Assembly (NCBI GenBank): GCA_002269645.1 | Contig: NIVC01002589.1 | Location: 1-64,000 of the forward strand | Origin: Macrostomum lignano | Lineage: Eukaryota | Reading direction: 5' to 3' | Length of the DNA: 64,000 bases | Shown here: positions 1-64,000 of the stretch, piece after piece | Layout of the letters: the number at the start of each line of letters is the position of its first letter | Numbering within the stretch: position 1 is the first letter of the stretch | Position numbers and translations under genes: made by a program | Notes under the pieces: generated by a model | The model's input: the letters and a program-made list of their open reading frames with translations, nothing else | The model's database searches: none | What the model was told of the DNA's origin: nothing

Positions 1-10
1 GTGGGCATGA

Positions 11-6254
<6,244 letters not shown>

Positions 6255-6979
6255 TCTGAGCTGCTCGCAAGATTTAAACTATGAATATTATTACGAATAT
6301 ACTTATTATACTTACAAAAGTTTCATGTCCATATGATAATATTTTCAGCCAGGAAAACTTGCTGAACTTTAGCAGGATTTTGTGACATTAAAATATTTTC
6401 AAATCACATTCTATCACTGACGCTATAGAAACATTGGATCAGCCATTTGCAAACTTTTCTTGCAAAATGCGCTTAGTCTACTTTCGTTTTGGGCATATAA
6501 ATGCGCACGACATGCTAAATTCTCGAGAAATCGAATTTTCTCGATCGAATGTCTATGGTCAAGTCTCATTCAGCGCTATGCATTCTCTAGAGCATACTAA
6601 AATCGACTGTAGCGTCCTTCTACTTCAGTTGTCTATGGCAGTTATAATAATTTACATGTACATTAGTCATGTACATTGCTGTCGCTGAGGAAAGCAATAA
6701 AATGCAGCCAAAGACGCCCAATCGAAGTAGCTTCAGGTTTCCAATGTACATGTACCTGTGCATTGTTCTTATTCAGTTCAATTTCTGGGATATTTTCAAT
6801 CCTACCTACTTGTAGTACATACTGTATGCCGCTAAACACATGTAAAAACAAGATTACACGCACTTACATAGTCCTTCTAATAATAATTCGCTTCGCATTG
6901 ATTTGAAAAATATATCTGTTCTGCTTTGAATCTGTAAGATCAACTTGAACTGTACATTTTATTGCTGCCATTGCTCTGG

Positions 6980-8805
6980 TTCTTCAGTCAGCTGTTGGGG
7001 ATTTTTCAGTTTGAGGATTCTTCAGTCAGCTGTTGGCGATTCCTCAGTCAGCTGTTGGCGATTCTTCAGTCAGCTGTTGGGGATTCTTCAGTCAGCTGTT
7101 GGCGATTCCTCAGTCAGCTGTTGGCGATTCTTCAGTCAGCTGTTGGCGATTCCTCAGTCAGCTGTTGGCGATTCTTCTTCTTCAGTCAGCTGTTGGGGAT
7201 TCTTCAGTCAGCTGTTGGCGATTCTTCTTCTTCAGTCAGCTGTTGGGGATTCTTCAGTCAGCTGTTGGCGATTCTTCTTCTTCAGTCAGCTGTTGGGGAT
7301 TCTTCAGTCAGCTGTTGGCGATTCTTCTTCTTCAGTCAGCTGTTGGGGATTCTTCAGTCAGCTGTTGGCGATTCTTCTTCTTCAGTCAGCTGTTGGGGAT
7401 TCTTCTTCTTCAGTCAGCTGTTGGGGATTCTTCTTCTTCAGTCAGCTGTTGGGGATTCTTCAGTCAGCTGTTGGCGATTCCTCAGTCAGCTGTTGGGGAT
7501 TCTTCAGTCAGCTGTTGGGATTCTTCAGTCAGCTGTTGGGGATTCTTCAGTCAGCTGTTGGGGATTCTTCAGTCAGCTGTTGGCGATTCTTCAGTCAGCT
7601 GTTGGGGATTCTTCAGTCAGCTGTTGGGGATTCTTCAGTCAGCTGTTGGCGATTCTTCTTTAGTCAGCTGTTGGCGATTCTTCAGTCAGCTGTTGGGGAT
7701 TCTTCAGTCAGCTGTTGGCGATTCTTCAGTCAGCTGTTGGCGATTCTTCTTCTTCAGTCAGCTGTTGGGGATTCTTCAGTCAGCTGTTGGGGATTCTTCA
7801 GTCAGCTGTTGGCGATTCTTCTTCTTCAGTCAGCTGTTGGGGATTCTTCAGTCAGCTGTTGGCGATTCTTCAGTCAGCTGTTGGGGATTCTTCAGTCAGC
7901 TGTTGGGGATTCTTCAGTCAGCTGTTGGGATTCTTCAGTCAGCTGTTGGCGATTCTTCAGTCAGCTGTTGGGGATTCTTCAGTCAGCTGTTGGGGATTCT
8001 TCAGTCAGCTGTTGGGGATTCTTCAGTCAGCTGTTGGCGATTCTTCTTCTTCAGTCAGCTGTTGGGGATTCTTTAGTCAGCTGTTGGGGATTCTTCAGTC
8101 AGCTGTTGGGGATTCTTCAGTCAGCTGTTGGGGATTCTTAAGTCAGCTGTTGGGGATTCTTCAGTCAGCTGTTGGCGATTCTTCAGTCAGCTGTTGGCGA
8201 TTCTTCAGTCAGCTGTTGGAGATTCTTCAGTCAGCTGTTGGCGATTCTTCAGTCAGCTGTTGGCGATTCTTCAGTCAGCTGTTGGCGATTCTTCAGTCAG
8301 CTGTTGGCGATTCTTCAGTCAGCTGTTGGCGATTCTTCTTCTTCAGTCAGCTGTTGGCGATTCTTCAGTCAGCTGTTGGCGATTCTTCAGTCATCTGTTG
8401 GCGATTCTTCTTCTTCAGTCAGCTGTTGGCGATTCTTCAGTCATCTGTTGGCGATTCTTCTTCTTCAGTCAGCTGTTGGCGATTCTTCAGTCAGCTGTTG
8501 GCGATTCTTCAGTCAGCTGTTGGGGATTCTTCAGTCAGCTGTTGGGGATTCTTCAGTCAGCTGTTGGGGATTCTTCAGTCAGCTGTTGGGGATTCTTCAG
8601 TCAGCTGTTGGCGATTCTTCAGTCAGCTGTTGGGGATTCTTCAGTCAGCTGTTGGGGATTCTTCAGTCAGCTGTTGGCGATTCTTCAGTCAGCTGTTGGC
8701 GATTCTTCAGTCAGCTGTTGGCGATTCTTCTTCTTCAGTCAGCTGTTGGCGATTCTTCAGTCAGCTGTTGGGGATTCTTCAGTCAGATGTTGGGGATTCT
8801 TCTAC
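6980..8805. repeat. 22-bp minisatellite (GATTCTTCAGTCAGCTGTTGGS) with CTT-expansion variants
   Basis: About 80 copies, intergenic between ABCC and SUMO. Confidence 0.96.
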
Positions 8806-9394
8806 AACCTACGTGACGCGCTTGTGACAGTTTTCAACGGGACTTCCTTCAGTCAGCTGTTTAAACATTCGGGAATATTTGTTGTATTTAAAAAATGAAA
8901 CCAAAAAAGACTATAATTTTTAGACAGCAACACTGCATGAGCATGCGATATAAAAATGCGCGGGGTAACTATAGCATAACATATTATAACTCAGCCCCTA
9001 GTTGAAGTTTATATTTGAACGCCAGCCATAAATACGCATAGATTATTTATTATCAACTGACTGCCATTAAAGCATACAATTTGATGTTATAATTTTAAAC
9101 GACAAAAGCGAAAATGAATTTTGACTTAATTAAATAAAAAACAGACAGGTATTAACACAGTTATTAATTCCCTAATAAGATTGAGATTTAAACCAACCCT
9201 AAATATTATCATTTTAATAATCTACTGTATTAATCCAGATTAGAAAACCTCGAACATTACACAATGAGAAACACAACATAAACACAGATTAAGAAAAGGG
9301 AACCACATACGAGCGTACAGTAAAGTGAAGAGTAAAGCAAACAGTAAGTGCATCAGATCGGGGTAGCTGTTTGGGGAAATACCCAACTCCCCAG

Positions 9395-9795
9395 AGCAGT
9401 CAGTGGGATTAACTCCCCAAATCCCCAAAACAACCGCCCTGACACCCAATAGCAGTCAGTGGGATAAACTCCCCAAATCCCCAAAACAACCGCCCTGACA
9501 CTCCATAGCAGTCAGTGGGATTAACTCCCCAAATCCCCAAAACAACCGCCCTGACACTCCATAGCAGTCAGTGGGATAAACTCCCCAAATCCCCAAAACA
9601 ACCGCCCTGACACCCAATAGCAGTCAGTGGGATAAACTCCCCAAATCCCCAAAACAACCGCCCTGACACTCCATAGCAGTCAGTGGGATAAACTCCCCAA
9701 ATCCCCAAAACAACCGCCCTGACACCCCATAGCAGTCAGTGGGATAAACTCCCCAAATCTCCAAAACAACCGCCCTGACATCCCATAGCAGTCAC
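9395..9795. repeat. 56-bp minisatellite downstream of SUMO copy 1
   Basis: 7 units of AGCAGTCAGTGGGATAAACTCCCCAAATCCCCAAAACAACCGCCCTGACACCCAAT; reverse complement of the 17201-17988 array. Confidence 0.95.
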
Positions 9796-9822
9796 CGAGA
9801 ATGAGTCGCACAGCCCAGCTGC

Positions 9823-10089
9823 TCACACGCAGCCGCCGACCTGAGACTGGAACACCTCAATCGTGTCATTCTCCTCCATGTCCAACGTGGCCGGGGTGTC
9901 CGACTCCTCCACGTTGTTTCCGTCGAAGATGAAGCGGACGGTCTGTGCCCGAAGGCCCAGCCTATCGCAGTAAGTGGTCATCAGCTTCCTCAGCGGGGTG
10001 TTCTTCTTGATCTTGAAGTGGATCACGGCCCCGTCCTGGCCCTGCACCTTCAGGTTGATGTGCTCGCTGGAGGCGTTGGTTCCCGACAT
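9823..10089 (-). CDS. SUMO: Small ubiquitin-like modifier (SUMO), copy 1, intronless
   Basis: 88 aa with HINLKV..QDG..HFKIKK.TPLRKL...RF.FDG...DTP..LDME..DTIEVF and a C-terminal di-glycine QVGG-CV. Confidence 0.95.
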
Positions 10090-10102
10090 GCTGGCTGCTG
10101 AT

Positions 10103-10495
10103 TAGTGCTCAAGTGAGAGCTCACTGGCATGCAGAGAAGCGAGTGGGTGAGGAGTGAGCCACTCAGTGCTGAGTAGTGCTCAAGTGAGAGCTCACTGGCT
10201 GAAAGAGAAGCGAGTGGGTGAGGAGTGAGCAACTCAGTGCTGAGTAGTGCTCAAGTGAGAGCTCACTGGCTGAAAGAGAAGCGAGTGGGTGAGGAGTGAG
10301 CAACTCAGTGCTGAGTAGTGCTCAAGTGAGAGCTCACTGGCTGAAAGAGAAGCGAGTGGGTGAGGAGTGAGCCACTCAGTGCTGAGTAGTGCTCAAGTGA
10401 GAGCTGGCTGGCTGAAAGAGAAGCAAGTGGGTGAGGAGTGAGCAACTCAGTGCTAAGTAGTGCTCAAGTGAGAGCTCGCTGGTTGAAAGAGAAGC
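10103..10495. repeat. 71-bp minisatellite upstream of SUMO copy 1
   Basis: About 6 units at 71-bp spacing (10141, 10212, 10283...); reverse complement of the 16092-16893 array. Confidence 0.95.
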
Positions 10496-11892
10496 TAATA
10501 AAAGAAGGCAGTGCTTATTTAGCCAGCAGTCTAGCTTCAAAGTTAGTCAGAAGAATCTAAAACTTGACTTACTCTTTGAAAAATTAATGACAAAACAAAC
10601 ATTTTGGAAGTCTAGACATTGTTTTATTGCAATTTTGGTGTAGATATTTACACTAGTAGAAACTACTAAATCTTGCAAATTTAAATAGCTATCATAACTT
10701 TCCTTCATATTCATAAAGCTGTGCTAAAGCTCAAGGTAATTACGACAATTTGATAGATACCAGTATATTAATATTTAATGTTTCATTCTTTGCCTTTCAG
10801 ACATGCTAACTAGAGAATTAAAACCCTGTGGTCACATCAATCAAATACTTCTAAATATGATGGATGATACTTTGAATGTATGAATGCACTTCCTGCTCTT
10901 TTTATATATTGACACTAATAAATAAATAAAACAGTATGAGGCTTTTGTGTTTGTGTATGTTCTCAATAAACCTTTATTTAAAAAGAATCTTTTGTTAAGG
11001 GGTAATCAAGCATTAGCATTGAAATGAAAAAAAACAAACTTTTAAATTCCTTATTCCATTTAAAAAGAAAAATAATGGAAGTTTTATAAAAACATTTGAT
11101 TTGCTTTTTCTTACATTTAGTCCCTAAAGTTTGATATTAGGATATCTTAATATCCTAAGCCTAAACTCAAAGGAACATATAGCCCATAGTTTTCTGCATA
11201 AGAAACTAGGTACAGTCACCTTTTTGGCTCTTTAACAATTGCTTGTCTAGTATAGTCTAGTAATGTCTAGTATATATATCACAAATAAATTTGTTTGTAG
11301 GGAGTCAATTTTTGGCATATTGTGTAATGGATTTGAGTGTAGAGCCATGACCTTCTGATCCTGGAACACCCAGACCTAGACTAAGAGAAAATCTAAATAG
11401 ATGAAAGCTATAAAAGAAAGATACAAAATACAAAAGTGCCATAAGGCCACTCAGGTCAATAGTATAGACATAATATACTAAATCTTACACTACTAAGTCT
11501 ATATACTACTAGTATAAAGATTGTTTAAAAAGTCTGATCAAACATGAATATCTTTTTTGAGTCACTACTTTGTCTTGAAACTTTATACCATAGACAAATA
11601 TCATACCATTGTGATAGGAAACAGATTTAATGATACAAAATTGTTCAGTTTAGTTATATTTATTAGTTTAATTAATTTTTTTTATTATAACCATATGGCT
11701 TTTATAAACCTGTATCTCAGTAAGTTTCAACTGATTATCCCCAATCATTGCTTGCAATGACTAGATGGCTAGACATTCACCTGCACTAATCTTCATTGTG
11801 CACCCAAGGCCTATTAGGCCATTAGGCCCAAGAGCTCTATAATATGAATATTACATTTTTGTTTTTGAACAATTTTATGTTGTTAAATGGGG

Positions 11893-12525
11893 AACTGATC
11901 AAAAGGGTAATAGATCAAAGAGGCAATAGTTAAAAGGGTGATAGTCAAAAGGGCAACAGTCTAAAGGGTGATAAACTGACAATCATAACAGTTACATGTC
12001 CACATATTAGACTTGCATATATTTGTCAAAATGTACATCTTATAGTTGTATTGGCATTATATATGCATGTATAGTAATGCACCAAGGACTACTCAGGTAT
12101 CAAAGAATGGAAAACCCCATTTCTTAGAAAATTTTACAAGGCAGTTTTTCTAAAAATATATATAATGGATATAGAAATTTTTCATTTTTCAGCATAGAAA
12201 ATTGTTATTGCTTTTAGTCTAGACTTAATGAGTCAATGCTCATCTTTTGATGTGTTCTACCTTTTTTATAGGTCTATTGATATTCATAAAGCTTTTCACT
12301 AGTTAGCTAGGAATCATAAAATAGATTGCAAAGTTAACAAATATGCAGGCACAAGTCTAGGCCTAATTTTAACACGTACATTAACAAATATATTTTGAAC
12401 ACAGAAGTCTAATACATGTGAACTTATAATTGTGTATATTATGATTGTTGTCCTTTTGATTGTTGCCCTTTTGACTATCACCTTTCTGACTGTCGCCTTT
12501 TTGATCTGTTGCCTTTTTGACCTGC
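11893..12525. mobile_element. Putative foldback/MITE-like element whose inverted arms are built from ~15-bp subunits
   Basis: TCAAAAGGG..ATAG-like units at 11897-11972 are the reverse complement of units at 12448-12522; no target-site duplication (TSD) identified. Confidence 0.45.
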
Positions 12526-13049
12526 AGCTATTAAATGTATATTATACTCGTATCATAGTAAAAACATTTTGGTATTCATTTAAGTAGAAAAAGAATTAAA
12601 TATACACTTTTAGGCTCTTATATAAGGGCTATCAGAAAAGTTTTGCTTATTGACTAATATATTTTTGTAAGTTACATAACAAAATATGGCTAAGCCCAGG
12701 CCACTGCCTAGGATATAAAGTGTCTATTACAAAAAATTTGGCTTTAAATCTGGACACCAGAAGAAGCTTCATAGCAGAAAATTTGCAAGTCCTATTATGA
12801 ACACCTCCATTTTGCAAAAAAGCTTCTCTAAAGAAGACAAATGAACCATCATCAAGTTCCATGCCTTGCTTGGACTGTCTCCAATAGAGACACATGCAAT
12901 AATGCATTAAGCCATGGCAGGCTCTTGCCCATCATATGACACTGTTCCTTGCTAGATAGCAATTTTTTTTATTAGCATAGAGGACATGTAAGATGAACCT
13001 TGAAATGGAAAGCCCTGTTTGACATGAACAATGGGAATATAACATTTGC

Positions 13050-13400
13050 TTATGGGAAGTTTGCTTGCAGAATTTTGCTTGCTCAACTTTGCTTGTTGAA
13101 TTTTGTTTGCCAAACTTTGCTTGCCAAACATTGCATGCCACACTTTGCTTGCTGAACTTTGCTTGCAGGAAATTTGCTTGTAGGAATTTTGCTTGCCATG
13201 CCACTGGAATTTTGATGTCTGCTTCCTAGAAATTTGCAATCATAATTGCAGAAATAGAAGAGCTCAAAAATAGGTCCTTTAAGGTTACGCAAGAAAACTG
13301 TAGCTGGCAAACCTTGGCAAGCAAAGTTTGGCAATCAAAGTTCCTGCTGGCAAACTTTGACAAGCTTATATGCAGCAAGCAAATTTCTTGCAAGCAAACA
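13050..13400. repeat. Inverted clusters of a 14-bp unit (TTTGCTTGC core), foldback-like
   Basis: TTTGCTTGC about 9 times at 13060-13197 and GCAAGCAAA about 4 times at 13317-13398; GCCAAACTTTGCTTGCC and GGCAAGCAAAGTTTGGC are perfect reverse complements. Confidence 0.6.
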
Positions 13401-13820
13401 GACAGAAAGTCTGTAAAATAAGTCATCCGGGTCCATAAAATAGCAAATATGAAAATTATATTGGTCTGGGTCCAAGTCCAGATCTGAGTTTTTAAATTTG
13501 ATATAACCCTGCTTTATCTTCAAATAAATAAATAAATGGCTATTTAAAATACTATTAAATTTTCAATAGGCCCTACCTAAAAAACGCAGTCTTAGATTAG
13601 GCCTAAAATGCAATAGGGACTAGATAAAAACATTTTTTTGCCATTTTTGCTATAACCAATGCCTTTCATATTTAGACTAGGGGGGCCTAGTCTCGACTCT
13701 CTAGACTTTAGGCAGTGTAACCCTATCTAAGTGTGATTCTTGTTTAAACCTAATTTAAAAAACCTAACCTTAAAGTTTAAATATTGTGGGAAAATTTAAA
13801 ACCATCAGCAGCATAACATA

Positions 13821-14080
13821 GGGCCTTTTCATATTGCTTGTTCTGGTTCCAGAACCAGAACCAATTTGTGAAGTATAACTTTTTGTCTCCATAACTAGAG
13901 GGAGATACGTGCTATAAAGTTTTTATTATTGAATGACAATCGCCAAGAAGAAAGTGAAAAATTGTGCTAAGTTAGGTTGTTAAGGCAGTCAAATATTAAC
14001 AGAGTTTAATAGTTATACTGCTGTTTTTCTTGGAATTCCGAACCGATTCTGGTTCTGGAATTGGTAATATGAAAAGGCCC
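13821..14080. mobile_element. 260-bp MITE (PIF/Harbinger-Tourist-like) with 15-bp perfect TIRs
   Basis: GGGCCTTTTCATATT at 13821 and AATATGAAAAGGCCC ending at 14080; subterminal CCAGAACCAGAA also inverted; flanked by ATA on both sides. Confidence 0.7.
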
Positions 14081-16091
14081 ATAAAAGCGAAACAATACGC
14101 AACTACGCGTACGTTCGTTTTAAATTTTTCTTGAAAATATTCATTTTTCGACGGAATTTTTAGTATGTATACGAATCATGAATTTAAATAAAAATAACTA
14201 AAAAGTATTACATTAACTACTGTTACTGAAATGACAAGCTCATAAAGTCTTTCATTTTTATTAAAGGTGTAATGTGTCCTTCAATATTTCTTTTGTGTAT
14301 TAAATTTGCTTTCTTTGAAAATATGCTGTATTTTCATTGCGCTGATTTGTTGCAATTGTTGGTTTGCTGTTCATAATTGCTTCCTACCCCAGTCAATATA
14401 ATAAAGGACACTAAATTATATTTGCAAAACTAGAGCTACACAACCTACAGTGTTGCTGCTGTTGGTTTGGGCCAATAGACTATTTGGCCAGCAGCCAATA
14501 GACTTACCACGGCCCACAACTCAATAGGCCTAAGCAATCCATACAAATCAATTATGGCGATCCTTCGGTTTACGATCACCTTATATTTTACTCGTTGTAA
14601 GACAAAAATCGACAGTAGTTTCAAATGATCGAAAAGGTTTTCAAATGTCAAATGTTTTCAAACATTGATTCGCTAGTAGCTTATTTATCACTTTCGCTTT
14701 ACAAACACCCAAACTTACGTTTCTCATTAAATGATTGTAAACCGAAGTTGGCTGTAAAAAAAAGCATGTCAAATAGTCACAAAAAACTGCTTATTCCAGA
14801 TCAAGGGCATCAAAATATAAAATTTTGAGACCATTGTACTGTGGCTTCTGATTCCACGTTATACATTGCCTGTAAACTCCTAAATGGAAGCATAATGGAA
14901 ATGGAAGCTGTTACCCTTACTCAAATTAATTTTTTGTGCCACACCTCCCTCTCACTTTTAGTTTACAATCACTTCTACTCATATGCTCCATTTAAATGAT
15001 CACAAACCAAAGCTGGCATCTATTATGACTATAGTATAAGAAAACCTAGTAAAGTGTTTATTGTCATTTGACAATGTTAAACTAAATAGAAACTGCAATT
15101 TTAAAAGAAAATAATTAAAAGTATAAAAAAAATTATTTCTAAAATTAATAATAATAAAAGTAAAAGTAAAATTTTCTTATAAAAGTATATAAGAAAGTTG
15201 CTAGGCCTATGCAATACTATTTCCTTTTGTTCTATATTTGATAAGTTTCATAGGTTAGTACATTTTTTTCTTTATAAGTGGCTAAAGATTTCTATTGGTT
15301 TCTTATAGGTTTGATATTTAAAAATTATATAATCATGGCTTTCTTTCTATGAATATTATTCTATTTTAAATATTTTTTTGTACTTAATATCCAGTTAGTT
15401 ATCACAACAACAAAAAAAATTATTGTTATTAGCTAAAAAATACATTTATAACTATCAGAAAGCTAGGTCTGCATATTATAGCATGTATAAATTATAAAAT
15501 TAAAAACATTAAATCATTATTCTTATACATAAACATTTTTTTAATATATTAGCTATTATTGCCTTTGGTTAAAAATCATATTTTTTGGCATCATAAATTG
15601 ATAATATGAATATTTTAAGTGCTACTCTAGTTTTTAATAAATTATCTAATAGTCAAGTTAATAAGACTATACCATATATGCACAACCCCCCTGATTTACA
15701 CTGGCCATGCAACTTATGCAACTTACCTGTAAAAGAAACCTAATGCAATTTTGGGTAAACAGCAGGAGTAACTATGAATGTCTTAAAAGGGCTAAATGCC
15801 TCATCATCTATTTAGTACTACGTCTACAGTATTCTTTAGGCTGGGCATTTTTGCAACTTACCCCTGGTCTACCACAATTTACGGTGGCCAGATTGGCCAG
15901 GTCGGCCAGCAGTTGCGCATGTATGGACTATACTAGCATTGATTTTATTTAATTTTAATGGTAAAGCAAGTTTATAAAACAAATTCAAGAAAATGATTTG
16001 TTTAATTTTTTGCAGATAATAATAATATAAATCAGATATAATAATGCCTATCTTTTGAGAAAAAAACCATTTTTCATTTGTTTTTAGCTAG

Positions 16092-16893
16092 TCAGCTCTT
16101 ACTTAAATACTACTCAGCACTGAGTTGCTCACTCCTCACCCACTTGCTTCTCTTTCAGCCAGTGAGCTCTCACTTAAGCACTACTCAGCACTGAGTTGCT
16201 CACTCCTCACCCACTCGCTTCTCTTTCAGCCAGTGAGCTCTCACTTAAGCACTACTCAGCACTGAGTTGCTCACTCCTCACCCACTCGCTTCTCTTTCAG
16301 CCAGTGAGCTCTCACTTGAGCACTACTCAGCACTGATTTGCTCACTCCTCACCCACTCGCTTCTCTTTCAGCCAGTGAGCTCTCACTTGAGCACTACTCA
16401 GCACTGAGTTGCTCACTCCTCACCCACTCGCTTCTCTTTCAGCCAGTGAGCTCTCACTTGAGCACTACTCAGCACTGAGTTGCTCACTCCTCACCCACTC
16501 GCTTCTCTTTCAGCCAGCAAGCTCTCACTTGAGCACTACTCAGCACTGAGTTGCTCACTCCTCACCCACTCGCTTCTCTTTCAGCCAGTGAGCTCTCACT
16601 TAAGCACTACTCAGCACTGAGTTGCTCACTCCTCACCCACTCGCTTCTCTTTCAGCCAGTGAGCTCTCACTTGAGCACTACTCAGCACTGAGTTGCTCAC
16701 TCCTCACCCACTCGCTTCTCTTTCAGCCAGTGAGCTCTCACTTGAGCACTACTCAGCACTGAGTTGCTCACTCCTCACCCACTCGCTTCTCTTTCAGCCA
16801 GTGAGCTCTCACTTGAGCACTACTCAGCACTGAGTTGCTCACTCCTCACCCACTCGCTTCTCTTCATGCCAGTGAGCTCTCACTTGAGCACTA
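16092..16893. repeat. 71-bp minisatellite upstream of SUMO copy 2
   Basis: About 12 units (markers at 16165, 16236 ... 16875). Confidence 0.95.
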
Positions 16894-16906
16894 ATCAGCA
16901 GCCAGC

Positions 16907-17173
16907 ATGTCGGGAACCAACGCCTCCAGCGAGCACATCAACCTGAAGGTGCAGGGCCAGGACGGGGCCGTGATCCACTTCAAGATCAAGAAGAACACCC
17001 CGCTGAGGAAGCTGATGACCACTTACTGCGATAGGCTGGGCCTTCGGGCACAGACCGTCCGCTTCATCTTCGACGGAAACAACGTGGAGGAGTCGGACAC
17101 CCCGGCCACGTTGGACATGGAGGAGAATGACACGATTGAAGTGTTCCAGTCTCAGGTCGGCGGCTGCGTGTGA
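16907..17173 (+). CDS. SUMO: SUMO, copy 2, intronless; protein identical to copy 1
   Basis: Same 88 aa; only one synonymous difference seen (Glu GAA vs GAG in DTIEVF). Confidence 0.95.
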
Positions 17174-17200
17174 GCAGCTGGGCTGTGCGACTCATTCTCG

Positions 17201-17988
17201 GTGACTGCTATGGGATGTCAGGGCGGTTGTTTTGGGGATTTGGGGAGTTTTTCCCACTGACTGCTATGGGGTGCCAGGGCGGTTGTTTTGGGGATTTGGG
17301 GAGTTTATCCCGCTGACTGCTATTGGGTGCCAGGGCGGTTGTTTTGGGGATTTGGGGAGTTTATCCCACTGACTGCTATGGGGTGTCAGGGCGGTTGTTT
17401 TGGGGATTTGGGGAGTTTTTCCCACTGACTGCTATTGGGTGTCAGGGCGGTTGTTTTGGGGATTTGGGGAGTTTATCCCACTGACTGCTATGGGGTGTCA
17501 GGGCGGTTGTTTTGGGGATTTGGGGAGTTTTTCCCACTGACTGCTATTGGGTGTCAGGGCGGTTGTTTTGGGGATTTGGGGAGTTTATCCCACTGACTGC
17601 TATTGGGTGTCAGGGCGGTTGTTTTGGGGATTTGGGGAGTTTATCCCACTGACTGCTATTGGGTGTCAGGGCGGTTGTTTTGGGGATTTGGGGAGTTTAT
17701 CCCACTGACTGCTATGGGGTGTCAGGGCGGTTGTTTTGGGGATTTGGGGAGTTTATCCCACTGACTGCTATGGGGTGCCAGGGCGGTTGTTTTGGGGATT
17801 TTAGGAGTTTATCCCGCTGACTGCTATTGGGTGCCAGGGCGGTTGTTTTGGGGATTTGGGGAGTTTATCCCACTGACTGCTATTGGGTGTCAGGGCGGTT
17901 GTTTTGGGGATTTGGGGAGTTTATCCCACTGACTGCTATTGGGTGTCAGGGCGGTTTTTTAGGGGGGTTGGAGAGGTTATCCCACTGA
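17201..17988. repeat. 56-bp G-rich minisatellite downstream of SUMO copy 2
   Basis: 14 units (GGGCGGTT markers at 17221 ... 17949, 56-bp period). Confidence 0.95.
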
Positions 17989-18865
17989 TTTATGTGAATT
18001 GCTGTTACCATGTTTATGTATTTTAGCGTTAGTACAACTCATTTTTAGGATATTGGATTTTCGCAGTTAACCACAGGCTTCTATGGGATTTTGTCTGTCT
18101 GAGAAACCTTGCTTGGATTGCCTGGTGTCCGATGCCCGATTCGAATGACCCACTGTAATAATTTTCTAACTTACCTGTTTAAATAATAACTCACGTCATG
18201 CAATGTGCGTTCTCAGCTAGTATTGTTAATAATATACACGAGTAATAAAACCGGCGAATTACATAATACCAGCTGTGCAGTGTTCGAATAATAATGTATC
18301 TATTTTTAGCACTTGCTCGCCCCTGTCTGTCGCAGTCTCCGTCTGTCTTGTAATTCTTTATTTTATCCGTTCGCTTTTTACATATATAATCTATCGTTTT
18401 TATGCACTTCTAAATTATTCGTAATTGTGAATAGTTATTCAGGCTTTTGAATTCGTGGGAACTTGTATCGCGTGTTACTACTGTTGTGGAGTAGCTGCTT
18501 TGGAAATATTCATACTAATTCAATACAAGAAGAAAAAATGATGTAATAATCCTAAAATATAAAGTCTCGGCTCGGTCATTCTTATTTGTACTTTTTTAAC
18601 ATCGACTTTGTGCAAAGAAATTCCTCTCTGCAATAAGCGTGTTTTAAGTTGTCAGTGACTTGGTGTACCCAAAATCTGTAGAAGAATCTCGGCCAATTTA
18701 AGTAGCAGGTTGCAATCGATTTCTAAGAAATGGGCAGTGATTCATTTGGATTTAGTATGCTCTCATCAAGAAAGCATATACATCGCTTAGTGTGGTTTAG
18801 CCATAGACAAATTCGGTCGACCGGATACTCGTATATCGACTGCATGGCCACTGCATTACCTAAGG

Positions 18866-19862
18866 ATCTGGGAGGCTGCTGATTTGGGATAGCTGTGGAC
18901 ATATCCTGGGGATTTGGGATAGCTGTGGACACACCCTGATGATCTGGGATAGCTGTGGACACATCCTGAGGATCTGGGATAGCTGTGGACACACCCTAAG
19001 GATCTGGGATAGCTGTGGACACACCCTGAGGATCTGGGATAGCTGTGGACACACCCTGAGGATCTGGGATAGCTGTGGACACACCCTGAGGATCTGGGAT
19101 AGCTGTGGACACACCCTGAGGATCTGGAATAGCTGTGGACACATTCTGGGGATTTGGGATAGCTGTGGAAACATCCTGGGGATTCGGGATAGCTGTGGAA
19201 ACATCCTGGGGATTTGGGATAGCTGTGGAAACATCCTGGGGATTTGGGATAGCTGTGGAAACATCCTGGGGATTTGGGATAGCTGTGGAAACATCCTGGG
19301 GATTCGGGATAGCTGTGGAAACATCCTGGGGATTTGGGATAGCTGTGGAAACATCCTGGGGATTTGGGATAGCTGTGGAAACAACCTGGGGATTTGGGAT
19401 AGCTGTGGAAACATCCTGGGGATTTGGGATAGCTGTGGAAACATCCTGGGGATTTGGGATAGCTGTGGAAACAACCTGGGGATTTGGGATAGCTGTGGAC
19501 ACATCCTGGGGATTTGGGATAGCTGTGGAAACATTCTGGGGATTTGGGATAGCTGTGGACACATCCTGGGGATTTGGGATAGCTGTGGAAACAACCTGGG
19601 GATTTGGGATAGCTGTGGACACATCCTGGGGATTTGGGATAGCTGTGGACACATCCTGGGGATTTGGGATAGCTGTGGAAACAACCTGGGGATTTGGGAT
19701 AGCTGTGGACACATCCTGGGGATTTGGGATAGCTGTGGAAACAACCTGGGGATTTGGGATAGCTGTGGACACATCCTGGGGATTTGGGATAGCTGTGGAC
19801 ACATCCTGGGGATTTGGGATAGGTGTGGACACACCCTGAGGAGCTGGGATAGCTGCAGACAC
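18866..19862. repeat. 30-bp minisatellite (GGGATAGCTGTGGACACATCCTGGGGATTT)
   Basis: About 33 copies downstream of DTD1. Confidence 0.95.
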
Positions 19863-20053
19863 AACTATAAGAATTGGGACTCAGTCGTGAAGCACGACAC
19901 AAACAGAAAATTAAATAAAAATGAATAAGAAAAGCAAATTTAGATCTGCTTTACACTCACAATATTAGCTACCCATGTTACACTTTTGAGAATTGGCAAA
20001 TAGCAGCAGAATTACTAAAATATATTTCTACACTATTTAGCAATAGTCCAGCA

Positions 20054-21400
20054 TCAAGTTGCTGCCTCATCGGTTTGCTGAGCAGTCTTCGGCTCCCGAG
20101 TGTCCAAACTGATGGTCACCGGGCCACAGTTGGTGCTGCTGACTTCTATCATGGCGCCAAACACTCCGGCTTTGATTTTGTCCTCCTGGTAGTCTCGGCG
20201 CATCGATTCCAGGATGTCGGCGTACATCTTCTCGGCCTGGTCGGTGGCCATGGCGCGGCGGAAGTCCGGCTTGTTGCCCTGCCATGTTTTTTGAGAAAGA
20301 AATTGGGTTGGGCAACTGAGGATCTGGGAGGTTGGGCAACTGAGGATCTGGGAGGCTGGGCCAGACCTGAGGATCTGGGATTCTGGCCTAGCAACTGAGA
20401 ATCTGAGGCTGGCTCCCAGCAACTGAGGATCTGGGATTCTGGCCTAGCAACTGAGAATCTGAGGCTGGCTCCCAGCAACTGAGGATCTGGGATTCTGGCC
20501 TAGCAACTGAGAATCTGAGGCTGGCTCCCAGCAACTGAGGATCTGGGATTCTGGCCTAGCAACTGAGAATCTGAGGCTGGCACAGCAACTGAGGATCTGG
20601 GAGGCTGGCACAGCAACTGAGGATCTGGGAGGCTGGCACAGCAACTGAGGATCTGGGAGGCTGGCACAGCAACTGAGGATCTGGGATTCTGGCCTAGCAA
20701 CTGAGGATCTGGGAGGCTGGCATAGCAACTGAGGATCTGGGATTCTGGCCTAGCAACTGAGAATCTGAGGCTGGCTCCCAGCAACTGAGGATCTGGGATT
20801 CTGGCCTAGCAACTGAGAATCTGAGGCTGGCTCCCAGCAACTGAGGATCTGGGATTCTGGCCTAGCAACTGAGAATCTGAGGCTGGCACAGCAACTGAGG
20901 ATCTGGGAGGCTGGCACAGCAACTGAGGATCTGGGAGGCTGGCACAGCAACTGAGGATCTGGGATTCTGGCCTAGCAACTGAGGATCTGGGAGGCTGGCA
21001 TAGCAACTGAGGATCTGGGATTCTGGCCTAGCAACTGAGGATCTGGGAGGCTGGCTCAGAAACTGAGGATCTGGGAGGCTGGCCTAGCAACTGAGAATCT
21101 GGAGAATGGCGGTGGCCCAGCCTGAGTCACCTTGAGCGTCGCATGCAGCGTGAACTGGCTGACGACCAGCACCTCCAAGCCGAGATCCCGGACACTCTTC
21201 ATCCATCGTTTCCCACCCTGTTCGTCATTTTCGTCGAACAGCCGCAGGTTGAGCAACTTCTTGCTCATCCAGTCGGCGTCCTGAGCGGTGTCGGACTGGC
21301 AGATGCCCAGCAGGACGCAGATGCCCCGGCCAATTTCGCCTACGGTGGCCCCATCAACCACAACAGCAGCTCGGCTGACTCGCTGCACGATGGCTCGCAT
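20054..21400 (-). CDS. DTD1: D-aminoacyl-tRNA deacylase 1; exons 21131-21400 and 20054-20278 (164 aa)
   Basis: MRAIVQRV start, SQFTL motif, GNKPDF after splicing and the GPVT (Gly-cisPro) motif. The GT-AG phase-0 intron 20279-21130 joins TLK|GNK. Confidence 0.95.
20305..21118. repeat. Composite 27-29-bp minisatellite (ACTGAGGATCTGGG... family) filling the DTD1 intron
   Basis: Alternating GGAGGCTGGCACAGC / GATTCTGGCCTAGC / AATCTGAGGCTGGCTCCCAGC units with block duplications. Confidence 0.93.
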
Positions 21401-21494
21401 GCGCTACTGTAAGTAGGACATATCGATAGGACATTTTTAATTAATGTTGCATTAATGTTGCACGAATTCAAATTTCACCCGTGCTATCAAATAA

Positions 21495-22225
21495 AGAATC
21501 TGAGGGGGAACCGGCGCCAACTGAAGAATCTGAAGGGAAACCGGCGCCAACTGAAGAATCTGAAGGGGAACCGGCGCCAACTGGAGAATCTGAAGGGGGA
21601 ACCGGCGCTAACTGAAGAATCTGAAGGGGAGCCGGCGCCAACTGAAGAATCTGAAGGGAGACCTGCGCCAACTGAAGAATCTGAAGGGAAACCGGCGCCA
21701 ACTGAAGAATCTGAAGGGGAGCCGGCGCCAACTGAAGAATCTAAAGGGGAGCCGGCGCCAACTGAAGAATCTGAAGGGAAACCTGCGCCAACTGGAGAAT
21801 CTGAAGGGGGAACCGGCGCTAACTGAAGAATCTGAAGGGGAGCCGGCGCCAACTGAAGAATCTGAAGGGAAACCGGCGCCAACTGAAGAATCTAAAGGGG
21901 AGCCGGCGCCAACTGAAGAATCTGAAGGGAAACCTGCGTCAACTGAAGAATCTGAAGGGGAGCCGGCGCCAACTGAAGAATCTGAAGGGAAACCGGCGCC
22001 AACTGAAGAATCTGAAGGGAAACCGGCGCCAACTGAAGAATCTAAAGGGGAGCCGGCGCCAACTGAAGAATCTGAAGGGAAACCTGCGCCAACTGAAGAA
22101 TCTGAAGGGGAGCCGGCGCCAACTGAAGAATCTGAAGGGAAACCGGCGCCAACTGAAGAATCTGAAGGGGAGCCGGCGCCAACTGAAGAATCTGAAGGGG
22201 AGCCGGCGCCAACTGAAGAATCTGA
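21495..22225. repeat. 30-bp minisatellite (AACTGAAGAATCTGAAGGGGAGCCGGCGCC)
   Basis: About 24 copies, including occasional 31-bp units. Confidence 0.94.
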
Positions 22226-22529
22226 CTATGCAGAAATTCTCAATTCCATGGTTAACTATCAAGAAATAAAACAAGATAAGTATTAGAAAGTTACAAAATC
22301 CACAGCTAGACAAAATATTGTTTTGCATTTTTTATTTGAATCACGCAAGAAAGACGGATGAAAAAGCAAATCCAACAAGTCAAGGCACTAAATTGATAGC
22401 GGGAAAGTAAAAAATCTAACATTTCAATTTGTTTGCAGCGCAATACGGAAAACATCATTTCATTGGACCGATTGGCCTGTGATTTAAACGGCACTGCACG
22501 AAAAGTTGATTCAAGCAATACTGAAGATC

Positions 22530-23318
22530 AGAAGATCTGGGAGACTGGCGGTGGCCCAGCAAATGAGCATCTGGGAGGCTGGCCCAACAACTGAGCATCT
22601 GGGAGGCTGGCCCAACAACTGAGCATCTGGGAGGCTGGCCCAACAACTGAGGATCTGGGAGGCTGGCCCAACAACTGAGCATCTGGGAGGCTGGCCCAAC
22701 AACTGAGCATCTGGGAGGCTGGCCCAGCAACTGAGCATCTGGGAGGCTGGCCCAACAACTGAGCATCTGGGGGGCTGGCCCAACAACTGAGCATCTGGGA
22801 GGCTGGCCCAACAACTGAGCATCTGGGAGGCTGGCCCAACAACTGAGCATCTGGGAGGCTGATGGCCCAGCAACTGAGCATCTGGGAGGCTGGCCCAACA
22901 ACTGAGCATCTGGGGGCTGGCCCAACAACTGAGCATCTGGGAGGCTGGCCCAACAACTGAGGATCTGGGAGGCTGGCCCAACAACTGAGGATCTGGGAGG
23001 CTGGCCCAACAACTGAGGATCTGGGAGGCTGGCCCAACAACTGAGCATCTGGGGGCTGGCCCAACAACTGAGCATCTGGGAGGCTGGCCCAACAACTGAG
23101 CATCTGGGAGGCTGGCCCAACAACTGAGGATCTGGGAGGCTGGCCCAACAACTGAGGATCTGGGAGGCTGGCCCAACAACTGAGGATCTGGGAGGCTGGC
23201 GGTGGCACAAAAACTGAGGATCTGAGATTTTGGTCTAGCAACAGAGGATCTGAGAGGATGTTCTAGCAACAGAGGATCTGAGAGGATGTTCTAGCAACTG
23301 AGGATCTGGAAGGTTGGC
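22530..23318. repeat. 28-bp minisatellite (ACTGAGSATCTGGGAGGCTGGCCCAACA)
   Basis: About 27 copies; same family as the DTD1 intron and 30505 arrays. Confidence 0.94.
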
Positions 23319-23513
23319 AGTCACAGTCTGAAGATAGTCGGAGTTAGTGCGCAGGACAGTTGAAAACCAAAGTAGTTGTTAGTGAGTTCTACGTACTTCA
23401 TCTACTTTTACTTAAATTTAAAAAATGTTATTACCGCTGTATTTCAAAAGAGACTATGTACTTTTGAAAGGAGAGTATTGTAGATTTAAAAATAAATAAA
23501 AGTGTAAATATTT

Positions 23514-26500
23514 TCAAATCATCGCTTTAGTCAGGTTTTCAGTTGGTTCCGGCAGCTTCTGCAGGTGACTGATTACGTCATTGACCTGAAATGAAAATTT
23601 ATGAAGGTGCTCATATTAAATCACATTAGATTAAACTAAATTACAGCATACGTAATTAATAATTTGACAAGGACAAGTACATATATGAATGAAATTCAGA
23701 GCATCCGGATCTTATGTTCTAAACTTAAATCTAGTCTGTGGCGCTAAAATCTAACATGTGGCGCTAAAATCTAGCATGTGGCGCTAAAATCTAGTCTGTG
23801 GCGCTAAAATTTAGCATGTGGCGCTAAAATCTAGTCTGTGGCGCTAAAATCTAGCATGTGGCGCTAAAATCTAGTCTGTGGCGCTAAAATCTAATTTGTG
23901 GCGCTAAAATCTAGCATGTGGCGCTAAAATCTAGTCTGTGGCGCTAAAATTTAGCATGTGGCGCTAAAATCTAGCATGTGGCGCTAAAACCTAGCATTTG
24001 GCGCTAAAATCTAGTCTGTGGCGCTAAAATCTAGCATGTGGCTATAAAATCTATTCTGTGGCGCTTAAATCTAACATGTGGCGCTAAAATCTAGCATGTG
24101 GCGCTAAAATCTAGCATGTGGCGCTAAAATCTAGCATGTGGCGCTAAAATCTAGCATGTGGCGCTAAAATCTAGCATGTGGCGCTAAAATCTAGTCTGTG
24201 GCGCTAAAATTTAGCATGTGGCGCTAAAATCTAGCATGTGGCGCTAAAATCTAGCATGTGGCGCTAAAATCTAGCATTTGGCGCTAAAACCAAGCATTTG
24301 GTGCTAAAATCTAGTCTGTGGCGCTAAAATCTAATCTGTGGCGCTAAAATCTAACATGTGGCGCTAAAATCTAACATGTGGCGCTAAAATCTAACATGTG
24401 GCGCTAAAATCTAGTCTGTGGCGCTAAAATCTAGCATGTGGCTATAAAATCTAGTCTGTGGCGCTAATGTCTAACATGTGGCGCTAAAATCTAGTCTGTG
24501 GCGCTAAAATCTAGCATGTGGCTATAAAATCTAGTCTCTGGCGCTAAAATCTAGCCTTACATTGACTATGGGTGATGCGGCTCATGCCATAATTTAAAAC
24601 TCACAGTTTTAAAAGTTTTACCACCAGCCGTATACCTATGACTGCGGACCCGACTGGCTGGGGACAGCACGTGCAAATGCAAATGATTCACTGAATTAAA
24701 CGGAGGCCAGTGGAAACCGCATCTGTGAAGAGGGGAGGCGGGTTAAAGAATAAATTATAGTTCTCGGTATGAACTTACGGACACAAACCACGGTGACTTG
24801 GAGCCGTATTTGAGCTCGGCTAAGCAGCCCATGCTACTGACTGGGCTAATGAGGTGCAGGTGCAGGTGGCTCACGGAAGTGAATGGCGGCCAATGGAACC
24901 CAATCCTACAAGTGAATTGGAGCTCCATTGAAGATGCTTGCCTCCGGTAGCTGCTACCACCCATTCTTCAGGGTGAGTTGTCGATGCCCCTGATTCCTCA
25001 GTCAGTTGCTCTCCCCCTGATTCCTCAGCCAGTTGCTTTCCCCCTGATTCTTCAGGCAGCTGCTCTCCCCACCCCTGATTCTTCAGGCAGCTGCTCCCCT
25101 CCCCCTGATTCTTCAGGCAGCTGCTCTCCCCACCCCTGATTCTTCAGGCAGATGCTCTCCCCACCCCTGATTCTTCAGGCAGATGCTCTCCTCACCCCTG
25201 ATTCTTCAGGCAGCTGCTCTCCCTCCCCCTGATTCTTCAGGCAGATGCTCTCCCCACCCCTGATTCTTCAGGCAGATGCTCTCCCCACCCCTGATTCTTC
25301 AGGCAGCTGCTCTCCCCTCCCCCTGATTCTTCAGGCAGCTGCTCTCCCCACCCCTGATTCTTCAGGCAGCTGCTCTCCCCTCCCCCTGATTCTTCAGGCA
25401 GCTGCTCTCCCCACCCCTGATTCTTCAGGCAGCTGCTCTCCCCACCCCCTGATTCTTCAGGCAGCTGTTCTCCCCTCCCCCTGATTCTTCAGGCAGCTGC
25501 TCTCCCCTCCCCCTGATTCTTCAGGCAGCTGCTCTCCCCTCCCCCTGATTCTTCAGGCAGATGCTCTCCCCTCCCCCTGATTCTTCAGGCAGATGCTCTC
25601 CTCACCCACTGATTCTTCAGGCAGCTGCTCTCCCCTCCCCCTGGTTCTTCAGGCAGTTGCTCTCCTCACCCACTGATTCTTCAGGCAGCTGCTCTCTCCT
25701 CCCCTGGTTCTTCAGGCAGTTGCTCTCCTCACCCACTGATTCTTCAGGCAGCTGCTCTCCCCTCCCCTGGTTCTTCAGGCAGTTGCTCTCCTCACCCACT
25801 GATTCTTCAGGCAGCTGCTCTCCCCTCCCCCTGATTCTTCAGGCAGCTGCTCTCCCCTCCCCCTGATTCTTCAGGCAGATGCTCTCCCCTCCCCCTGATT
25901 CTTCAGGCAGATGCTCTCCTCACCCACTGATTCTTCAGGCAGCTGCTCTCCTCACCCACTGATTCTTCAGGCAGCTGCTCTCCCCTCCCCCTGGTTCTTC
26001 AGGCAGCTGCTCTCTCCTCCCCTGGTTCTTCAGGCAGCTGCTCTCCCCACCCCTGATTCTTCAGGCAGCTGCTCTCCTCACCCACTGATTCTTCAGGCAG
26101 CTGCTCTCTCCTCCCCCTGATTCTTCAGGCAGCTGCTCTCTCCTCCCCTGGTTCTTCAGGCAGTTGCTCTTCTCACCCACTGATTCTTCAGGCAGCTGCT
26201 CTCCCCACCCCTGATTCTTCAGGCAGTTGCTCTCCCCTCCCCCTGATTCTTCAGGCAGATGCTCTCCTCACCCACTGATTCTTCAGGCAGATGCTCTCCC
26301 CTCCCCCTGATTCTTCAGGCAGCTGCTCTCCCCTCCCCCTGATTCTTCAGGCAGCTGCTCTCCCCTCCCCCTGATTCTTCAGGCAGCTGCTCTCCCCTCC
26401 CCCTGATTCTTCAGGCAGATGCTCTCCTCACCCACTGATTCTTCAGGCAGCTGCTCTCCCCTCCCCCTGGTACTTCAGGCAGTTGCTCTCCTCACCCACT

Positions 26501-27765
26501 TATTCTTCAGGCAGCTGCTCTCTCCTCCCCTGGTTCTTCAGGCAGCTGCTCTCCCCACCCCTGATTCTTCAGGCAGCTGCTCTCCTCACCCACTGATTCT
26601 TCAGGCAGCTGCTCTCTCCTCCCCTGATTCTTCAGGCAGCTGCTCTCTCCTCCCCTGGTTCTTCAGGCAGTTGCTCTTCTCACCCACTGATTCTTCAGGC
26701 AGCTGCTCTCCCCTCCCCTGATTCTTCAGGCAGCTGCTCTCCCCTCCCCCTGATTCTTCAGGCAGCTGCTCTCCCCTCCCCCTGATTCTTCAGGCAGCTA
26801 ATCTCTCTCTACTCATAAACTTTACTGGATGATTTATCATAATGTTAGTGGTTGAATGGTTGATTGACAACTAAGGTTAAAGTATTTATGCAGCTGACAC
26901 TTGCCTGGCATCTTGTACATTAGCACCAAGCCTAGACAATGCCTCCAAACCAGAGGTTTCCAATAGTTTCACAAGCTCAATATCATTCTTTGTCAGTTGC
27001 TTGCAGTCTTTGATATGGATGACTGGACAAGACAATAGGTGGTAAGTTGCAGCTGGACAAATATCGTGGAAGACTATCACTTGATCTGTCTGGAAAGTAA
27101 GAAATATTTTTAAATCATTTTATTTCATAATAATTTATGTGGCATAAAAATATTTAAAAGATAAATATTGAAATTTATAACCTTTTTAGCTTTTATAAAC
27201 AAAATATACTATGTTTTTTATAATTTTCAATAGTAATAGCTTTTTTAAAAACAAAATTGGAATAATTTGGTATTTTTAGGTCATCTAGGTCATCTTAGGT
27301 TTAAAAAAGCTATATTTGCTTTGTTTTAAATGTTTTTGCTTAGGATTGGATAGATAAAAATCTTTTTTATCCTTGATCTCTAACCTTTCGCCTTCAGTGG
27401 GTTGTTCTCCCTTTCTCATTTTTTAGTTTTTTCTAGTTTGAAAAACTATGCCAGTCTAGTGACCAGGCTGGGATATTATAAGCATTTATATATCTATAAT
27501 CTAGACTAGACCATATATTAATTAAGATAAATAAATAAATAAAACTAAAGCTATGATATAATATAGGTCTAAGACTAAAATAAGCAAATAATGGATAGGC
27601 TTAAAGTTTTAATATATACTCAGACAGCAATATAGGACTCAGACAGCCAAGCAAAATAATCATATAACTTACTTGAAGAACAATGTCAGATTGCTGTCTT
27701 TTATGATCAACTATATCACAAAAGGTACAGTTCCTGCGCTTTTGATGCTCTTTAGGCTTGGGCAT
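23514..27765 (-). CDS. HINT3: Histidine triad nucleotide-binding protein 3 (HINT3-like), 158 aa; exons 27673-27765, 26905-27089, 24779-24905, 23514-23585
   Basis: Spliced protein MPKPKEHQKRRNCTFCDIV...VIVFHDICPAATYHLLSCPVIHIKDCKQL...DARIGFHWPPFTSVSHLHLHLISP...PWFVSVNDVISHLQKL..., with CxxC, DI.PAA..H and the GFH.PPF.S.SHLHLH HIT motif typical of HINT3. All junctions are in phase; the second intron is GC-AG. Confidence 0.92.
23733..24556. repeat. 20-bp minisatellite (GTGGCGCTAAAATCTAGCAT) in HINT3 intron 23586-24778
   Basis: About 41 copies. Confidence 0.95.
24988..26800. repeat. 31-32-bp minisatellite (CTGATTCTTCAGGCAGCTGCTCTCCCCWCCC) in HINT3 intron 24906-26904
   Basis: About 57 copies. 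Confidence 0.95.
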
Positions 27766-28332
27766 TCACAATTATCTCTGTTAATAGGCGTTCGTATAAA
27801 AAGTTGCTAATTTTGGTTAAGGTTGCAGCTTGCTAAATAATAAACTGATTCCCTTATATAACTGCTGCGCCGCTATATGCCTATATACTTACTGTTGCGT
27901 ACGGCTAAATATATGACTGTAATTTTGCAAAATATGACGTAAGACGAAAAATTTTAGTTTACATTGCAATTGTCTCCCATCCACTAATTTTTAAACCATC
28001 AATCTTTATTTCTACAATAATGGGCTCAATATTTTGACTTTTCAAAGCTGGAGAGAACTATGTGTATTTTTTGTATTATCAACATCTAAATGTTTGTTAA
28101 AGTTAAATACATAAATTCAGAAAGTTCCCGTAGCCAAGCATATAATCGATCGATTCAAGTAGCTCATCGTATATTTTATTCAATATTTAACGGCACACCA
28201 GACACCAAAGTCAAAAAAGTAAGCTCAAAAAAAAAAATTGATACTTGCATACATCTCTAGAACATGCAGTTATACATCCGATTATGTGCAATTATGAAAT
28301 TTTCATTCAAACAAGAATTCTAAGACTAAAAG

Positions 28333-30159
28333 TTATACAATCCGATCAATGAAATTCGTATTCAGCAAGTAGTGCTCATAACAACATGGTCGTATCAAGC
28401 CACTATCCGACTTTTGCGGCCTTGAGAACGGATTTCGGTGCCACTTCCACGCCCTAAAGCCAAGGTCAAAGATGCCCAGAAGAATGCGAATATATCGATC
28501 ATATTTAGATTTTCTTCGAAAAAAGCCATCCGTATGAGTCTCAAAAAGAAACTGCTTCACTCTCGTCAGGCAGCCGTCCTGCAAAGCTTGCTCAAACGCA
28601 GCCCACTCCCAATATTCGACGTCAACTTTTAGAATATCTATTGTTCCATTTCCGGGCACAAGTTCTTGGAACAGATCACATAGAGTGCGCATCTTCCAGC
28701 CTTCCGGTGATGTCTTGTTGCTGAATGACAACCCTGATCGATAAAACCACGATGTCTTCCGACGCTTGTGATCATTCACTTTGGACATACTCGGATCGAA
28801 CATGAACACTCGGCAGTGAAATTTGTCGGCTAGCTCGTCATCGTACTTCCACATGTAGTTGATTCCAAAGGAAAACGCGGTGCACTGCTTCGCTGAATCA
28901 ATGCTGAACGGCTCACTGAAGCAGACATCCCAGCCACCATCGTTTTCTTCGCCGATCCGTCTGCTGTAAGGACAGAAAAGATGCTGCTGCTCCACCAGCT
29001 GAAAGTACAGGTGATCGAGTTGAGCTGGAGACATTGTGGTCAGGTTTGCTTGACGTACAGTCATCAGTTGGTCGAAGCCGGGGCTTCGGGAAATCGGGAG
29101 ATTCTTTAATGGAAGGTCGATCGTACTTTTAATTCTGTTTCTGAGTTGATGATTAACAGTAGTATTATGCAGGAAGTTGATGTTGATGTAGCTGACGCTG
29201 ATACCGGATGCGGTATCTAGTCGCATATTCCACTGTCGGAATCCAGCATTGTGCAGGCCAATCAGAGCAAGGATGCTACGAATGAGCTCTTTATTAGTCA
29301 GGGAACCTTTCCTGTTAGAGCTAATAGTCAGCACAAGCTGCTTCGTCAACACCAATGAACCATCGTTGGCAGCTGCCTCAAGTGATAACCAATCTTCTGG
29401 CCCGACATTAACCTTCAGCACGTCGATGACAGTTTGCTTGGCTTTGAATCGCTTCAGGTAGCCCTGATAGCTGTCAGATCTGACATTTCCTGCAGTCTGT
29501 GCGGCACTCAGGCCCTCCTTCAGAAGTATCACCTGGCTGCTGTGCATGTGGCTCGGCTGTTTCATCGTCGGGTCGAACACCAGCGCGTAGCAGCCGTGGC
29601 CGGCGGACAGATCCTCTTCGAAGCGCAATGAGGAGGACGCGCTGCCACCGAATGAGAAGCTGTAGCACGGCCGGCTGGGCTGGAACGGGCCCACCGTGCA
29701 CAAGCCGTGGCCAGCGCGTCTCCGATCAGCGACTGCTATTCGACGTCCGAATCGGCTGCTGATAGAGCAGTGCGCTGTCGGCCGCGTCACAATCTGCTCT
29801 AATTGAACTTCTAAGGTCTCCAATGCCATGCTGAACAGCCTGTGGTCTTCTAGCAGATTCGGGAACTGCTGGGTCGTCACGGATATGTTTCCGTTAGGCA
29901 GGCGGTACAGCACAGTCGATCCATCATGGCTAAGCACGGACTCAATGATCTTGTCTCTATGGGCATTGCTGACTGTCTCAGAGTGCTCTGGCTGAGCTAC
30001 TCTGCGCTGAAGCTTCAAGGTCAGAATAGTTGTCAGAAGCAGACTAACAAAAATAATCGCTGCTGTTCTTTGTCGGGACAGCTTTCTCAGGCAGGCGCAT
30101 TGCAGTAAGACTGACAGCGACTGAAGCTGAAACGTTTTCTTGCTGTATCGGTTTCTCAT
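28333..30159 (-). CDS. METTL24-like (Methyltransf_22/FkbM-type) protein with an N-terminal membrane anchor and two tandem domains; intronless, 608 aa
   Basis: C-terminal domain RIGEENDGGWDVC...FSFGIN...DD...CRVFMFDPS...IDILKVDVEYWEW...VKQFLFETH. A degenerate N-terminal copy reads YSFSFG..FEEDL..CYALVFDPT..IDVLKVNV. Hydrophobic IIFVSLLLTTILTL near the N-terminus. Confidence 0.85.
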   Translation of the reverse strand: MRNRYSKKTFQLQSLSVLLQCACLRKLSRQRTAAIIFVSLLLTTILTLKLQRRVAQPEHSETVSNAHRDKIIESVLSHDGSTVLYRLPNGNISVTTQQFPNLLEDHRLFSMALETLEVQLEQIVTRPTAHCSISSRFGRRIAVADRRRAGHGLCTVGPFQPSRPCYSFSFGGSASSSLRFEEDLSAGHGCYALVFDPTMKQPSHMHSSQVILLKEGLSAAQTAGNVRSDSYQGYLKRFKAKQTVIDVLKVNVGPEDWLSLEAAANDGSLVLTKQLVLTISSNRKGSLTNKELIRSILALIGLHNAGFRQWNMRLDTASGISVSYININFLHNTTVNHQLRNRIKSTIDLPLKNLPISRSPGFDQLMTVRQANLTTMSPAQLDHLYFQLVEQQHLFCPYSRRIGEENDGGWDVCFSEPFSIDSAKQCTAFSFGINYMWKYDDELADKFHCRVFMFDPSMSKVNDHKRRKTSWFYRSGLSFSNKTSPEGWKMRTLCDLFQELVPGNGTIDILKVDVEYWEWAAFEQALQDGCLTRVKQFLFETHTDGFFRRKSKYDRYIRILLGIFDLGFRAWKWHRNPFSRPQKSDSGLIRPCCYEHYLLNTNFIDRIV

Positions 30160-30504
30160 TGCAGTATAGTATAGAATTCTTAATTATGTCTCCCTCTTTC
30201 AAGAATGTTCGGCACAAGCTGTATATAATTAACCTGCCGTCAGCATTGAACAGGAAGTTCAAGCTGGAGCCAATTTCTGATATGCTGACCTTGTCCTAGT
30301 TTTGTGCCCCTACATTATAAAACCTACTGCATGCGAAGATAGTATTAATTCTCTTGCAGTCCTGCCTCTAAAGCCCCTAAACAATATCTACATGTAAAAG
30401 CTGCCCGCAAACTGCCATATGGTTGCTGTATACTGACTAAAATAGTTACTTATTATTATACACTTACACGAAAGGTCAATTCAGGCAATACTGAAGCTCA
30501 TACA

Positions 30505-30802
30505 AAAAATCTGGGAGGCTGGCCCATGCAGCAACTGAGGATCTGGGAGGCTGGCCCATGCAGCAACTGAGGATCTGGGAGGCTGGCCCATGCAGCAACT
30601 GAGGATCTGGGAGGCTGGCCCAGCAACTGAGGATCTGGGAGGCTGGCCCATGCAGCAACTGAGGATCTGGGAGGCTGGCCCAGCAACTGAGGATCTCTGA
30701 GGCTGGCCTAGCAACTGACACTCTGGGAGGCTGGCACAGCAACTGAGGATCTGAGAGGCTGGCCCAGAAACTGAGGATCTGGGTGGCTGGCCCAGGAACT
30801 GA
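30505..30802. repeat. 28-31-bp minisatellite of the ACTGAGGATCTGGGAGGCTGGCCC family
   Basis: About 10 copies. Confidence 0.92.
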
Positions 30803-31307
30803 GATTATTTTCTCTGTGTATTTTCCTTGTATTTCTATTCTCAGTAGAGTATCAAATAAAAGTTCAGTATAATTTATACCACTTATTGTTGTTGATTGTA
30901 CACTGTATTTTAATTTATCTATTTGTTAGTTTTAGTACACTGTATTCTGTTGCGGTTCAGCCAAGTAAATATAAATATAATGGAGATGTCTATAGCTCAC
31001 AGCTCACTTAATGTCTTCTCAAGTACAACGGCAACTGCAATACACAACAGTGGTCACGATTATAATCTCATTATGCTCTTAAACCTTATCAACAACTTAA
31101 ACTTCCTTTTACGAAATGCTAGAGTTAATTATCTGCAATGTCCCCCTACACTATTGATAGTAGACGCAAGAGAGAAAGTAAACTTGCATTTGTTCGTAAA
31201 TGCAGAATATGAACAACCCAAGAGAGATAGGAAGTGCTCGGTCTTTGAGAACTAAATTGACAATCTCTCTGAGCTTTTGAATCGCAAATGAAGCAAGAAA
31301 ATGTAAA

Positions 31308-32370
31308 TGACCTTTCTACACTCCCTGGCGCCTTTCTACATTTTCTTGGCGCTTTTATACATTATCTGGCGCCTTTTTACACACCTTGGTGCCTTTCTAC
31401 ATAAACTGGCGCCTTCTACACTCCTTGGCGCCTTTTTACATTCCCTGGCGCCTTTCTACACAACTTGGCGCCTTTCTACACTCCTTGGCGCCTTTCTACA
31501 CTCCTTGGCGCCTTTCTACACTCCTTGGCGCCTTTCTACACTCTGGTACCTTTCTACATTCCCTGGCGCCTTTCTACACACCTTGGCGCCTTTCTACACC
31601 CCTTGACACCTTTCTACACTCCTTGACGCCTTTCTACACTCCTTGGCGCCTTTCTACACTCCTTGGCGCCTTTCTACACTCCTTGACGCCTTTCTACACT
31701 CCTTGGCGCCTTTCTACACTCCTTGACGCCTTTCTACACTCCTTGACGCCTTTCTACACTCCTTGACGCCTTTCTACACTCCTTGACGTTTTTCTACACT
31801 CCTTGGCGCCTTTCTACACTCCTTGACGCCTTTCTACACTCCTTGACGCCTTTCTACACTCCTTGACGCCTTTCTACACTCCTTGGCGCCTTTCTACACT
31901 CCTTGGCGCCTTTCTACAATCCTTGGCGCCTTTCTACACTCCTTGGCGCCTTTCTACACTCCTTGGCGCCTTTCTACACTCCTTGACGCCGTTCTACACT
32001 CCTTGGCGCCTTTCTACACACCCTGGCGCTTTTCTACATTCACTGGCACCTTTCTACACAACTTGGCGCCTTTCTACACTCTGGTACCTTTCTACATTCC
32101 CTGGCGCCTTTCTACATTCCCTGGCGCCTTTCTACATTCACTGGCACCTTTCTACACAACTTGGCGCCTTTCTACACTCCTTGGCGCCTTTCTACACTCC
32201 TTGACGCCTTTCTACACTCCTTGGCGCCTTTCTACACTCCTTGACGCCTTTCTACACTCCTTGGCGCCTTTCTACACACCTTGGCGCCTTTCTACACACC
32301 TTGGCGCCCTTCTACATTCCCTGGAATCTTTCTCCATTCCTTGGTGCGTTTCTACATCCCCTGGCGCCCA
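31308..32370. repeat. 20-bp minisatellite (CTCCTTGRCGCCTTTCTACA)
   Basis: About 50 copies with degenerate edges. Confidence 0.95.
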
Positions 32371-34424
32371 TGAAACTCAATTGACTGGTGCTTAACAACA
32401 CACAACAGTACTTCCAGAATCTGCTCCTTTATTATTCGTGTCTTTACAACTCGATGTGGTGACGCAAGTCGCGAGATTTCAGTAGTCACTAGGGCACTAT
32501 AATGATTCTGAGAGCTTGGGGATTCAGTTATTTGTACCGAAACCAAAATTATTATGCGATAATTTCAATATGAAACACACAAAATTGACTTAACTCGTCA
32601 AGCTAATCTATGCCCACAGAATGCACAACAATAACAGAATTTGCAAGTATAACATCTGCGAATATGTTATAACATAAACTGGTATGCGAAGCCCTGACTG
32701 CTTGCGCCATCTTCTTGAGCTAGAATTTTAATTCACTCAAAAGATAATGTAAGCTAGCTCGGAGACTTGCTTGACTTGTTTGCTTTTGCACCCGGTAGGT
32801 AACACAGGAACAATGACCCAGGTAGTTAATATCGTTCATTCACTTATTCATTCACTGGTGAGGGAGTTTGACAAACCTGCCCATAGAGCAGACGTCCCCT
32901 ATTAAGACTTAATGGAGAAGGGAAAAATCTGTGTAAATTTTAACCAATTGCTACAGTAATGTCCTACCCGCTGAGTAAATAGTCTTTGTAGCAGATGATG
33001 CGGAAACTTTGAGCTCACAATCGACTTTTCATATTAAGCATCAATTGTGCTCAAATCAAAGTCTTCAAGGCGTTCAAGCGATGGCAATTCAATTTCAATT
33101 TGTGTAGAAATTTTTATAGCACAATGGTCAGTGCCCGAGCATGGTCTGTGTCTTCTGAGAGGCCCCAGCGGGGCGGCGGTCCCTAACTCTGCAGGTCCAG
33201 CATGCTATCTTGGAAGAACTGACTGACCCTCAATACGTAATCGAGGCCTTAGAAGTCAGTCGGCCTTAAACTAATGGAAGATTTAACAAGCATTTTGTTT
33301 CAAGGATGCATTTTATTGTCTCTTGCAGGGGCAATTTATTGTTGGAAAAATATTTAGTAAGTCATAAATAAAATTTTCCCACCTAAAAGATGAGCCTCCG
33401 GCCTCCTGTCAGGGTGTCAAAGATGCCACACCCCTTTTGCTTCACCTGTCCATCTGGGGAGGCAAAATATGACTAGTATTGCTGCAGACAAATTTGCCTG
33501 TTTTTGTCACCTCAGCTTGACCAGTGGAACGCAGAGTTCCAGTCCAGCTGTCTCACGCAGAGTCAGGTGCGAAATGTTTATTGCAGAGGCTGAGAGGCTA
33601 TCGCAAGAGCTGTTTACTTCGCAATTAAATTTAAATTGGGCGAAGTTTTCTTAGAAAGTGTAGAGGACCATCAGCTGATTCCTCCATTATACGCTCGTAG
33701 CTGCATTGAATCAGGACATGCCGAATCCGAATGCGTGCGGTTGCTATGGCCTCGAAATTAAACGAAAGTCTCTGTGGATGGCAGTGACACAACTTGGTCA
33801 GTTTCCAGCGCTCTCTCCCTATTAAGCAAAAGGAAAAATTTCATAACACATCCGCCCGGGCTCGCACAAGCGGAGGGCGGGGCTCCAACATCCAGCTTCA
33901 TCTAGAAGTCCACTTCATCATTATTAAAAATTGAGAGAGACAGAGAGCCTATATATATGCGTTGTTTATTAGAAATTCTATCTGTCTTATTAGTTCGGTT
34001 TGCCTGTTGGTCTGCCCACGGATACGACCTCACCTCACCTCCCATCCACCCCAGATATTAATTTGCATAGACTATATCGCGATTGCTTCACAATGTAGAA
34101 CTCAACTTTTAATTACCGTTTGTTCAGACGGAGGCTATAGGAGTCTGGGACCGATGATGAGGCGGTGCCAATTTTGAGTCTCGGTTTTGACTGAGCCCCG
34201 CCCACTCTGTCTCAGCCTCGATCCTGCAGTTGAATTGGTCACTTTACGGTGGGACTAGTAATTACCTGATGTTGTGTTGAAATATTTATTCGATAGAGGA
34301 AAGAATATAGAAATTCAATGCCTGCGCTGCTTATAGAAGTATCGCTCACTGGTTTCCGAGAATTCTCTCAAATACTTTCCATCTATTTGCCTCTCCGGTC
34401 CGCTTCTCTGTTCCATAACTGCCT

Positions 34425-35070
34425 CTCTCTTCCCACTCCGCCCTCACCTATCCGCTCCCCGATTCTATCTCCGCCTTTGCCTATCCGCTCCCCGATTCTA
34501 TCTCCGCCTTTGCCTATCCGCTCCCCGATTCTATCTCCGCCTTTGCCTATCCGCTCCCCGATTCTCTCTCCGCCTTTGCCTATCCGCTCCCCGATTCTAT
34601 CTCCGCCCTCACATATCCGCTCCCCGATTCTATCTCCGCCCTCGCCTATCCGCTCCCCGATTCTATCTCCGCCTTTGCCTATCCGCTCCCCGATTCTCTC
34701 TCCGCCTTTGCCTATCCGCTCCCCGATTCTATCTCCGCCCTCACATATCCGCTCCCCGATTCTATCTCCGCCCTCACATATCCGCTCCCCGATTCTATCT
34801 CCGCCCTCACATATCCGCTCCCCGATTCTCTCTCCGCCTTTGCCTATCCGCTCCCCGATTCTCTCTCCGCCTTTGCCTATCCGCTCCCCGATTCTATCTC
34901 CGCCTTTGCCTATCCGCTCCCCGATTCTATCTCCGCCTTTGCCTATCCGCTCCCCGATTCTATCTCCGCCCTCACCTATTTGCTGCCCGATTCTATCTCC
35001 GCCCTCACCTATCCGCTCCCCGATTCTCTCTCCGCCCTCACCTATCCGCTGCCCGATTCTATCTCCGTCC
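34425..35070. repeat. 33-bp minisatellite (CCTATCCGCTCCCCGATTCTATCTCCGCCTTTG)
   Basis: About 19 copies. Confidence 0.95.
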
Positions 35071-35089
35071 TTTACTTCGCCCCTCTACT

Positions 35090-35805
35090 TCAACTTCCGC
35101 CCCTGAGTTTCAATCTCCGCCCCTCAAGTTCAATCTCCGCCCCTCAAGTTCAATCTCCGCCCCTCAAGTTCAATCTCCGCCCCTCAAGTTCAATCTCCGC
35201 CCCTCAAGTTCAATCTCCGCCCCTCAAGTTTAATCTCCGCCCCTCAAGTTCAATCTCCGCCCCTTAAGTTCAATCTCCGCCCCTTAAGTTCAATCTCCGC
35301 CCCTTAAGTTCAATCTCCGCCCCTTAAGTTCAATCTCCGCCCCTCAAGTTCAATCTCCGCCCCTTAAGTTCAATCTCCGCCCCTCAAGTTCAATCTCCGC
35401 ACCTCAAGTTCAATCTCCGCACCTCAAGTTCAATCTCCGCCCCTCAAGTTCAATCTCCGCCCCTCAAGTTCAATCTCCGCACCTCAAGTTCAATCTCCGC
35501 CCCTCAAGTTCAATCTCCGCCCCTCAAGTTTAATCTCCGCCCCTCAAGTTCAATCTCCGCCCCTCAAGTTCAATCTCCGCCCCTCAAGTTCAATCTCCGC
35601 CCCTCAAGTTCAATCTCCGCCCCTCAAGTTCAATCTCCGCCCCTCAAGTTCAATCTCCGCACCTCAAGTTCAATCTCCGCCCCTCAAGTTCAATCTCCGC
35701 CCCTCAAGTTCAATCTCCGCACCTCAAGTTCAATCTCCGCCCCTCAAGTTCAATCTCCGCCCCTCAAGTTCAATCTCCGCCCCTCAAGTTCAATCTCCGC
35801 CCTCT
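35090..35805. repeat. 20-bp minisatellite (CCCTCAAGTTCAATCTCCGC)
   Basis: About 35 copies. Confidence 0.96.
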
Positions 35806-36187
35806 CCCAGATCTCCGCCACTCCACTTCAACTTTCTCTTCATTTAATTGAACTTGAGGACTTTGATCTCTTTGAATCTTATCCAATGAATTCAATCAAC
35901 AAAGGCAGGGTATAATTGCAGTAATTGCAGTTTTATCAGTATACTAGTAAATATTAAAACATATAAATTTTTGCAAAACAAGCTGCACTCGAAACAAGGC
36001 TGTACACAAGCACCAACTCTTTGCGCAAATCCGAGATAAAATTCGGATTACAAAACGAAACAAAATCCCTGGCTCAGACAAGAGAATCATTGAGACAGCA
36101 ACTCGCCAGAAAGACGCGGTTTAAAATATAAACGATAGAAAGCTGCTGTTCATATTGCTGTCAATCAAAATGTACAGGAGATTCAGT

Positions 36188-37669
36188 CTAGCAGGCCGGC
36201 TGCTTGTGGCCGCCAAACCTCAGCGGGCTGGATGCCGCCGCAGCCAGCAGGTGCAGCTTGCTGGCTGCCGACAACGGCGACCAGAGGCGGCGCAAGCGGT
36301 CCTGACAGGCCGGCGCCCGCTGCTGCTTAGCGACCAGGCCGGACTGGCGCAGGGCGCGGAGGCTGTCGCGCGGCGACCGGCGCGCCCGACGATGCCGGGA
36401 TAGCGACAGAGGCGGCGGCGGCTGCGGCTGCTGCGACGCCGGCGGCGGTGGAGTGGCGACTCTCGAAGGCAGCGCCGCGGCCGACTGGGCAAAGCGAAGC
36501 GCCTTCAGCGGCGCCGGCTGGAGCAGCTTTGTCGATGTTGTCGTCGAAGTCTCCGACTGCGGCGGGGTCGGCGCTGGCATCGGCTGAAGCTTCTTTCGGC
36601 CGCCGATCAGCGGCGTCCGCGCCGGGTCGAACCGGGCGAAAGTGGCGCCTCCTTCAACGTCGCCAGATGGAGCCGCCGCCGCCGCTGCTGATGCCGCCGC
36701 TGCCGTCGTTGCTCCGAGGGGGCTGCGGCTGCGGCTGCGACTCGCCAGGCGGGAGACGGCGCGGCCGAAAGCGGCGCGCAGCGCGCTGCCCAACGAAGCG
36801 GCGCGCTGCATGCTGCGCTGCTTTCGTTCCTGCTGTTGCTGCTGAGGATGAAGCTCCGATTGTCCAGCCTCCTCGGCCTCTTCTTCCTCATCGCAGCCGT
36901 ACTCAACAGCGTCGCTATCGGCAACTCCGACGCAGTCGCCGAATTCAACCAGCAGGGCGGCCAGGCGGGCGGAGCGGGCGGCCTCGGTCGGGGTGGCGGC
37001 GCCGCCGGTCAGGCAGGGCCCGAGGCAGACGGCCAGGTTGCCGGCGCTCATCCGGTTGACGTCGGATGCGGCGGCGACGCGGCTGAGGAAGCCGCACAGG
37101 AGGCGCAGCGAGTGCAGCTGGCGGAGCGGCAGCAGGAGGCTGGCCAGGCGGAGCGCGCGGACCCGGCGCTGAAGGCCGAGAGCGTCGGGCAGCAGGGCGG
37201 CCTCCGCCAGCCAGGCGGGCGCCAGTGGCTCCGGCAGCTCTCGCAGCCAGGCCTTCAGCACGGCGCTGACGTCGTGAGCCGGGGAGCCGTCGCGAATGCC
37301 GCAGCCCCGGTCCAGACGCAGGCGGAGGTCGCGCTGGCGGAGCCGGGAGCCTTCGAGGCGGAACAGGCCCTCGCAGCGGAGCCGGTCCTCGGCTGACAAG
37401 TAGCGGCAGCAGGCGGCGAGCACGGCGGGCACCTGGCCGATGCCTTCGACCATCGAGCTCGGCTGGTCCTCCAGACGTCGCCCGAAGCACCGGCTGGCGG
37501 CGGCAGGCGGCGGCGGCGGTGGCGGCAGCTGGCGTCGGCGCCAGTCCAGGCGCAGGCCAAATTGTCGTCGGAGCTCGCGCTCGGCGCCGCCCATCGCCCG
37601 CCGTCGGGACTCCGGCGACATCTGGCCGATGTAGTGCTGGCTGCTGGACTCAACAGTTTGCAGTGGCAT
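36188..37669 (-). CDS. RhoGAP-domain protein, ARHGAP11-like; single coding exon, 493 aa
   Basis: QVPAVLAACCRYL..EGLFRLEGS (arginine finger), DVSAVLKAWLRELPEPL and NRMSAGNLAVCLGP; low-complexity basic C-terminal tail. Confidence 0.88.
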   Translation of the reverse strand: MPLQTVESSSQHYIGQMSPESRRRAMGGAERELRRQFGLRLDWRRRQLPPPPPPPAAASRCFGRRLEDQPSSMVEGIGQVPAVLAACCRYLSAEDRLRCEGLFRLEGSRLRQRDLRLRLDRGCGIRDGSPAHDVSAVLKAWLRELPEPLAPAWLAEAALLPDALGLQRRVRALRLASLLLPLRQLHSLRLLCGFLSRVAAASDVNRMSAGNLAVCLGPCLTGGAATPTEAARSARLAALLVEFGDCVGVADSDAVEYGCDEEEEAEEAGQSELHPQQQQQERKQRSMQRAASLGSALRAAFGRAVSRLASRSRSRSPLGATTAAAASAAAAAAPSGDVEGGATFARFDPARTPLIGGRKKLQPMPAPTPPQSETSTTTSTKLLQPAPLKALRFAQSAAALPSRVATPPPPASQQPQPPPPLSLSRHRRARRSPRDSLRALRQSGLVAKQQRAPACQDRLRRLWSPLSAASKLHLLAAAASSPLRFGGHKQPAC

Positions 37670-37931
37670 TGCGGCAGTGAGTAGTCGAGAATTTTAACTG
37701 TGAGTTTGAAAATGCAAATTTGCGTAGGTTGGAAAATCCGCTTGCTTTTATATTTATACAGCCATGATTCCCCAGTGCCTTACGAGCGGGTGTTGCATGG
37801 TTGGGCTCTTCTCATTGGCTGGCCGGCTGGACCAATGGGTGAGCGCCTTTCGCCCTGCGGGTGGGAGAAGGGAGCTGTGTGTTGGGAGGTGTCTGAATTT
37901 GCGCCTCAGGGAAACTTCGGCTGCTTTTTAA

Positions 37932-38160
37932 TCATGCTCTGTCTCATGCTCTGTCTCATGCTCTGTCTCATGCTCTGTCTCATGCTCTGTCTCATGCTCT
38001 GTCTCATGCTCTGTCTCATGCTCTGTCTCATGCTCTGTCTCATGCTCTGTCTCATGCTCTGTCTCATGCTCTGTCTCATGCTCTGTCTCATGCTCTGTCT
38101 CATGCTCTGTCTCATGCTCTGTCTCATGCTCTGTCTCATGCTCTGTCTCATGCTCTGTCT
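37932..38160. repeat. 12-bp repeat (CATGCTCTGTCT)n, probably within a 5'-UTR intron of the RhoGAP gene
   Basis: About 19 perfect copies; minus-strand donor A|GTAAGA at 38698 and acceptor CTCACAG near 37698. Confidence 0.9.
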
Positions 38161-39351
38161 AAACATCAGCCCAGTCCATTCTCCCTCAACCTCCATCTCC
38201 ATCACTTCTTTTCTCTCTTTCACTCTCTGTCTATCTCTCAATCAGTTGTTCAGTCTCTCAGTCTCCATCGACTTACATCGGAATTCCACACACAGCCCGC
38301 ATAGGAATCCTTTGTATCCTCCTATGTTCCCGCTTTACCCAGCGATAGAGGCCCATTGAAAGTTTTTAGATTTGAGTATAAGGTAAAACTGCAACATCAG
38401 TTAAAATAATACAAATTTTGTATCTTATTCAACATTGGCTATTTTGAAATTTTACATGAAAGTATAGTGATATCAGATATCCTTTCTATTGGTAGAATGA
38501 ATTAATGTCTGTGTGGAATTTAAACAGATTAATGATAGATATACTTATTAGGTAAAATAGCTATATAGTAAATTTAGAGGGACAAAGGGCGGGATGCAGT
38601 GCTTTTCTGCTCGAGCGTGAAGCTGATGATGATGGGATCAAATGCTGGCTATTTGATACAGATCCTCATCTTGAAGAGCGGCGCCAAAACTGTCTTACTG
38701 TTAAAGCAGTTCAGAAATCAGTTTAGAGGGATAAGAATCTATCCCTGTCTAATACCCAGAAATCCTTCTCTCGGGCGAGTCTGGCGTTACTTCCGCTCGG
38801 TCGCTTCTCCATACGAGGCTCCGCATTCTTAGTTAACTCGACGTTCGGCCCATGCGGCCCACGCGGACCACGCGAAACAGCGCGGGCGTGACAGGGGGGG
38901 TCCGATTGATGACATTTTTGATGGCCGAATTTCACAATAATCATTGCACGCGATCTGAAAAATCACTGCCGCCTGCACTGCAGAGAGAAATAACTGTTGT
39001 GCAATCAAGGAGGCTGCAATTTGAAGTTTCGAGATTTACGATGACAGACAATTGTTCTCCAAAAAAGGGTTGAATAATAATTTGAATTGAATTGAAATTC
39101 TCGCTTCTGTCTCAGTCAGCAGCTGTTTGAAAGCATATCGGGGTGATTTACAACGCCAATGTGATGCTGACCACAGAGATGGGGAGGTGCTTTCACAAGA
39201 TCAAAATTTCGCGAAGAAATCTTTGGCTAAAAAAGTGAATGCTTGAGATTTTCGGCAGTTTGCAACTTAGATCTCATAACGAAACCAGTCCTACAGGAAA
39301 ATGATATCAAAATACCAGAGTGACTTCAGATATCAACCACAGAAATGACTA

Positions 39352-39976
39352 CTGGGGAGAAGGGAGAGAGGAGAGGAGAGGGAAGAGGGAGAGAGGAGAG
39401 GGGAGAGGACTGAGAGGAGAGGGTAAAGGGGAGAGCGTTGAGAGGAGTGGAGAGGGTAGAGAGGAGGGGAGAGGGGAGAGAAGTGGGAGAGGGTAGAGAG
39501 GAGGGTGGAGGGTAGAGAGGAGGGGAGAGGGTAGAGAGGAGTGAGAGGGTAGAGAAGAGGGAGAGGGTAGAGAGGAGGGGAGAGGGTAGAGAGGAGTGAG
39601 AGGGTAGAGAGGAAGGGAGAGGGTAGAGAAGAGGGAGAGGGTAGAGAAGAGGGAGAGGGTAGAGAGGAGGGGAGAGGGTAGAGAGGAGTGAGAGGGTAGA
39701 GAGGAAGGGAGAGGGTAGAGAGGAAGGGAGAGGGTAGAGAGGAAGGGAGAGGGTAGAGAGAAAGGGAGAGGGTAGAGAGGAGGGGAGAGGGTAGAGAGGA
39801 GTGGAGAGGGTAGAGAGGAAGGGAGAGGGTAGAGAGGAAGGGAGAGGGTAGAGAGGAGGGGAGAGGGTAGAGATTAGGGAGAGGGTAGATATTAGGGAGA
39901 GGGTAGAGAGGAAGGGAGAGGGTAGAGAGGAGGGGAGAGGGTAAAGATTAGGGAGAGGGTAGAGAGGAGGGGAGAG
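39352..39976. repeat. Polypurine ~18-19-bp minisatellite (GGGAGAGGGTAGAGAGGA)
   Basis: Direct reading; + strand almost all purine. Confidence 0.9.
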
Positions 39977-40774
39977 AGCAAAGTGCATGAAATGCCAAAG
40001 TTAAAAAGTGAAAAGTGAACGAGATATAGATTTCATAAATGTTGCTGAGAGCTCTATAGTTGCAAGGTGTTGGGAAGGGTTAAAGAAAAATTCACTGGTC
40101 GGTGAGCTGGAGTCTCCTAGAGCCACAGCTCTTCTCACCACCCCACTAGAGACTCTCGTGCCTTCGCTTCGGTTCAATCAAGAATCTGTTGGATTTTTCG
40201 AGGCGAAAATGGAATTCGTCGAGTTTCTAAATTTAATGGCGCTAAACTGATCCTTGAGGCAGCTAAATGGGTAAGCCAGCGGGAGTCTGCATGGCCTTGA
40301 GTTCCTGACTGCGACCTCCAAGCCAGTCTGTATGCCTCGTGGCTTATTTTTGTTTGAAAAAAAATTCAGGTGGGGGGGGGATGGTGAGGCAGTTAGTAGA
40401 AGAGCGAACGGCTCCCTGAAGCGGCGCATTGTTCCCGTCCTTCTGTTTAGGGTGCCCCCCGCATTCTTAGAAATCGAGCCTCCAGCGCCTCAAGGCTGAA
40501 ATGTGCAAATTGATGTTGATAATCAAACCGGAAGGTGGCTCTTTTCTTAACTGTTCTTTTTCGAGCGGAAAATCTCTTCTAGTGGACTTTTTGTGTTGCA
40601 TTGTGCAGGCTTTTGTTTTCAGTAGGCCATGCAGGCCAATGCCCTCAAGCATGCCCTGATCGTGAGGCGCTTTCACATCACCGAAATTTCACTTTTCCAA
40701 GAAAATCAAATTAGCACGACCACTTTACAACACCGAAATTTTACAAGAGCTTCGCATCGCCTAAAAGATTTTAA

Positions 40775-41470
40775 ACATTCACTTTCATAAGACCTAAACT
40801 CTACAAGACCTAAACTTCTTTAGACATTCTCTTTTTAAGATCTTAAATTCACAAGACCTAAACTTAATAGGACCTAAACTTCACGAGATCTATACTTCCT
40901 AAGACCTAAACTTCATAAGATCTTAAATTCATGGCATAAAGTTTATAAGACCTATAATTCACAAAACCTAAACTTCAAAGGACCTAAACTCTACGAAACT
41001 TAAACTTCATAAAACCTAAACTTCCTAAAACCTAAACTTCATAAAACCTAAACTTCATAAAACCTAAACGTCATGAAACCTAAACTCTACGAAGCCTAAA
41101 CTTCCTAAGACCTAAACTTCATACAACCTAAACTTCATGAAACCTAAACTCTACGAAGCCTAAACTTCCTAAGACCTAAACTTCATCTTCATACAACCTA
41201 AACTTCATGAAACCTAAACTCTACGAAGCCTAAACTTCCTAAGACCTAAACTTCATCTTCATACAACCTAAACTTCATGAAACCTAAACTCTACGAAGCC
41301 TAAACTTCATAAAACCTAAAATTCTTAAGACCTAACTCCATCAGACCTAAACTTCACGAGACCTAAACTTTGTAAAACCTAATCTCCAAAAGACCTAAAC
41401 TTCACGAAATCTAAACTTCCTAAGACCTAAAAATAAGACCTAAACTTCGCAAGACCTAAACTTCCTTAGA
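40775..41470. repeat. ~16-bp minisatellite (AAACCTAAACTTCAT-like) with 64/70-bp higher-order units
   Basis: CCTAAACT core repeated; CTCTACGAAGCC marker at 41085, 41149, 41219 and 41289. Confidence 0.85.
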
Positions 41471-42119
41471 CTTGAACATCTCATATACTAGCTCGTAAAA
41501 ATGGTTTGTCGGTAGGTATCTATGTTTTATTGAATGTCACCTGGGTGTGCCTTATCTTTGGATACGCAGCCAAACCGGAATATTTTGTTTTAGAAACCCA
41601 CAGTTTAAGACTCCTTATGGAACAATAAAAATTAAACAGAAATAATCTAAATACCTTTGTAAAATTTGTTTACCGAAACTGGCTTATCGCACCGACACAG
41701 ACTTGTTAAATAGAAGCCGCTCCTTAGTCCCCTTATTGATTAATTAATATTCGCTAATGCTCCAAAGCTTTGGCGGCAGTAACACATTCTTAAGTAGCGG
41801 GGGGAATTTATTGGAAATCTACGACTTTTGATTGACGTCATTCGCAACCCCAGTGCTGCGCTTTTCTAGACTGCTTTGTTGACTTCTGTTACCAGTTGCT
41901 AGTAAAGGATTACTGCTTGTATGGGTTTATAAAGTCGATAATGATTTATGCTTAGTGACTTCTGCACAGCCCTATGTTGTGCCGAGTTTTATCATTTAGA
42001 TGTTTGTAATCCAATACTTGAAAGGCTGGCGGCGGGACTTATCGAGCGAAGGAGGGGAGAGGATCGAGCGAGGGATAAACAATGAGATGCGAAAGAGGAG
42101 ATTGAAATGAAAAATGGGA

Positions 42120-43535
42120 GGGGGAGAGAGAAAGGGTGAGATTAGGAATGAGAGCGGGAGAGAGAGGGTGGGATAAAGAATGAGAGGGGGAGAGAGAGGA
42201 GTTGGGATAAACAATGAGAGGGGAGAGAGAGGGTGGGATAAGAATGAGAGGGGGAGAGAGAGGGTGGGATAAGAATGAGAGCGGGAGAGAGAGGTGGGAT
42301 AAAGAATGAGAGCGGGAGAGAGAGGAGTTGGGATAAACAATGAGAGGGGAGAGAGAGGGTGGGATAAGAATGAGAGGGGGAGAGAGAGGGTGGGATAAGA
42401 ATAAGAGCGGGAGAGAGAGGGTGGAATAAAGAATGAGAGGGGAGAGAGAGGGTGGGATAAAGAATGAGAGGGGAGAGAGAGGGTGGGATAAGAATGAAAG
42501 TGGGAGAGAGAGGGTGGGATAAAGAATGAGAGCGGGAGAGAGAGGGTGGGATAAAGAATGAGAGCGGAGAGAGAGGGTTGGGATAAAGAATGAGAGGGGA
42601 GAGAGAGGAGTTGGGATAAAGAATGAGAGGGGAGAGGGTGGGATAAGAATGAGAGGGGAGAGAGAGGGTGGGATAAAGAATGAGAGGGGAGAGAGAGGAG
42701 TTGGGATAAAGAATGAGAGGGGAGAGAGAGGGTGGGATAAGAATGAGAGGGGAGAGAGAGGGTGGGATAAAGAATGAGAGCGGGAGAGAGAGGAGTTGGG
42801 ATAAAGAATGAGAGCGGGAGAGAGAGGAGTTGGGATAAAGAATGAGAGGGGAGAGAGAGGGTGGGATAAGAATGAGAGGGGAGAGAGAGGGTGGGATAAG
42901 AATGAGAGGGGAGAGAGAGGGTGGGATAAAGAATGAGAGGGGAGAGAGAGGGTGGGATAAAGAATGAGAGCGGGAGAGAGAGGGTGGGATAAAGAATGAG
43001 AGCGGAGAGAGAGGGTTGGGATAAAGAATGAGAGCGGGAGAGAGAGGAGTTGGGATAAAGAATGAGAGGGGAGAGGGTGGGATAAAGAATGAGAGGGGAG
43101 AGAGAGGGTGGGATAAAGAATGAGAGGGGAGAGAGAGGGTGGGATAAGAATGAGAGGGGAGAGAGAGGGTGGGATAAACAATGAGAGCGGGAGAGAGAGG
43201 GTGGGATAAAGAATGAGAGCGGAGAGAGAGGGCTGGGATAAAGAATGAGAGGAGAAGAAGAGGGAGAGATAAGGAATGAGAGCGGGAGAGAGAGGGTGGG
43301 ATAAAGAATGAGAGGGGGAGAGAGAGGAGTTGGGATAAAGAATGAGAGGGGAGAGAGAGGGTGGGATAAACAATGAGAGCGGGAGAGAGAGGGTGGGATA
43401 AAGAATGAGAGGGGAGAGAGAGGGTGGGATAAGGAATGAGAGCGGGAGAGAGGGTGGGATAAAGAATGAGAGGGGGAGAGAGAGGGTGGGATAAAAAGTG
43501 AGAGGGGAGAGAGAGGGTTGGGATAAAGAATGAAA
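42120..43535. repeat. Purine-rich ~30-bp minisatellite (GGGTGGGATAAAGAATGAGAGGGGAGAGAGA)
   Basis: About 45 copies. Confidence 0.92.
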
Positions 43536-44011
43536 GGGCAAATTGCGAGTTGCCATTGATTCCCCCAAACAGAAGCAAAATTCAAACTGAGGCTGCTTGA
43601 GAACTGATCTGAGAAATGCTTTTAGCTCCTATGGCAGAAGTGGCAGCAAACATTTGAGGTCAGGTCGCCTGTTGAAGTCAAATATTCGAGCCGCATGCAT
43701 TAGCCAGGCTGTGGCCGAGCGCGATAAAAGCCTCTTCTCTCTGACTTGTCCCCATCAATGGCGTCAAGTGGCCTTAATTGACACCCCGCTGCGGGCCGGG
43801 ACTGGCATTTGCATTTTTTTGCACATTCGCCACTTTTTCTTTGTCTGATTCTAAGTGGCTGAAATGGAGAAAAAAGTGAAATAGAAGGCGGGAGGCGGTT
43901 TTCCCAGGCTGAGGTGCAACTTGACAGCTTGACTGACATTTGAAGCCTTCTTTGTTGCTAAGGCTGTTTCTGGGATTGTGAATGCGCGAAACTGGCTACT
44001 ACTTAGATGGA

Positions 44012-44992
<981 letters not shown>

Positions 44993-46067
44993 CTCTTACG
45001 ACTGTCTGTGTGTTTAGCGGGACCTGAGTTATGTTAATGCGTTACGTGGACCACGCAATTCCGGTTAAAAAATAGAGTCTGTTTTGACAACGCGAAAGGC
45101 TAGCTAGGGTTATCTTTTTGTTAACTTGACGGAATAGCCAGTTCGGGGAAACTGTGGTGGTTCACTAACTACGTTTTGGGGACCGGGTTAGGTGGACCGC
45201 AAAAAACAGTTGGTTTAGTTAGACCTCTTTCGTTGTAGAAAATTTATTGCTTTAAACTGTTCTTTTGAACTAATTAAAACAGAAATTCTCAAAAAGAACA
45301 GATAAAAGGGTTACGACGTCATTTAATGAAAATATCCCAAGTTCAAACCAATTTATTTAGCATTACTAATCGGGTTAATCGGGTTAAACAAATGTACGAT
45401 CGCATTAGTTAGTTGCGTCGCGTGAATACAAGAAGGTGAATGAAAATAAAGCATTTTGAAAATAAATACCGAATCATATCACATACTAACTGTAAACTCA
45501 TTAAAACTAATTTAGGTCAAAATGTATGCTTCAAATACATGTTAACAAACGTAAAATTCCATTAGTTAAAAAAGGTCATCCGAGTACGAGCCTACAAGAA
45601 GTTGAAGGGCATTTTTAATAACGACAAAAGTTACTGAAACTGAAATTAAATTGATTTGACTACATCAGTCCTATTATACTGAATGAGTTGGTGAGCAATC
45701 ATATGATAAGCCAATCATTTTACCGACTTTCATCTTTTCGTTCACGCAGATGATGGCTTAATCTTCTAATTTTTTCTACGAAATAGTCTCCTGGACCTTC
45801 CCTGCTTCCGTGGTCCGGGACCGCTTCTGTTATTGATCTGTCATTGCCTCTCTCACGAATTTCAGCTTACTCAGCCATCGAATCCGCTTACGTCAGCTCA
45901 GCTCTATGATGAACCTTTCTATATTTCTCGTCAATTAGTGGTTTGAATCTTCTTTTACAGTTCGTTTTAACCTTCATCTCGGTGAAACGCAGTCAGTCTC
46001 GTCGAGCTCAGGCGAACAAAATCAACCACAGGCTCCTACAAAGGTAGAAAATAAAATTAACTGACAA

Positions 46068-49000
46068 TCAAACAGACACAGAAATCTGTTCCAGTTGTGT
46101 CTGTAGGTTATGTGCACCACCTGAGAGCCAGAGCCTCAAACAGACAGAGAAATCTGTTCGAGTTGTGTCTGTGGGTGAGGTGAACCACCTTCTGAGAGCC
46201 AAAGCCTCAAACAGACTGAGAGAGCTGCTTCAGTTGTGTCTATAGGTTATGTGTACCACCTAAGAGCCAGAGCCTCAAACAGACAGAGAAATCTGTTCGA
46301 GTTGTGTCTGTAGGTTAGGTGGACCACCTTCTGAGAGCCAAAGCCTCAAACAGACTGAGAGAGCTACTTCAGTTGTGTCTGTAGGTTATGTGGACCACCT
46401 AAGAGCCAGAGCCTCAAACATACAGAGAAATCTGTTCGAGTTGTGTCTGTAGGTTAGGTGGACCAGCTACTCCACAGCACTTCTAGGCGATAATCTGAGC
46501 CAGGAATCTCCGAGAGCCTCTCGTTACACATCCAGATGTTCTGCCTTGATGCTGGACTAGCTCACTTTCTAGGAATCTGTTCTGATTGCATTCTAACAAA
46601 ATGAAGCATTCTCGGCACTAAACTTTCTCGGCGGCTCTGAGATCCAGAGCCTCAAACAGACAGAAATCTGTTCGAGTTGTGTCTGTAGGTTAGGTGGACC
46701 AGCTACTCCACAGCACTTCTAGGCGATAATCTGAGCCAGGAATCTCCGAGAGCCTCTCTTTACACATTCAGATGTTCTGCCTTGATGCTGGACTAGCTCA
46801 CTTTCTAGGAATCTGTTCTGATTGCATTCTAACATACTGAAGCATTCTCGGCACTAAACTTTCTCGGCGGCTCTGAGAGCCAGAGCCTCAAACAGACAGA
46901 GAAATCTGTTCGAGTTGTTTCTGTAGGTTAGGTGGACCAGCTACTGAGAGCCAAATCCTCAAACAGACTGAGAGAGCTGCTTCAGTTGTGTCTGTAGGTT
47001 ATGTGGACCACCTAAGAGCCAGAGCCCTAAACAGACAGAGAAATCTGTTCGAGTTGTGTCTGTAGGTTAGGCGGACCAGCTACTCCACAGCACTTCTAGG
47101 CGATAATCTGAGCCAGGAATCTCCGAGAGCCTCTCCTTACACATCCAGATGTTCTGCCTTGATGCTGGACTAGCTCACTTTCTAGGAATCTGTTCTGATT
47201 GCATTCTAACAAACTGAAGCATTCTCGGCACTAAACTTTCTCGGCGGCTCTAAGAGCCAGAGCCTCAAACAGACAGAGAAATCTGTTCGAGTTGTTTCTG
47301 TAGGTTAGGTGGACCAGCTATTCTACAGCACTTCTAGGCGATAATCTGAGCCAGGAATCTCCGAGAGCCTCTCCTTACACATCCAGATGTTCTGCCTTGA
47401 TGCTGGACTAGCTCACTTTCTAGGAATCTGTTCTGATTGCATTCTAACAAACTGAAGCATTCTCGGCACTAAACTTTCTCGGCGGCTCTAAGAGCCAGAG
47501 CCTCAAACAGACAGAGAAATCTGTTCGAGTTGTTTCTGTAGGTTAGGTGGACCAGCTATTCTACAGCACTTCTAGGCGATAATCTGAGCCAGGAATCTCC
47601 GAGAGCCTCTCCTTACACATCCAGATGTTCTGCCTTGATGCTGGACTAGCTCACTTTCTAGGAATCTGTTCTGATTGCATTCTAACATACTGAAGCATTC
47701 TCGGCACTAAACTTTCTCGGCGGCTCTGAGAGCCAGAGCCTCAAACAGACAGAGAAATCTGTTCGAGTTGTTTCTGTAGGTTAGGTGGACCAGCTATTCT
47801 ACAGCACTTCTGGGCGATAATCTGAGCCAGGAATCTGCGAGAGCCTCTCTTTACACATTCAGATGTTCTGCCTTGATGCTGGACTAGCTCACTTTCTAGG
47901 AATCTGTTCTGATTGCATTCTAACATACTGAAGCATTCTCGGCACTAAGCTTTCTCGGCGGCTCTGAGAGCCAGAGCCCTAAACAGACAGAAATCTGTTC
48001 GAGTTGTTTCTGTAGGTTAGGTGGACCAGCTACTCCACAGCACTTCTAGGCGATAATCTGAGCCAGGAATCTCCGAGAGCCTCTCTTTACACATTCAGAT
48101 GTTCTGCCTTGATGCTGGACTAGCTCACTTTCTAGGAATCTGTTCTGATTGCATTCTAACATACTGAAGCATTCTCGGCACTAAACTTTCTCGGCGGCTC
48201 TGAGAGCCAGAGCCTTAAACAGACAGAGAAATCTGTTCGAGTTGTGTCTGTAGGTTAGGTGGACCAGCTACTGAGAGCCAAATCCTCAAACAGACTGAGA
48301 GAGCTGCTTCAGTTGTGTCTGTAGGTTATGTGGACCACCTAAGAGCCAGAGCCCTAAACAGACAGAGAAATCTGTTCGAGTTGTGTCTGTTGGTTAGGCG
48401 GACCAGCTACTCCACAGCACTTCTAGGCGATAATCTGAGCCAGGAATCTCCGAGAGCCTCTCCTTACACATCCAGATGTTCTGCCTTGATGCTGGACTAG
48501 CTCACTTTCTAGGAATCTGTTCTGATTGCATTCTAACAAACTGAAGCATTCTCGGCACTAAACTTTCTCGGCGGCTCTAAGAGCCAGAGCCTCAAACAGA
48601 CAGAGAAATCTGTTCGAGTTGTTTCTGTAGGTTAGGTGGACCAGCTATTCTACAGCACTTCTAGGCGATAATCTGAGCCAGGAATCTCCGAGAGCCTCTC
48701 TTTACACATTCAGATGTTCTGCCTTGATGCTGGACTAGCTCACTTTCTAGGAATCTGTTCTGATTGCATTCTAACATACTGAAGCATTCTCGGCACTAAA
48801 CTTTCTCGGCGGCTCTGAGAGCCAGAGCCTCAAACAGACAGAGAAATCTGTTCGAGTTGTTTCTGTAGGTTAGGTGGACCAGCTATTCTACAGCACTTCT
48901 GGGCGATAATCTGAGCCAGGAATCTCCGAGAGCCTCTCTTTACACATTCAGATGTTCTGCCTTGATGCTGGACTAGCTCACTTTCTAGGAATCTGTTCTG

Positions 49001-52000
49001 ATTGCATTCTAACATACTGAAGCATTCTCGGCACTAAGCTTTCTCGGCGGCTCTGAGAGCCAGAGCCCTAAACAGACAGAAATCTGTTCGAGTTGTGTCT
49101 GTAGGTTAGGTGGACCAGCTACTCCACAGCACTTCTAGGCGATAATCTGAGCCAGGAATCTCCGAGAGCCTCTCTTTACACATTCAGATGTTCTGCCTTG
49201 ATGCTGGACTAGCTCACTTTCTAGGAATCTGTTCTGATTGCATTCTAACATACTGAAGCATTCTCGGCACTAAACTTTCTCGGCGGCTCTGAGAGCCAGA
49301 GCCTTAAACAGACAGAGAAATCTGTTCGAGTTGTGTCTGTAGGTTAGGTGGACCAGCTACTGAGAGCCAAATCCTCAAACAGACTGAGAGAGCTGCTTCA
49401 GTTGTGTCTGTAGGTTATGTAAACCACCTAAGAGCCAGAGCCCTAAACAGACAGAGAAATCTGTTCGAGTTGTGTCTGTAGGTTAGGCGGACCAGCTACT
49501 CCACAGCACTTCTAGGCGATAATCTGAGCCAGGAATCTCCGAGAGCCTCTCCTTACACATCCAGATGTTCTGCCTTGATGCTGGACTAGCTCACTTTCTA
49601 GGAATCTGTTCTGATTGCATTCTAACAAACTGAAGCATTCTCGGCACTAAACTTTCTCGGCGGCTCTAAGAGCCAGAGCCTCAAACAGACAGAGAAATCT
49701 GTTCGAGTTGTTTCTGTAGGTTAGGTGGACCAGCTATTCTACAGCACTTCTAGGCGATAATCTGAGCCAGGAATCTCCGAGAGCCTCTCTTTACACATTC
49801 AGATGTTCTGCCTTGATGCTGGACTAGCTCACTTTCTAGGAATCTGTTCTGATTGCATTCTAACATACTGAAGCATTCTCGGCACTAAACTTTCTCGGCG
49901 GCTCTGAGAGCCAGAGCCTCAAACAGACAGAGAAATCTGTTCGAGTTGTTTCTGTAGGTTAGGTGGACCAGCTATTCTACAGCACTTCTGGGCGATAATC
50001 TGAGCCAGGAATCTCCGAGAGCCTCTCTTTACACATTCAGATGTTCTGCCTTGATGCTGGACTAGCTCACTTTCTAGGAATCTGTTCTGATTGCATTCTA
50101 ACATACTGAAGCATTCTCGGCACTAAGCTTTCTCGGCGGCTCTGAGAGCCAGAGCCCTAAACAGACAGAAATCTGTTCGAGTTGTGTCTGTAGGTTAGGT
50201 GGACCAGCTACTCCACAGCACTTCTAGGCGATAATCTGAGCCAGGAATCTCCGAGAGCCTCTCTTTACACATTCAGATGTTCTGCCTTGATGCTGGACTA
50301 GCTCACTTTCTAGGAATCTGTTCTGATTGCATTCTAACATACTGAAGCATTCTCGGCACTAAACTTTCTCGGCGGCTCTGAGAGCCAGAGCCTTAAACAG
50401 ACAGAGAAATCTGTTCGAGTTGTGTCTGTAGGTTAGGTGGACCAGCTACTGAGAGCCAAATCCTCAAACAGACTGAGAGAGCTGCTTCAGTTGTGTCTGT
50501 AGGTTATGTAAACCACCTAAGAGCCAGAGCCCTAAACAGACAGAGAAATCTGTTCGAGTTGTGTCTGTAGGTTAGGCGGACCAGCTACTCCACAGCACTT
50601 CTAGGCGATAATCTGAGCCAGGAATCTCCGAGAGCCTCTCCTTACACATCCAGATGTTCTGCCTTGATGCTGGACTAGCTCACTTTCTAGGAATCTGTTC
50701 TGATTGCATTCTAACAAACTGAAGCATTCTCGGCACTAAACTTTCTCGGCGGCTCTAAGAGCCAGAGCCTCAAACAGACAGAGAAATCTGTTCGAGTTGT
50801 TTCTGTAGGTTAGGTGGACCAGCTATTCTACAGCACTTCTAGGCGATAATCTGAGCCAGGAATCTCCGAGAGCCTCTCCTTACACATCCAGATGTTCTGC
50901 CTTGATGCTGGACTAGCTCACTTTCTAGGAATCTGTTCTGATTGCATTCTAACATACTGAAGCATTCTCGGCACTAAACTTTCTCGGCGGCTCTGAGAGC
51001 CAGAGCCTTAAACAGACAGAGAAATCTGTTCGAGTTGTGTCTGTAGGTTAGGTGGACCAGCTACTGAGAGCCAAATCCTCAAACAGACTGAGAGAGCTGC
51101 TTCAGTTGTGTCTGTAGGTTATGTGGACCACCTAAGAGCCAGAGCCCTAAACAGACAGAGAAATCTGTTCGAGTTGTGTCTGTAGGTTAGGCGGACCAGC
51201 TACTCCACAGCACTTCTAGGCGATAATCTGAGCCAGGAATCTCCGAGAGCCTCTCCTTACACATCCAGATGTTCTGCCTTGATGCTGGACTAGCTCACTT
51301 TCTAGGAATCTGTTCTGATTGCATTCTAACAAACTGAAGCATTCTCGGCACTAAACTTTCTCGGCGGCTCTAAGAGCCAGAGCCTCAAACAGACAGAGAA
51401 ATCTGTTCGAGTTGTTTCTGTAGGTTAGGTGGACCAGCTATTCTACAGCACTTCTAGGCGATAATCTGAGCCAGGAATCTCCGAGAGCCTCTCCTTACAC
51501 ATCCAGATGTTCTGCCTTGATGCTGGACTAGCTCACTTTCTAGGAATCTGTTCTGATTGCATTCTAACATACTGAAGCATTCTCGGCACTAAACTTTCTC
51601 GGCGGCTCTGAGAGCCAGAGCCTCAAACAGACAGAGAAATCTGTTCGAGTTGTTTCTGTAGGTTAGGTGGACCAGCTATTCTACAGCACTTCTGGGCGAT
51701 AATCTGAGCCAGGAATCTCCGAGAGCCTCTCTTTACACATTCAGATGTTCTGCCTTGATGCTGGACTAGCTCACTTTCTAGGAATCTGTTCTGATTGCAT
51801 TCTAACATACTGAAGCATTCTCGGCACTAAGCTTTCTCGGCGGCTCTGAGAGCCAGAGCCCTAAACAGACAGAGAAATCTGTTCGAGTTGTTTCTGTAGG
51901 TTAGGTGGACCAGCTACTCCACAGCACTTCTAGGCGATAATCTGAGCCAGGAATCTCCGAGAGCCTCTCTTTACACATTCAGATGTTCTGCCTTGATGCT

Positions 52001-55000
52001 GGACTAGCTCACTTTCTAGGAATCTGTTCTGATTGCATTCTAACATACTGAAGCATTCTCGGCACTAAACTTTCTCGGCGGCTCTGAGAGCCAGAGCCTC
52101 AAACAGACAGAGAAATCTGTTCGAGTTGTTTCTGTAGGTTAGGTGGACCAGCTATTCTACAGCACTTCTAGGCGATAATCTGAGCCAGGAATCTCCGAGA
52201 GCCTCTCCTTACACATCCAGATGTTCTGCCTTGATGCTGGACTAGCTCACTTTCTAGGAATCTGTTCTGATTGCATTCTAACATACTGAAGCATTCTCGG
52301 CACTAAACTTTCTCGGCGGCTCTGAGAGCCAGAGCCTCAAACAGACAGAGAAATCTGTTCGAGTTGTTTCTGTAGGTTAGGTGGACCAGCTATTCTACAG
52401 CACTTCTGGGCGATAATCTGAGCCAGGAATCTCCGAGAGCCTCTCTTTACACATTCAGATGTTCTGCCTTGATGCTGGACTAGCTCACTTTCTAGGAATC
52501 TGTTCTGATTGCATTCTAACATACTGAAGCATTCTCGGCACTAAGCTTTCTCGGCGGCTCTGAGAGCCAGAGCCCTAAACAGACAGAGAATCTGTTCGAG
52601 TTGTTTCTGTAGGTTAGGTGGACCAGCTACTCCACAGCACTTCTAGGCGATAATCTGAGCCAGGAATCTCCGAGAGCCTCTCTTTACACATTCAGATGTT
52701 CTGCCTTGATGCTGGACTAGCTCACTTTCTAGGAATCTGTTCTGATTGCATTCTAACATACTGAAGCATTCTCGGCACTAAACTTTCTCGGCGGCTCTGA
52801 GAGCCAGAGCCTTAAACAGACAGAGAAATCTGTTCGAGTTGTGTCTGTAGGTTAGGTGGACCAGCTACTGAGAGCCAAATCCTCAAACAGACTGAGAGAG
52901 CTGCTTCAGTTGTGTCTGTAGGTTATGTGGACCACCTAAGAGCCAGAGCCTAAACAGACAGAGAAATCTGTTCGAGTTGTGTCTGTAGGTTAGGCGGACC
53001 AGCTACTCCACAGCACTTCTAGGCGATAATCTGAGCCAGGAATCTCCGAGAGCCTCTCCTTACACATCCAGATGTTCTGCCTTGATGCTGGACTAGCTCA
53101 CTTTCTAGGAATATGTTCTGATTGCATTCTAATAAACTGAAGCATTCTCGGCACTAAACTTTCTCGGCGGCTCTGAGATCCAGAGCCTCAAACAGACAGA
53201 AATCTGTTCGAGTTGTGTCTGCAGGTTAGGTGGACCAGCTACTCCAAAGCACTTCTAGGCGATAATCTGAGCCAGGAATCTCCGAGAGCCTCTCTTTACA
53301 CATTCAGATGTTCTGCCTTGATGCTGGACTAGCTCACTTTCTAGGAATCTGTTCTGATTGCATTCTAACATACTGAAGCATTCTCGGCACTAAACTTTCT
53401 CGGCGGCTCTGAGAGCCAGAGCCTTAAACAGACAGAGAAATCTGTTCGAGTTGTGTCTGTAGGTTAGGTGGACCAGCTACTGAAAGCCAAATCCTCAAAC
53501 AGACTGAGAGAGCTGCTTCAGTTGTGTCTGTAGGTTATGTGGACCACCTAAGAGCCAGAGCCTCAAACAGACAGAGAAATCTGTTCGAGTTGTTTCTGTA
53601 GGTTAGGTGGACCAGCTATTCTACAGCACTTCTAGGCGATAATCTGAGCCAGGAATCTCCGAGAGCCTCTCTTTACACATTCAGATGTTCTGCCTTGATG
53701 CTGGACTAGCTCACTTTCTAGGAATCTGTTCTGATTGCATTCTAACATACTGAAGCATTCTCGGCACTAAACTTTCTCGGCGGCTCTGAGAGCCAGAGCC
53801 TCAAACAGACAGAGAAATCTGTTCGAGTTGTTCTGTAGGTTAGGTGGACCAGCTATTCTACAGCACTTCTGGGCGATAATCTGAGCCAGGAATCTCCGAG
53901 AGCCTCTCTTACACATTCAGATGTTCTGCCTTGATGCTGGACTAGCTCACTTTCTAGGAATCTGTTCTGATTGCATTCTAACATACTGAAGCATTCTCGG
54001 CACTAAGCTTTCTCGGCGGCTCTGAGAGCCAGAGCCCTAAACAGACAGAAATCTGTTCGAGTTGTTCTGTAGGTTAGGTGGACCAGCTACTCCACAGCAC
54101 TTCTAGGCGATAATCTGAGCCAGGAATCTCCGAGAGCCTTTCTTTACACATTCAGATGTTCTGCCTTGATGCTGGACTAGCTCACTTTCTAGGAATCTGT
54201 TCTGATTGCATTCTAACATACTGAAGCATTCTCGGCACTAAACTTTCTCGGCGGCTCTGAGAGCCAGAGCCTTAAACAGACAGAGAAATCTGTTCGAGTT
54301 GTGTCTGTAGGTTAGGTGGACCAGCTACTGAGAGCCAAATCCTCAAACAGACTGAGAGAGCTGCTTCAGTTGTGTCTGTAGGTTATGTGGACCACCTAAG
54401 AGCCAGAGCCCTAAACAGACAGAGAAATCTGTTCGAGTTGTGTCTGTAGGTTAGGCGGACCAGCTACTCCACAGCACTTCTAGGCGATAATCTGAGCCAG
54501 GAATCTCCGAGAGCCTCTCCTTACACATCCAGATGTTCTGCCTTGATGCTGGACTAGCTCACTTTCTAGGAATATGTTCTGATTGCATTCTAATAAACTG
54601 AAGCATTCTCGGCACTAAACTTTCTCGGCGGCTCTGAGATCCAGAGCCTCAAACAGACAGAAATCTGTTCGAGTTGTGTCTGCAGGTTAGGCGGACCAGC
54701 TACTCCACAGCACTTCTAGGCGATAATCTGAGCCAGGAGTCTCCGAGAGACTTTCGTTACACATCCAGATGTTCTGCCTTGATGCTGGACTAGCTCACTT
54801 TCTAGGAATATGTTCTGATTGCATTCTAACAAAATGAAGCATTCTCGGCACTAAACTTTCTCGGCGGCTCTGAGAGCCAGAGCCTTAAACAGACAGAGAA
54901 ATCTGTTCGAGTTGTGTCTGTAGGTTAGGTGGACCACCTTCTGAGAGCCAAAGCCTCAAACAGACTGAGAGAGCTGATTCAGTTGTGTCTGTAGGTTAGG

Positions 55001-55015
55001 TGGACCAGCTTCTCT
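46068..55015. repeat. 9-kb complex satellite of 238(236)-bp monomers interspersed with 71+68-bp pairs; higher-order repeats of 1089 and 615 bp
   Basis: GAGCCAGAG markers at 47254, 47492 and 47730 (238 apart). The recurring 61-aa pseudo-ORF is spaced 1089, 1089, 1704 (=1089+615) and 714 (=3x238). Confidence 0.97.
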
Positions 55016-56402
55016 ACAGCAATTGAGTTGCAGGCCTTGCAGCTAGCTACTTTGAGATCATCAAACGAAACTCACTTTTCTGGACTCGGTGTCGACGGAT
55101 TTGCGAGCGATTTGCGATTTTCACCAGGCGATGCGGCTTCTTCGATTTCGCAGTGGCTTTTTGTGACGGTGTTTTTTTAGTTTTTATTTTAGGCCTGGCG
55201 TCCTTTTTTGCGGGTCATCATATCTTGGTTGTAGATTACAGTTTTTGGCACAATAAATTTATATATGGATGAAACTTGGAGTAAGGATTAACATTAGACC
55301 TATTAAGTATAAAAAAACGTTCTAATCTATACAATTGCAGTCCTTTAGAGTTGTATAGTATGGATTATAAGTACTTTCTTTTAAACTGTCTGTGTCTGGT
55401 CTCACTACGCCATGGTTTACGTGGACCACCCGCTTAGACATTATATATCCCTCTCTCCACTGTCTTACCTTCAGAACGCTTGCGGGTTTCCTATTGGCTG
55501 CGGTCGGTCCCATTGTTGGGGTGGATCTATCCTCCTAAGTGTTAACCAGCCAATTATAGATAGGGAGGTCTGTCTGTCTGTCTGTTCCAACCCTATACTC
55601 CTGCACATGTGTTTACGTGGACCAAACAGACAGTGAGTGTTAGGCTGACTGTTAATGCGTTCTTAGTTTTACTGGGACCGCAATCAAGTCGACCTTTTGC
55701 TAGAGAGTCAGAGACCCGATCGCTAGCTAAAAGGCCCTTCTTAATTGCGTCCTCTTGATCAAATCTTTTGCATGTACATGTATGAATTGTCCTTTTCAAT
55801 TAGGTAAATTGCATCTTCAACTTTGCACTTGAAAGGCTGCAGCTTAGGATCTTCTTCTTCCAACATTGGAGGAGGATAGAACAGGATATCCCATAGTGTT
55901 TAGGATAGAATTGGCAAGCACTTAATTCATGAAGTTGCTATTTTCTTCTTGTGTAATGGTAGAGCCTCAGAAATTCGCATTTACACAGTGTGGCTATCAA
56001 GGACCACTGGGAGTTCTTGAGAAGTCATTGAAGAATACTGTTTAGGCTTCACTTAAATATCTTTCTTGTCTCGGAGTCTTTATCGTTTGATCTGGTTAGC
56101 GAATTGGATTTCTTTACGTTGGTGTCTTACTCTGTGAGTCTGTGCTCAGAGTACGATACCGGAATTGCTGGAACTGAGCTAATTAAATGGAGTTTAAAGT
56201 TTACTGTATCAAATTCATTTCGCATACGAGGTTTCAGAATTTTTAATTAACCTGCGTACCTACTTGAATGTCAAAGAACTGAACGCATATTGTTTTAAAG
56301 CCAGTAGCGGTCATAAATGATGCCAACATAGCCCTTTGTTCGTAAGGTAATGATCTGTAAAAAATTCAGTTTTGCATCGAATCTATGCTTAATAACTGCT
56401 AT

Positions 56403-56444
56403 ACACAAACAGACACAAACAGACACAAACAGACACAAACAGAC
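56403..56444. repeat. 10-bp repeat (ACACAAACAG)x4
   Basis: Direct reading. Confidence 0.8.
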
Positions 56445-56749
56445 GATTTTCGAAAAATTTTCTAAAATTTTTCGGTTTACGTGGACCAGACTCGCTCGTT
56501 TAGGTAGACCAGGCTGGAGGTCCAGCTAAACTGAAATGCAAATAACTTTGGAAAAAACCATGCTAGACATCCCAAAATTGCTTAAGCCTTTCTTGACCCG
56601 CCTGACATTAATGTGAGATCCTCATCAACGTCTTAACCCCACCAGAGACAAAATTATTTGGTGGTCCACCTAAGTGGTCTACCTACACCGGTGGTCCAGC
56701 TAACGAGGCTACTGAACTTCCAAAAAGTCCACGTAAACACACAGACAGT

Positions 56750-64000
<7,251 letters not shown>

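Follow-up and report, generated by a model that had tools for sequence, protein, structure and literature searches.

An inverted pair of minisatellite-bounded SUMO genes in Macrostomum lignano, a gene duplicate probably under concerted evolution

Contig NIVC01002589.1 of Macrostomum lignano, of which we analyzed a 64-kb window (positions 1 to 64,000), carries two inverted cassettes, each consisting of a 71-bp minisatellite array, an 88-codon SUMO CDS, and a 56-bp minisatellite array (Table 1). The pair is a conserved inverted gene duplicate, probably under concerted evolution. Our preferred reading, to which we assign a probability of about 0.62, is that of a head-to-head SUMO2/3-type gene duplicated at the DNA level, the copies of which would be kept alike by selection on the CDS together with conversion between the arms, with the arrays being mostly spliced-out or noncoding sequence. 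Since M. lignano is a regeneration model, the layout of the SUMO copies matters for functional work in this animal: RNAi, knock-out, or reporter experiments must target two inverted copies per locus, times the redundant homeologues, because a protein search returned no other M. lignano SUMO genes.

Architecture of the two arms

An earlier sequence-only reading had described an inverted pair of array-CDS-array cassettes, and we confirmed that this pair is real. The longest inverted-repeat pair joined positions 9386-10495 to 16501-17610 (1110 nt; 97% complementarity). The 71-bp array of arm A ended 6 nt short of the ATG, and the outermost 56-bp unit of the same arm was degenerate, as it was in the orthologous arm of contig NIVC01001551.1. 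When we matched 35-nt probes, one per unit type, against the 64-kb window, hits were obtained only in the two arms (15 and 20 matches; 0 expected in shuffles). Similarity between the arms stopped at the outer edge of both arrays, in agreement with the earlier reading; the syntenic copy of arm A on the other contig, when aligned with that of the window, continued through the flanks. These boundaries support array-CDS-array as the exact duplicated unit.

Table 1. Features of the inverted SUMO pair (positions in the window)
Feature	Position	Strand	Remarks
Cassette A	9386-10495	-	
56-bp minisatellite, arm A	9386..9794	-	7.2 copies, 3' of SUMO-A (Tandem Repeats Finder: 9389-9794)
SUMO-A CDS	9823..10089	-	88 codons, uninterrupted, SUMO2/3-like, C-terminus ...QSQVGG-CV
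71-bp minisatellite, arm A	10096..10495	-	5.6 copies (Tandem Repeats Finder)
Unique AT-rich spacer	10496..16081	.	26-35% GC
Cassette B	16082-17988	+	
71-bp minisatellite, arm B	16082..16900	+	11.5 copies (Tandem Repeats Finder)
SUMO-B CDS	16907..17173	+	88 codons; differs from SUMO-A by one synonymous base, at 17140
56-bp minisatellite, arm B	17202..17988	+	14.1 copies (Tandem Repeats Finder)
Putative 3' intron	17170..18048	+	GTGAG donor overlapping stop codon; acceptor TTTTTAG

The two 88-aa ORFs encode an identical protein, and, as had been claimed, their CDSs were a single base apart, a synonymous GAG/GAA difference in codon 78 (window positions 9856 and 17140). The ORFs matched Pfam PF11976 Rad60-SLD over residues 11-79 (E=3e-22; 78.5 bits, gathering cut-off 23.8), and every copy ended in Gly-Gly followed by a 2-residue removable tail (...QSQVGG-CV*). 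The nearest protein relatives, at 72-77% identity, came from Schistosoma, Trichobilharzia, and Heterobilharzia, and those with a name were SUMO or SUMO2. The M. lignano protein resembles the SUMO2/3 family (PF11976) in its full-length match, the di-glycine, and the 2-residue tail, and differs in that its N-terminus, on reading the sequence, lacks an obvious psi-K-x-E chain-forming site; nothing else about it was notable. The index of RNA-derived contigs contained congener transcripts only and none for the exact 88-aa M. lignano protein.

A protein index search of the whole assembly returned five annotated SUMO genes, distributed over three contigs and all situated in the ABCC...DTD locus. Contig NIVC01001551.1, which is 3-8% diverged, has the same layout as the window (ABCC>, <SUMO, SUMO>, <DTD), with its SUMO genes ~22 kb apart. 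Contig NIVC01001565.1 shares the SUMO>, <DTD side of this layout, as well as the spacer flank; its arm A lies outside the retrieved locus and was hence left out of the comparison. The flanks aligned with the sister contigs at 91-97% identity and in the same orientation, and therefore the spacer is not inverted. We propose that the inverted duplication took place before the redundant contigs of the assembly, be they homeologous or haplotypic, diverged from one another.

Divergence between arms and between contigs

The two window arms differed from each other at 7 of 621 aligned positions. Compared with NIVC01001551.1, arm A of the window differed from its orthologue at 11 of 621 positions, and arm B from its orthologue at 17 of 618, with 6 additional gap columns. 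A change of TTTCAG to T(T/G)CATG in the last 71-bp unit was present in both arms of the window and nowhere else among the sequences compared; likewise, the CATCC unit variant was found in both arms of NIVC01001551.1 and in that contig only. The order of unit variants CTGATT, consensus, consensus, CAGCAAGC was common to arm A of NIVC01001551.1 and arm B of the window. Classification of site patterns gave 4 'concerted' columns versus 1 'orthology' column, where 3 of the 4 concerted columns represent a single mutational event and interior array units can be matched by position only with uncertainty. One site, the GGCTCAC unit variant, and the first 3' unit each followed orthology, and the edge units of the arrays were arm-specific and common to orthologues. 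Since both arms share contig-specific variants and the paralogues differ less than the orthologues, the aligned sequences suggest gene conversion between the arms. The earlier claim that the arrays bound a cassette mobilized or homogenized through them held in part: the unit is array-CDS-array and homogenization is plausible, but mobilization was not supported (see below).

In the mechanism that we favor, each arm would comprise the gene body and its own two non-coding minisatellites, and the near-identity of the arms would result from purifying selection on the CDS and non-crossover gene conversion. Conversion tracts would fade within the arrays, and therefore the outermost units and everything beyond them would be arm-specific. 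Slippage or unequal exchange would freely alter the length of the arrays, which ranged from 3 to 14 copies in the cassettes examined.

A simple duplicate without conversion, arising slightly before the contig split and with its CDS under purifying selection, would account for the small number of differences in all comparisons, for the variants that track orthology, and for the four CDSs compared being only 1-2 synonymous sites apart; a duplication just before the split, combined with faster decay of arm B on NIVC01001551.1, could also give similar numbers. However, this explanation predicts that the paralogous arms be at least as divergent as the orthologues, and the counts (7 versus 11 and 17 plus gaps) ran the other way. 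It also does not predict that, within each contig, the two arms have contig-specific variants in common, or that the arms are 94-97% alike in their non-coding arrays but without any similarity in the adjoining flanks. We consider it unlikely that the pair evolved in this manner.

Splice signals and the nature of the arrays

Every 71-bp unit contains a trans-splice acceptor motif, TTTCAG, with CCA and GTGAG after it; the motifs published for M. lignano are [T/C]TNCAG for trans-splice acceptors and GT[G/A]AG for cis donors (PMC8629364). The GenBank CDSs PAA66541 and PAA66358 are 5'-partial; their first nucleotides, at 36 and 33 nt upstream of the ATG, directly follow the last TTTCAG. SUMO RNA contigs of a congener begin with the M. 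lignano spliced leader (22-25 nt of it) and are devoid of arrays. Judging from annotation, the 71-bp unit is probably a duplicated trans-splice acceptor region, and its array may have arisen by tandem multiplication of a segment that spans the spliced-leader acceptor (TTTCAG) and the initial ~33 nt of the 5' UTR. Because the unit holds this acceptor, most of the array would belong to the outron and precede the mature mRNA. From the same annotation, we infer that the 56-bp array lies within the 3' UTR or a 3' intron. A splice model joining 17169|18049 gave UniRef A0A1I8IUK5 exactly (...GGCVILDFRS*), and predicts the putative 3' intron after SUMO-B that is listed in Table 1; its acceptor is deleted in the sister contig.

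The arrays had also been regarded as a special mark of the cassette, a view that we could not uphold, as tandem arrays constitute 57% of the window and each ABCC intron is mostly array. Genome-wide, simple and tandem repeats amount to 15% of M. lignano DNA (PMC5730564). In the ABCC intron arrays, the consensus units of which were judged by eye, the acceptor and donor motifs were absent; splice motifs were therefore rejected as a general array feature, and their joint presence appears specific to the location of the 71-bp unit. A broader idea, which we hold to be doubtful, is that M. lignano minisatellites tend to originate and be retained in transcribed, spliced-out sequence (outrons and introns) and serve as long, register-free homology 'handles' that promote and delimit conversion between duplicates. 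On this view, the 71-bp array of SUMO would represent a multiplied trans-splice acceptor, and the 56-bp array would represent a 3' intron; if true, this would be a genome-specific mechanism joining splicing signals, array genesis, and concerted evolution.

It seems improbable, on balance, that the arrays are selected functional modules (for example a multiplied acceptor, an array of hairpins or transcription-factor sites with promoter or enhancer activity, or G-rich 3' repeats through which the mRNA is regulated), the likeness of the arms then being due to selection and not to conversion. Besides its acceptor and donor motifs, every 71-bp unit does have two hairpin-forming palindromes (DNA fold z = -2.8, moderate), the 56-bp unit has four sense-strand G-runs (by reading the sequence), and arrays were found in 5 of the 5 cassettes examined. 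Yet copy number among copies is unstable (3 to 14 and 5.6 to 11.5), the 3' array in arm B of NIVC01001551.1 has decayed, the fold of the 56-bp unit is not unusual (z = -1.2), and congener SUMO mRNA lacks such repeats in its 5' UTR and in 1 kb of its 3' UTR. Hairpin structure was unconvincing as an explanation of the arrays at these z-values. An Rfam scan of positions 8500-19000 (E<=0.1) returned nothing but a meaningless sub-threshold match within the CDS, and searches of the window for tRNA and SL RNA genes returned none.

Mobility, comparable systems and the spacer

The sequence-only reading had further proposed that SUMO is mobilized as a cassette through its flanking minisatellites. Such a cassette might be a transposon, an element of the foldback type, or a retrocopy of a processed mRNA. 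Homology does end sharply at the array edges, the CDS is intronless, and Foldback (FB) elements have inverted ends made of tandem subrepeats. Against this, the annotated copies in the protein index (5 of 5) occupy one syntenic locus on the three contigs, and the boundaries of the cassettes and of the whole structure carry neither a TSD nor a poly(A) remnant. A TSD search found no common word of at least 7 nt flanking either the whole structure or cassette A, and for cassette B it found a single common 7-mer, displaced by 35 nt from the boundary; a TIR was looked for at the cassette, and an A-run at both 3' boundaries, and none was found. In addition, the 71- and 56-bp units are not mutual inverted copies. 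The duplicate also takes in 400-800 bp that precede the inferred trans-splice acceptor and that a mature mRNA would lack, which together with the lack of a poly(A) remnant speaks against a processed retrogene. We regard mobilization as very improbable; the pair does not look mobile and has the appearance of an ordinary duplicated gene. Its inverted regions with tandem subrepeats are a likeness to FB elements, whereas it differs from them in having no TSD, in arms that hold a conserved host gene, in being found by the protein search at one syntenic locus only, and in that the two arrays within each arm are unrelated to each other.

We give next to no credence to an assembly artefact (a fold-back chimeric read, or two loci mis-joined at a 14-bp array near 13.4 kb). 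In its favor, the window loses synteny with the sister contigs at 13398-15025, at an inverted 14-bp array, and redundancy and a high repeat content are known features of the M. lignano assembly. However, the 3-8% diverged NIVC01001551.1 independently carries the two arms, ordered and oriented as in the window, and is collinear with the window on either side of the variable centre, which excludes the fold-back origin raised earlier, and a missed-adapter palindrome would not yield a 5.6-kb unique spacer.

In Drosophila melanogaster, Hsp70Aa and Hsp70Ab at 87A are inverted, divergent duplicates that evolve in concert, with paralogues more alike than orthologues, a pattern ascribed to gene conversion. 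The SUMO pair is similar in that near-identical copies of a small intronless gene, of the housekeeping or stress type, lie head-to-head around a unique spacer and that homology is limited to the gene and its proximal flanks; it differs in that minisatellite arrays bound the homology blocks and make up most of them, that the spacer is structurally variable (5.6-22 kb), and that the evidence for conversion is only suggestive. The arms of the ampliconic palindromes of primate Y chromosomes are homogenized by arm-to-arm gene conversion. With these, the SUMO pair has in common inverted arms around a unique spacer and, as suggested here, non-crossover conversion; in contrast, its arms measure 1.1-1.9 kb and not tens of kilobases to megabases, each holds a single gene, and the spacer is longer than the arms. 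Nothing in the SUMO pair points to a novel type of mobile element or of regulatory system. It is a compact example of how inverted duplicates may stay identical, and of how minisatellite-rich gene structure hampers assembly and annotation in M. lignano.

The two outer parts of the spacer (10496-13397 and 15026-16081) were syntenic with the sister contigs at 90-93% identity, while its centre (13398-15025) was found in the window only and is not conserved in those contigs. A bidirectional promoter shared by both SUMO copies had been proposed, for which we required divergent starts within ~1 kb and one conserved promoter in common. The ATG-to-ATG distance is 6.8 kb in the window and about 12 and 22 kb in the sister contigs, the arrays are separated by 5.6 kb, and the proximal upstream flanks of the two genes are unrelated. 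Because the ATGs are far apart and the centre of the spacer is unconserved, a common promoter is unlikely; we infer that the two copies have independent promoters. The description of the spacer as AT-rich and without matching palindromic sequence proved correct, in that a search of its full length returned no arm-to-arm symmetric homology and its inverted repeats are local. There are three of these, at 11899-12520, 13098-13398, and 13821-14080, genuine small foldback/MITE-like elements that sit inside the SUMO spacer.

Inverted SUMO cassettes and their counterparts on sister contigs

The sequence-only reading had described an inverted pair of SUMO genes between minisatellite arrays, with near-identical coding sequences (CDSs) and homology that ends at the array edges, and each of these points was re-found. 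The longest inverted match between arm A (9386–10495, minus strand) and arm B (16082–17988, plus strand) spans 1110 nt at 97% complementarity, and local alignment of the flanks placed the limit of similarity at the outer edge of the array on either side. Probes made from the array units matched in the two arms only, with no match expected by chance in the 64-kb window. The spacer (10496–16081) is not symmetric between the arms and holds just three small, local inverted repeats of foldback- or MITE-like type. Both open reading frames match Pfam Rad60-SLD and ubiquitin and share 72–77% identity with schistosome SUMO proteins, and the sole difference between their CDSs is codon 78 (SUMO-A: GAG; SUMO-B: GAA). 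The proteins nearest to the product carry the source name Macrostomum lignano. The ORF aligned end to end with the protein from a congener mRNA, indicating a CDS without intron; its GC3 is 89% vs a GC content of 26–35% in the spacer.

Coordinates of the SUMO cassettes and of the core-sharing minisatellite arrays
Feature	Position	Strand	Remark
56-bp array, arm A	9389–9794	-	7.2 copies
SUMO-A ORF, 88 codons	9823–10089	-	between arm-A arrays; product identical to SUMO-B
71-bp array, arm A	10096–10495	-	5.6 copies
71-bp array, arm B	16082–16900	+	11.5 copies
SUMO-B ORF, 88 codons	16907–17173	+	between arm-B arrays; product identical to SUMO-A
56-bp array, arm B	17202–17988	+	14.1 copies
Core-sharing arrays	6980–8802, 18881–19863, 20312–21102, 21494–22225, 22552–23308, 25011–26799, 30509–30803		

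Repeats account for over half of the source assembly, Mlig_3_7 of the flatworm M. lignano (NIVC00000000), and simple and tandem repeats for 15%; its authors also describe substantial redundancy, which they trace to additional large chromosomes in the line that was sequenced (PMC5730564). The exact 88-aa product occurs at three sites in GCA_002269645.1, two on NIVC01002589.1 (those of the window) and one on NIVC01001551.1. Window positions 1–13397, with the ABCC gene, arm A and the proximal spacer, aligned to NIVC01001551.1 at 93–97%; farther on, this sister contig has another SUMO gene in opposite orientation, adjoining a D-Tyr-tRNA deacylase (DTD) gene, in a region that aligned to window 15026–30932 at 91–99%. 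Thus the order ABCC>, <SUMO, SUMO>, <DTD, <HIT and the orientation of the spacer are the same in both contigs, and a third contig, NIVC01001565.1, holds SUMO>, <DTD and both spacer flanks. A fold-back read artefact of assembly, the explanation for which a test had been set beforehand, would not recur, yet the same inverted pair is present in a contig 3–8% diverged, indicating that the structure is real.

Only the spacer centre differs, measuring 1.6 kb in the window (13398–15025), 7.3 kb in NIVC01001565.1 and 16.7 kb in NIVC01001551.1. In the sister contigs it carries repeat arrays, with 115 copies of a 23-bp satellite in NIVC01001551.1 (381–2985 of its locus L001) and a self-similar stretch in NIVC01001565.1. 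Spacer synteny breaks off where an inverted 14-bp array lies (13056–13398), and the window-specific centre holds a MITE-like element (13821–14080; inverted ends of 34 nt). A foldback-like element at 11899–12520, with 69-nt inverted ends made of 15-bp tandem subrepeats and 484 nt between its arms, is conserved in NIVC01001551.1 (L001 7213–7903).

Probable sequence exchange between the arms

We compared the arms over 621 aligned positions around the CDS (three 5' units, CDS, linker and two 3' units). Between the two window arms there are 7 differences, against 11 between arm A and its orthologue and 17, plus 6 gap columns, between arm B and its own. A change of TTTCAG to CATG is found in both window arms only and a CATCC unit variant in both arms of NIVC01001551.1 only; a four-unit variant order is common to arm A of NIVC01001551.1 and window arm B. 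The informative columns favor concerted change over orthology by four (three of them one event) to one. In each array the units farthest from the CDS are degenerate; they are specific to their arm and conserved between orthologues. Non-crossover conversion tracts would exchange the cassette interior and fade within the arrays, and the pattern seen in the alignments is the one expected under such a process. The proposed arm-to-arm homogenization is plausible: the arms are closer to each other than to their orthologues and share contig-specific variants, but since the sites are few and some follow orthology, we consider inter-arm gene conversion likely but not proven. None of the three contigs shows an inverted spacer, and hence there is no sign of crossing-over between the two arms.

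Drosophila Hsp70Aa/Ab is an inverted gene pair homogenized by gene conversion, and palindromes undergo arm-to-arm conversion. The SUMO pair is closest to these systems and is a further example of an already known kind, unusual only in that minisatellite, with a multiplied trans-splice acceptor in it, accounts for most of the homologous arm. Its likeness to foldback transposons is superficial, as it shows no target-site duplication and, among the annotated genes, no dispersal.

Evidence on mobility, promoter and splicing of the cassette

The other parts of the earlier interpretation, a mobilized cassette and a shared bidirectional promoter, are not supported. The SUMO protein cluster has five members, which map to five annotated genes in one shared synteny on the three contigs, with an older UniRef model and a sequence from a congener in addition; neither target-site duplication nor poly(A) remnant was found at the cassette boundaries; and the duplicated unit extends beyond the likely trans-splice acceptor by several hundred bases of upstream sequence, which a processed mRNA copy would lack. 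Judged on annotated genes and boundary sequence, mobility is thus unsupported. As the upstream flanks of the two copies are unrelated, the ATGs lie 6.8 kb apart in the window and some 12 and 22 kb apart in the sister contigs, and the spacer centre is replaced in each contig, a single shared promoter is unlikely, and the copies are probably each driven by their own proximal region or by the array itself.

The 71-bp unit stays in register up to 6 nt before the ATG, indicating that the array is a tandem multiplication of the sequence directly upstream of the start codon. Every unit carries TTTCAG and, after it, CCA and GTGAG, matching the published M. lignano trans-splice acceptor [T/C]TNCAG and cis donor GT[G/A]AG (PMC8629364). 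In GenBank, the arm-B CDSs of the sister contigs are annotated as 5'-partial, opening 36 and 33 nt ahead of the ATG and right after the last TTTCAG, which fits a transcript model cut at a trans-splice site. In a related flatworm, two RNA-derived contigs encode a SUMO of 97% identity; they start with 22–25 nt of M. lignano spliced-leader sequence, and their 5' UTR (63 nt) and 3' UTR are free of repeats. From these motifs, CDS starts and congener RNA, we infer an outron position for the 71-bp array and its absence from mature mRNA. The last TTTCAG is mutated in both window arms (TTCATG and TGCATG), so another acceptor must serve there, for which the AATCAG at 8 nt from the ATG and the TTTCAG of the previous unit are candidates.

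For the 56-bp array, splicing 17169|18049 reproduces the older UniRef model A0A1I8IUK5 exactly, in which the whole array is treated as an intron with a GTGAG donor that overlaps the stop codon. The sister contig has lost the acceptor by deletion, arm A offers no counterpart, and the 3' intron is a feature of the model only.

Minisatellites and other genes in the window

Tandem arrays make up 57% of the window and 43% of its first 46 kb. They form most of each ABCC gene intron checked (593–5369), beginning in the first intron within a few bases of the GT donor, and most of the DTD intron (20312–21102), where an array sits between the two DTD exon ORFs. NIVC01001551.1 has the same arrays in the same places with very different copy numbers (e.g., 55 vs 13 copies of a 23-bp unit). 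Minisatellite boundaries are thus the local norm and no cassette signature, and the SUMO arrays are not special in the M. lignano genome.

Seven arrays with periods of 22, 28, 30 and 32 bp share a core of about 10 nt, CTGA[A/G]GA(A/T)TC, which occurs 174 times in the window, all but two within these arrays; they represent one family of related minisatellites, dispersed over introns and flanks of the ABCC, DTD and HIT genes. A 1-kb (ACAG)n lies at 44015–44992, followed by a satellite of about 238 bp (about 30 copies; 68/71-bp substructure) and a 7.3-kb (ACAG)n up to the window end (46068–55013, 56737–64000).

Two long uninterrupted ORFs lie on the minus strand, one of 608 aa (28333–30159) with a C-terminal Methyltransf_22/FkbM-type domain and one of 493 aa (36188–37669) encoding a RhoGAP-domain protein and very GC-rich (66%). 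At the DTD start (21389–21400), the 5'-partial GenBank product P0103 (160 aa) begins VQRV, four codons past the genomic ATG (MRAIVQRV...), indicating that this transcript model was cut within the first codons.

What the first reader, a model, noticed from the sequence alone, without database searches (positions are those of the whole stretch)
45001..56749. 11.7-kb satellite-carrying element with inverted termini, embedded between (ACAG)n tracts
Seen: 23-bp inverted ends (20/23 identical) directly abut or lie within about 10 nt of (ACAG)n tracts that have the same orientation on both sides. GTGGACC motifs face inward at both ends (45041, 45186 on +; 56663, 56727 on -), and a 9-kb satellite lies inside. 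Established: Helentron-derived DINE-1/HINE and pearl-like elements combine subterminal inverted repeats, a (GTCY)n microsatellite and expandable central tandem repeats that seed satellite DNA; some DNA transposons (e.g. Dada) target microsatellites. Inference: an undescribed non-autonomous family that either targets (ACAG)n or carries and extends it, acting as a vehicle that generates and disperses both microsatellite and complex satellite. No TSD or transposase is visible, and part of the right terminus is itself microsatellite-like.
Basis: partly seen in the sequence, partly recalled or inferred. Interest (0 to 1): 0.85.

Follow-up and report, generated by a model that had tools for sequence, protein, structure and literature searches.

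The report
Helitron-like repeat cluster seeding a satellite
The 11.7-kb stretch is real, but it looks like a cluster of small non-coding Helitron-type (Helentron/HINE, "pearl"-like) transposon pieces whose 13-base end motif sits in every unit of a 9-kb satellite next to huge (ACAG)n tracts: an extreme example of a known way satellites are born, not a new kind of element.

Summary
There are 23-nt inverted ends (20/23), an 8.9-kb satellite, flanking same-orientation (ACAG)n tracts, no TSD and no coding capacity.

Three points change the picture:
- Half of the "TIR" (CTGTCTGTGTG) is ordinary microsatellite, with 59 more copies in the right tract. The other half is one copy of a 13-nt motif, GTTTAsGTGGACC, with a palindromic core.
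- The motif occurs 64 times, only inside 45012-56738: 59 on + (including every satellite unit) and 5 on - (56519-56738).
- The right end pairs better with a perfect 12-nt partner 250 bp away (56475) than with the left end. This 314-nt unit folds at z = -4.3. Its second repeat is followed at once by the window's longest perfect palindrome. That is the canonical Helentron/Helitron2 layout.

The modules match HINE/DINE-1 and pearl/DTC84 elements: inverted flank motifs, core repeats carrying a palindrome, and an ACRG/GTCY microsatellite. Both repeat modules are greatly over-expanded here.

Mobility, copy number, TT target and an autonomous partner could not be tested, because no related genome was reachable. 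Whether the element targets (ACAG)n or carries it is unresolved, but carrying fits better. Verdict: probable new member of a known kind; moderate interest.

The parts
44015..44992 (+). Left (ACAG)n tract: 245 units, 90% matches. Interruptions are ATAA, ACAA and ACACTAAG.
   Evidence: The ACA[CT]TAAG interruption is shared with the right tract and with the reverse-oriented intron tract at 3973-4223.
45001..45023 (+). Left 23-nt inverted end: an 11-12-nt inverted microsatellite fragment (CTGTCTGTGTG) followed by a degenerate motif copy (GTTTAGCGGGACC, 45012-45024).
   Evidence: This is the only + strand copy of CTGTCTGTGTG in the window.
45012..45225 (+). Left subterminal motif cluster: 13-mers at 45012, 45040, 45186 and 45213, all on +. 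The copy at 45040 contains TT + ACGTGGACCACG (45044-45055), a palindrome CGTGG-A-CCACG.
   Evidence: The region does not fold better than shuffles (z = -0.5).
45226..46067 (.). Unique non-coding spacer between the left cluster and the array.
   Evidence: No other copy in the window, no homology to the monomer, no Pfam hit.
46068..55013 (+). 8.9-kb complex satellite. Short units are 68/71 bp. Long units are 236-238 bp and consist of a short unit plus a roughly 170-bp insert. The pattern is [238 x n, 71, 68]. Every unit carries GGTTAGGTGGACC or GGTTATGTGGACC preceded by TGTGTCTGTA.
   Evidence: Long units are 96.8% identical on average and short units 86.6%. Blocks of 0.8-1.5 kb are duplicated at 97-98.7% identity. 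The unit core aligns to the right 'TIR' at 17/21 with one gap (P about 0.006-0.008).
55385..55427 (+). Module M1: CTGTCTGTGTCTG, about 20 nt, then a perfect GTTTACGTGGACC (55415-55427).
55568..55690 (+). Module M2: (GTCT)4.5, 25 nt, a perfect GTTTACGTGGACC (55611-55623), then AAACAGACAG. It shares TGTTAATGCGTT and ACTGGGACCGCAAT with the left end (45031-45062), with indels.
   Evidence: The indel alignment of M2 with the left end was made by eye. Gapped alignments over longer stretches are not above the null.
56403..56444 (+). (ACACAAACAG)4.2, an ACAG-derived repeat in the same orientation as the big tracts. It flanks the small unit on its left.
   Evidence: It is 80-86% similar to stretches inside both big tracts.
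56436..56738 (-). Best-defined unit, an HLE2/HINE-like mini-element of about 300 bp read on the minus strand. Left repeat GTTTACGTGGAC (56738->56727). Four motif copies at 56726, 56693, 56676 and 56663. About 130 bp of unique sequence. Motif pair 56519-56531 / 56498-56510. Right repeat GTCCACGTAAAC (56486->56475). Stem-loop (56474->56451). Short tail.
   Evidence: The 314-nt stretch 56436-56749 folds at -48.9 kcal/mol against -31.6 +/- 4.0 for shuffles (z = -4.3, 0 of 100 shuffles as good). The 12-bp repeats pair with each other and the stem-loop follows the right repeat.
56451..56474 (.). Perfect 24-nt palindrome CGAAAAATTTTCTAAAATTTTTCG (11-bp stem, 2-nt loop) that abuts the 13-mer at 56475.
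   Evidence: It is the longest perfect short-loop palindrome in the whole 64-kb window. The local fold has z = -3.3.
56727..56749 (-). Right 23-nt inverted end: the motif copy GTTTACGTGGACT plus CACACAGACAGT, which is continuous with the right microsatellite.
56750..64000 (+). Right (ACAG)n tract, at least 7.25 kb, running off the window. The part nearest the element is dominated by ACAC interruptions, which make the same CACACAGACAG as the outer 'TIR'.

Best explanation
The locus is a cluster of non-autonomous Helitron-like elements of the HLE2 type (Helentron/Helitron2; called HINE, DINE-1-like or pearl-like when non-coding). It lies in an unsampled invertebrate genome and has two over-grown repeat modules.

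The family's signature is a 12-13-nt repeat, (G)TTT-ACGTGGACC, with a palindromic core of the CGTGG-A-CCACG / GGTGG-A-CCACC type. I take this to be the site the rolling-circle transposase recognises (inference).

Shown:
- The motif is confined to 45012-56738. It sits on the + strand from the left end through the whole satellite, and on the - strand only in the last 220 bp.
- One complete small unit exists on the minus strand (about 56738 to 56436). It has perfect 12-nt inverted repeats, and a strong stem-loop follows the second repeat directly.
- Every satellite unit contains the motif together with a TGTCTGT stub.
- A (CTGT)n stretch lies 0-25 nt upstream of the motif in four separate copies, at about 2.5, 2, 4.5 and more than 1800 units.

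Inferred:
- The ACRG/GTCY microsatellite is a carried module of the family, as in DINE-1 and pearl/DTC84. It expanded by slippage and unequal exchange to at least 7 kb on the right.
- The satellite arose in place from the element's own motif-bearing segment. It grew by unequal crossing-over of multi-unit blocks, as the 97-98.7% block duplications suggest.
- The 11.7-kb span between the inverted 23-mers is therefore a composite of at least 3-4 same-family ends plus the array. It is not demonstrably one transposition unit.
- The left and right 23-mers look alike because each is 'microsatellite stub + motif'.
For: Motif distribution:
- The PWM finds 64 sites, all within 45012-56738: 59 on +, and 5 on - at 56519-56726. 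There are none in the other 52 kb.
- The 13-mer at up to 2 mismatches gives 49 hits against 0.4 expected.

The small unit:
- It folds at z = -4.3, with the repeats paired and the stem-loop directly after the right repeat.
- That palindrome is the longest perfect one in the window.
- This is the layout described for canonical HLE2: 12-16-nt inverted repeats, a 3' stem-loop after the right repeat, and T|T insertion (PMC11417382).
- It also matches mite and mosquito HINEs: 12-15-bp palindromic subTIRs 2-4 nt from a T-rich 5' end, a palindrome near the 3' end and no TSD (PMC4067079).
- TT or TTT precedes ACGTGGAC in five copies.
- The core ACGTGGACCACG is 11/12 identical to the published HINE-Mo-6 subTIR ACGTGAACCACGT.

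Modular match to pearl/DTC84 and Cg_HINE (PMC3879986; PMC7492417):
- Flanks with short inverted repeats.
- Core repeats in one orientation, each carrying a conserved palindrome.
- An adjacent tetranucleotide ACGG/ACAG/ACTG (= GTCY) microsatellite.

Other points:
- The unit core aligns to the right 'TIR' at 17/21, P about 0.006-0.008.
- The element is non-coding.
- No TSD is visible.
- Array growth was recent: 96.8% unit identity and 97-98.7% block duplicates.
Against: - Only one locus could be examined. No second copy, empty site, TT target or Rep/helicase partner was seen. Mobility is therefore unproven.
- The similarity to published subTIRs is only suggestive. It is 2 mismatches in 13, and about 0.5 such hits per window are expected by chance. 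Palindromes of this type are a small sequence space.
- The microsatellite lies upstream of the motif and outside the inverted ends. In DINE-1 and Cg_HINE it lies inside the left flank, after the 5' subTIR.
- Apart from the 24-nt palindrome, the putative hairpins next to other motif copies do not fold better than shuffles.
- The arms share no extended homology with each other or with the monomer.
- The left (ACAG)n tract has no convincing motif on its far side. There is only a weak 10/13 match at 44001.
- The same window makes many unrelated tandem arrays with no transposon-like flanks.
Confidence: 0.5

Rival explanations
1. One reading: one 11.7-kb non-autonomous transposon bounded by the 23-nt inverted ends. 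It inserted into, and therefore split, a pre-existing (ACAG)n tract, so it is a microsatellite-targeting family. It carries the satellite as cargo.
For: - The 23-mers are unique in the window and 20/23 identical.
- The flanking tracts have the same orientation.
- The motif copies in the first 225 bp and in the last 220 bp face inward.
- The small unit 56436-56738 shows the same pattern: ACAG-type repeats of the same orientation on both sides, (ACACAAACAG)4 at 56403-56444 and the big tract.
- Removing the small unit at its T runs would leave an almost continuous (TGTGTCTGTT)n/(CTGT)n repeat. This comes from direct reading and is an inference.
Against: - The right end has a perfect 12/12 partner 250 bp away, with a significant fold.
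- Outside the microsatellite-like 12 nt, the left-right similarity is marginal.
- Joining the two flanks does not restore a clean tract. ACACTCTTACG / AGA remain.
- The two tracts differ in their interruption spectrum next to the junctions. The left has ATAA, ACAA and TAAG types. The first 2 kb of the right tract is almost only ACAC.
- Three more left-end-like modules sit inside the right arm.
- Short (CTGT)2-4.5 stubs accompany internal motif copies. This argues for a carried module rather than a target.
Confidence: 0.15
2. Not a mobile element. It is a local, self-evolving satellite and microsatellite domain. The 13-nt motif is simply the conserved core of the satellite, perhaps a host-protein box. 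The few inverted copies at the right edge come from a small local inversion or fold-back replication error.
For: - 57% of the window, and 44% of the part outside this locus, is tandem repeat of many unrelated families with no transposon-like flanks.
- No second copy of any arm sequence is present.
- No TSD and no coding remnant are present.
- The 'TIR' is an inverted copy of the unit core plus microsatellite.
- The window also holds another large inverted duplication of minisatellite arrays (9386-10495 against 17610-16501, 97.4%). Inversion and duplication of repeats therefore does occur here.
Against: - The 314-nt unit has a very specific arrangement. Perfect 12-nt inverted repeats are combined with the window's longest palindrome, placed exactly after one repeat. 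This is hard to obtain from a random inversion.
- Perfect motif copies (M1, M2, M3) sit in unique sequence away from the array.
- The modules match a well-described transposon architecture.
Confidence: 0.2
3. A MITE-like derivative of a cut-and-paste DNA transposon, for example a family with several subterminal transposase-binding repeats such as CACTA, hAT or P-like, or a Foldback-like element. Its subterminal repeats expanded into the satellite.
For: - Several motif copies cluster in each arm in opposite orientation, as with subterminal binding sites.
- The small unit is a fold-back structure.
- MITE-internal repeats expanding into satellites are documented. This is discussed in PMC3879986 and PMC7492417.
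Against: - No TSD of any length is seen at the 23-mer boundaries or at the 12-mer boundaries of the small unit.
- The stem-loop abutting one repeat and the T run before the motif are HLE2 traits.
- The ends do not resemble any superfamily terminus that I can recall. This rests on my own knowledge and was not tested against Repbase or Dfam.
Confidence: 0.15

Closest known systems
HINE / DINE-1-like non-autonomous Helentrons, HLE2 group (Thomas et al. 2014, PMC4067079; HELIANO, PMC11417382)
   Same: - Non-coding.
- 12-13-nt inverted repeats with a palindromic core, as in the mite and Culex HINE subTIRs.
- A T run directly before the 5' repeat.
- A strong stem-loop right after the second repeat in the 314-nt unit.
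- No TSD.
- Central tandem repeats in one orientation.
- An associated GTCY (= ACRG) microsatellite.
- A core 11/12 identical to the HINE-Mo-6 subTIR.
   Different: - The microsatellite lies outside and upstream of the repeat instead of inside the left flank.
- The motif is reiterated many times, including in every central repeat.
- The array (8.9 kb, about 50 units) and the microsatellite (at least 7 kb) are far larger than usual.
- The TT target, the copy number and a Rep/Hel/endonuclease partner are untested.
pearl family and DTC84 of bivalves (Gaffney et al. 2003; Satovic & Plohl 2013, PMC3879986)
   Same: - Modular order: L flank + core repeats + tetranucleotide ACGG/ACAG/ACTG microsatellite (+ R flank).
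- Flanks hold 10-20-bp inverted repeats.
- Each core repeat carries a conserved palindrome. In DTC84 it is TTGTCCGGACAA. Here it is AGGTGGACCACCT.
- The core repeats are related to satellites.
   Different: - DTC84 has 1-5 core repeats of about 160 bp and 2-13 microsatellite units. Here there are about 50 units of 68-238 bp and more than 1800 microsatellite units.
- About 1.7 kb with extra modules separates the array from the microsatellite.
- The R flank beyond the right tract, if there is one, lies outside the window.
- No sequence similarity was tested, because no pearl or DTC84 sequences were on hand.
Cg_HINE elements of Crassostrea gigas (Vojvoda Zeljko et al. 2020, PMC7492417)
   Same: - Satellite-like arrays are embedded between a left flank (subTIR, complementary IR, GTCY-type microsatellite) and a right flank (subTIR + palindrome).
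- Array orientation is fixed.
- There is no TSD.
- They are proposed as seeds of classical satellites.
   Different: - Cg_HINE arrays are mostly 5 monomers or fewer (29 at most) of 140-180 bp.
- Their right flank is about 60 bp, directly after the last repeat. Here 0.84-1.7 kb of unique sequence separates the array from the motif clusters.
- There, many dispersed copies and empty sites document mobility. Here there are none.
Tandem or composite Helitron arrays produced by termination bypass (cited in PMC4067079 for Myotis and Bombyx)
   Same: Several same-orientation end modules (L, M1, M2, M3 and every satellite unit) lie next to one opposite end.
   Different: The units here are not whole elements and share only the motif. 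No evidence ties the array to replication read-through rather than to unequal exchange.

Membership tests
HLE2 non-autonomous element (HINE / Helentron-associated) | Short (about 11-18 nt) terminal or subterminal inverted repeats | tested here: met
   GTTTACGTGGAC at 56738->56727 pairs with 56475-56486 at 12/12, and they pair in the fold. A weaker pair exists with 45012-45024.
HLE2 non-autonomous element (HINE / Helentron-associated) | [quoted passage not shown] | tested here: met
   This holds for the 314-nt unit only. A perfect 11-bp-stem palindrome at 56451-56474 abuts the repeat and is the longest in the window. It does not hold for the 11.7-kb span read on +, because pure (ACAG)n follows the right end. 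Read on -, that span has only a weak hairpin at the left junction (z = -1.3).
HLE2 non-autonomous element (HINE / Helentron-associated) | 5' repeat 2-4 nt from a T-rich terminus; insertion between T and T; no TSD | tested here: inconclusive
   TT or TTT directly precedes ACGTGGAC in five copies, and no TSD is visible. However, TTTA is also conserved in internal copies, and no empty site is available to fix the true ends.
HLE2 non-autonomous element (HINE / Helentron-associated) | No coding capacity | tested here: met
HLE2 non-autonomous element (HINE / Helentron-associated) | Dispersed multi-copy family that shares its ends with an autonomous Rep/helicase (with or without endonuclease) element | not testable with these tools
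   There is no other copy in the window. The TIR and satellite probes gave 0 hits in metagenome contigs. The same species is absent from the protein collections. No Repbase or Dfam library was available.
DINE-1 / Cg_HINE subtype | GTCY microsatellite inside the left flank, downstream of the 5' subTIR + IR and upstream of the central repeats | tested here: not met
   The big tracts lie outside the inverted 23-mers. The (CTGT)n stubs lie upstream of the motif. The feature would be met only if the true 5' flank lies beyond 64000, on the minus strand, which cannot be seen.
pearl / DTC84 type | L flank + one-orientation core repeats with a conserved palindrome + ACRG tetranucleotide microsatellite + R flank with inverted repeats | tested here: inconclusive
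   On the + strand the order is L arm, then array, then (ACAG)n. Every unit has the palindromic core. But 1.7 kb with extra modules intervenes, and the R flank would lie off the window.
Cut-and-paste MITE (DDE superfamilies) | Target-site duplication flanking the terminal inverted repeats | tested here: not met
   No direct repeat of 2-10 nt is found at the 45001/56749 boundaries or at the 56475/56738 boundaries (direct reading).

The most novel reading that the evidence does not exclude
The 13-nt motif is the recognition and nicking site of a Helentron-type Rep. Because it sits in every satellite unit, the 8.9-kb array would have been produced by the rolling-circle machinery itself, through repeated re-initiation or failed termination at reiterated end signals, rather than by ordinary unequal exchange. 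In addition, the family would home to TT-bearing variant units of (CTGT)n-type microsatellites. The result would be a lineage that both seeks microsatellites and spawns satellites, in an animal group where such elements have not been described.
Probability: 0.12. Interest if true: 0.65.

Novelty: new member of a known kind. Interest (0 to 1): 0.35.

Why it matters
If it is confirmed as a mobile family, this locus would capture the transposon-to-satellite transition at an unusually advanced stage. The element's own end motif is embedded in each unit of a young, homogeneous 9-kb array. The family-typical GTCY/ACRG microsatellite has grown from a few units (at M1, M2 and the left end) to more than 1800 units at one copy.

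[quoted passage not shown] It would also extend pearl/HINE-like elements to a poorly sampled invertebrate lineage. The closest ABCC relatives of this genome are only 53-67% identical.

It does not reveal a new class of element or mechanism. The concept is already established in Drosophila, bivalves and mites.

Tried and rejected
- Other genomic copies:
  - An exact look-up of the window's 608-aa ORF found nothing, and neither did a homology search with it.
  - The ABCC exon has only distant relatives, so the species is not in the collections.
  - A viral-contig scan gave 5 chance singletons with no second motif and no (ACAG)n.
- Extended homology between the arms (L against R, M1, M2, M3) and between the array flanks and the monomer was not above shuffled controls. 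Only short motifs are shared.
- Hairpins next to M2, in the monomer, at the left junction and in the right cluster are not significant. The left cluster as a fold-back is not significant either.
- I tested the left tract as the microsatellite of a further HINE running leftwards through the 31-bp array at 42072-43538. No 3' motif or palindrome was found near 42000. Rejected.
- A literature string search for the motif returned only primers. The Cg_HINE subTIR table was illegible in the stored supplement.
- Rfam gave no hit over the whole window, so there is no tRNA- or SINE-type origin.
- Pfam gave no hit on the longest stop-free stretches of the arms and array.
- The other 18 arrays of the window have no inverted repeats above chance in their 200-bp flanks.
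- I ran no further search on pseudo-ORFs of the element, because the chance of success was negligible.

Full report
**Context.** The window is animal nuclear DNA.
- It carries large exons of an ABCC/MRP transporter (11-5735, +). The exons are about 55% identical to human ABCC2. The best database relatives are only 53-67% identical; the named ones are spiralians (gastropods and an annelid).
- It also carries a D-Tyr-tRNA deacylase exon, a RhoGAP ORF and an intronless 608-aa Methyltransf_22 ORF. That ORF has no relative at E <= 1e-10 and no exact record.
- The species and its near relatives are therefore absent from the collections I could reach.
- 57% of the window is tandem repeat. In the 44 kb outside the finding the figure is 44%.

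**The observation.**
- The two 23-mers (45001-45023 on +, 56727-56749 on -) are the only matches in the window, with none expected by chance.
- (ACAG)n tracts of 978 bp and at least 7.25 kb flank them in the same orientation.
- An 8.9-kb array of 68/71-bp and 236-238-bp units fills 46068-55013.
- There is no TSD and no coding capacity.

**What the '23-nt TIR' is made of.** It has two parts.
- The outer CTGTCTGTGTG is a normal variant unit of the right microsatellite. It has 59 further copies on that strand in the right tract and 4 in the left tract. The left end holds its only + strand copy.
- The inner part is one instance of a 13-nt motif, GTTTAsGTGGACC.
- Without the microsatellite-like part, the left-right inverted similarity is marginal (P = 0.04-0.08).
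- The real signal is the motif itself. It gives 49 hits at up to 2 mismatches against 0.4 expected.
- With a PWM there are 64 sites, all within 45012-56738 and none in the other 52 kb.
- Orientation switches only once. All 59 sites from 45012 to 56498 are on +. The five from 56519 to 56726 are on -.
- Every satellite unit carries the motif preceded by TGTGTCTGTA. The right 'TIR' aligns to this unit core at 17/21 with one gap (P about 0.006-0.008).
- The core of the motif is palindromic: CGTGG-A-CCACG at 45045-45055, and AGGTGG-A-CCACCT in the short units.

Three perfect + copies of GTTTACGTGGACC lie in the right arm, at 55415 (M1), 55611 (M2) and 56475 (M3).
- M1 and M2 are preceded by CTGTCTGTGTCTG and by (GTCT)4.5, at about 20 and 25 nt.
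- M2 shares TGTTAATGCGTT and ACTGGGACCGCAAT with the left end (for the 12-mer; the indel alignment is by eye).
- M3 is directly preceded by a perfect 24-nt palindrome (56451-56474). This is the longest perfect short-loop palindrome in the 64 kb.
- M3 is followed by a motif pair in inverted orientation (56498 / 56519).

**The best-defined unit.** On the minus strand, 56738 to about 56436 reads as follows:
- 12-nt repeat GTTTACGTGGAC;
- four motif copies;
- about 130 bp of unique sequence;
- an inverted motif pair;
- 12-nt repeat GTCCACGTAAAC;
- a stem-loop;
- a short tail.

The 314-nt stretch folds at -48.9 kcal/mol against -31.6 +/- 4.0 for shuffles (z = -4.3). The two 12-mers pair, and the stem-loop comes immediately after the second one.

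This is the published layout of canonical HLE2 elements (Helentron/Helitron2): 12-16-nt inverted repeats, a 3' stem-loop after the right repeat, and insertion between T and T (PMC11417382). It is also the layout of HINEs: 12-15-bp palindromic subTIRs 2-4 nt from a T-rich 5' end, a palindrome near the 3' end, no TSD, often with microsatellites or tandem repeats (PMC4067079).

TT or TTT precedes ACGTGGAC in five copies. The core ACGTGGACCACG is 11/12 identical to the HINE-Mo-6 subTIR ACGTGAACCACGT. By the window-wide test, however, a match with 2 mismatches in 13 is not rare, so I treat this as a lead and not as proof.

**The microsatellite.**
- GTCY is the reverse complement of ACRG. The microsatellites of pearl and DTC84 are ACGG, ACGA, ACTG and ACAG (PMC3879986). 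Those of Cg_HINE are GTCY, GTCC and GTCK (PMC7492417). (ACAG)n is thus the family-typical module.
- In motif orientation, a (CTGT)n stretch lies 0-25 nt upstream of four separate TTTAsGkGGAC copies. The lengths are about 2.5 units (left end), about 2 (M1), 4.5 (M2) and more than 1800 (right end).
- That pattern is what a carried module that occasionally runs away would give. It is not what a target would give.
- The first 2 kb of the right tract is dominated by ACAC interruptions, which make the same CACACAGACAG as next to the motif. The left tract has ATAA, ACAA and ACACTAAG. The two tracts therefore do not look like freshly separated halves of one array.
- An odd interruption, ACA[CT]TAAG, is shared by the left tract, the distal right tract and a reverse-oriented (TGTC)n in an ABCC intron (3973-4223) that has no motif nearby. 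These tracts are related in some way that I cannot explain from one window.
- For the left tract, the only link to the family on its far side is a weak 10/13 motif-like site at 44001-44013.
- In favour of targeting, the small unit is itself flanked on both sides by ACAG-type repeats of the same orientation. Removing it at its T runs would leave an almost continuous (TGTGTCTGTT)n/(CTGT)n repeat (inference).
- I leave targeting against carrying open, with carrying favoured.

**The satellite.**
- Long units are 96.8% identical on average and short units 86.6%.
- Blocks of 0.8-1.5 kb recur at 97-98.7% identity. This points to recent growth by multi-unit duplication.
- The array flanks are not degenerate monomers.
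- The other 18 tandem arrays in the window have no motif and no inverted flanks. This genome makes arrays freely without such elements, which tempers the 'vehicle' claim.
- The motif shared between the units and the element ends is nevertheless specific.

**Comparison and membership.**
- In how it works, the locus resembles HINE/DINE-1, pearl/DTC84 and Cg_HINE.
- Met: short inverted repeats, the 3' stem-loop (small unit only), non-coding, no TSD, one-orientation core repeats with a palindrome, and an ACRG microsatellite.
- Not met: the microsatellite position of DINE-1/Cg_HINE, where it lies inside the left flank.
- Untestable: copy number, empty sites, the T|T target and a RepHel partner.
- I therefore call it HLE2/HINE-like, a probable new member of a known kind. 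It is not a proven member and not a new class.

**Verdict.** The feature is real and structured. The Helentron/pearl analogy is good. The single 11.7-kb element and the (ACAG)n-targeting ideas are not supported by what can be seen. Interest is moderate (0.35), because it is an extreme and instructive example of a known route from transposon to satellite.

Noticed in passing
window 9386-10495 and 16501-17988: A large inverted duplication. A 56-bp array followed by a 71-bp array on the left is mirrored, at 97.4% identity over 1110 bp, by the same arrays in reverse order and orientation on the right. Together they enclose an AT-rich (30-36% GC) non-coding core of about 5.6 kb. It looks like a Foldback-like element or a large palindrome.
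   Followed up: partly
window 20312-21102, 22552-23308, 30509-30803: One 28-bp minisatellite family (GCAACTGAGGATCTGGGAGGCTGGCCCA) occurs at three separate sites, all in + orientation and 81-85% identical. The sites lie around and within the D-Tyr-tRNA deacylase-like gene region, so this is a dispersed minisatellite.
   Followed up: no
window 3973-4223: A (TGTC)n tract starts 7 nt after an ABCC exon's GT splice-donor-like site. It has a regular CTTAGTGT interruption, the reverse complement of the ACACTAAG seen in the big tracts. The (ACAG)n tracts therefore seem to form a related family that also occurs without the 13-nt motif.
   Followed up: partly
window 28333-30159 (-): An intronless 608-aa ORF with a Methyltransf_22/FkbM-type domain (Pfam E = 7e-17). 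It has no hit at E <= 1e-10 among 5.8 billion proteins and no exact record.
   Followed up: partly
window 1-5735 (+): The ABCC/MRP gene has one exon covering about 363 aa of TMD2, an intron-poor structure. Its introns are filled with 18-32-bp minisatellites. The best relatives are only 53-67% identical; the named ones are gastropods and the annelid Ridgeia. This points to an unsampled invertebrate lineage.
   Followed up: partly
window 37932-38160: A perfectly homogeneous 12-bp repeat, (TCATGCTCTGTC)19, with 100% matches. It lies next to the 66%-GC RhoGAP-like ORF at 36188-37669.
   Followed up: no
window 44001-44013: ACTTAGATGGATT abuts the left edge of the left (ACAG)n tract. It matches the motif variant ACTTAGGTGGACC at 10/13, and all three differences are transitions. 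It may be a decayed motif copy, but the PWM score is low (4.1 bits) and about 100 sites score as well elsewhere.
   Followed up: partly
whole window: Tandem repeats make up 57% of the 64 kb, in about 25 unrelated families with periods of 4-306 bp. None of the 18 larger arrays tested outside the finding has inverted repeats above chance in its 200-bp flanks.
   Followed up: yes

What the first reader, a model, noticed from the sequence alone, without database searches (positions are those of the whole stretch)
46068..55015. Satellite monomer appears to be built from the element's own terminal motif
Seen: every subunit contains TGTCTGTAGGTTAGGTGGACC, which resembles the terminus TGTCTGTGTGTTTACGTGGAC(C), preceded by AAACAGACAG, which resembles the opposite terminus ACACAGACAGT. 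Inference: the satellite arose by tandem amplification of juxtaposed element ends, which would create dozens of binding sites for the cognate transposase or a host protein.
Basis: partly seen in the sequence, partly recalled or inferred. Interest (0 to 1): 0.7.

Follow-up and report, generated by a model that had tools for sequence, protein, structure and literature searches.

The report
Transposon-borne satellite carrying the element's end motif
A 9-kb tandem repeat sits inside what looks like a non-coding cut-and-paste transposon lodged in an (ACAG)n microsatellite of an invertebrate genome, and every repeat unit carries one copy of the short motif reiterated at the transposon's ends; this is a clear example of a known route from transposon to satellite DNA, not a new kind of system.

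Summary
The array is real: 46068-55015 holds 54 subunits (68, 71 and 238 bp), all on the + strand, with a 1089-bp higher-order repeat at 99-100% identity.

It lies in an 11.7-kb non-coding island (45001-56749). The island is bounded by inverted repeats of about 55 nt and embedded in one (ACAG)n array.

The part of the observation that holds is the core motif (G)TTA[C/G]GTGGACC.
- A weight matrix built only from 11 sites in the unique arms scores all 54 subunits at 10 bits or more (median 20.8).
- Nothing in the 52 kb outside the island exceeds 8.9 bits.
- The chance of such a site in one 238-nt monomer is about 2e-5.

The parts that do not hold:
- Pairwise similarity to the terminal 30-mers is marginal (P 0.04 and 0.10).
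- It disappears once the CTGT part is removed (P 0.28 and 0.62).
- "AAACAGACAG resembles the opposite terminus" is not significant (0.035-0.07 expected per monomer).
- That segment has no reverse-oriented motif next to it.

Best reading: an internal, motif-bearing segment of a non-autonomous inverted-repeat element expanded in place by unequal exchange. An origin from juxtaposed ends is possible but not shown. This is a new member of a known kind, and interest is modest.

The parts
44015..44992 (+). Left flanking (ACAG)n microsatellite, about 245 units at 90% matches
   Evidence: TRF. It has the same orientation as the right flank and shares with it the rare interruption ACATTAAG.
45001..45054 (+). 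Left terminal inverted repeat. The outer 23 nt are ACTGTCTGTGTGTTTAGCGGGAC, followed by a second motif copy, GTTACGTGGACCAC.
   Evidence: Inverted repeat I3 is 23 nt at 87%. The gapped alignment to the right end extends to about 55-60 nt with z = 6.3.
45001..46067 (+). Left unique arm. It is AT-rich and non-coding, with 4 motif copies, all on the + strand (45014, 45042, 45188, 45215).
   Evidence: No Pfam hit in any of six frames. Frame 1 has 27 stop codons.
46068..55015 (+). Satellite array of 54 subunits. The unit string is bababLLabLLLLLabLLLLabLLLLabLLabLLLLLLLabLLabLLLabLLab (L = 238 bp, a = 71 bp, b = 68 bp). There is a 1089-bp higher-order repeat.
55016..56749 (+). Right unique arm, non-coding, with 10 motif copies. 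Five are on + (55417, 55613, 55669, 56477, 56500) and five on - (56519, 56663, 56676, 56693, 56726).
55386..55431 (+). Internal left-end-like copy: ACTGTCTGTGT, then 19 nt, then GGTTTACGTGGACCAC
   Evidence: Read directly from the sequence. It shares an exact 15-mer with 56474-56488.
55565..55685 (+). Second internal left-end-like copy. It runs (GTCT)5, then TGTGTTTACGTGGACC, then AAACAGACAGT, then TGTTAATGCGTT and TTTTACTGGGACCGCAAT.
   Evidence: Gapped alignment to the left end has z = 4.7, and 1 of 300 shuffles reached the observed score. Inverted repeats I1 and I10 pair it with the right end and its flank.
56474..56749 (.). Terminal fold-back segment of about 275 bp with motif copies in both orientations
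   Evidence: I2 and I4. DNA fold of -34.5 kcal/mol with z = -2.1.
56691..56749 (-). Right terminal inverted repeat. The outer part is GTCCACGTAAACACACAGACAGT and the inner motif is GGTGGTCCAGCTAAC.
56750..64000 (+). Right flanking (ACAG)n microsatellite, at least 7.2 kb, running to the end of the window
   Evidence: TRF gives 1823 units at 96% matches. Interruption spectrum.

Best explanation
The 11.7-kb island at 45001-56749 is a non-autonomous DNA element with terminal inverted repeats, or the remains of a small cluster of such elements. It sits inside a pre-existing (ACAG)n microsatellite.

Its ends and subterminal regions carry a reiterated, near-palindromic motif of 11-17 nt, gGTT(T)A[C/G]GTGGACCAc, with core GTGG-A-CCAC. 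By analogy with the subterminal repeats of other inverted-repeat transposons, this is most likely the binding site of the cognate transposase.

One internal segment of about 68 nt carrying a single such motif became tandemly duplicated.
- A 139-bp a+b dimer layer survives at the more divergent left edge of the array.
- A 238-bp version came to dominate.
- A 1089-bp higher-order unit (LLLLab) was then amplified very recently by unequal exchange.

The result is 54 same-orientation motif copies making up 76% of the island.

Shown: the array, the inverted repeats, the motif family and its restriction to the island, the higher-order structure, and the absence of coding capacity.

Inferred: mobility, protein binding to the motif, the order of the duplication steps, and any titration or silencing effect.
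For: - Inverted termini lie exactly at the two microsatellite borders. The outer 23 nt match at 20 of 23, and the alignment extends to about 55-60 nt with two motif copies per end (z = 6.3).
- The motif family is confined to the island. There are 14 copies in the 2.8 kb of arms plus 54 in the array. Elsewhere in the window there are none at 1 mismatch or fewer, and no matrix score above 8.9 bits.
- The arms-only matrix scores satellite units at a median of 20.8 bits, inside the range of the training sites (15.9-24.2). The chance of this per monomer is about 2e-5.
- All satellite motifs share the orientation of the left-arm motifs.
- Adjacent 1089-bp units are 99-100% identical, and the edge units are more divergent, as expected for unequal exchange.
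- The 71-bp unit equals the 238-bp unit minus about 167 bp.
- Array length is n x 238 plus about 68 bp, and the last unit runs about 35 nt into the L-specific part before unique sequence begins. This fits recombination between two pre-existing copies of the short unit.
- The arms are non-coding.
- The left (ACAG)n runs opposite to the (CTGT)2 of the left terminus, so it is not an outgrowth of that terminus. Both flanks share the rare interruption ACATTAAG, which fits one array split by an insertion.
- Satellites arising from inverted repeats or internal arrays of DNA transposons are documented (PMC12628747, PMC4079207, PMC3879986).
Against: - No target-site duplication could be found at any of several terminus registers.
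- Only one copy is available, so repetitiveness and mobility are untested.
- No transposase was found in the window.
- The right arm holds three extra left-end-like motif groups in + orientation. The island may therefore be a composite rather than a single element.
- Outside the motif, the monomer has no significant similarity to the arms.
- The motif is not visibly more conserved than the rest of the monomer. Positions 2 and 16 of the 21-mer are among the variable sites.
Confidence: 0.5

Rival explanations
1. The ancestral monomer was a junction of two element ends: a right end, a short filler or flank, and a left end. Such a junction could come from a tandem dimer, a nested insertion or a circle junction. 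It was then amplified.
For: - The order within the 68-nt unit is AAACAGACAG, then 18 nt, then TGTCTGT-AGG-TTAGGTGGACC. That is right-end-like followed by left-end-like.
- The array's left border starts exactly at TCAAACAGAC.
- TGTCTGT lies immediately upstream of the motif, as it does at both true termini, whereas the inner motif copies lack it.
- Transposon tandem dimers created by insertion preference, and circle junctions with filler, are documented routes (PMC5932611, PMC5907723).
Against: - The right-end-like part is 10 nt of essentially ACAG-type sequence, expected 0.035-0.07 times per monomer. The same 10-mer occurs twice elsewhere.
- No reverse-oriented motif precedes it.
- Sequence beyond the motif does not match the sequence inside either terminus.
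- The motif context fits the inner motif of the right inverted repeat equally well.
- The monomer contains no other part of the element, unlike true tandem dimers.
Confidence: 0.2
2. The island is a modular stack of several small microsatellite-targeted inverted-repeat elements, comparable to plant SaTar or mt-MITE clusters. Only one of them carries the satellite, so the 11.7-kb 'element' is a composite. This reading is compatible with the best explanation for the satellite itself.
For: - There are four +-oriented left-end-like motif groups (45001, 55386, 55608, 56474) but only one right end.
- Microsatellite remnants lie between the modules: CTGTCTGT at 55386, (GTCT)5 at 55565-55586 and (ACACAAACAG)4 at 56403-56444.
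- The last 275 bp fold back as a miniature element.
- No target-site duplication is visible, as is often the case for microsatellite-targeted MITEs (PMC5907723).
- The island is flanked on both sides by one microsatellite type.
Against: - No matching right ends exist for the internal left ends.
- Similarities among the left-end copies are short and partly driven by the motif itself (z = 3-4.7).
- Subterminal motifs in both orientations are also normal within single elements. This point rests on general knowledge of CACTA and hAT elements, not on a test made here.
Confidence: 0.25
3. The island is not a transposon. It is a locally evolved complex repeat island within a microsatellite. The motif would be a host-protein or structural site, and the terminal symmetry would come from an inverted duplication.
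For: - Only a single copy is available, with no target-site duplication and no transposase.
- The window is saturated with unrelated minisatellites and has another large inverted structure.
- The inverted similarity between 55565-55622 and the right end extends into the flanking microsatellite (I1 and I10).
Against: - The inverted repeats coincide precisely with both microsatellite borders.
- Each inverted repeat has two motif copies at similar spacing, 28 versus 33 nt.
- Clustering of the motif in opposite orientations at the two extremities is the classic architecture of transposon ends.
Confidence: 0.15
4. The resemblance between monomer and termini is due to chance plus shared ACAG-type sequence.
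For: Pairwise alignment of the terminal 30-mers to the monomer is marginal, and non-significant once the CTGT part is removed.
Against: The arms-only matrix test gives about 2e-5 per monomer, and there are no hits anywhere else in the window. The monomer shares an exact 13-mer with 45186-45198 and an exact 12-mer with 56662-56673.
Confidence: 0.02

Closest known systems
Tetris foldback element and its TIR-220 satellite in Drosophila virilis (PMC4079207)
   Same: Both are non-autonomous inverted-repeat elements whose own internal tandem repeats were amplified into kb-sized satellite-like arrays.
   Different: Tetris carries its repeats inside both long inverted repeats, in inverted orientation. 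Here the array is single, in one orientation, central, and about 1 kb in from the left end. The inverted repeats are only about 55 nt.
Tandem-repeat-containing MITEs of bivalves, DTC84 and the pearl family (PMC3879986)
   Same: Both have short inverted ends around a central array of core repeats. Both are associated with a tetranucleotide-type microsatellite. In both, each repeat carries a palindrome or hairpin.
   Different: In DTC84 the microsatellite lies inside the element at one end of the array, there are at most about 5 core repeats, and the putative target-site duplication is AA. Here the microsatellite lies outside both inverted repeats, there are 54 units, and no AA duplication is present. 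A repeat unit that contains the end motif is not described for DTC84 in the abstract read.
Microsatellite-targeted Mutator-like MITEs of plants: SaTar, Micron, MuTAnT, Ac-mMITE and TAFTA (PMC5907723, PMC8449440, PMC4486113)
   Same: In both, an inverted-repeat element is flanked on both sides by one microsatellite. Target-site duplications are often absent or unreadable. Adjacent or modular clustering occurs. Expansion of the flanking microsatellite after insertion has been reported.
   Different: Those elements are in plants, are mostly in (TA)n, measure 0.4-1.7 kb, and are not described with large internal satellites. Here the host is an animal, the microsatellite is (ACAG)n, and there is a 9-kb internal array. 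Superfamily is unknown, and targeting cannot be tested from a single locus.
Transposon tandem dimers formed by double insertion that seed satellites, such as hobo and Bari1 (PMC5932611)
   Different: In that model the repeating unit is a whole element with complete ends. Here the unit is 68-238 bp with one motif and no other element sequence.

Membership tests
Class II non-autonomous element with terminal inverted repeats (MITE-like) | Terminal inverted repeats at both boundaries | tested here: met
   The outer 23 nt match at 20 of 23, extended to about 55-60 nt with gaps (z = 6.3).
Class II non-autonomous element with terminal inverted repeats (MITE-like) | Target-site duplication flanking the inverted repeats | tested here: not met
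   The flanks are ..CTCTTACG | ACTGTCTG.. and ..CAGACAGT | AGAACAGA... No duplication appears at registers 0 to 2. Only the right side has TA. Decay or microsatellite instability could have hidden it.
Class II non-autonomous element with terminal inverted repeats (MITE-like) | Multiple dispersed copies, and a cognate autonomous element with a transposase | not testable with these tools
   No second copy exists in the window. The source genome is absent from the searchable collections.
Class II non-autonomous element with terminal inverted repeats (MITE-like) | No coding capacity of its own | tested here: met
   The longest ORF in the arms is 74 aa. There are no Pfam hits in six frames.
Foldback elements (FB, Tetris) | Long inverted arms built of tandem repeats in opposite orientation | tested here: not met
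   All 54 units are on the + strand and there is no inverted partner array. A true structure of this kind lies elsewhere in the window, at 9386-18001.
Bivalve-type tandem-repeat MITEs (DTC84, pearl) | A microsatellite inside the element next to the core-repeat array, and an AA target-site duplication | tested here: not met
   The microsatellites lie outside the inverted repeats, and the array borders are unique sequence. There is no AA duplication.
Microsatellite-targeted MITEs (SaTar-like) | The family preferentially inserts in microsatellites, while some members elsewhere have 8-11 bp target-site duplications | not testable with these tools
   This one locus is flanked on both sides by one (ACAG)n array with shared rare variants, which is consistent. 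A preference can only be shown with many copies.
Transposon tandem dimer or array (double insertion) | The repeating unit is a whole element, and each junction has a complete right end and a complete left end | tested here: not met
   The unit is 68-238 bp. The right-end-like part is 10 nt with no reverse-oriented motif.
Satellite DNA | A long head-to-tail array with homogenised monomers or a higher-order repeat | tested here: met
   The array is 8.9 kb. L-unit mean pairwise identity is 96.8%. The 1089-bp higher-order repeat is 99-100% identical between neighbours.
Satellite DNA | High genomic abundance or multiple arrays | not testable with these tools
   Only one window is available.

The most novel reading that the evidence does not exclude
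This would be an animal inverted-repeat element that homes to (ACAG)n microsatellites because its own termini mimic the target. Its end-junction, either a circle junction with filler or reversed ends, would have been amplified into a satellite. That would give a direct, mechanistically readable path from transposon to satellite, and a 54-site sink for its own transposase.
Probability: 0.08. Interest if true: 0.6.

Novelty: new member of a known kind. Interest (0 to 1): 0.3.

Why it matters
Satellites that arise from DNA transposons are known, but examples where every monomer demonstrably keeps the element's reiterated end motif are few. Here that is shown with a test that is independent of the satellite.

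If the motif is the transposase-binding site, the array is a natural experiment in binding-site titration. It is also a tractable case of how a subterminal repeat becomes a satellite.

The (ACAG)n context hints at microsatellite targeting, which so far is documented mainly for plant Mutator-like MITEs. With only one locus available, none of this goes beyond a well-characterised example.

Tried and rejected
Searches for relatives:
- Exact-protein look-ups of four window ORFs found nothing.
- The methyltransferase ORF found no homologues.
- A metagenome scan for the satellite 19-mer gave two hits, both unrelated chance matches in GC-rich and coding-like contexts.
- Scans of viral contigs and GTDB genome contigs gave nothing.

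Searches within the window:
- BLAST of the two arms and of the monomer consensus against the masked window gave only motif-sized matches of 12-16 nt.
- Gapped alignments of the monomer to 220-310 nt of each end were not significant.

Coding capacity:
- The six X-masked frames gave no Pfam hit.
- There are no Rfam families and no tRNAs in the window.

Other ideas tested:
- I looked for target-site duplications of 2, 3, 4 and 8 bp at several terminus registers and found none.
- I looked for a reverse-oriented motif in the monomer that would make AAACAGACAG a real right end. The only minus-strand hits are the palindromic site itself.
- I asked whether the motif is more conserved than the rest of the monomer and saw no sign of it.
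- I considered that the flanking (ACAG)n grew out of the termini. This is rejected for the left side because of orientation and remains possible for the right side.


Full report
**Setting.**
- The window is eukaryotic and unusually rich in minisatellites. TRF returns 83 rows covering dozens of unrelated arrays.
- Three ORFs give Pfam hits: an ABCC/MRP-type ABC transporter, an FkbM-type methyltransferase and a RhoGAP.
- The RhoGAP ORF finds only two proteins, both from the flatworm Macrostomum lignano, at 45-46% identity.
- The ABC ORF's best named hits are spiralian animals, with M. lignano at 54%.
- The source is therefore an invertebrate, probably a spiralian and possibly a flatworm. Its genome is not in the searchable collections.

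**What is at the coordinates.**
- 46068-55015 is a head-to-tail array.
- The unit string is bababLLabLLLLLabLLLLabLLLLabLLabLLLLLLLabLLabLLLabLLab, where L is 238 bp, a is 71 bp and b is 68 bp.
- Consensus sequences are given. The 71-bp unit is the 238-bp unit without about 167 bp.
- L units average 96.8% pairwise identity.
- Between 47500 and 50500, neighbouring 1089-bp blocks (LLLLab) are 99-100% identical. The last rounds of amplification were therefore very recent and happened at the level of the higher-order unit.
- Units at the left edge are the most divergent, with 2-3 mismatches in the 21-mer. This is the usual pattern for arrays that evolve by unequal exchange.

**The surrounding island.**
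- The array lies in an 11,749-bp island, 45001-56749.
- The island's outer 23 nt are inverted repeats: ACTGTCTGTGTGTTTAGCGGGAC against the reverse complement of GTCCACGTAAACACACAGACAGT, matching at 20 of 23.
- With gaps, the inverted similarity extends to about 55-60 nt. It includes a second motif copy on each side at similar spacing (z = 6.3).
- The island is bracketed by (ACAG)n on both sides, in the same orientation: 44015-44992, and 56737 to beyond 64000.
- The two arrays share the rare interruption ACATTAAG.
- The left (ACAG)n runs opposite to the (CTGT)2 of the left terminus, so it cannot be an outgrowth of that terminus.
- The simplest reading is one microsatellite split by an insertion.
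- No target-site duplication is visible.
- The two unique arms (1067 and 1734 bp) have no ORF above 74 aa and no Pfam signal in any frame.

**The motif.**
- TTA[CG]GTGGACC occurs in the window only inside the island.
- Allowing 1 mismatch, TTAGGTGGACC occurs 9 times in the 2.8 kb of arms and not once in the 43.9 kb upstream.
- The map of arm copies is as follows.
  - Left arm: 45014, 45042, 45188, 45215, all on +.
  - Right arm, + strand: 55417, 55613, 55669, 56477, 56500.
  - Right arm, - strand: 56519, 56663, 56676, 56693, 56726.
- The aligned copies give gGTT(T)A[C/G]GTGGACCAc, with TTA and GAC invariant.
- The site is near-palindromic. It reads TTAGGTGG-A-CCACCTAA in the short units and at 56657-56675, with core GTGG-A-CCAC.
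- The last 275 bp of the island fold back on themselves with motif copies in both orientations.

- The terminal 30-mers align to the monomer with P = 0.04 (right) and P = 0.10 (left).
- After the CTGT component is removed, P = 0.28 and P = 0.62.
- Longer stretches of either end do not align significantly (P 0.03-0.16).

A test that does not use the satellite at all is decisive the other way.
- A weight matrix was built from the 11 best arm sites only.
- It scores all 54 subunits at 10 bits or more and 49 at 16 bits or more, with a median of 20.8. The training sites themselves score 15.9-24.2.
- Nothing outside the island exceeds 8.9 bits.
- A random 238-nt monomer would contain a 20-bit site with probability of about 2e-5.
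- The monomer therefore does carry the island's reiterated end motif.

Whether it carries the outer terminus specifically is less clear.
- TGTCTGT directly precedes the motif, as at both true termini.
- But 17 of the 54 units read TTTCTGT.
- The context aligns about as well to the inner motif of the right inverted repeat: TTCAGTAG[CCTC]GTTAGCTGGACCA against TTCTGTAG-GTTAGGTGGACCA.

**The 'opposite terminus'.**
- AAACAGACAG is present 25-28 nt upstream of the 21-mer in every unit, exact in 41 of 54.
- Its 9-of-11 match to ACACAGACAGT is expected 0.035-0.07 times per monomer from the rest of the window.
- The identical 10-mer occurs at 9139 and 13396 in unrelated sequence.
- It is not preceded by the reverse-oriented motif that forms part of the real right end.
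- It does form a 7-bp hairpin with TGTCTGT (z = -2.2 for the 68-nt unit and not significant for the 71-nt unit). This resembles the palindrome reported in each core repeat of the clam MITE DTC84 (PMC3879986).

**Extra left-end-like copies.**
- The right arm contains ACTGTCTGTGT, then 19 nt, then GGTTTACGTGGACCAC at 55386.
- At 55565-55685 it contains a longer copy: (GTCT)5, TGTGTTTACGTGGACC, AAACAGACAGT, TGTTAATGCGTT and GGGACCGCAAT.
- This longer copy aligns with the left end at z = 4.7. It forms inverted repeats with the right end and its flank (I1 and I10).
- The island may therefore be a composite of adjacent small elements. Microsatellite-targeted MITEs of plants are known to cluster by adjacent insertion (PMC5907723, PMC8449440).

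**Mechanism.**
- I commit, at about 0.5, to in-place expansion of an internal motif-bearing segment of a non-autonomous inverted-repeat element by unequal exchange.
- I take the motif to be the putative transposase-binding site.
- Array length is n x 238 plus about 68 bp, and the last unit runs about 35 nt into the L-specific sequence before unique DNA begins. This fits recombination between two pre-existing short units about 170 bp apart.
The order of right-like then left-like sequence and the array's left border fit it, but the right-like half has no statistical or structural support.
- A titration or silencing role for the 54 sites is untested inference.

**Comparison and novelty.**
- Reviews state that satellites can arise from the inverted repeats or central parts of DNA transposons, and from expansion of short internal arrays (PMC12628747).
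- Tetris (PMC4079207), DTC84 (PMC3879986), double-insertion dimers (PMC5932611) and microsatellite-targeted MITEs (PMC5907723, PMC8449440, PMC4486113) each share some features. None fits in full (see Membership tests).
- This is a new member of a known kind. It is a well-supported example, but not surprising to a specialist.

Noticed in passing
window 9386-18001: A large foldback-like structure. The inverted arms are 9386-10495 and 16082-18001, with 1110 nt at 97% complementarity. Each arm is built of a 56-mer array plus a 71-mer array. The centre is 5.6 kb and AT-rich, with GC 0.30-0.36. This is the classic foldback or Tetris-type architecture, which the satellite under study lacks.
   Followed up: partly
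window 46376-46396, 56657-56675 and other motif copies: The reiterated motif is near-palindromic. It reads TTAGGTGG-A-CCACCTAA, with core GTGG-A-CCAC, which suggests a dimeric DNA-binding protein.
   Followed up: partly
window 44015-44992 and 56757-64000: The two flanking (ACAG)n arrays share the rare interruption ACATTAAG, once on the left and three times on the right. ACAC is the commonest variant in both. The right array is at least 7.2 kb and runs off the window.
   Followed up: partly
window 13391-13420: CAAACAGACAGAAAGTCTGT, in the AT-rich centre of the foldback structure, matches the satellite's CAAACAGACAGAGAAATCTGT at 19 of 21 positions (E = 0.17, not significant). Small ACAG/CTGT hairpins may be a recurrent by-product of this microsatellite.
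   Followed up: no
window 3973-4223: A (TGTC)n array, the same tetranucleotide in the opposite orientation, lies directly after the ABCC/MRP-like ORF at 2839-3972. There is no element motif nearby.
   Followed up: no
window 20312-21102, 22552-23308, 30509-30803: One 28-mer minisatellite family (GCAACTGAGGATCTGGGAGGCTGGCCCA) recurs at three places. Many other unrelated arrays of 18-71-nt units fill the first 43 kb.
   Followed up: no
window 28333-30159 (-): A 608-aa ORF has Methyltransf_22 and FkbM domains, but no homologue was found at E of 1e-5 or lower among 5.8 billion proteins by the word-seeded search.
   Followed up: no
window 36188-37669 (-): An intronless 493-aa RhoGAP ORF lies in a 66% GC block. 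Its only hits are two Macrostomum lignano proteins at 45-46% identity. This is the best clue to the source organism.
   Followed up: partly
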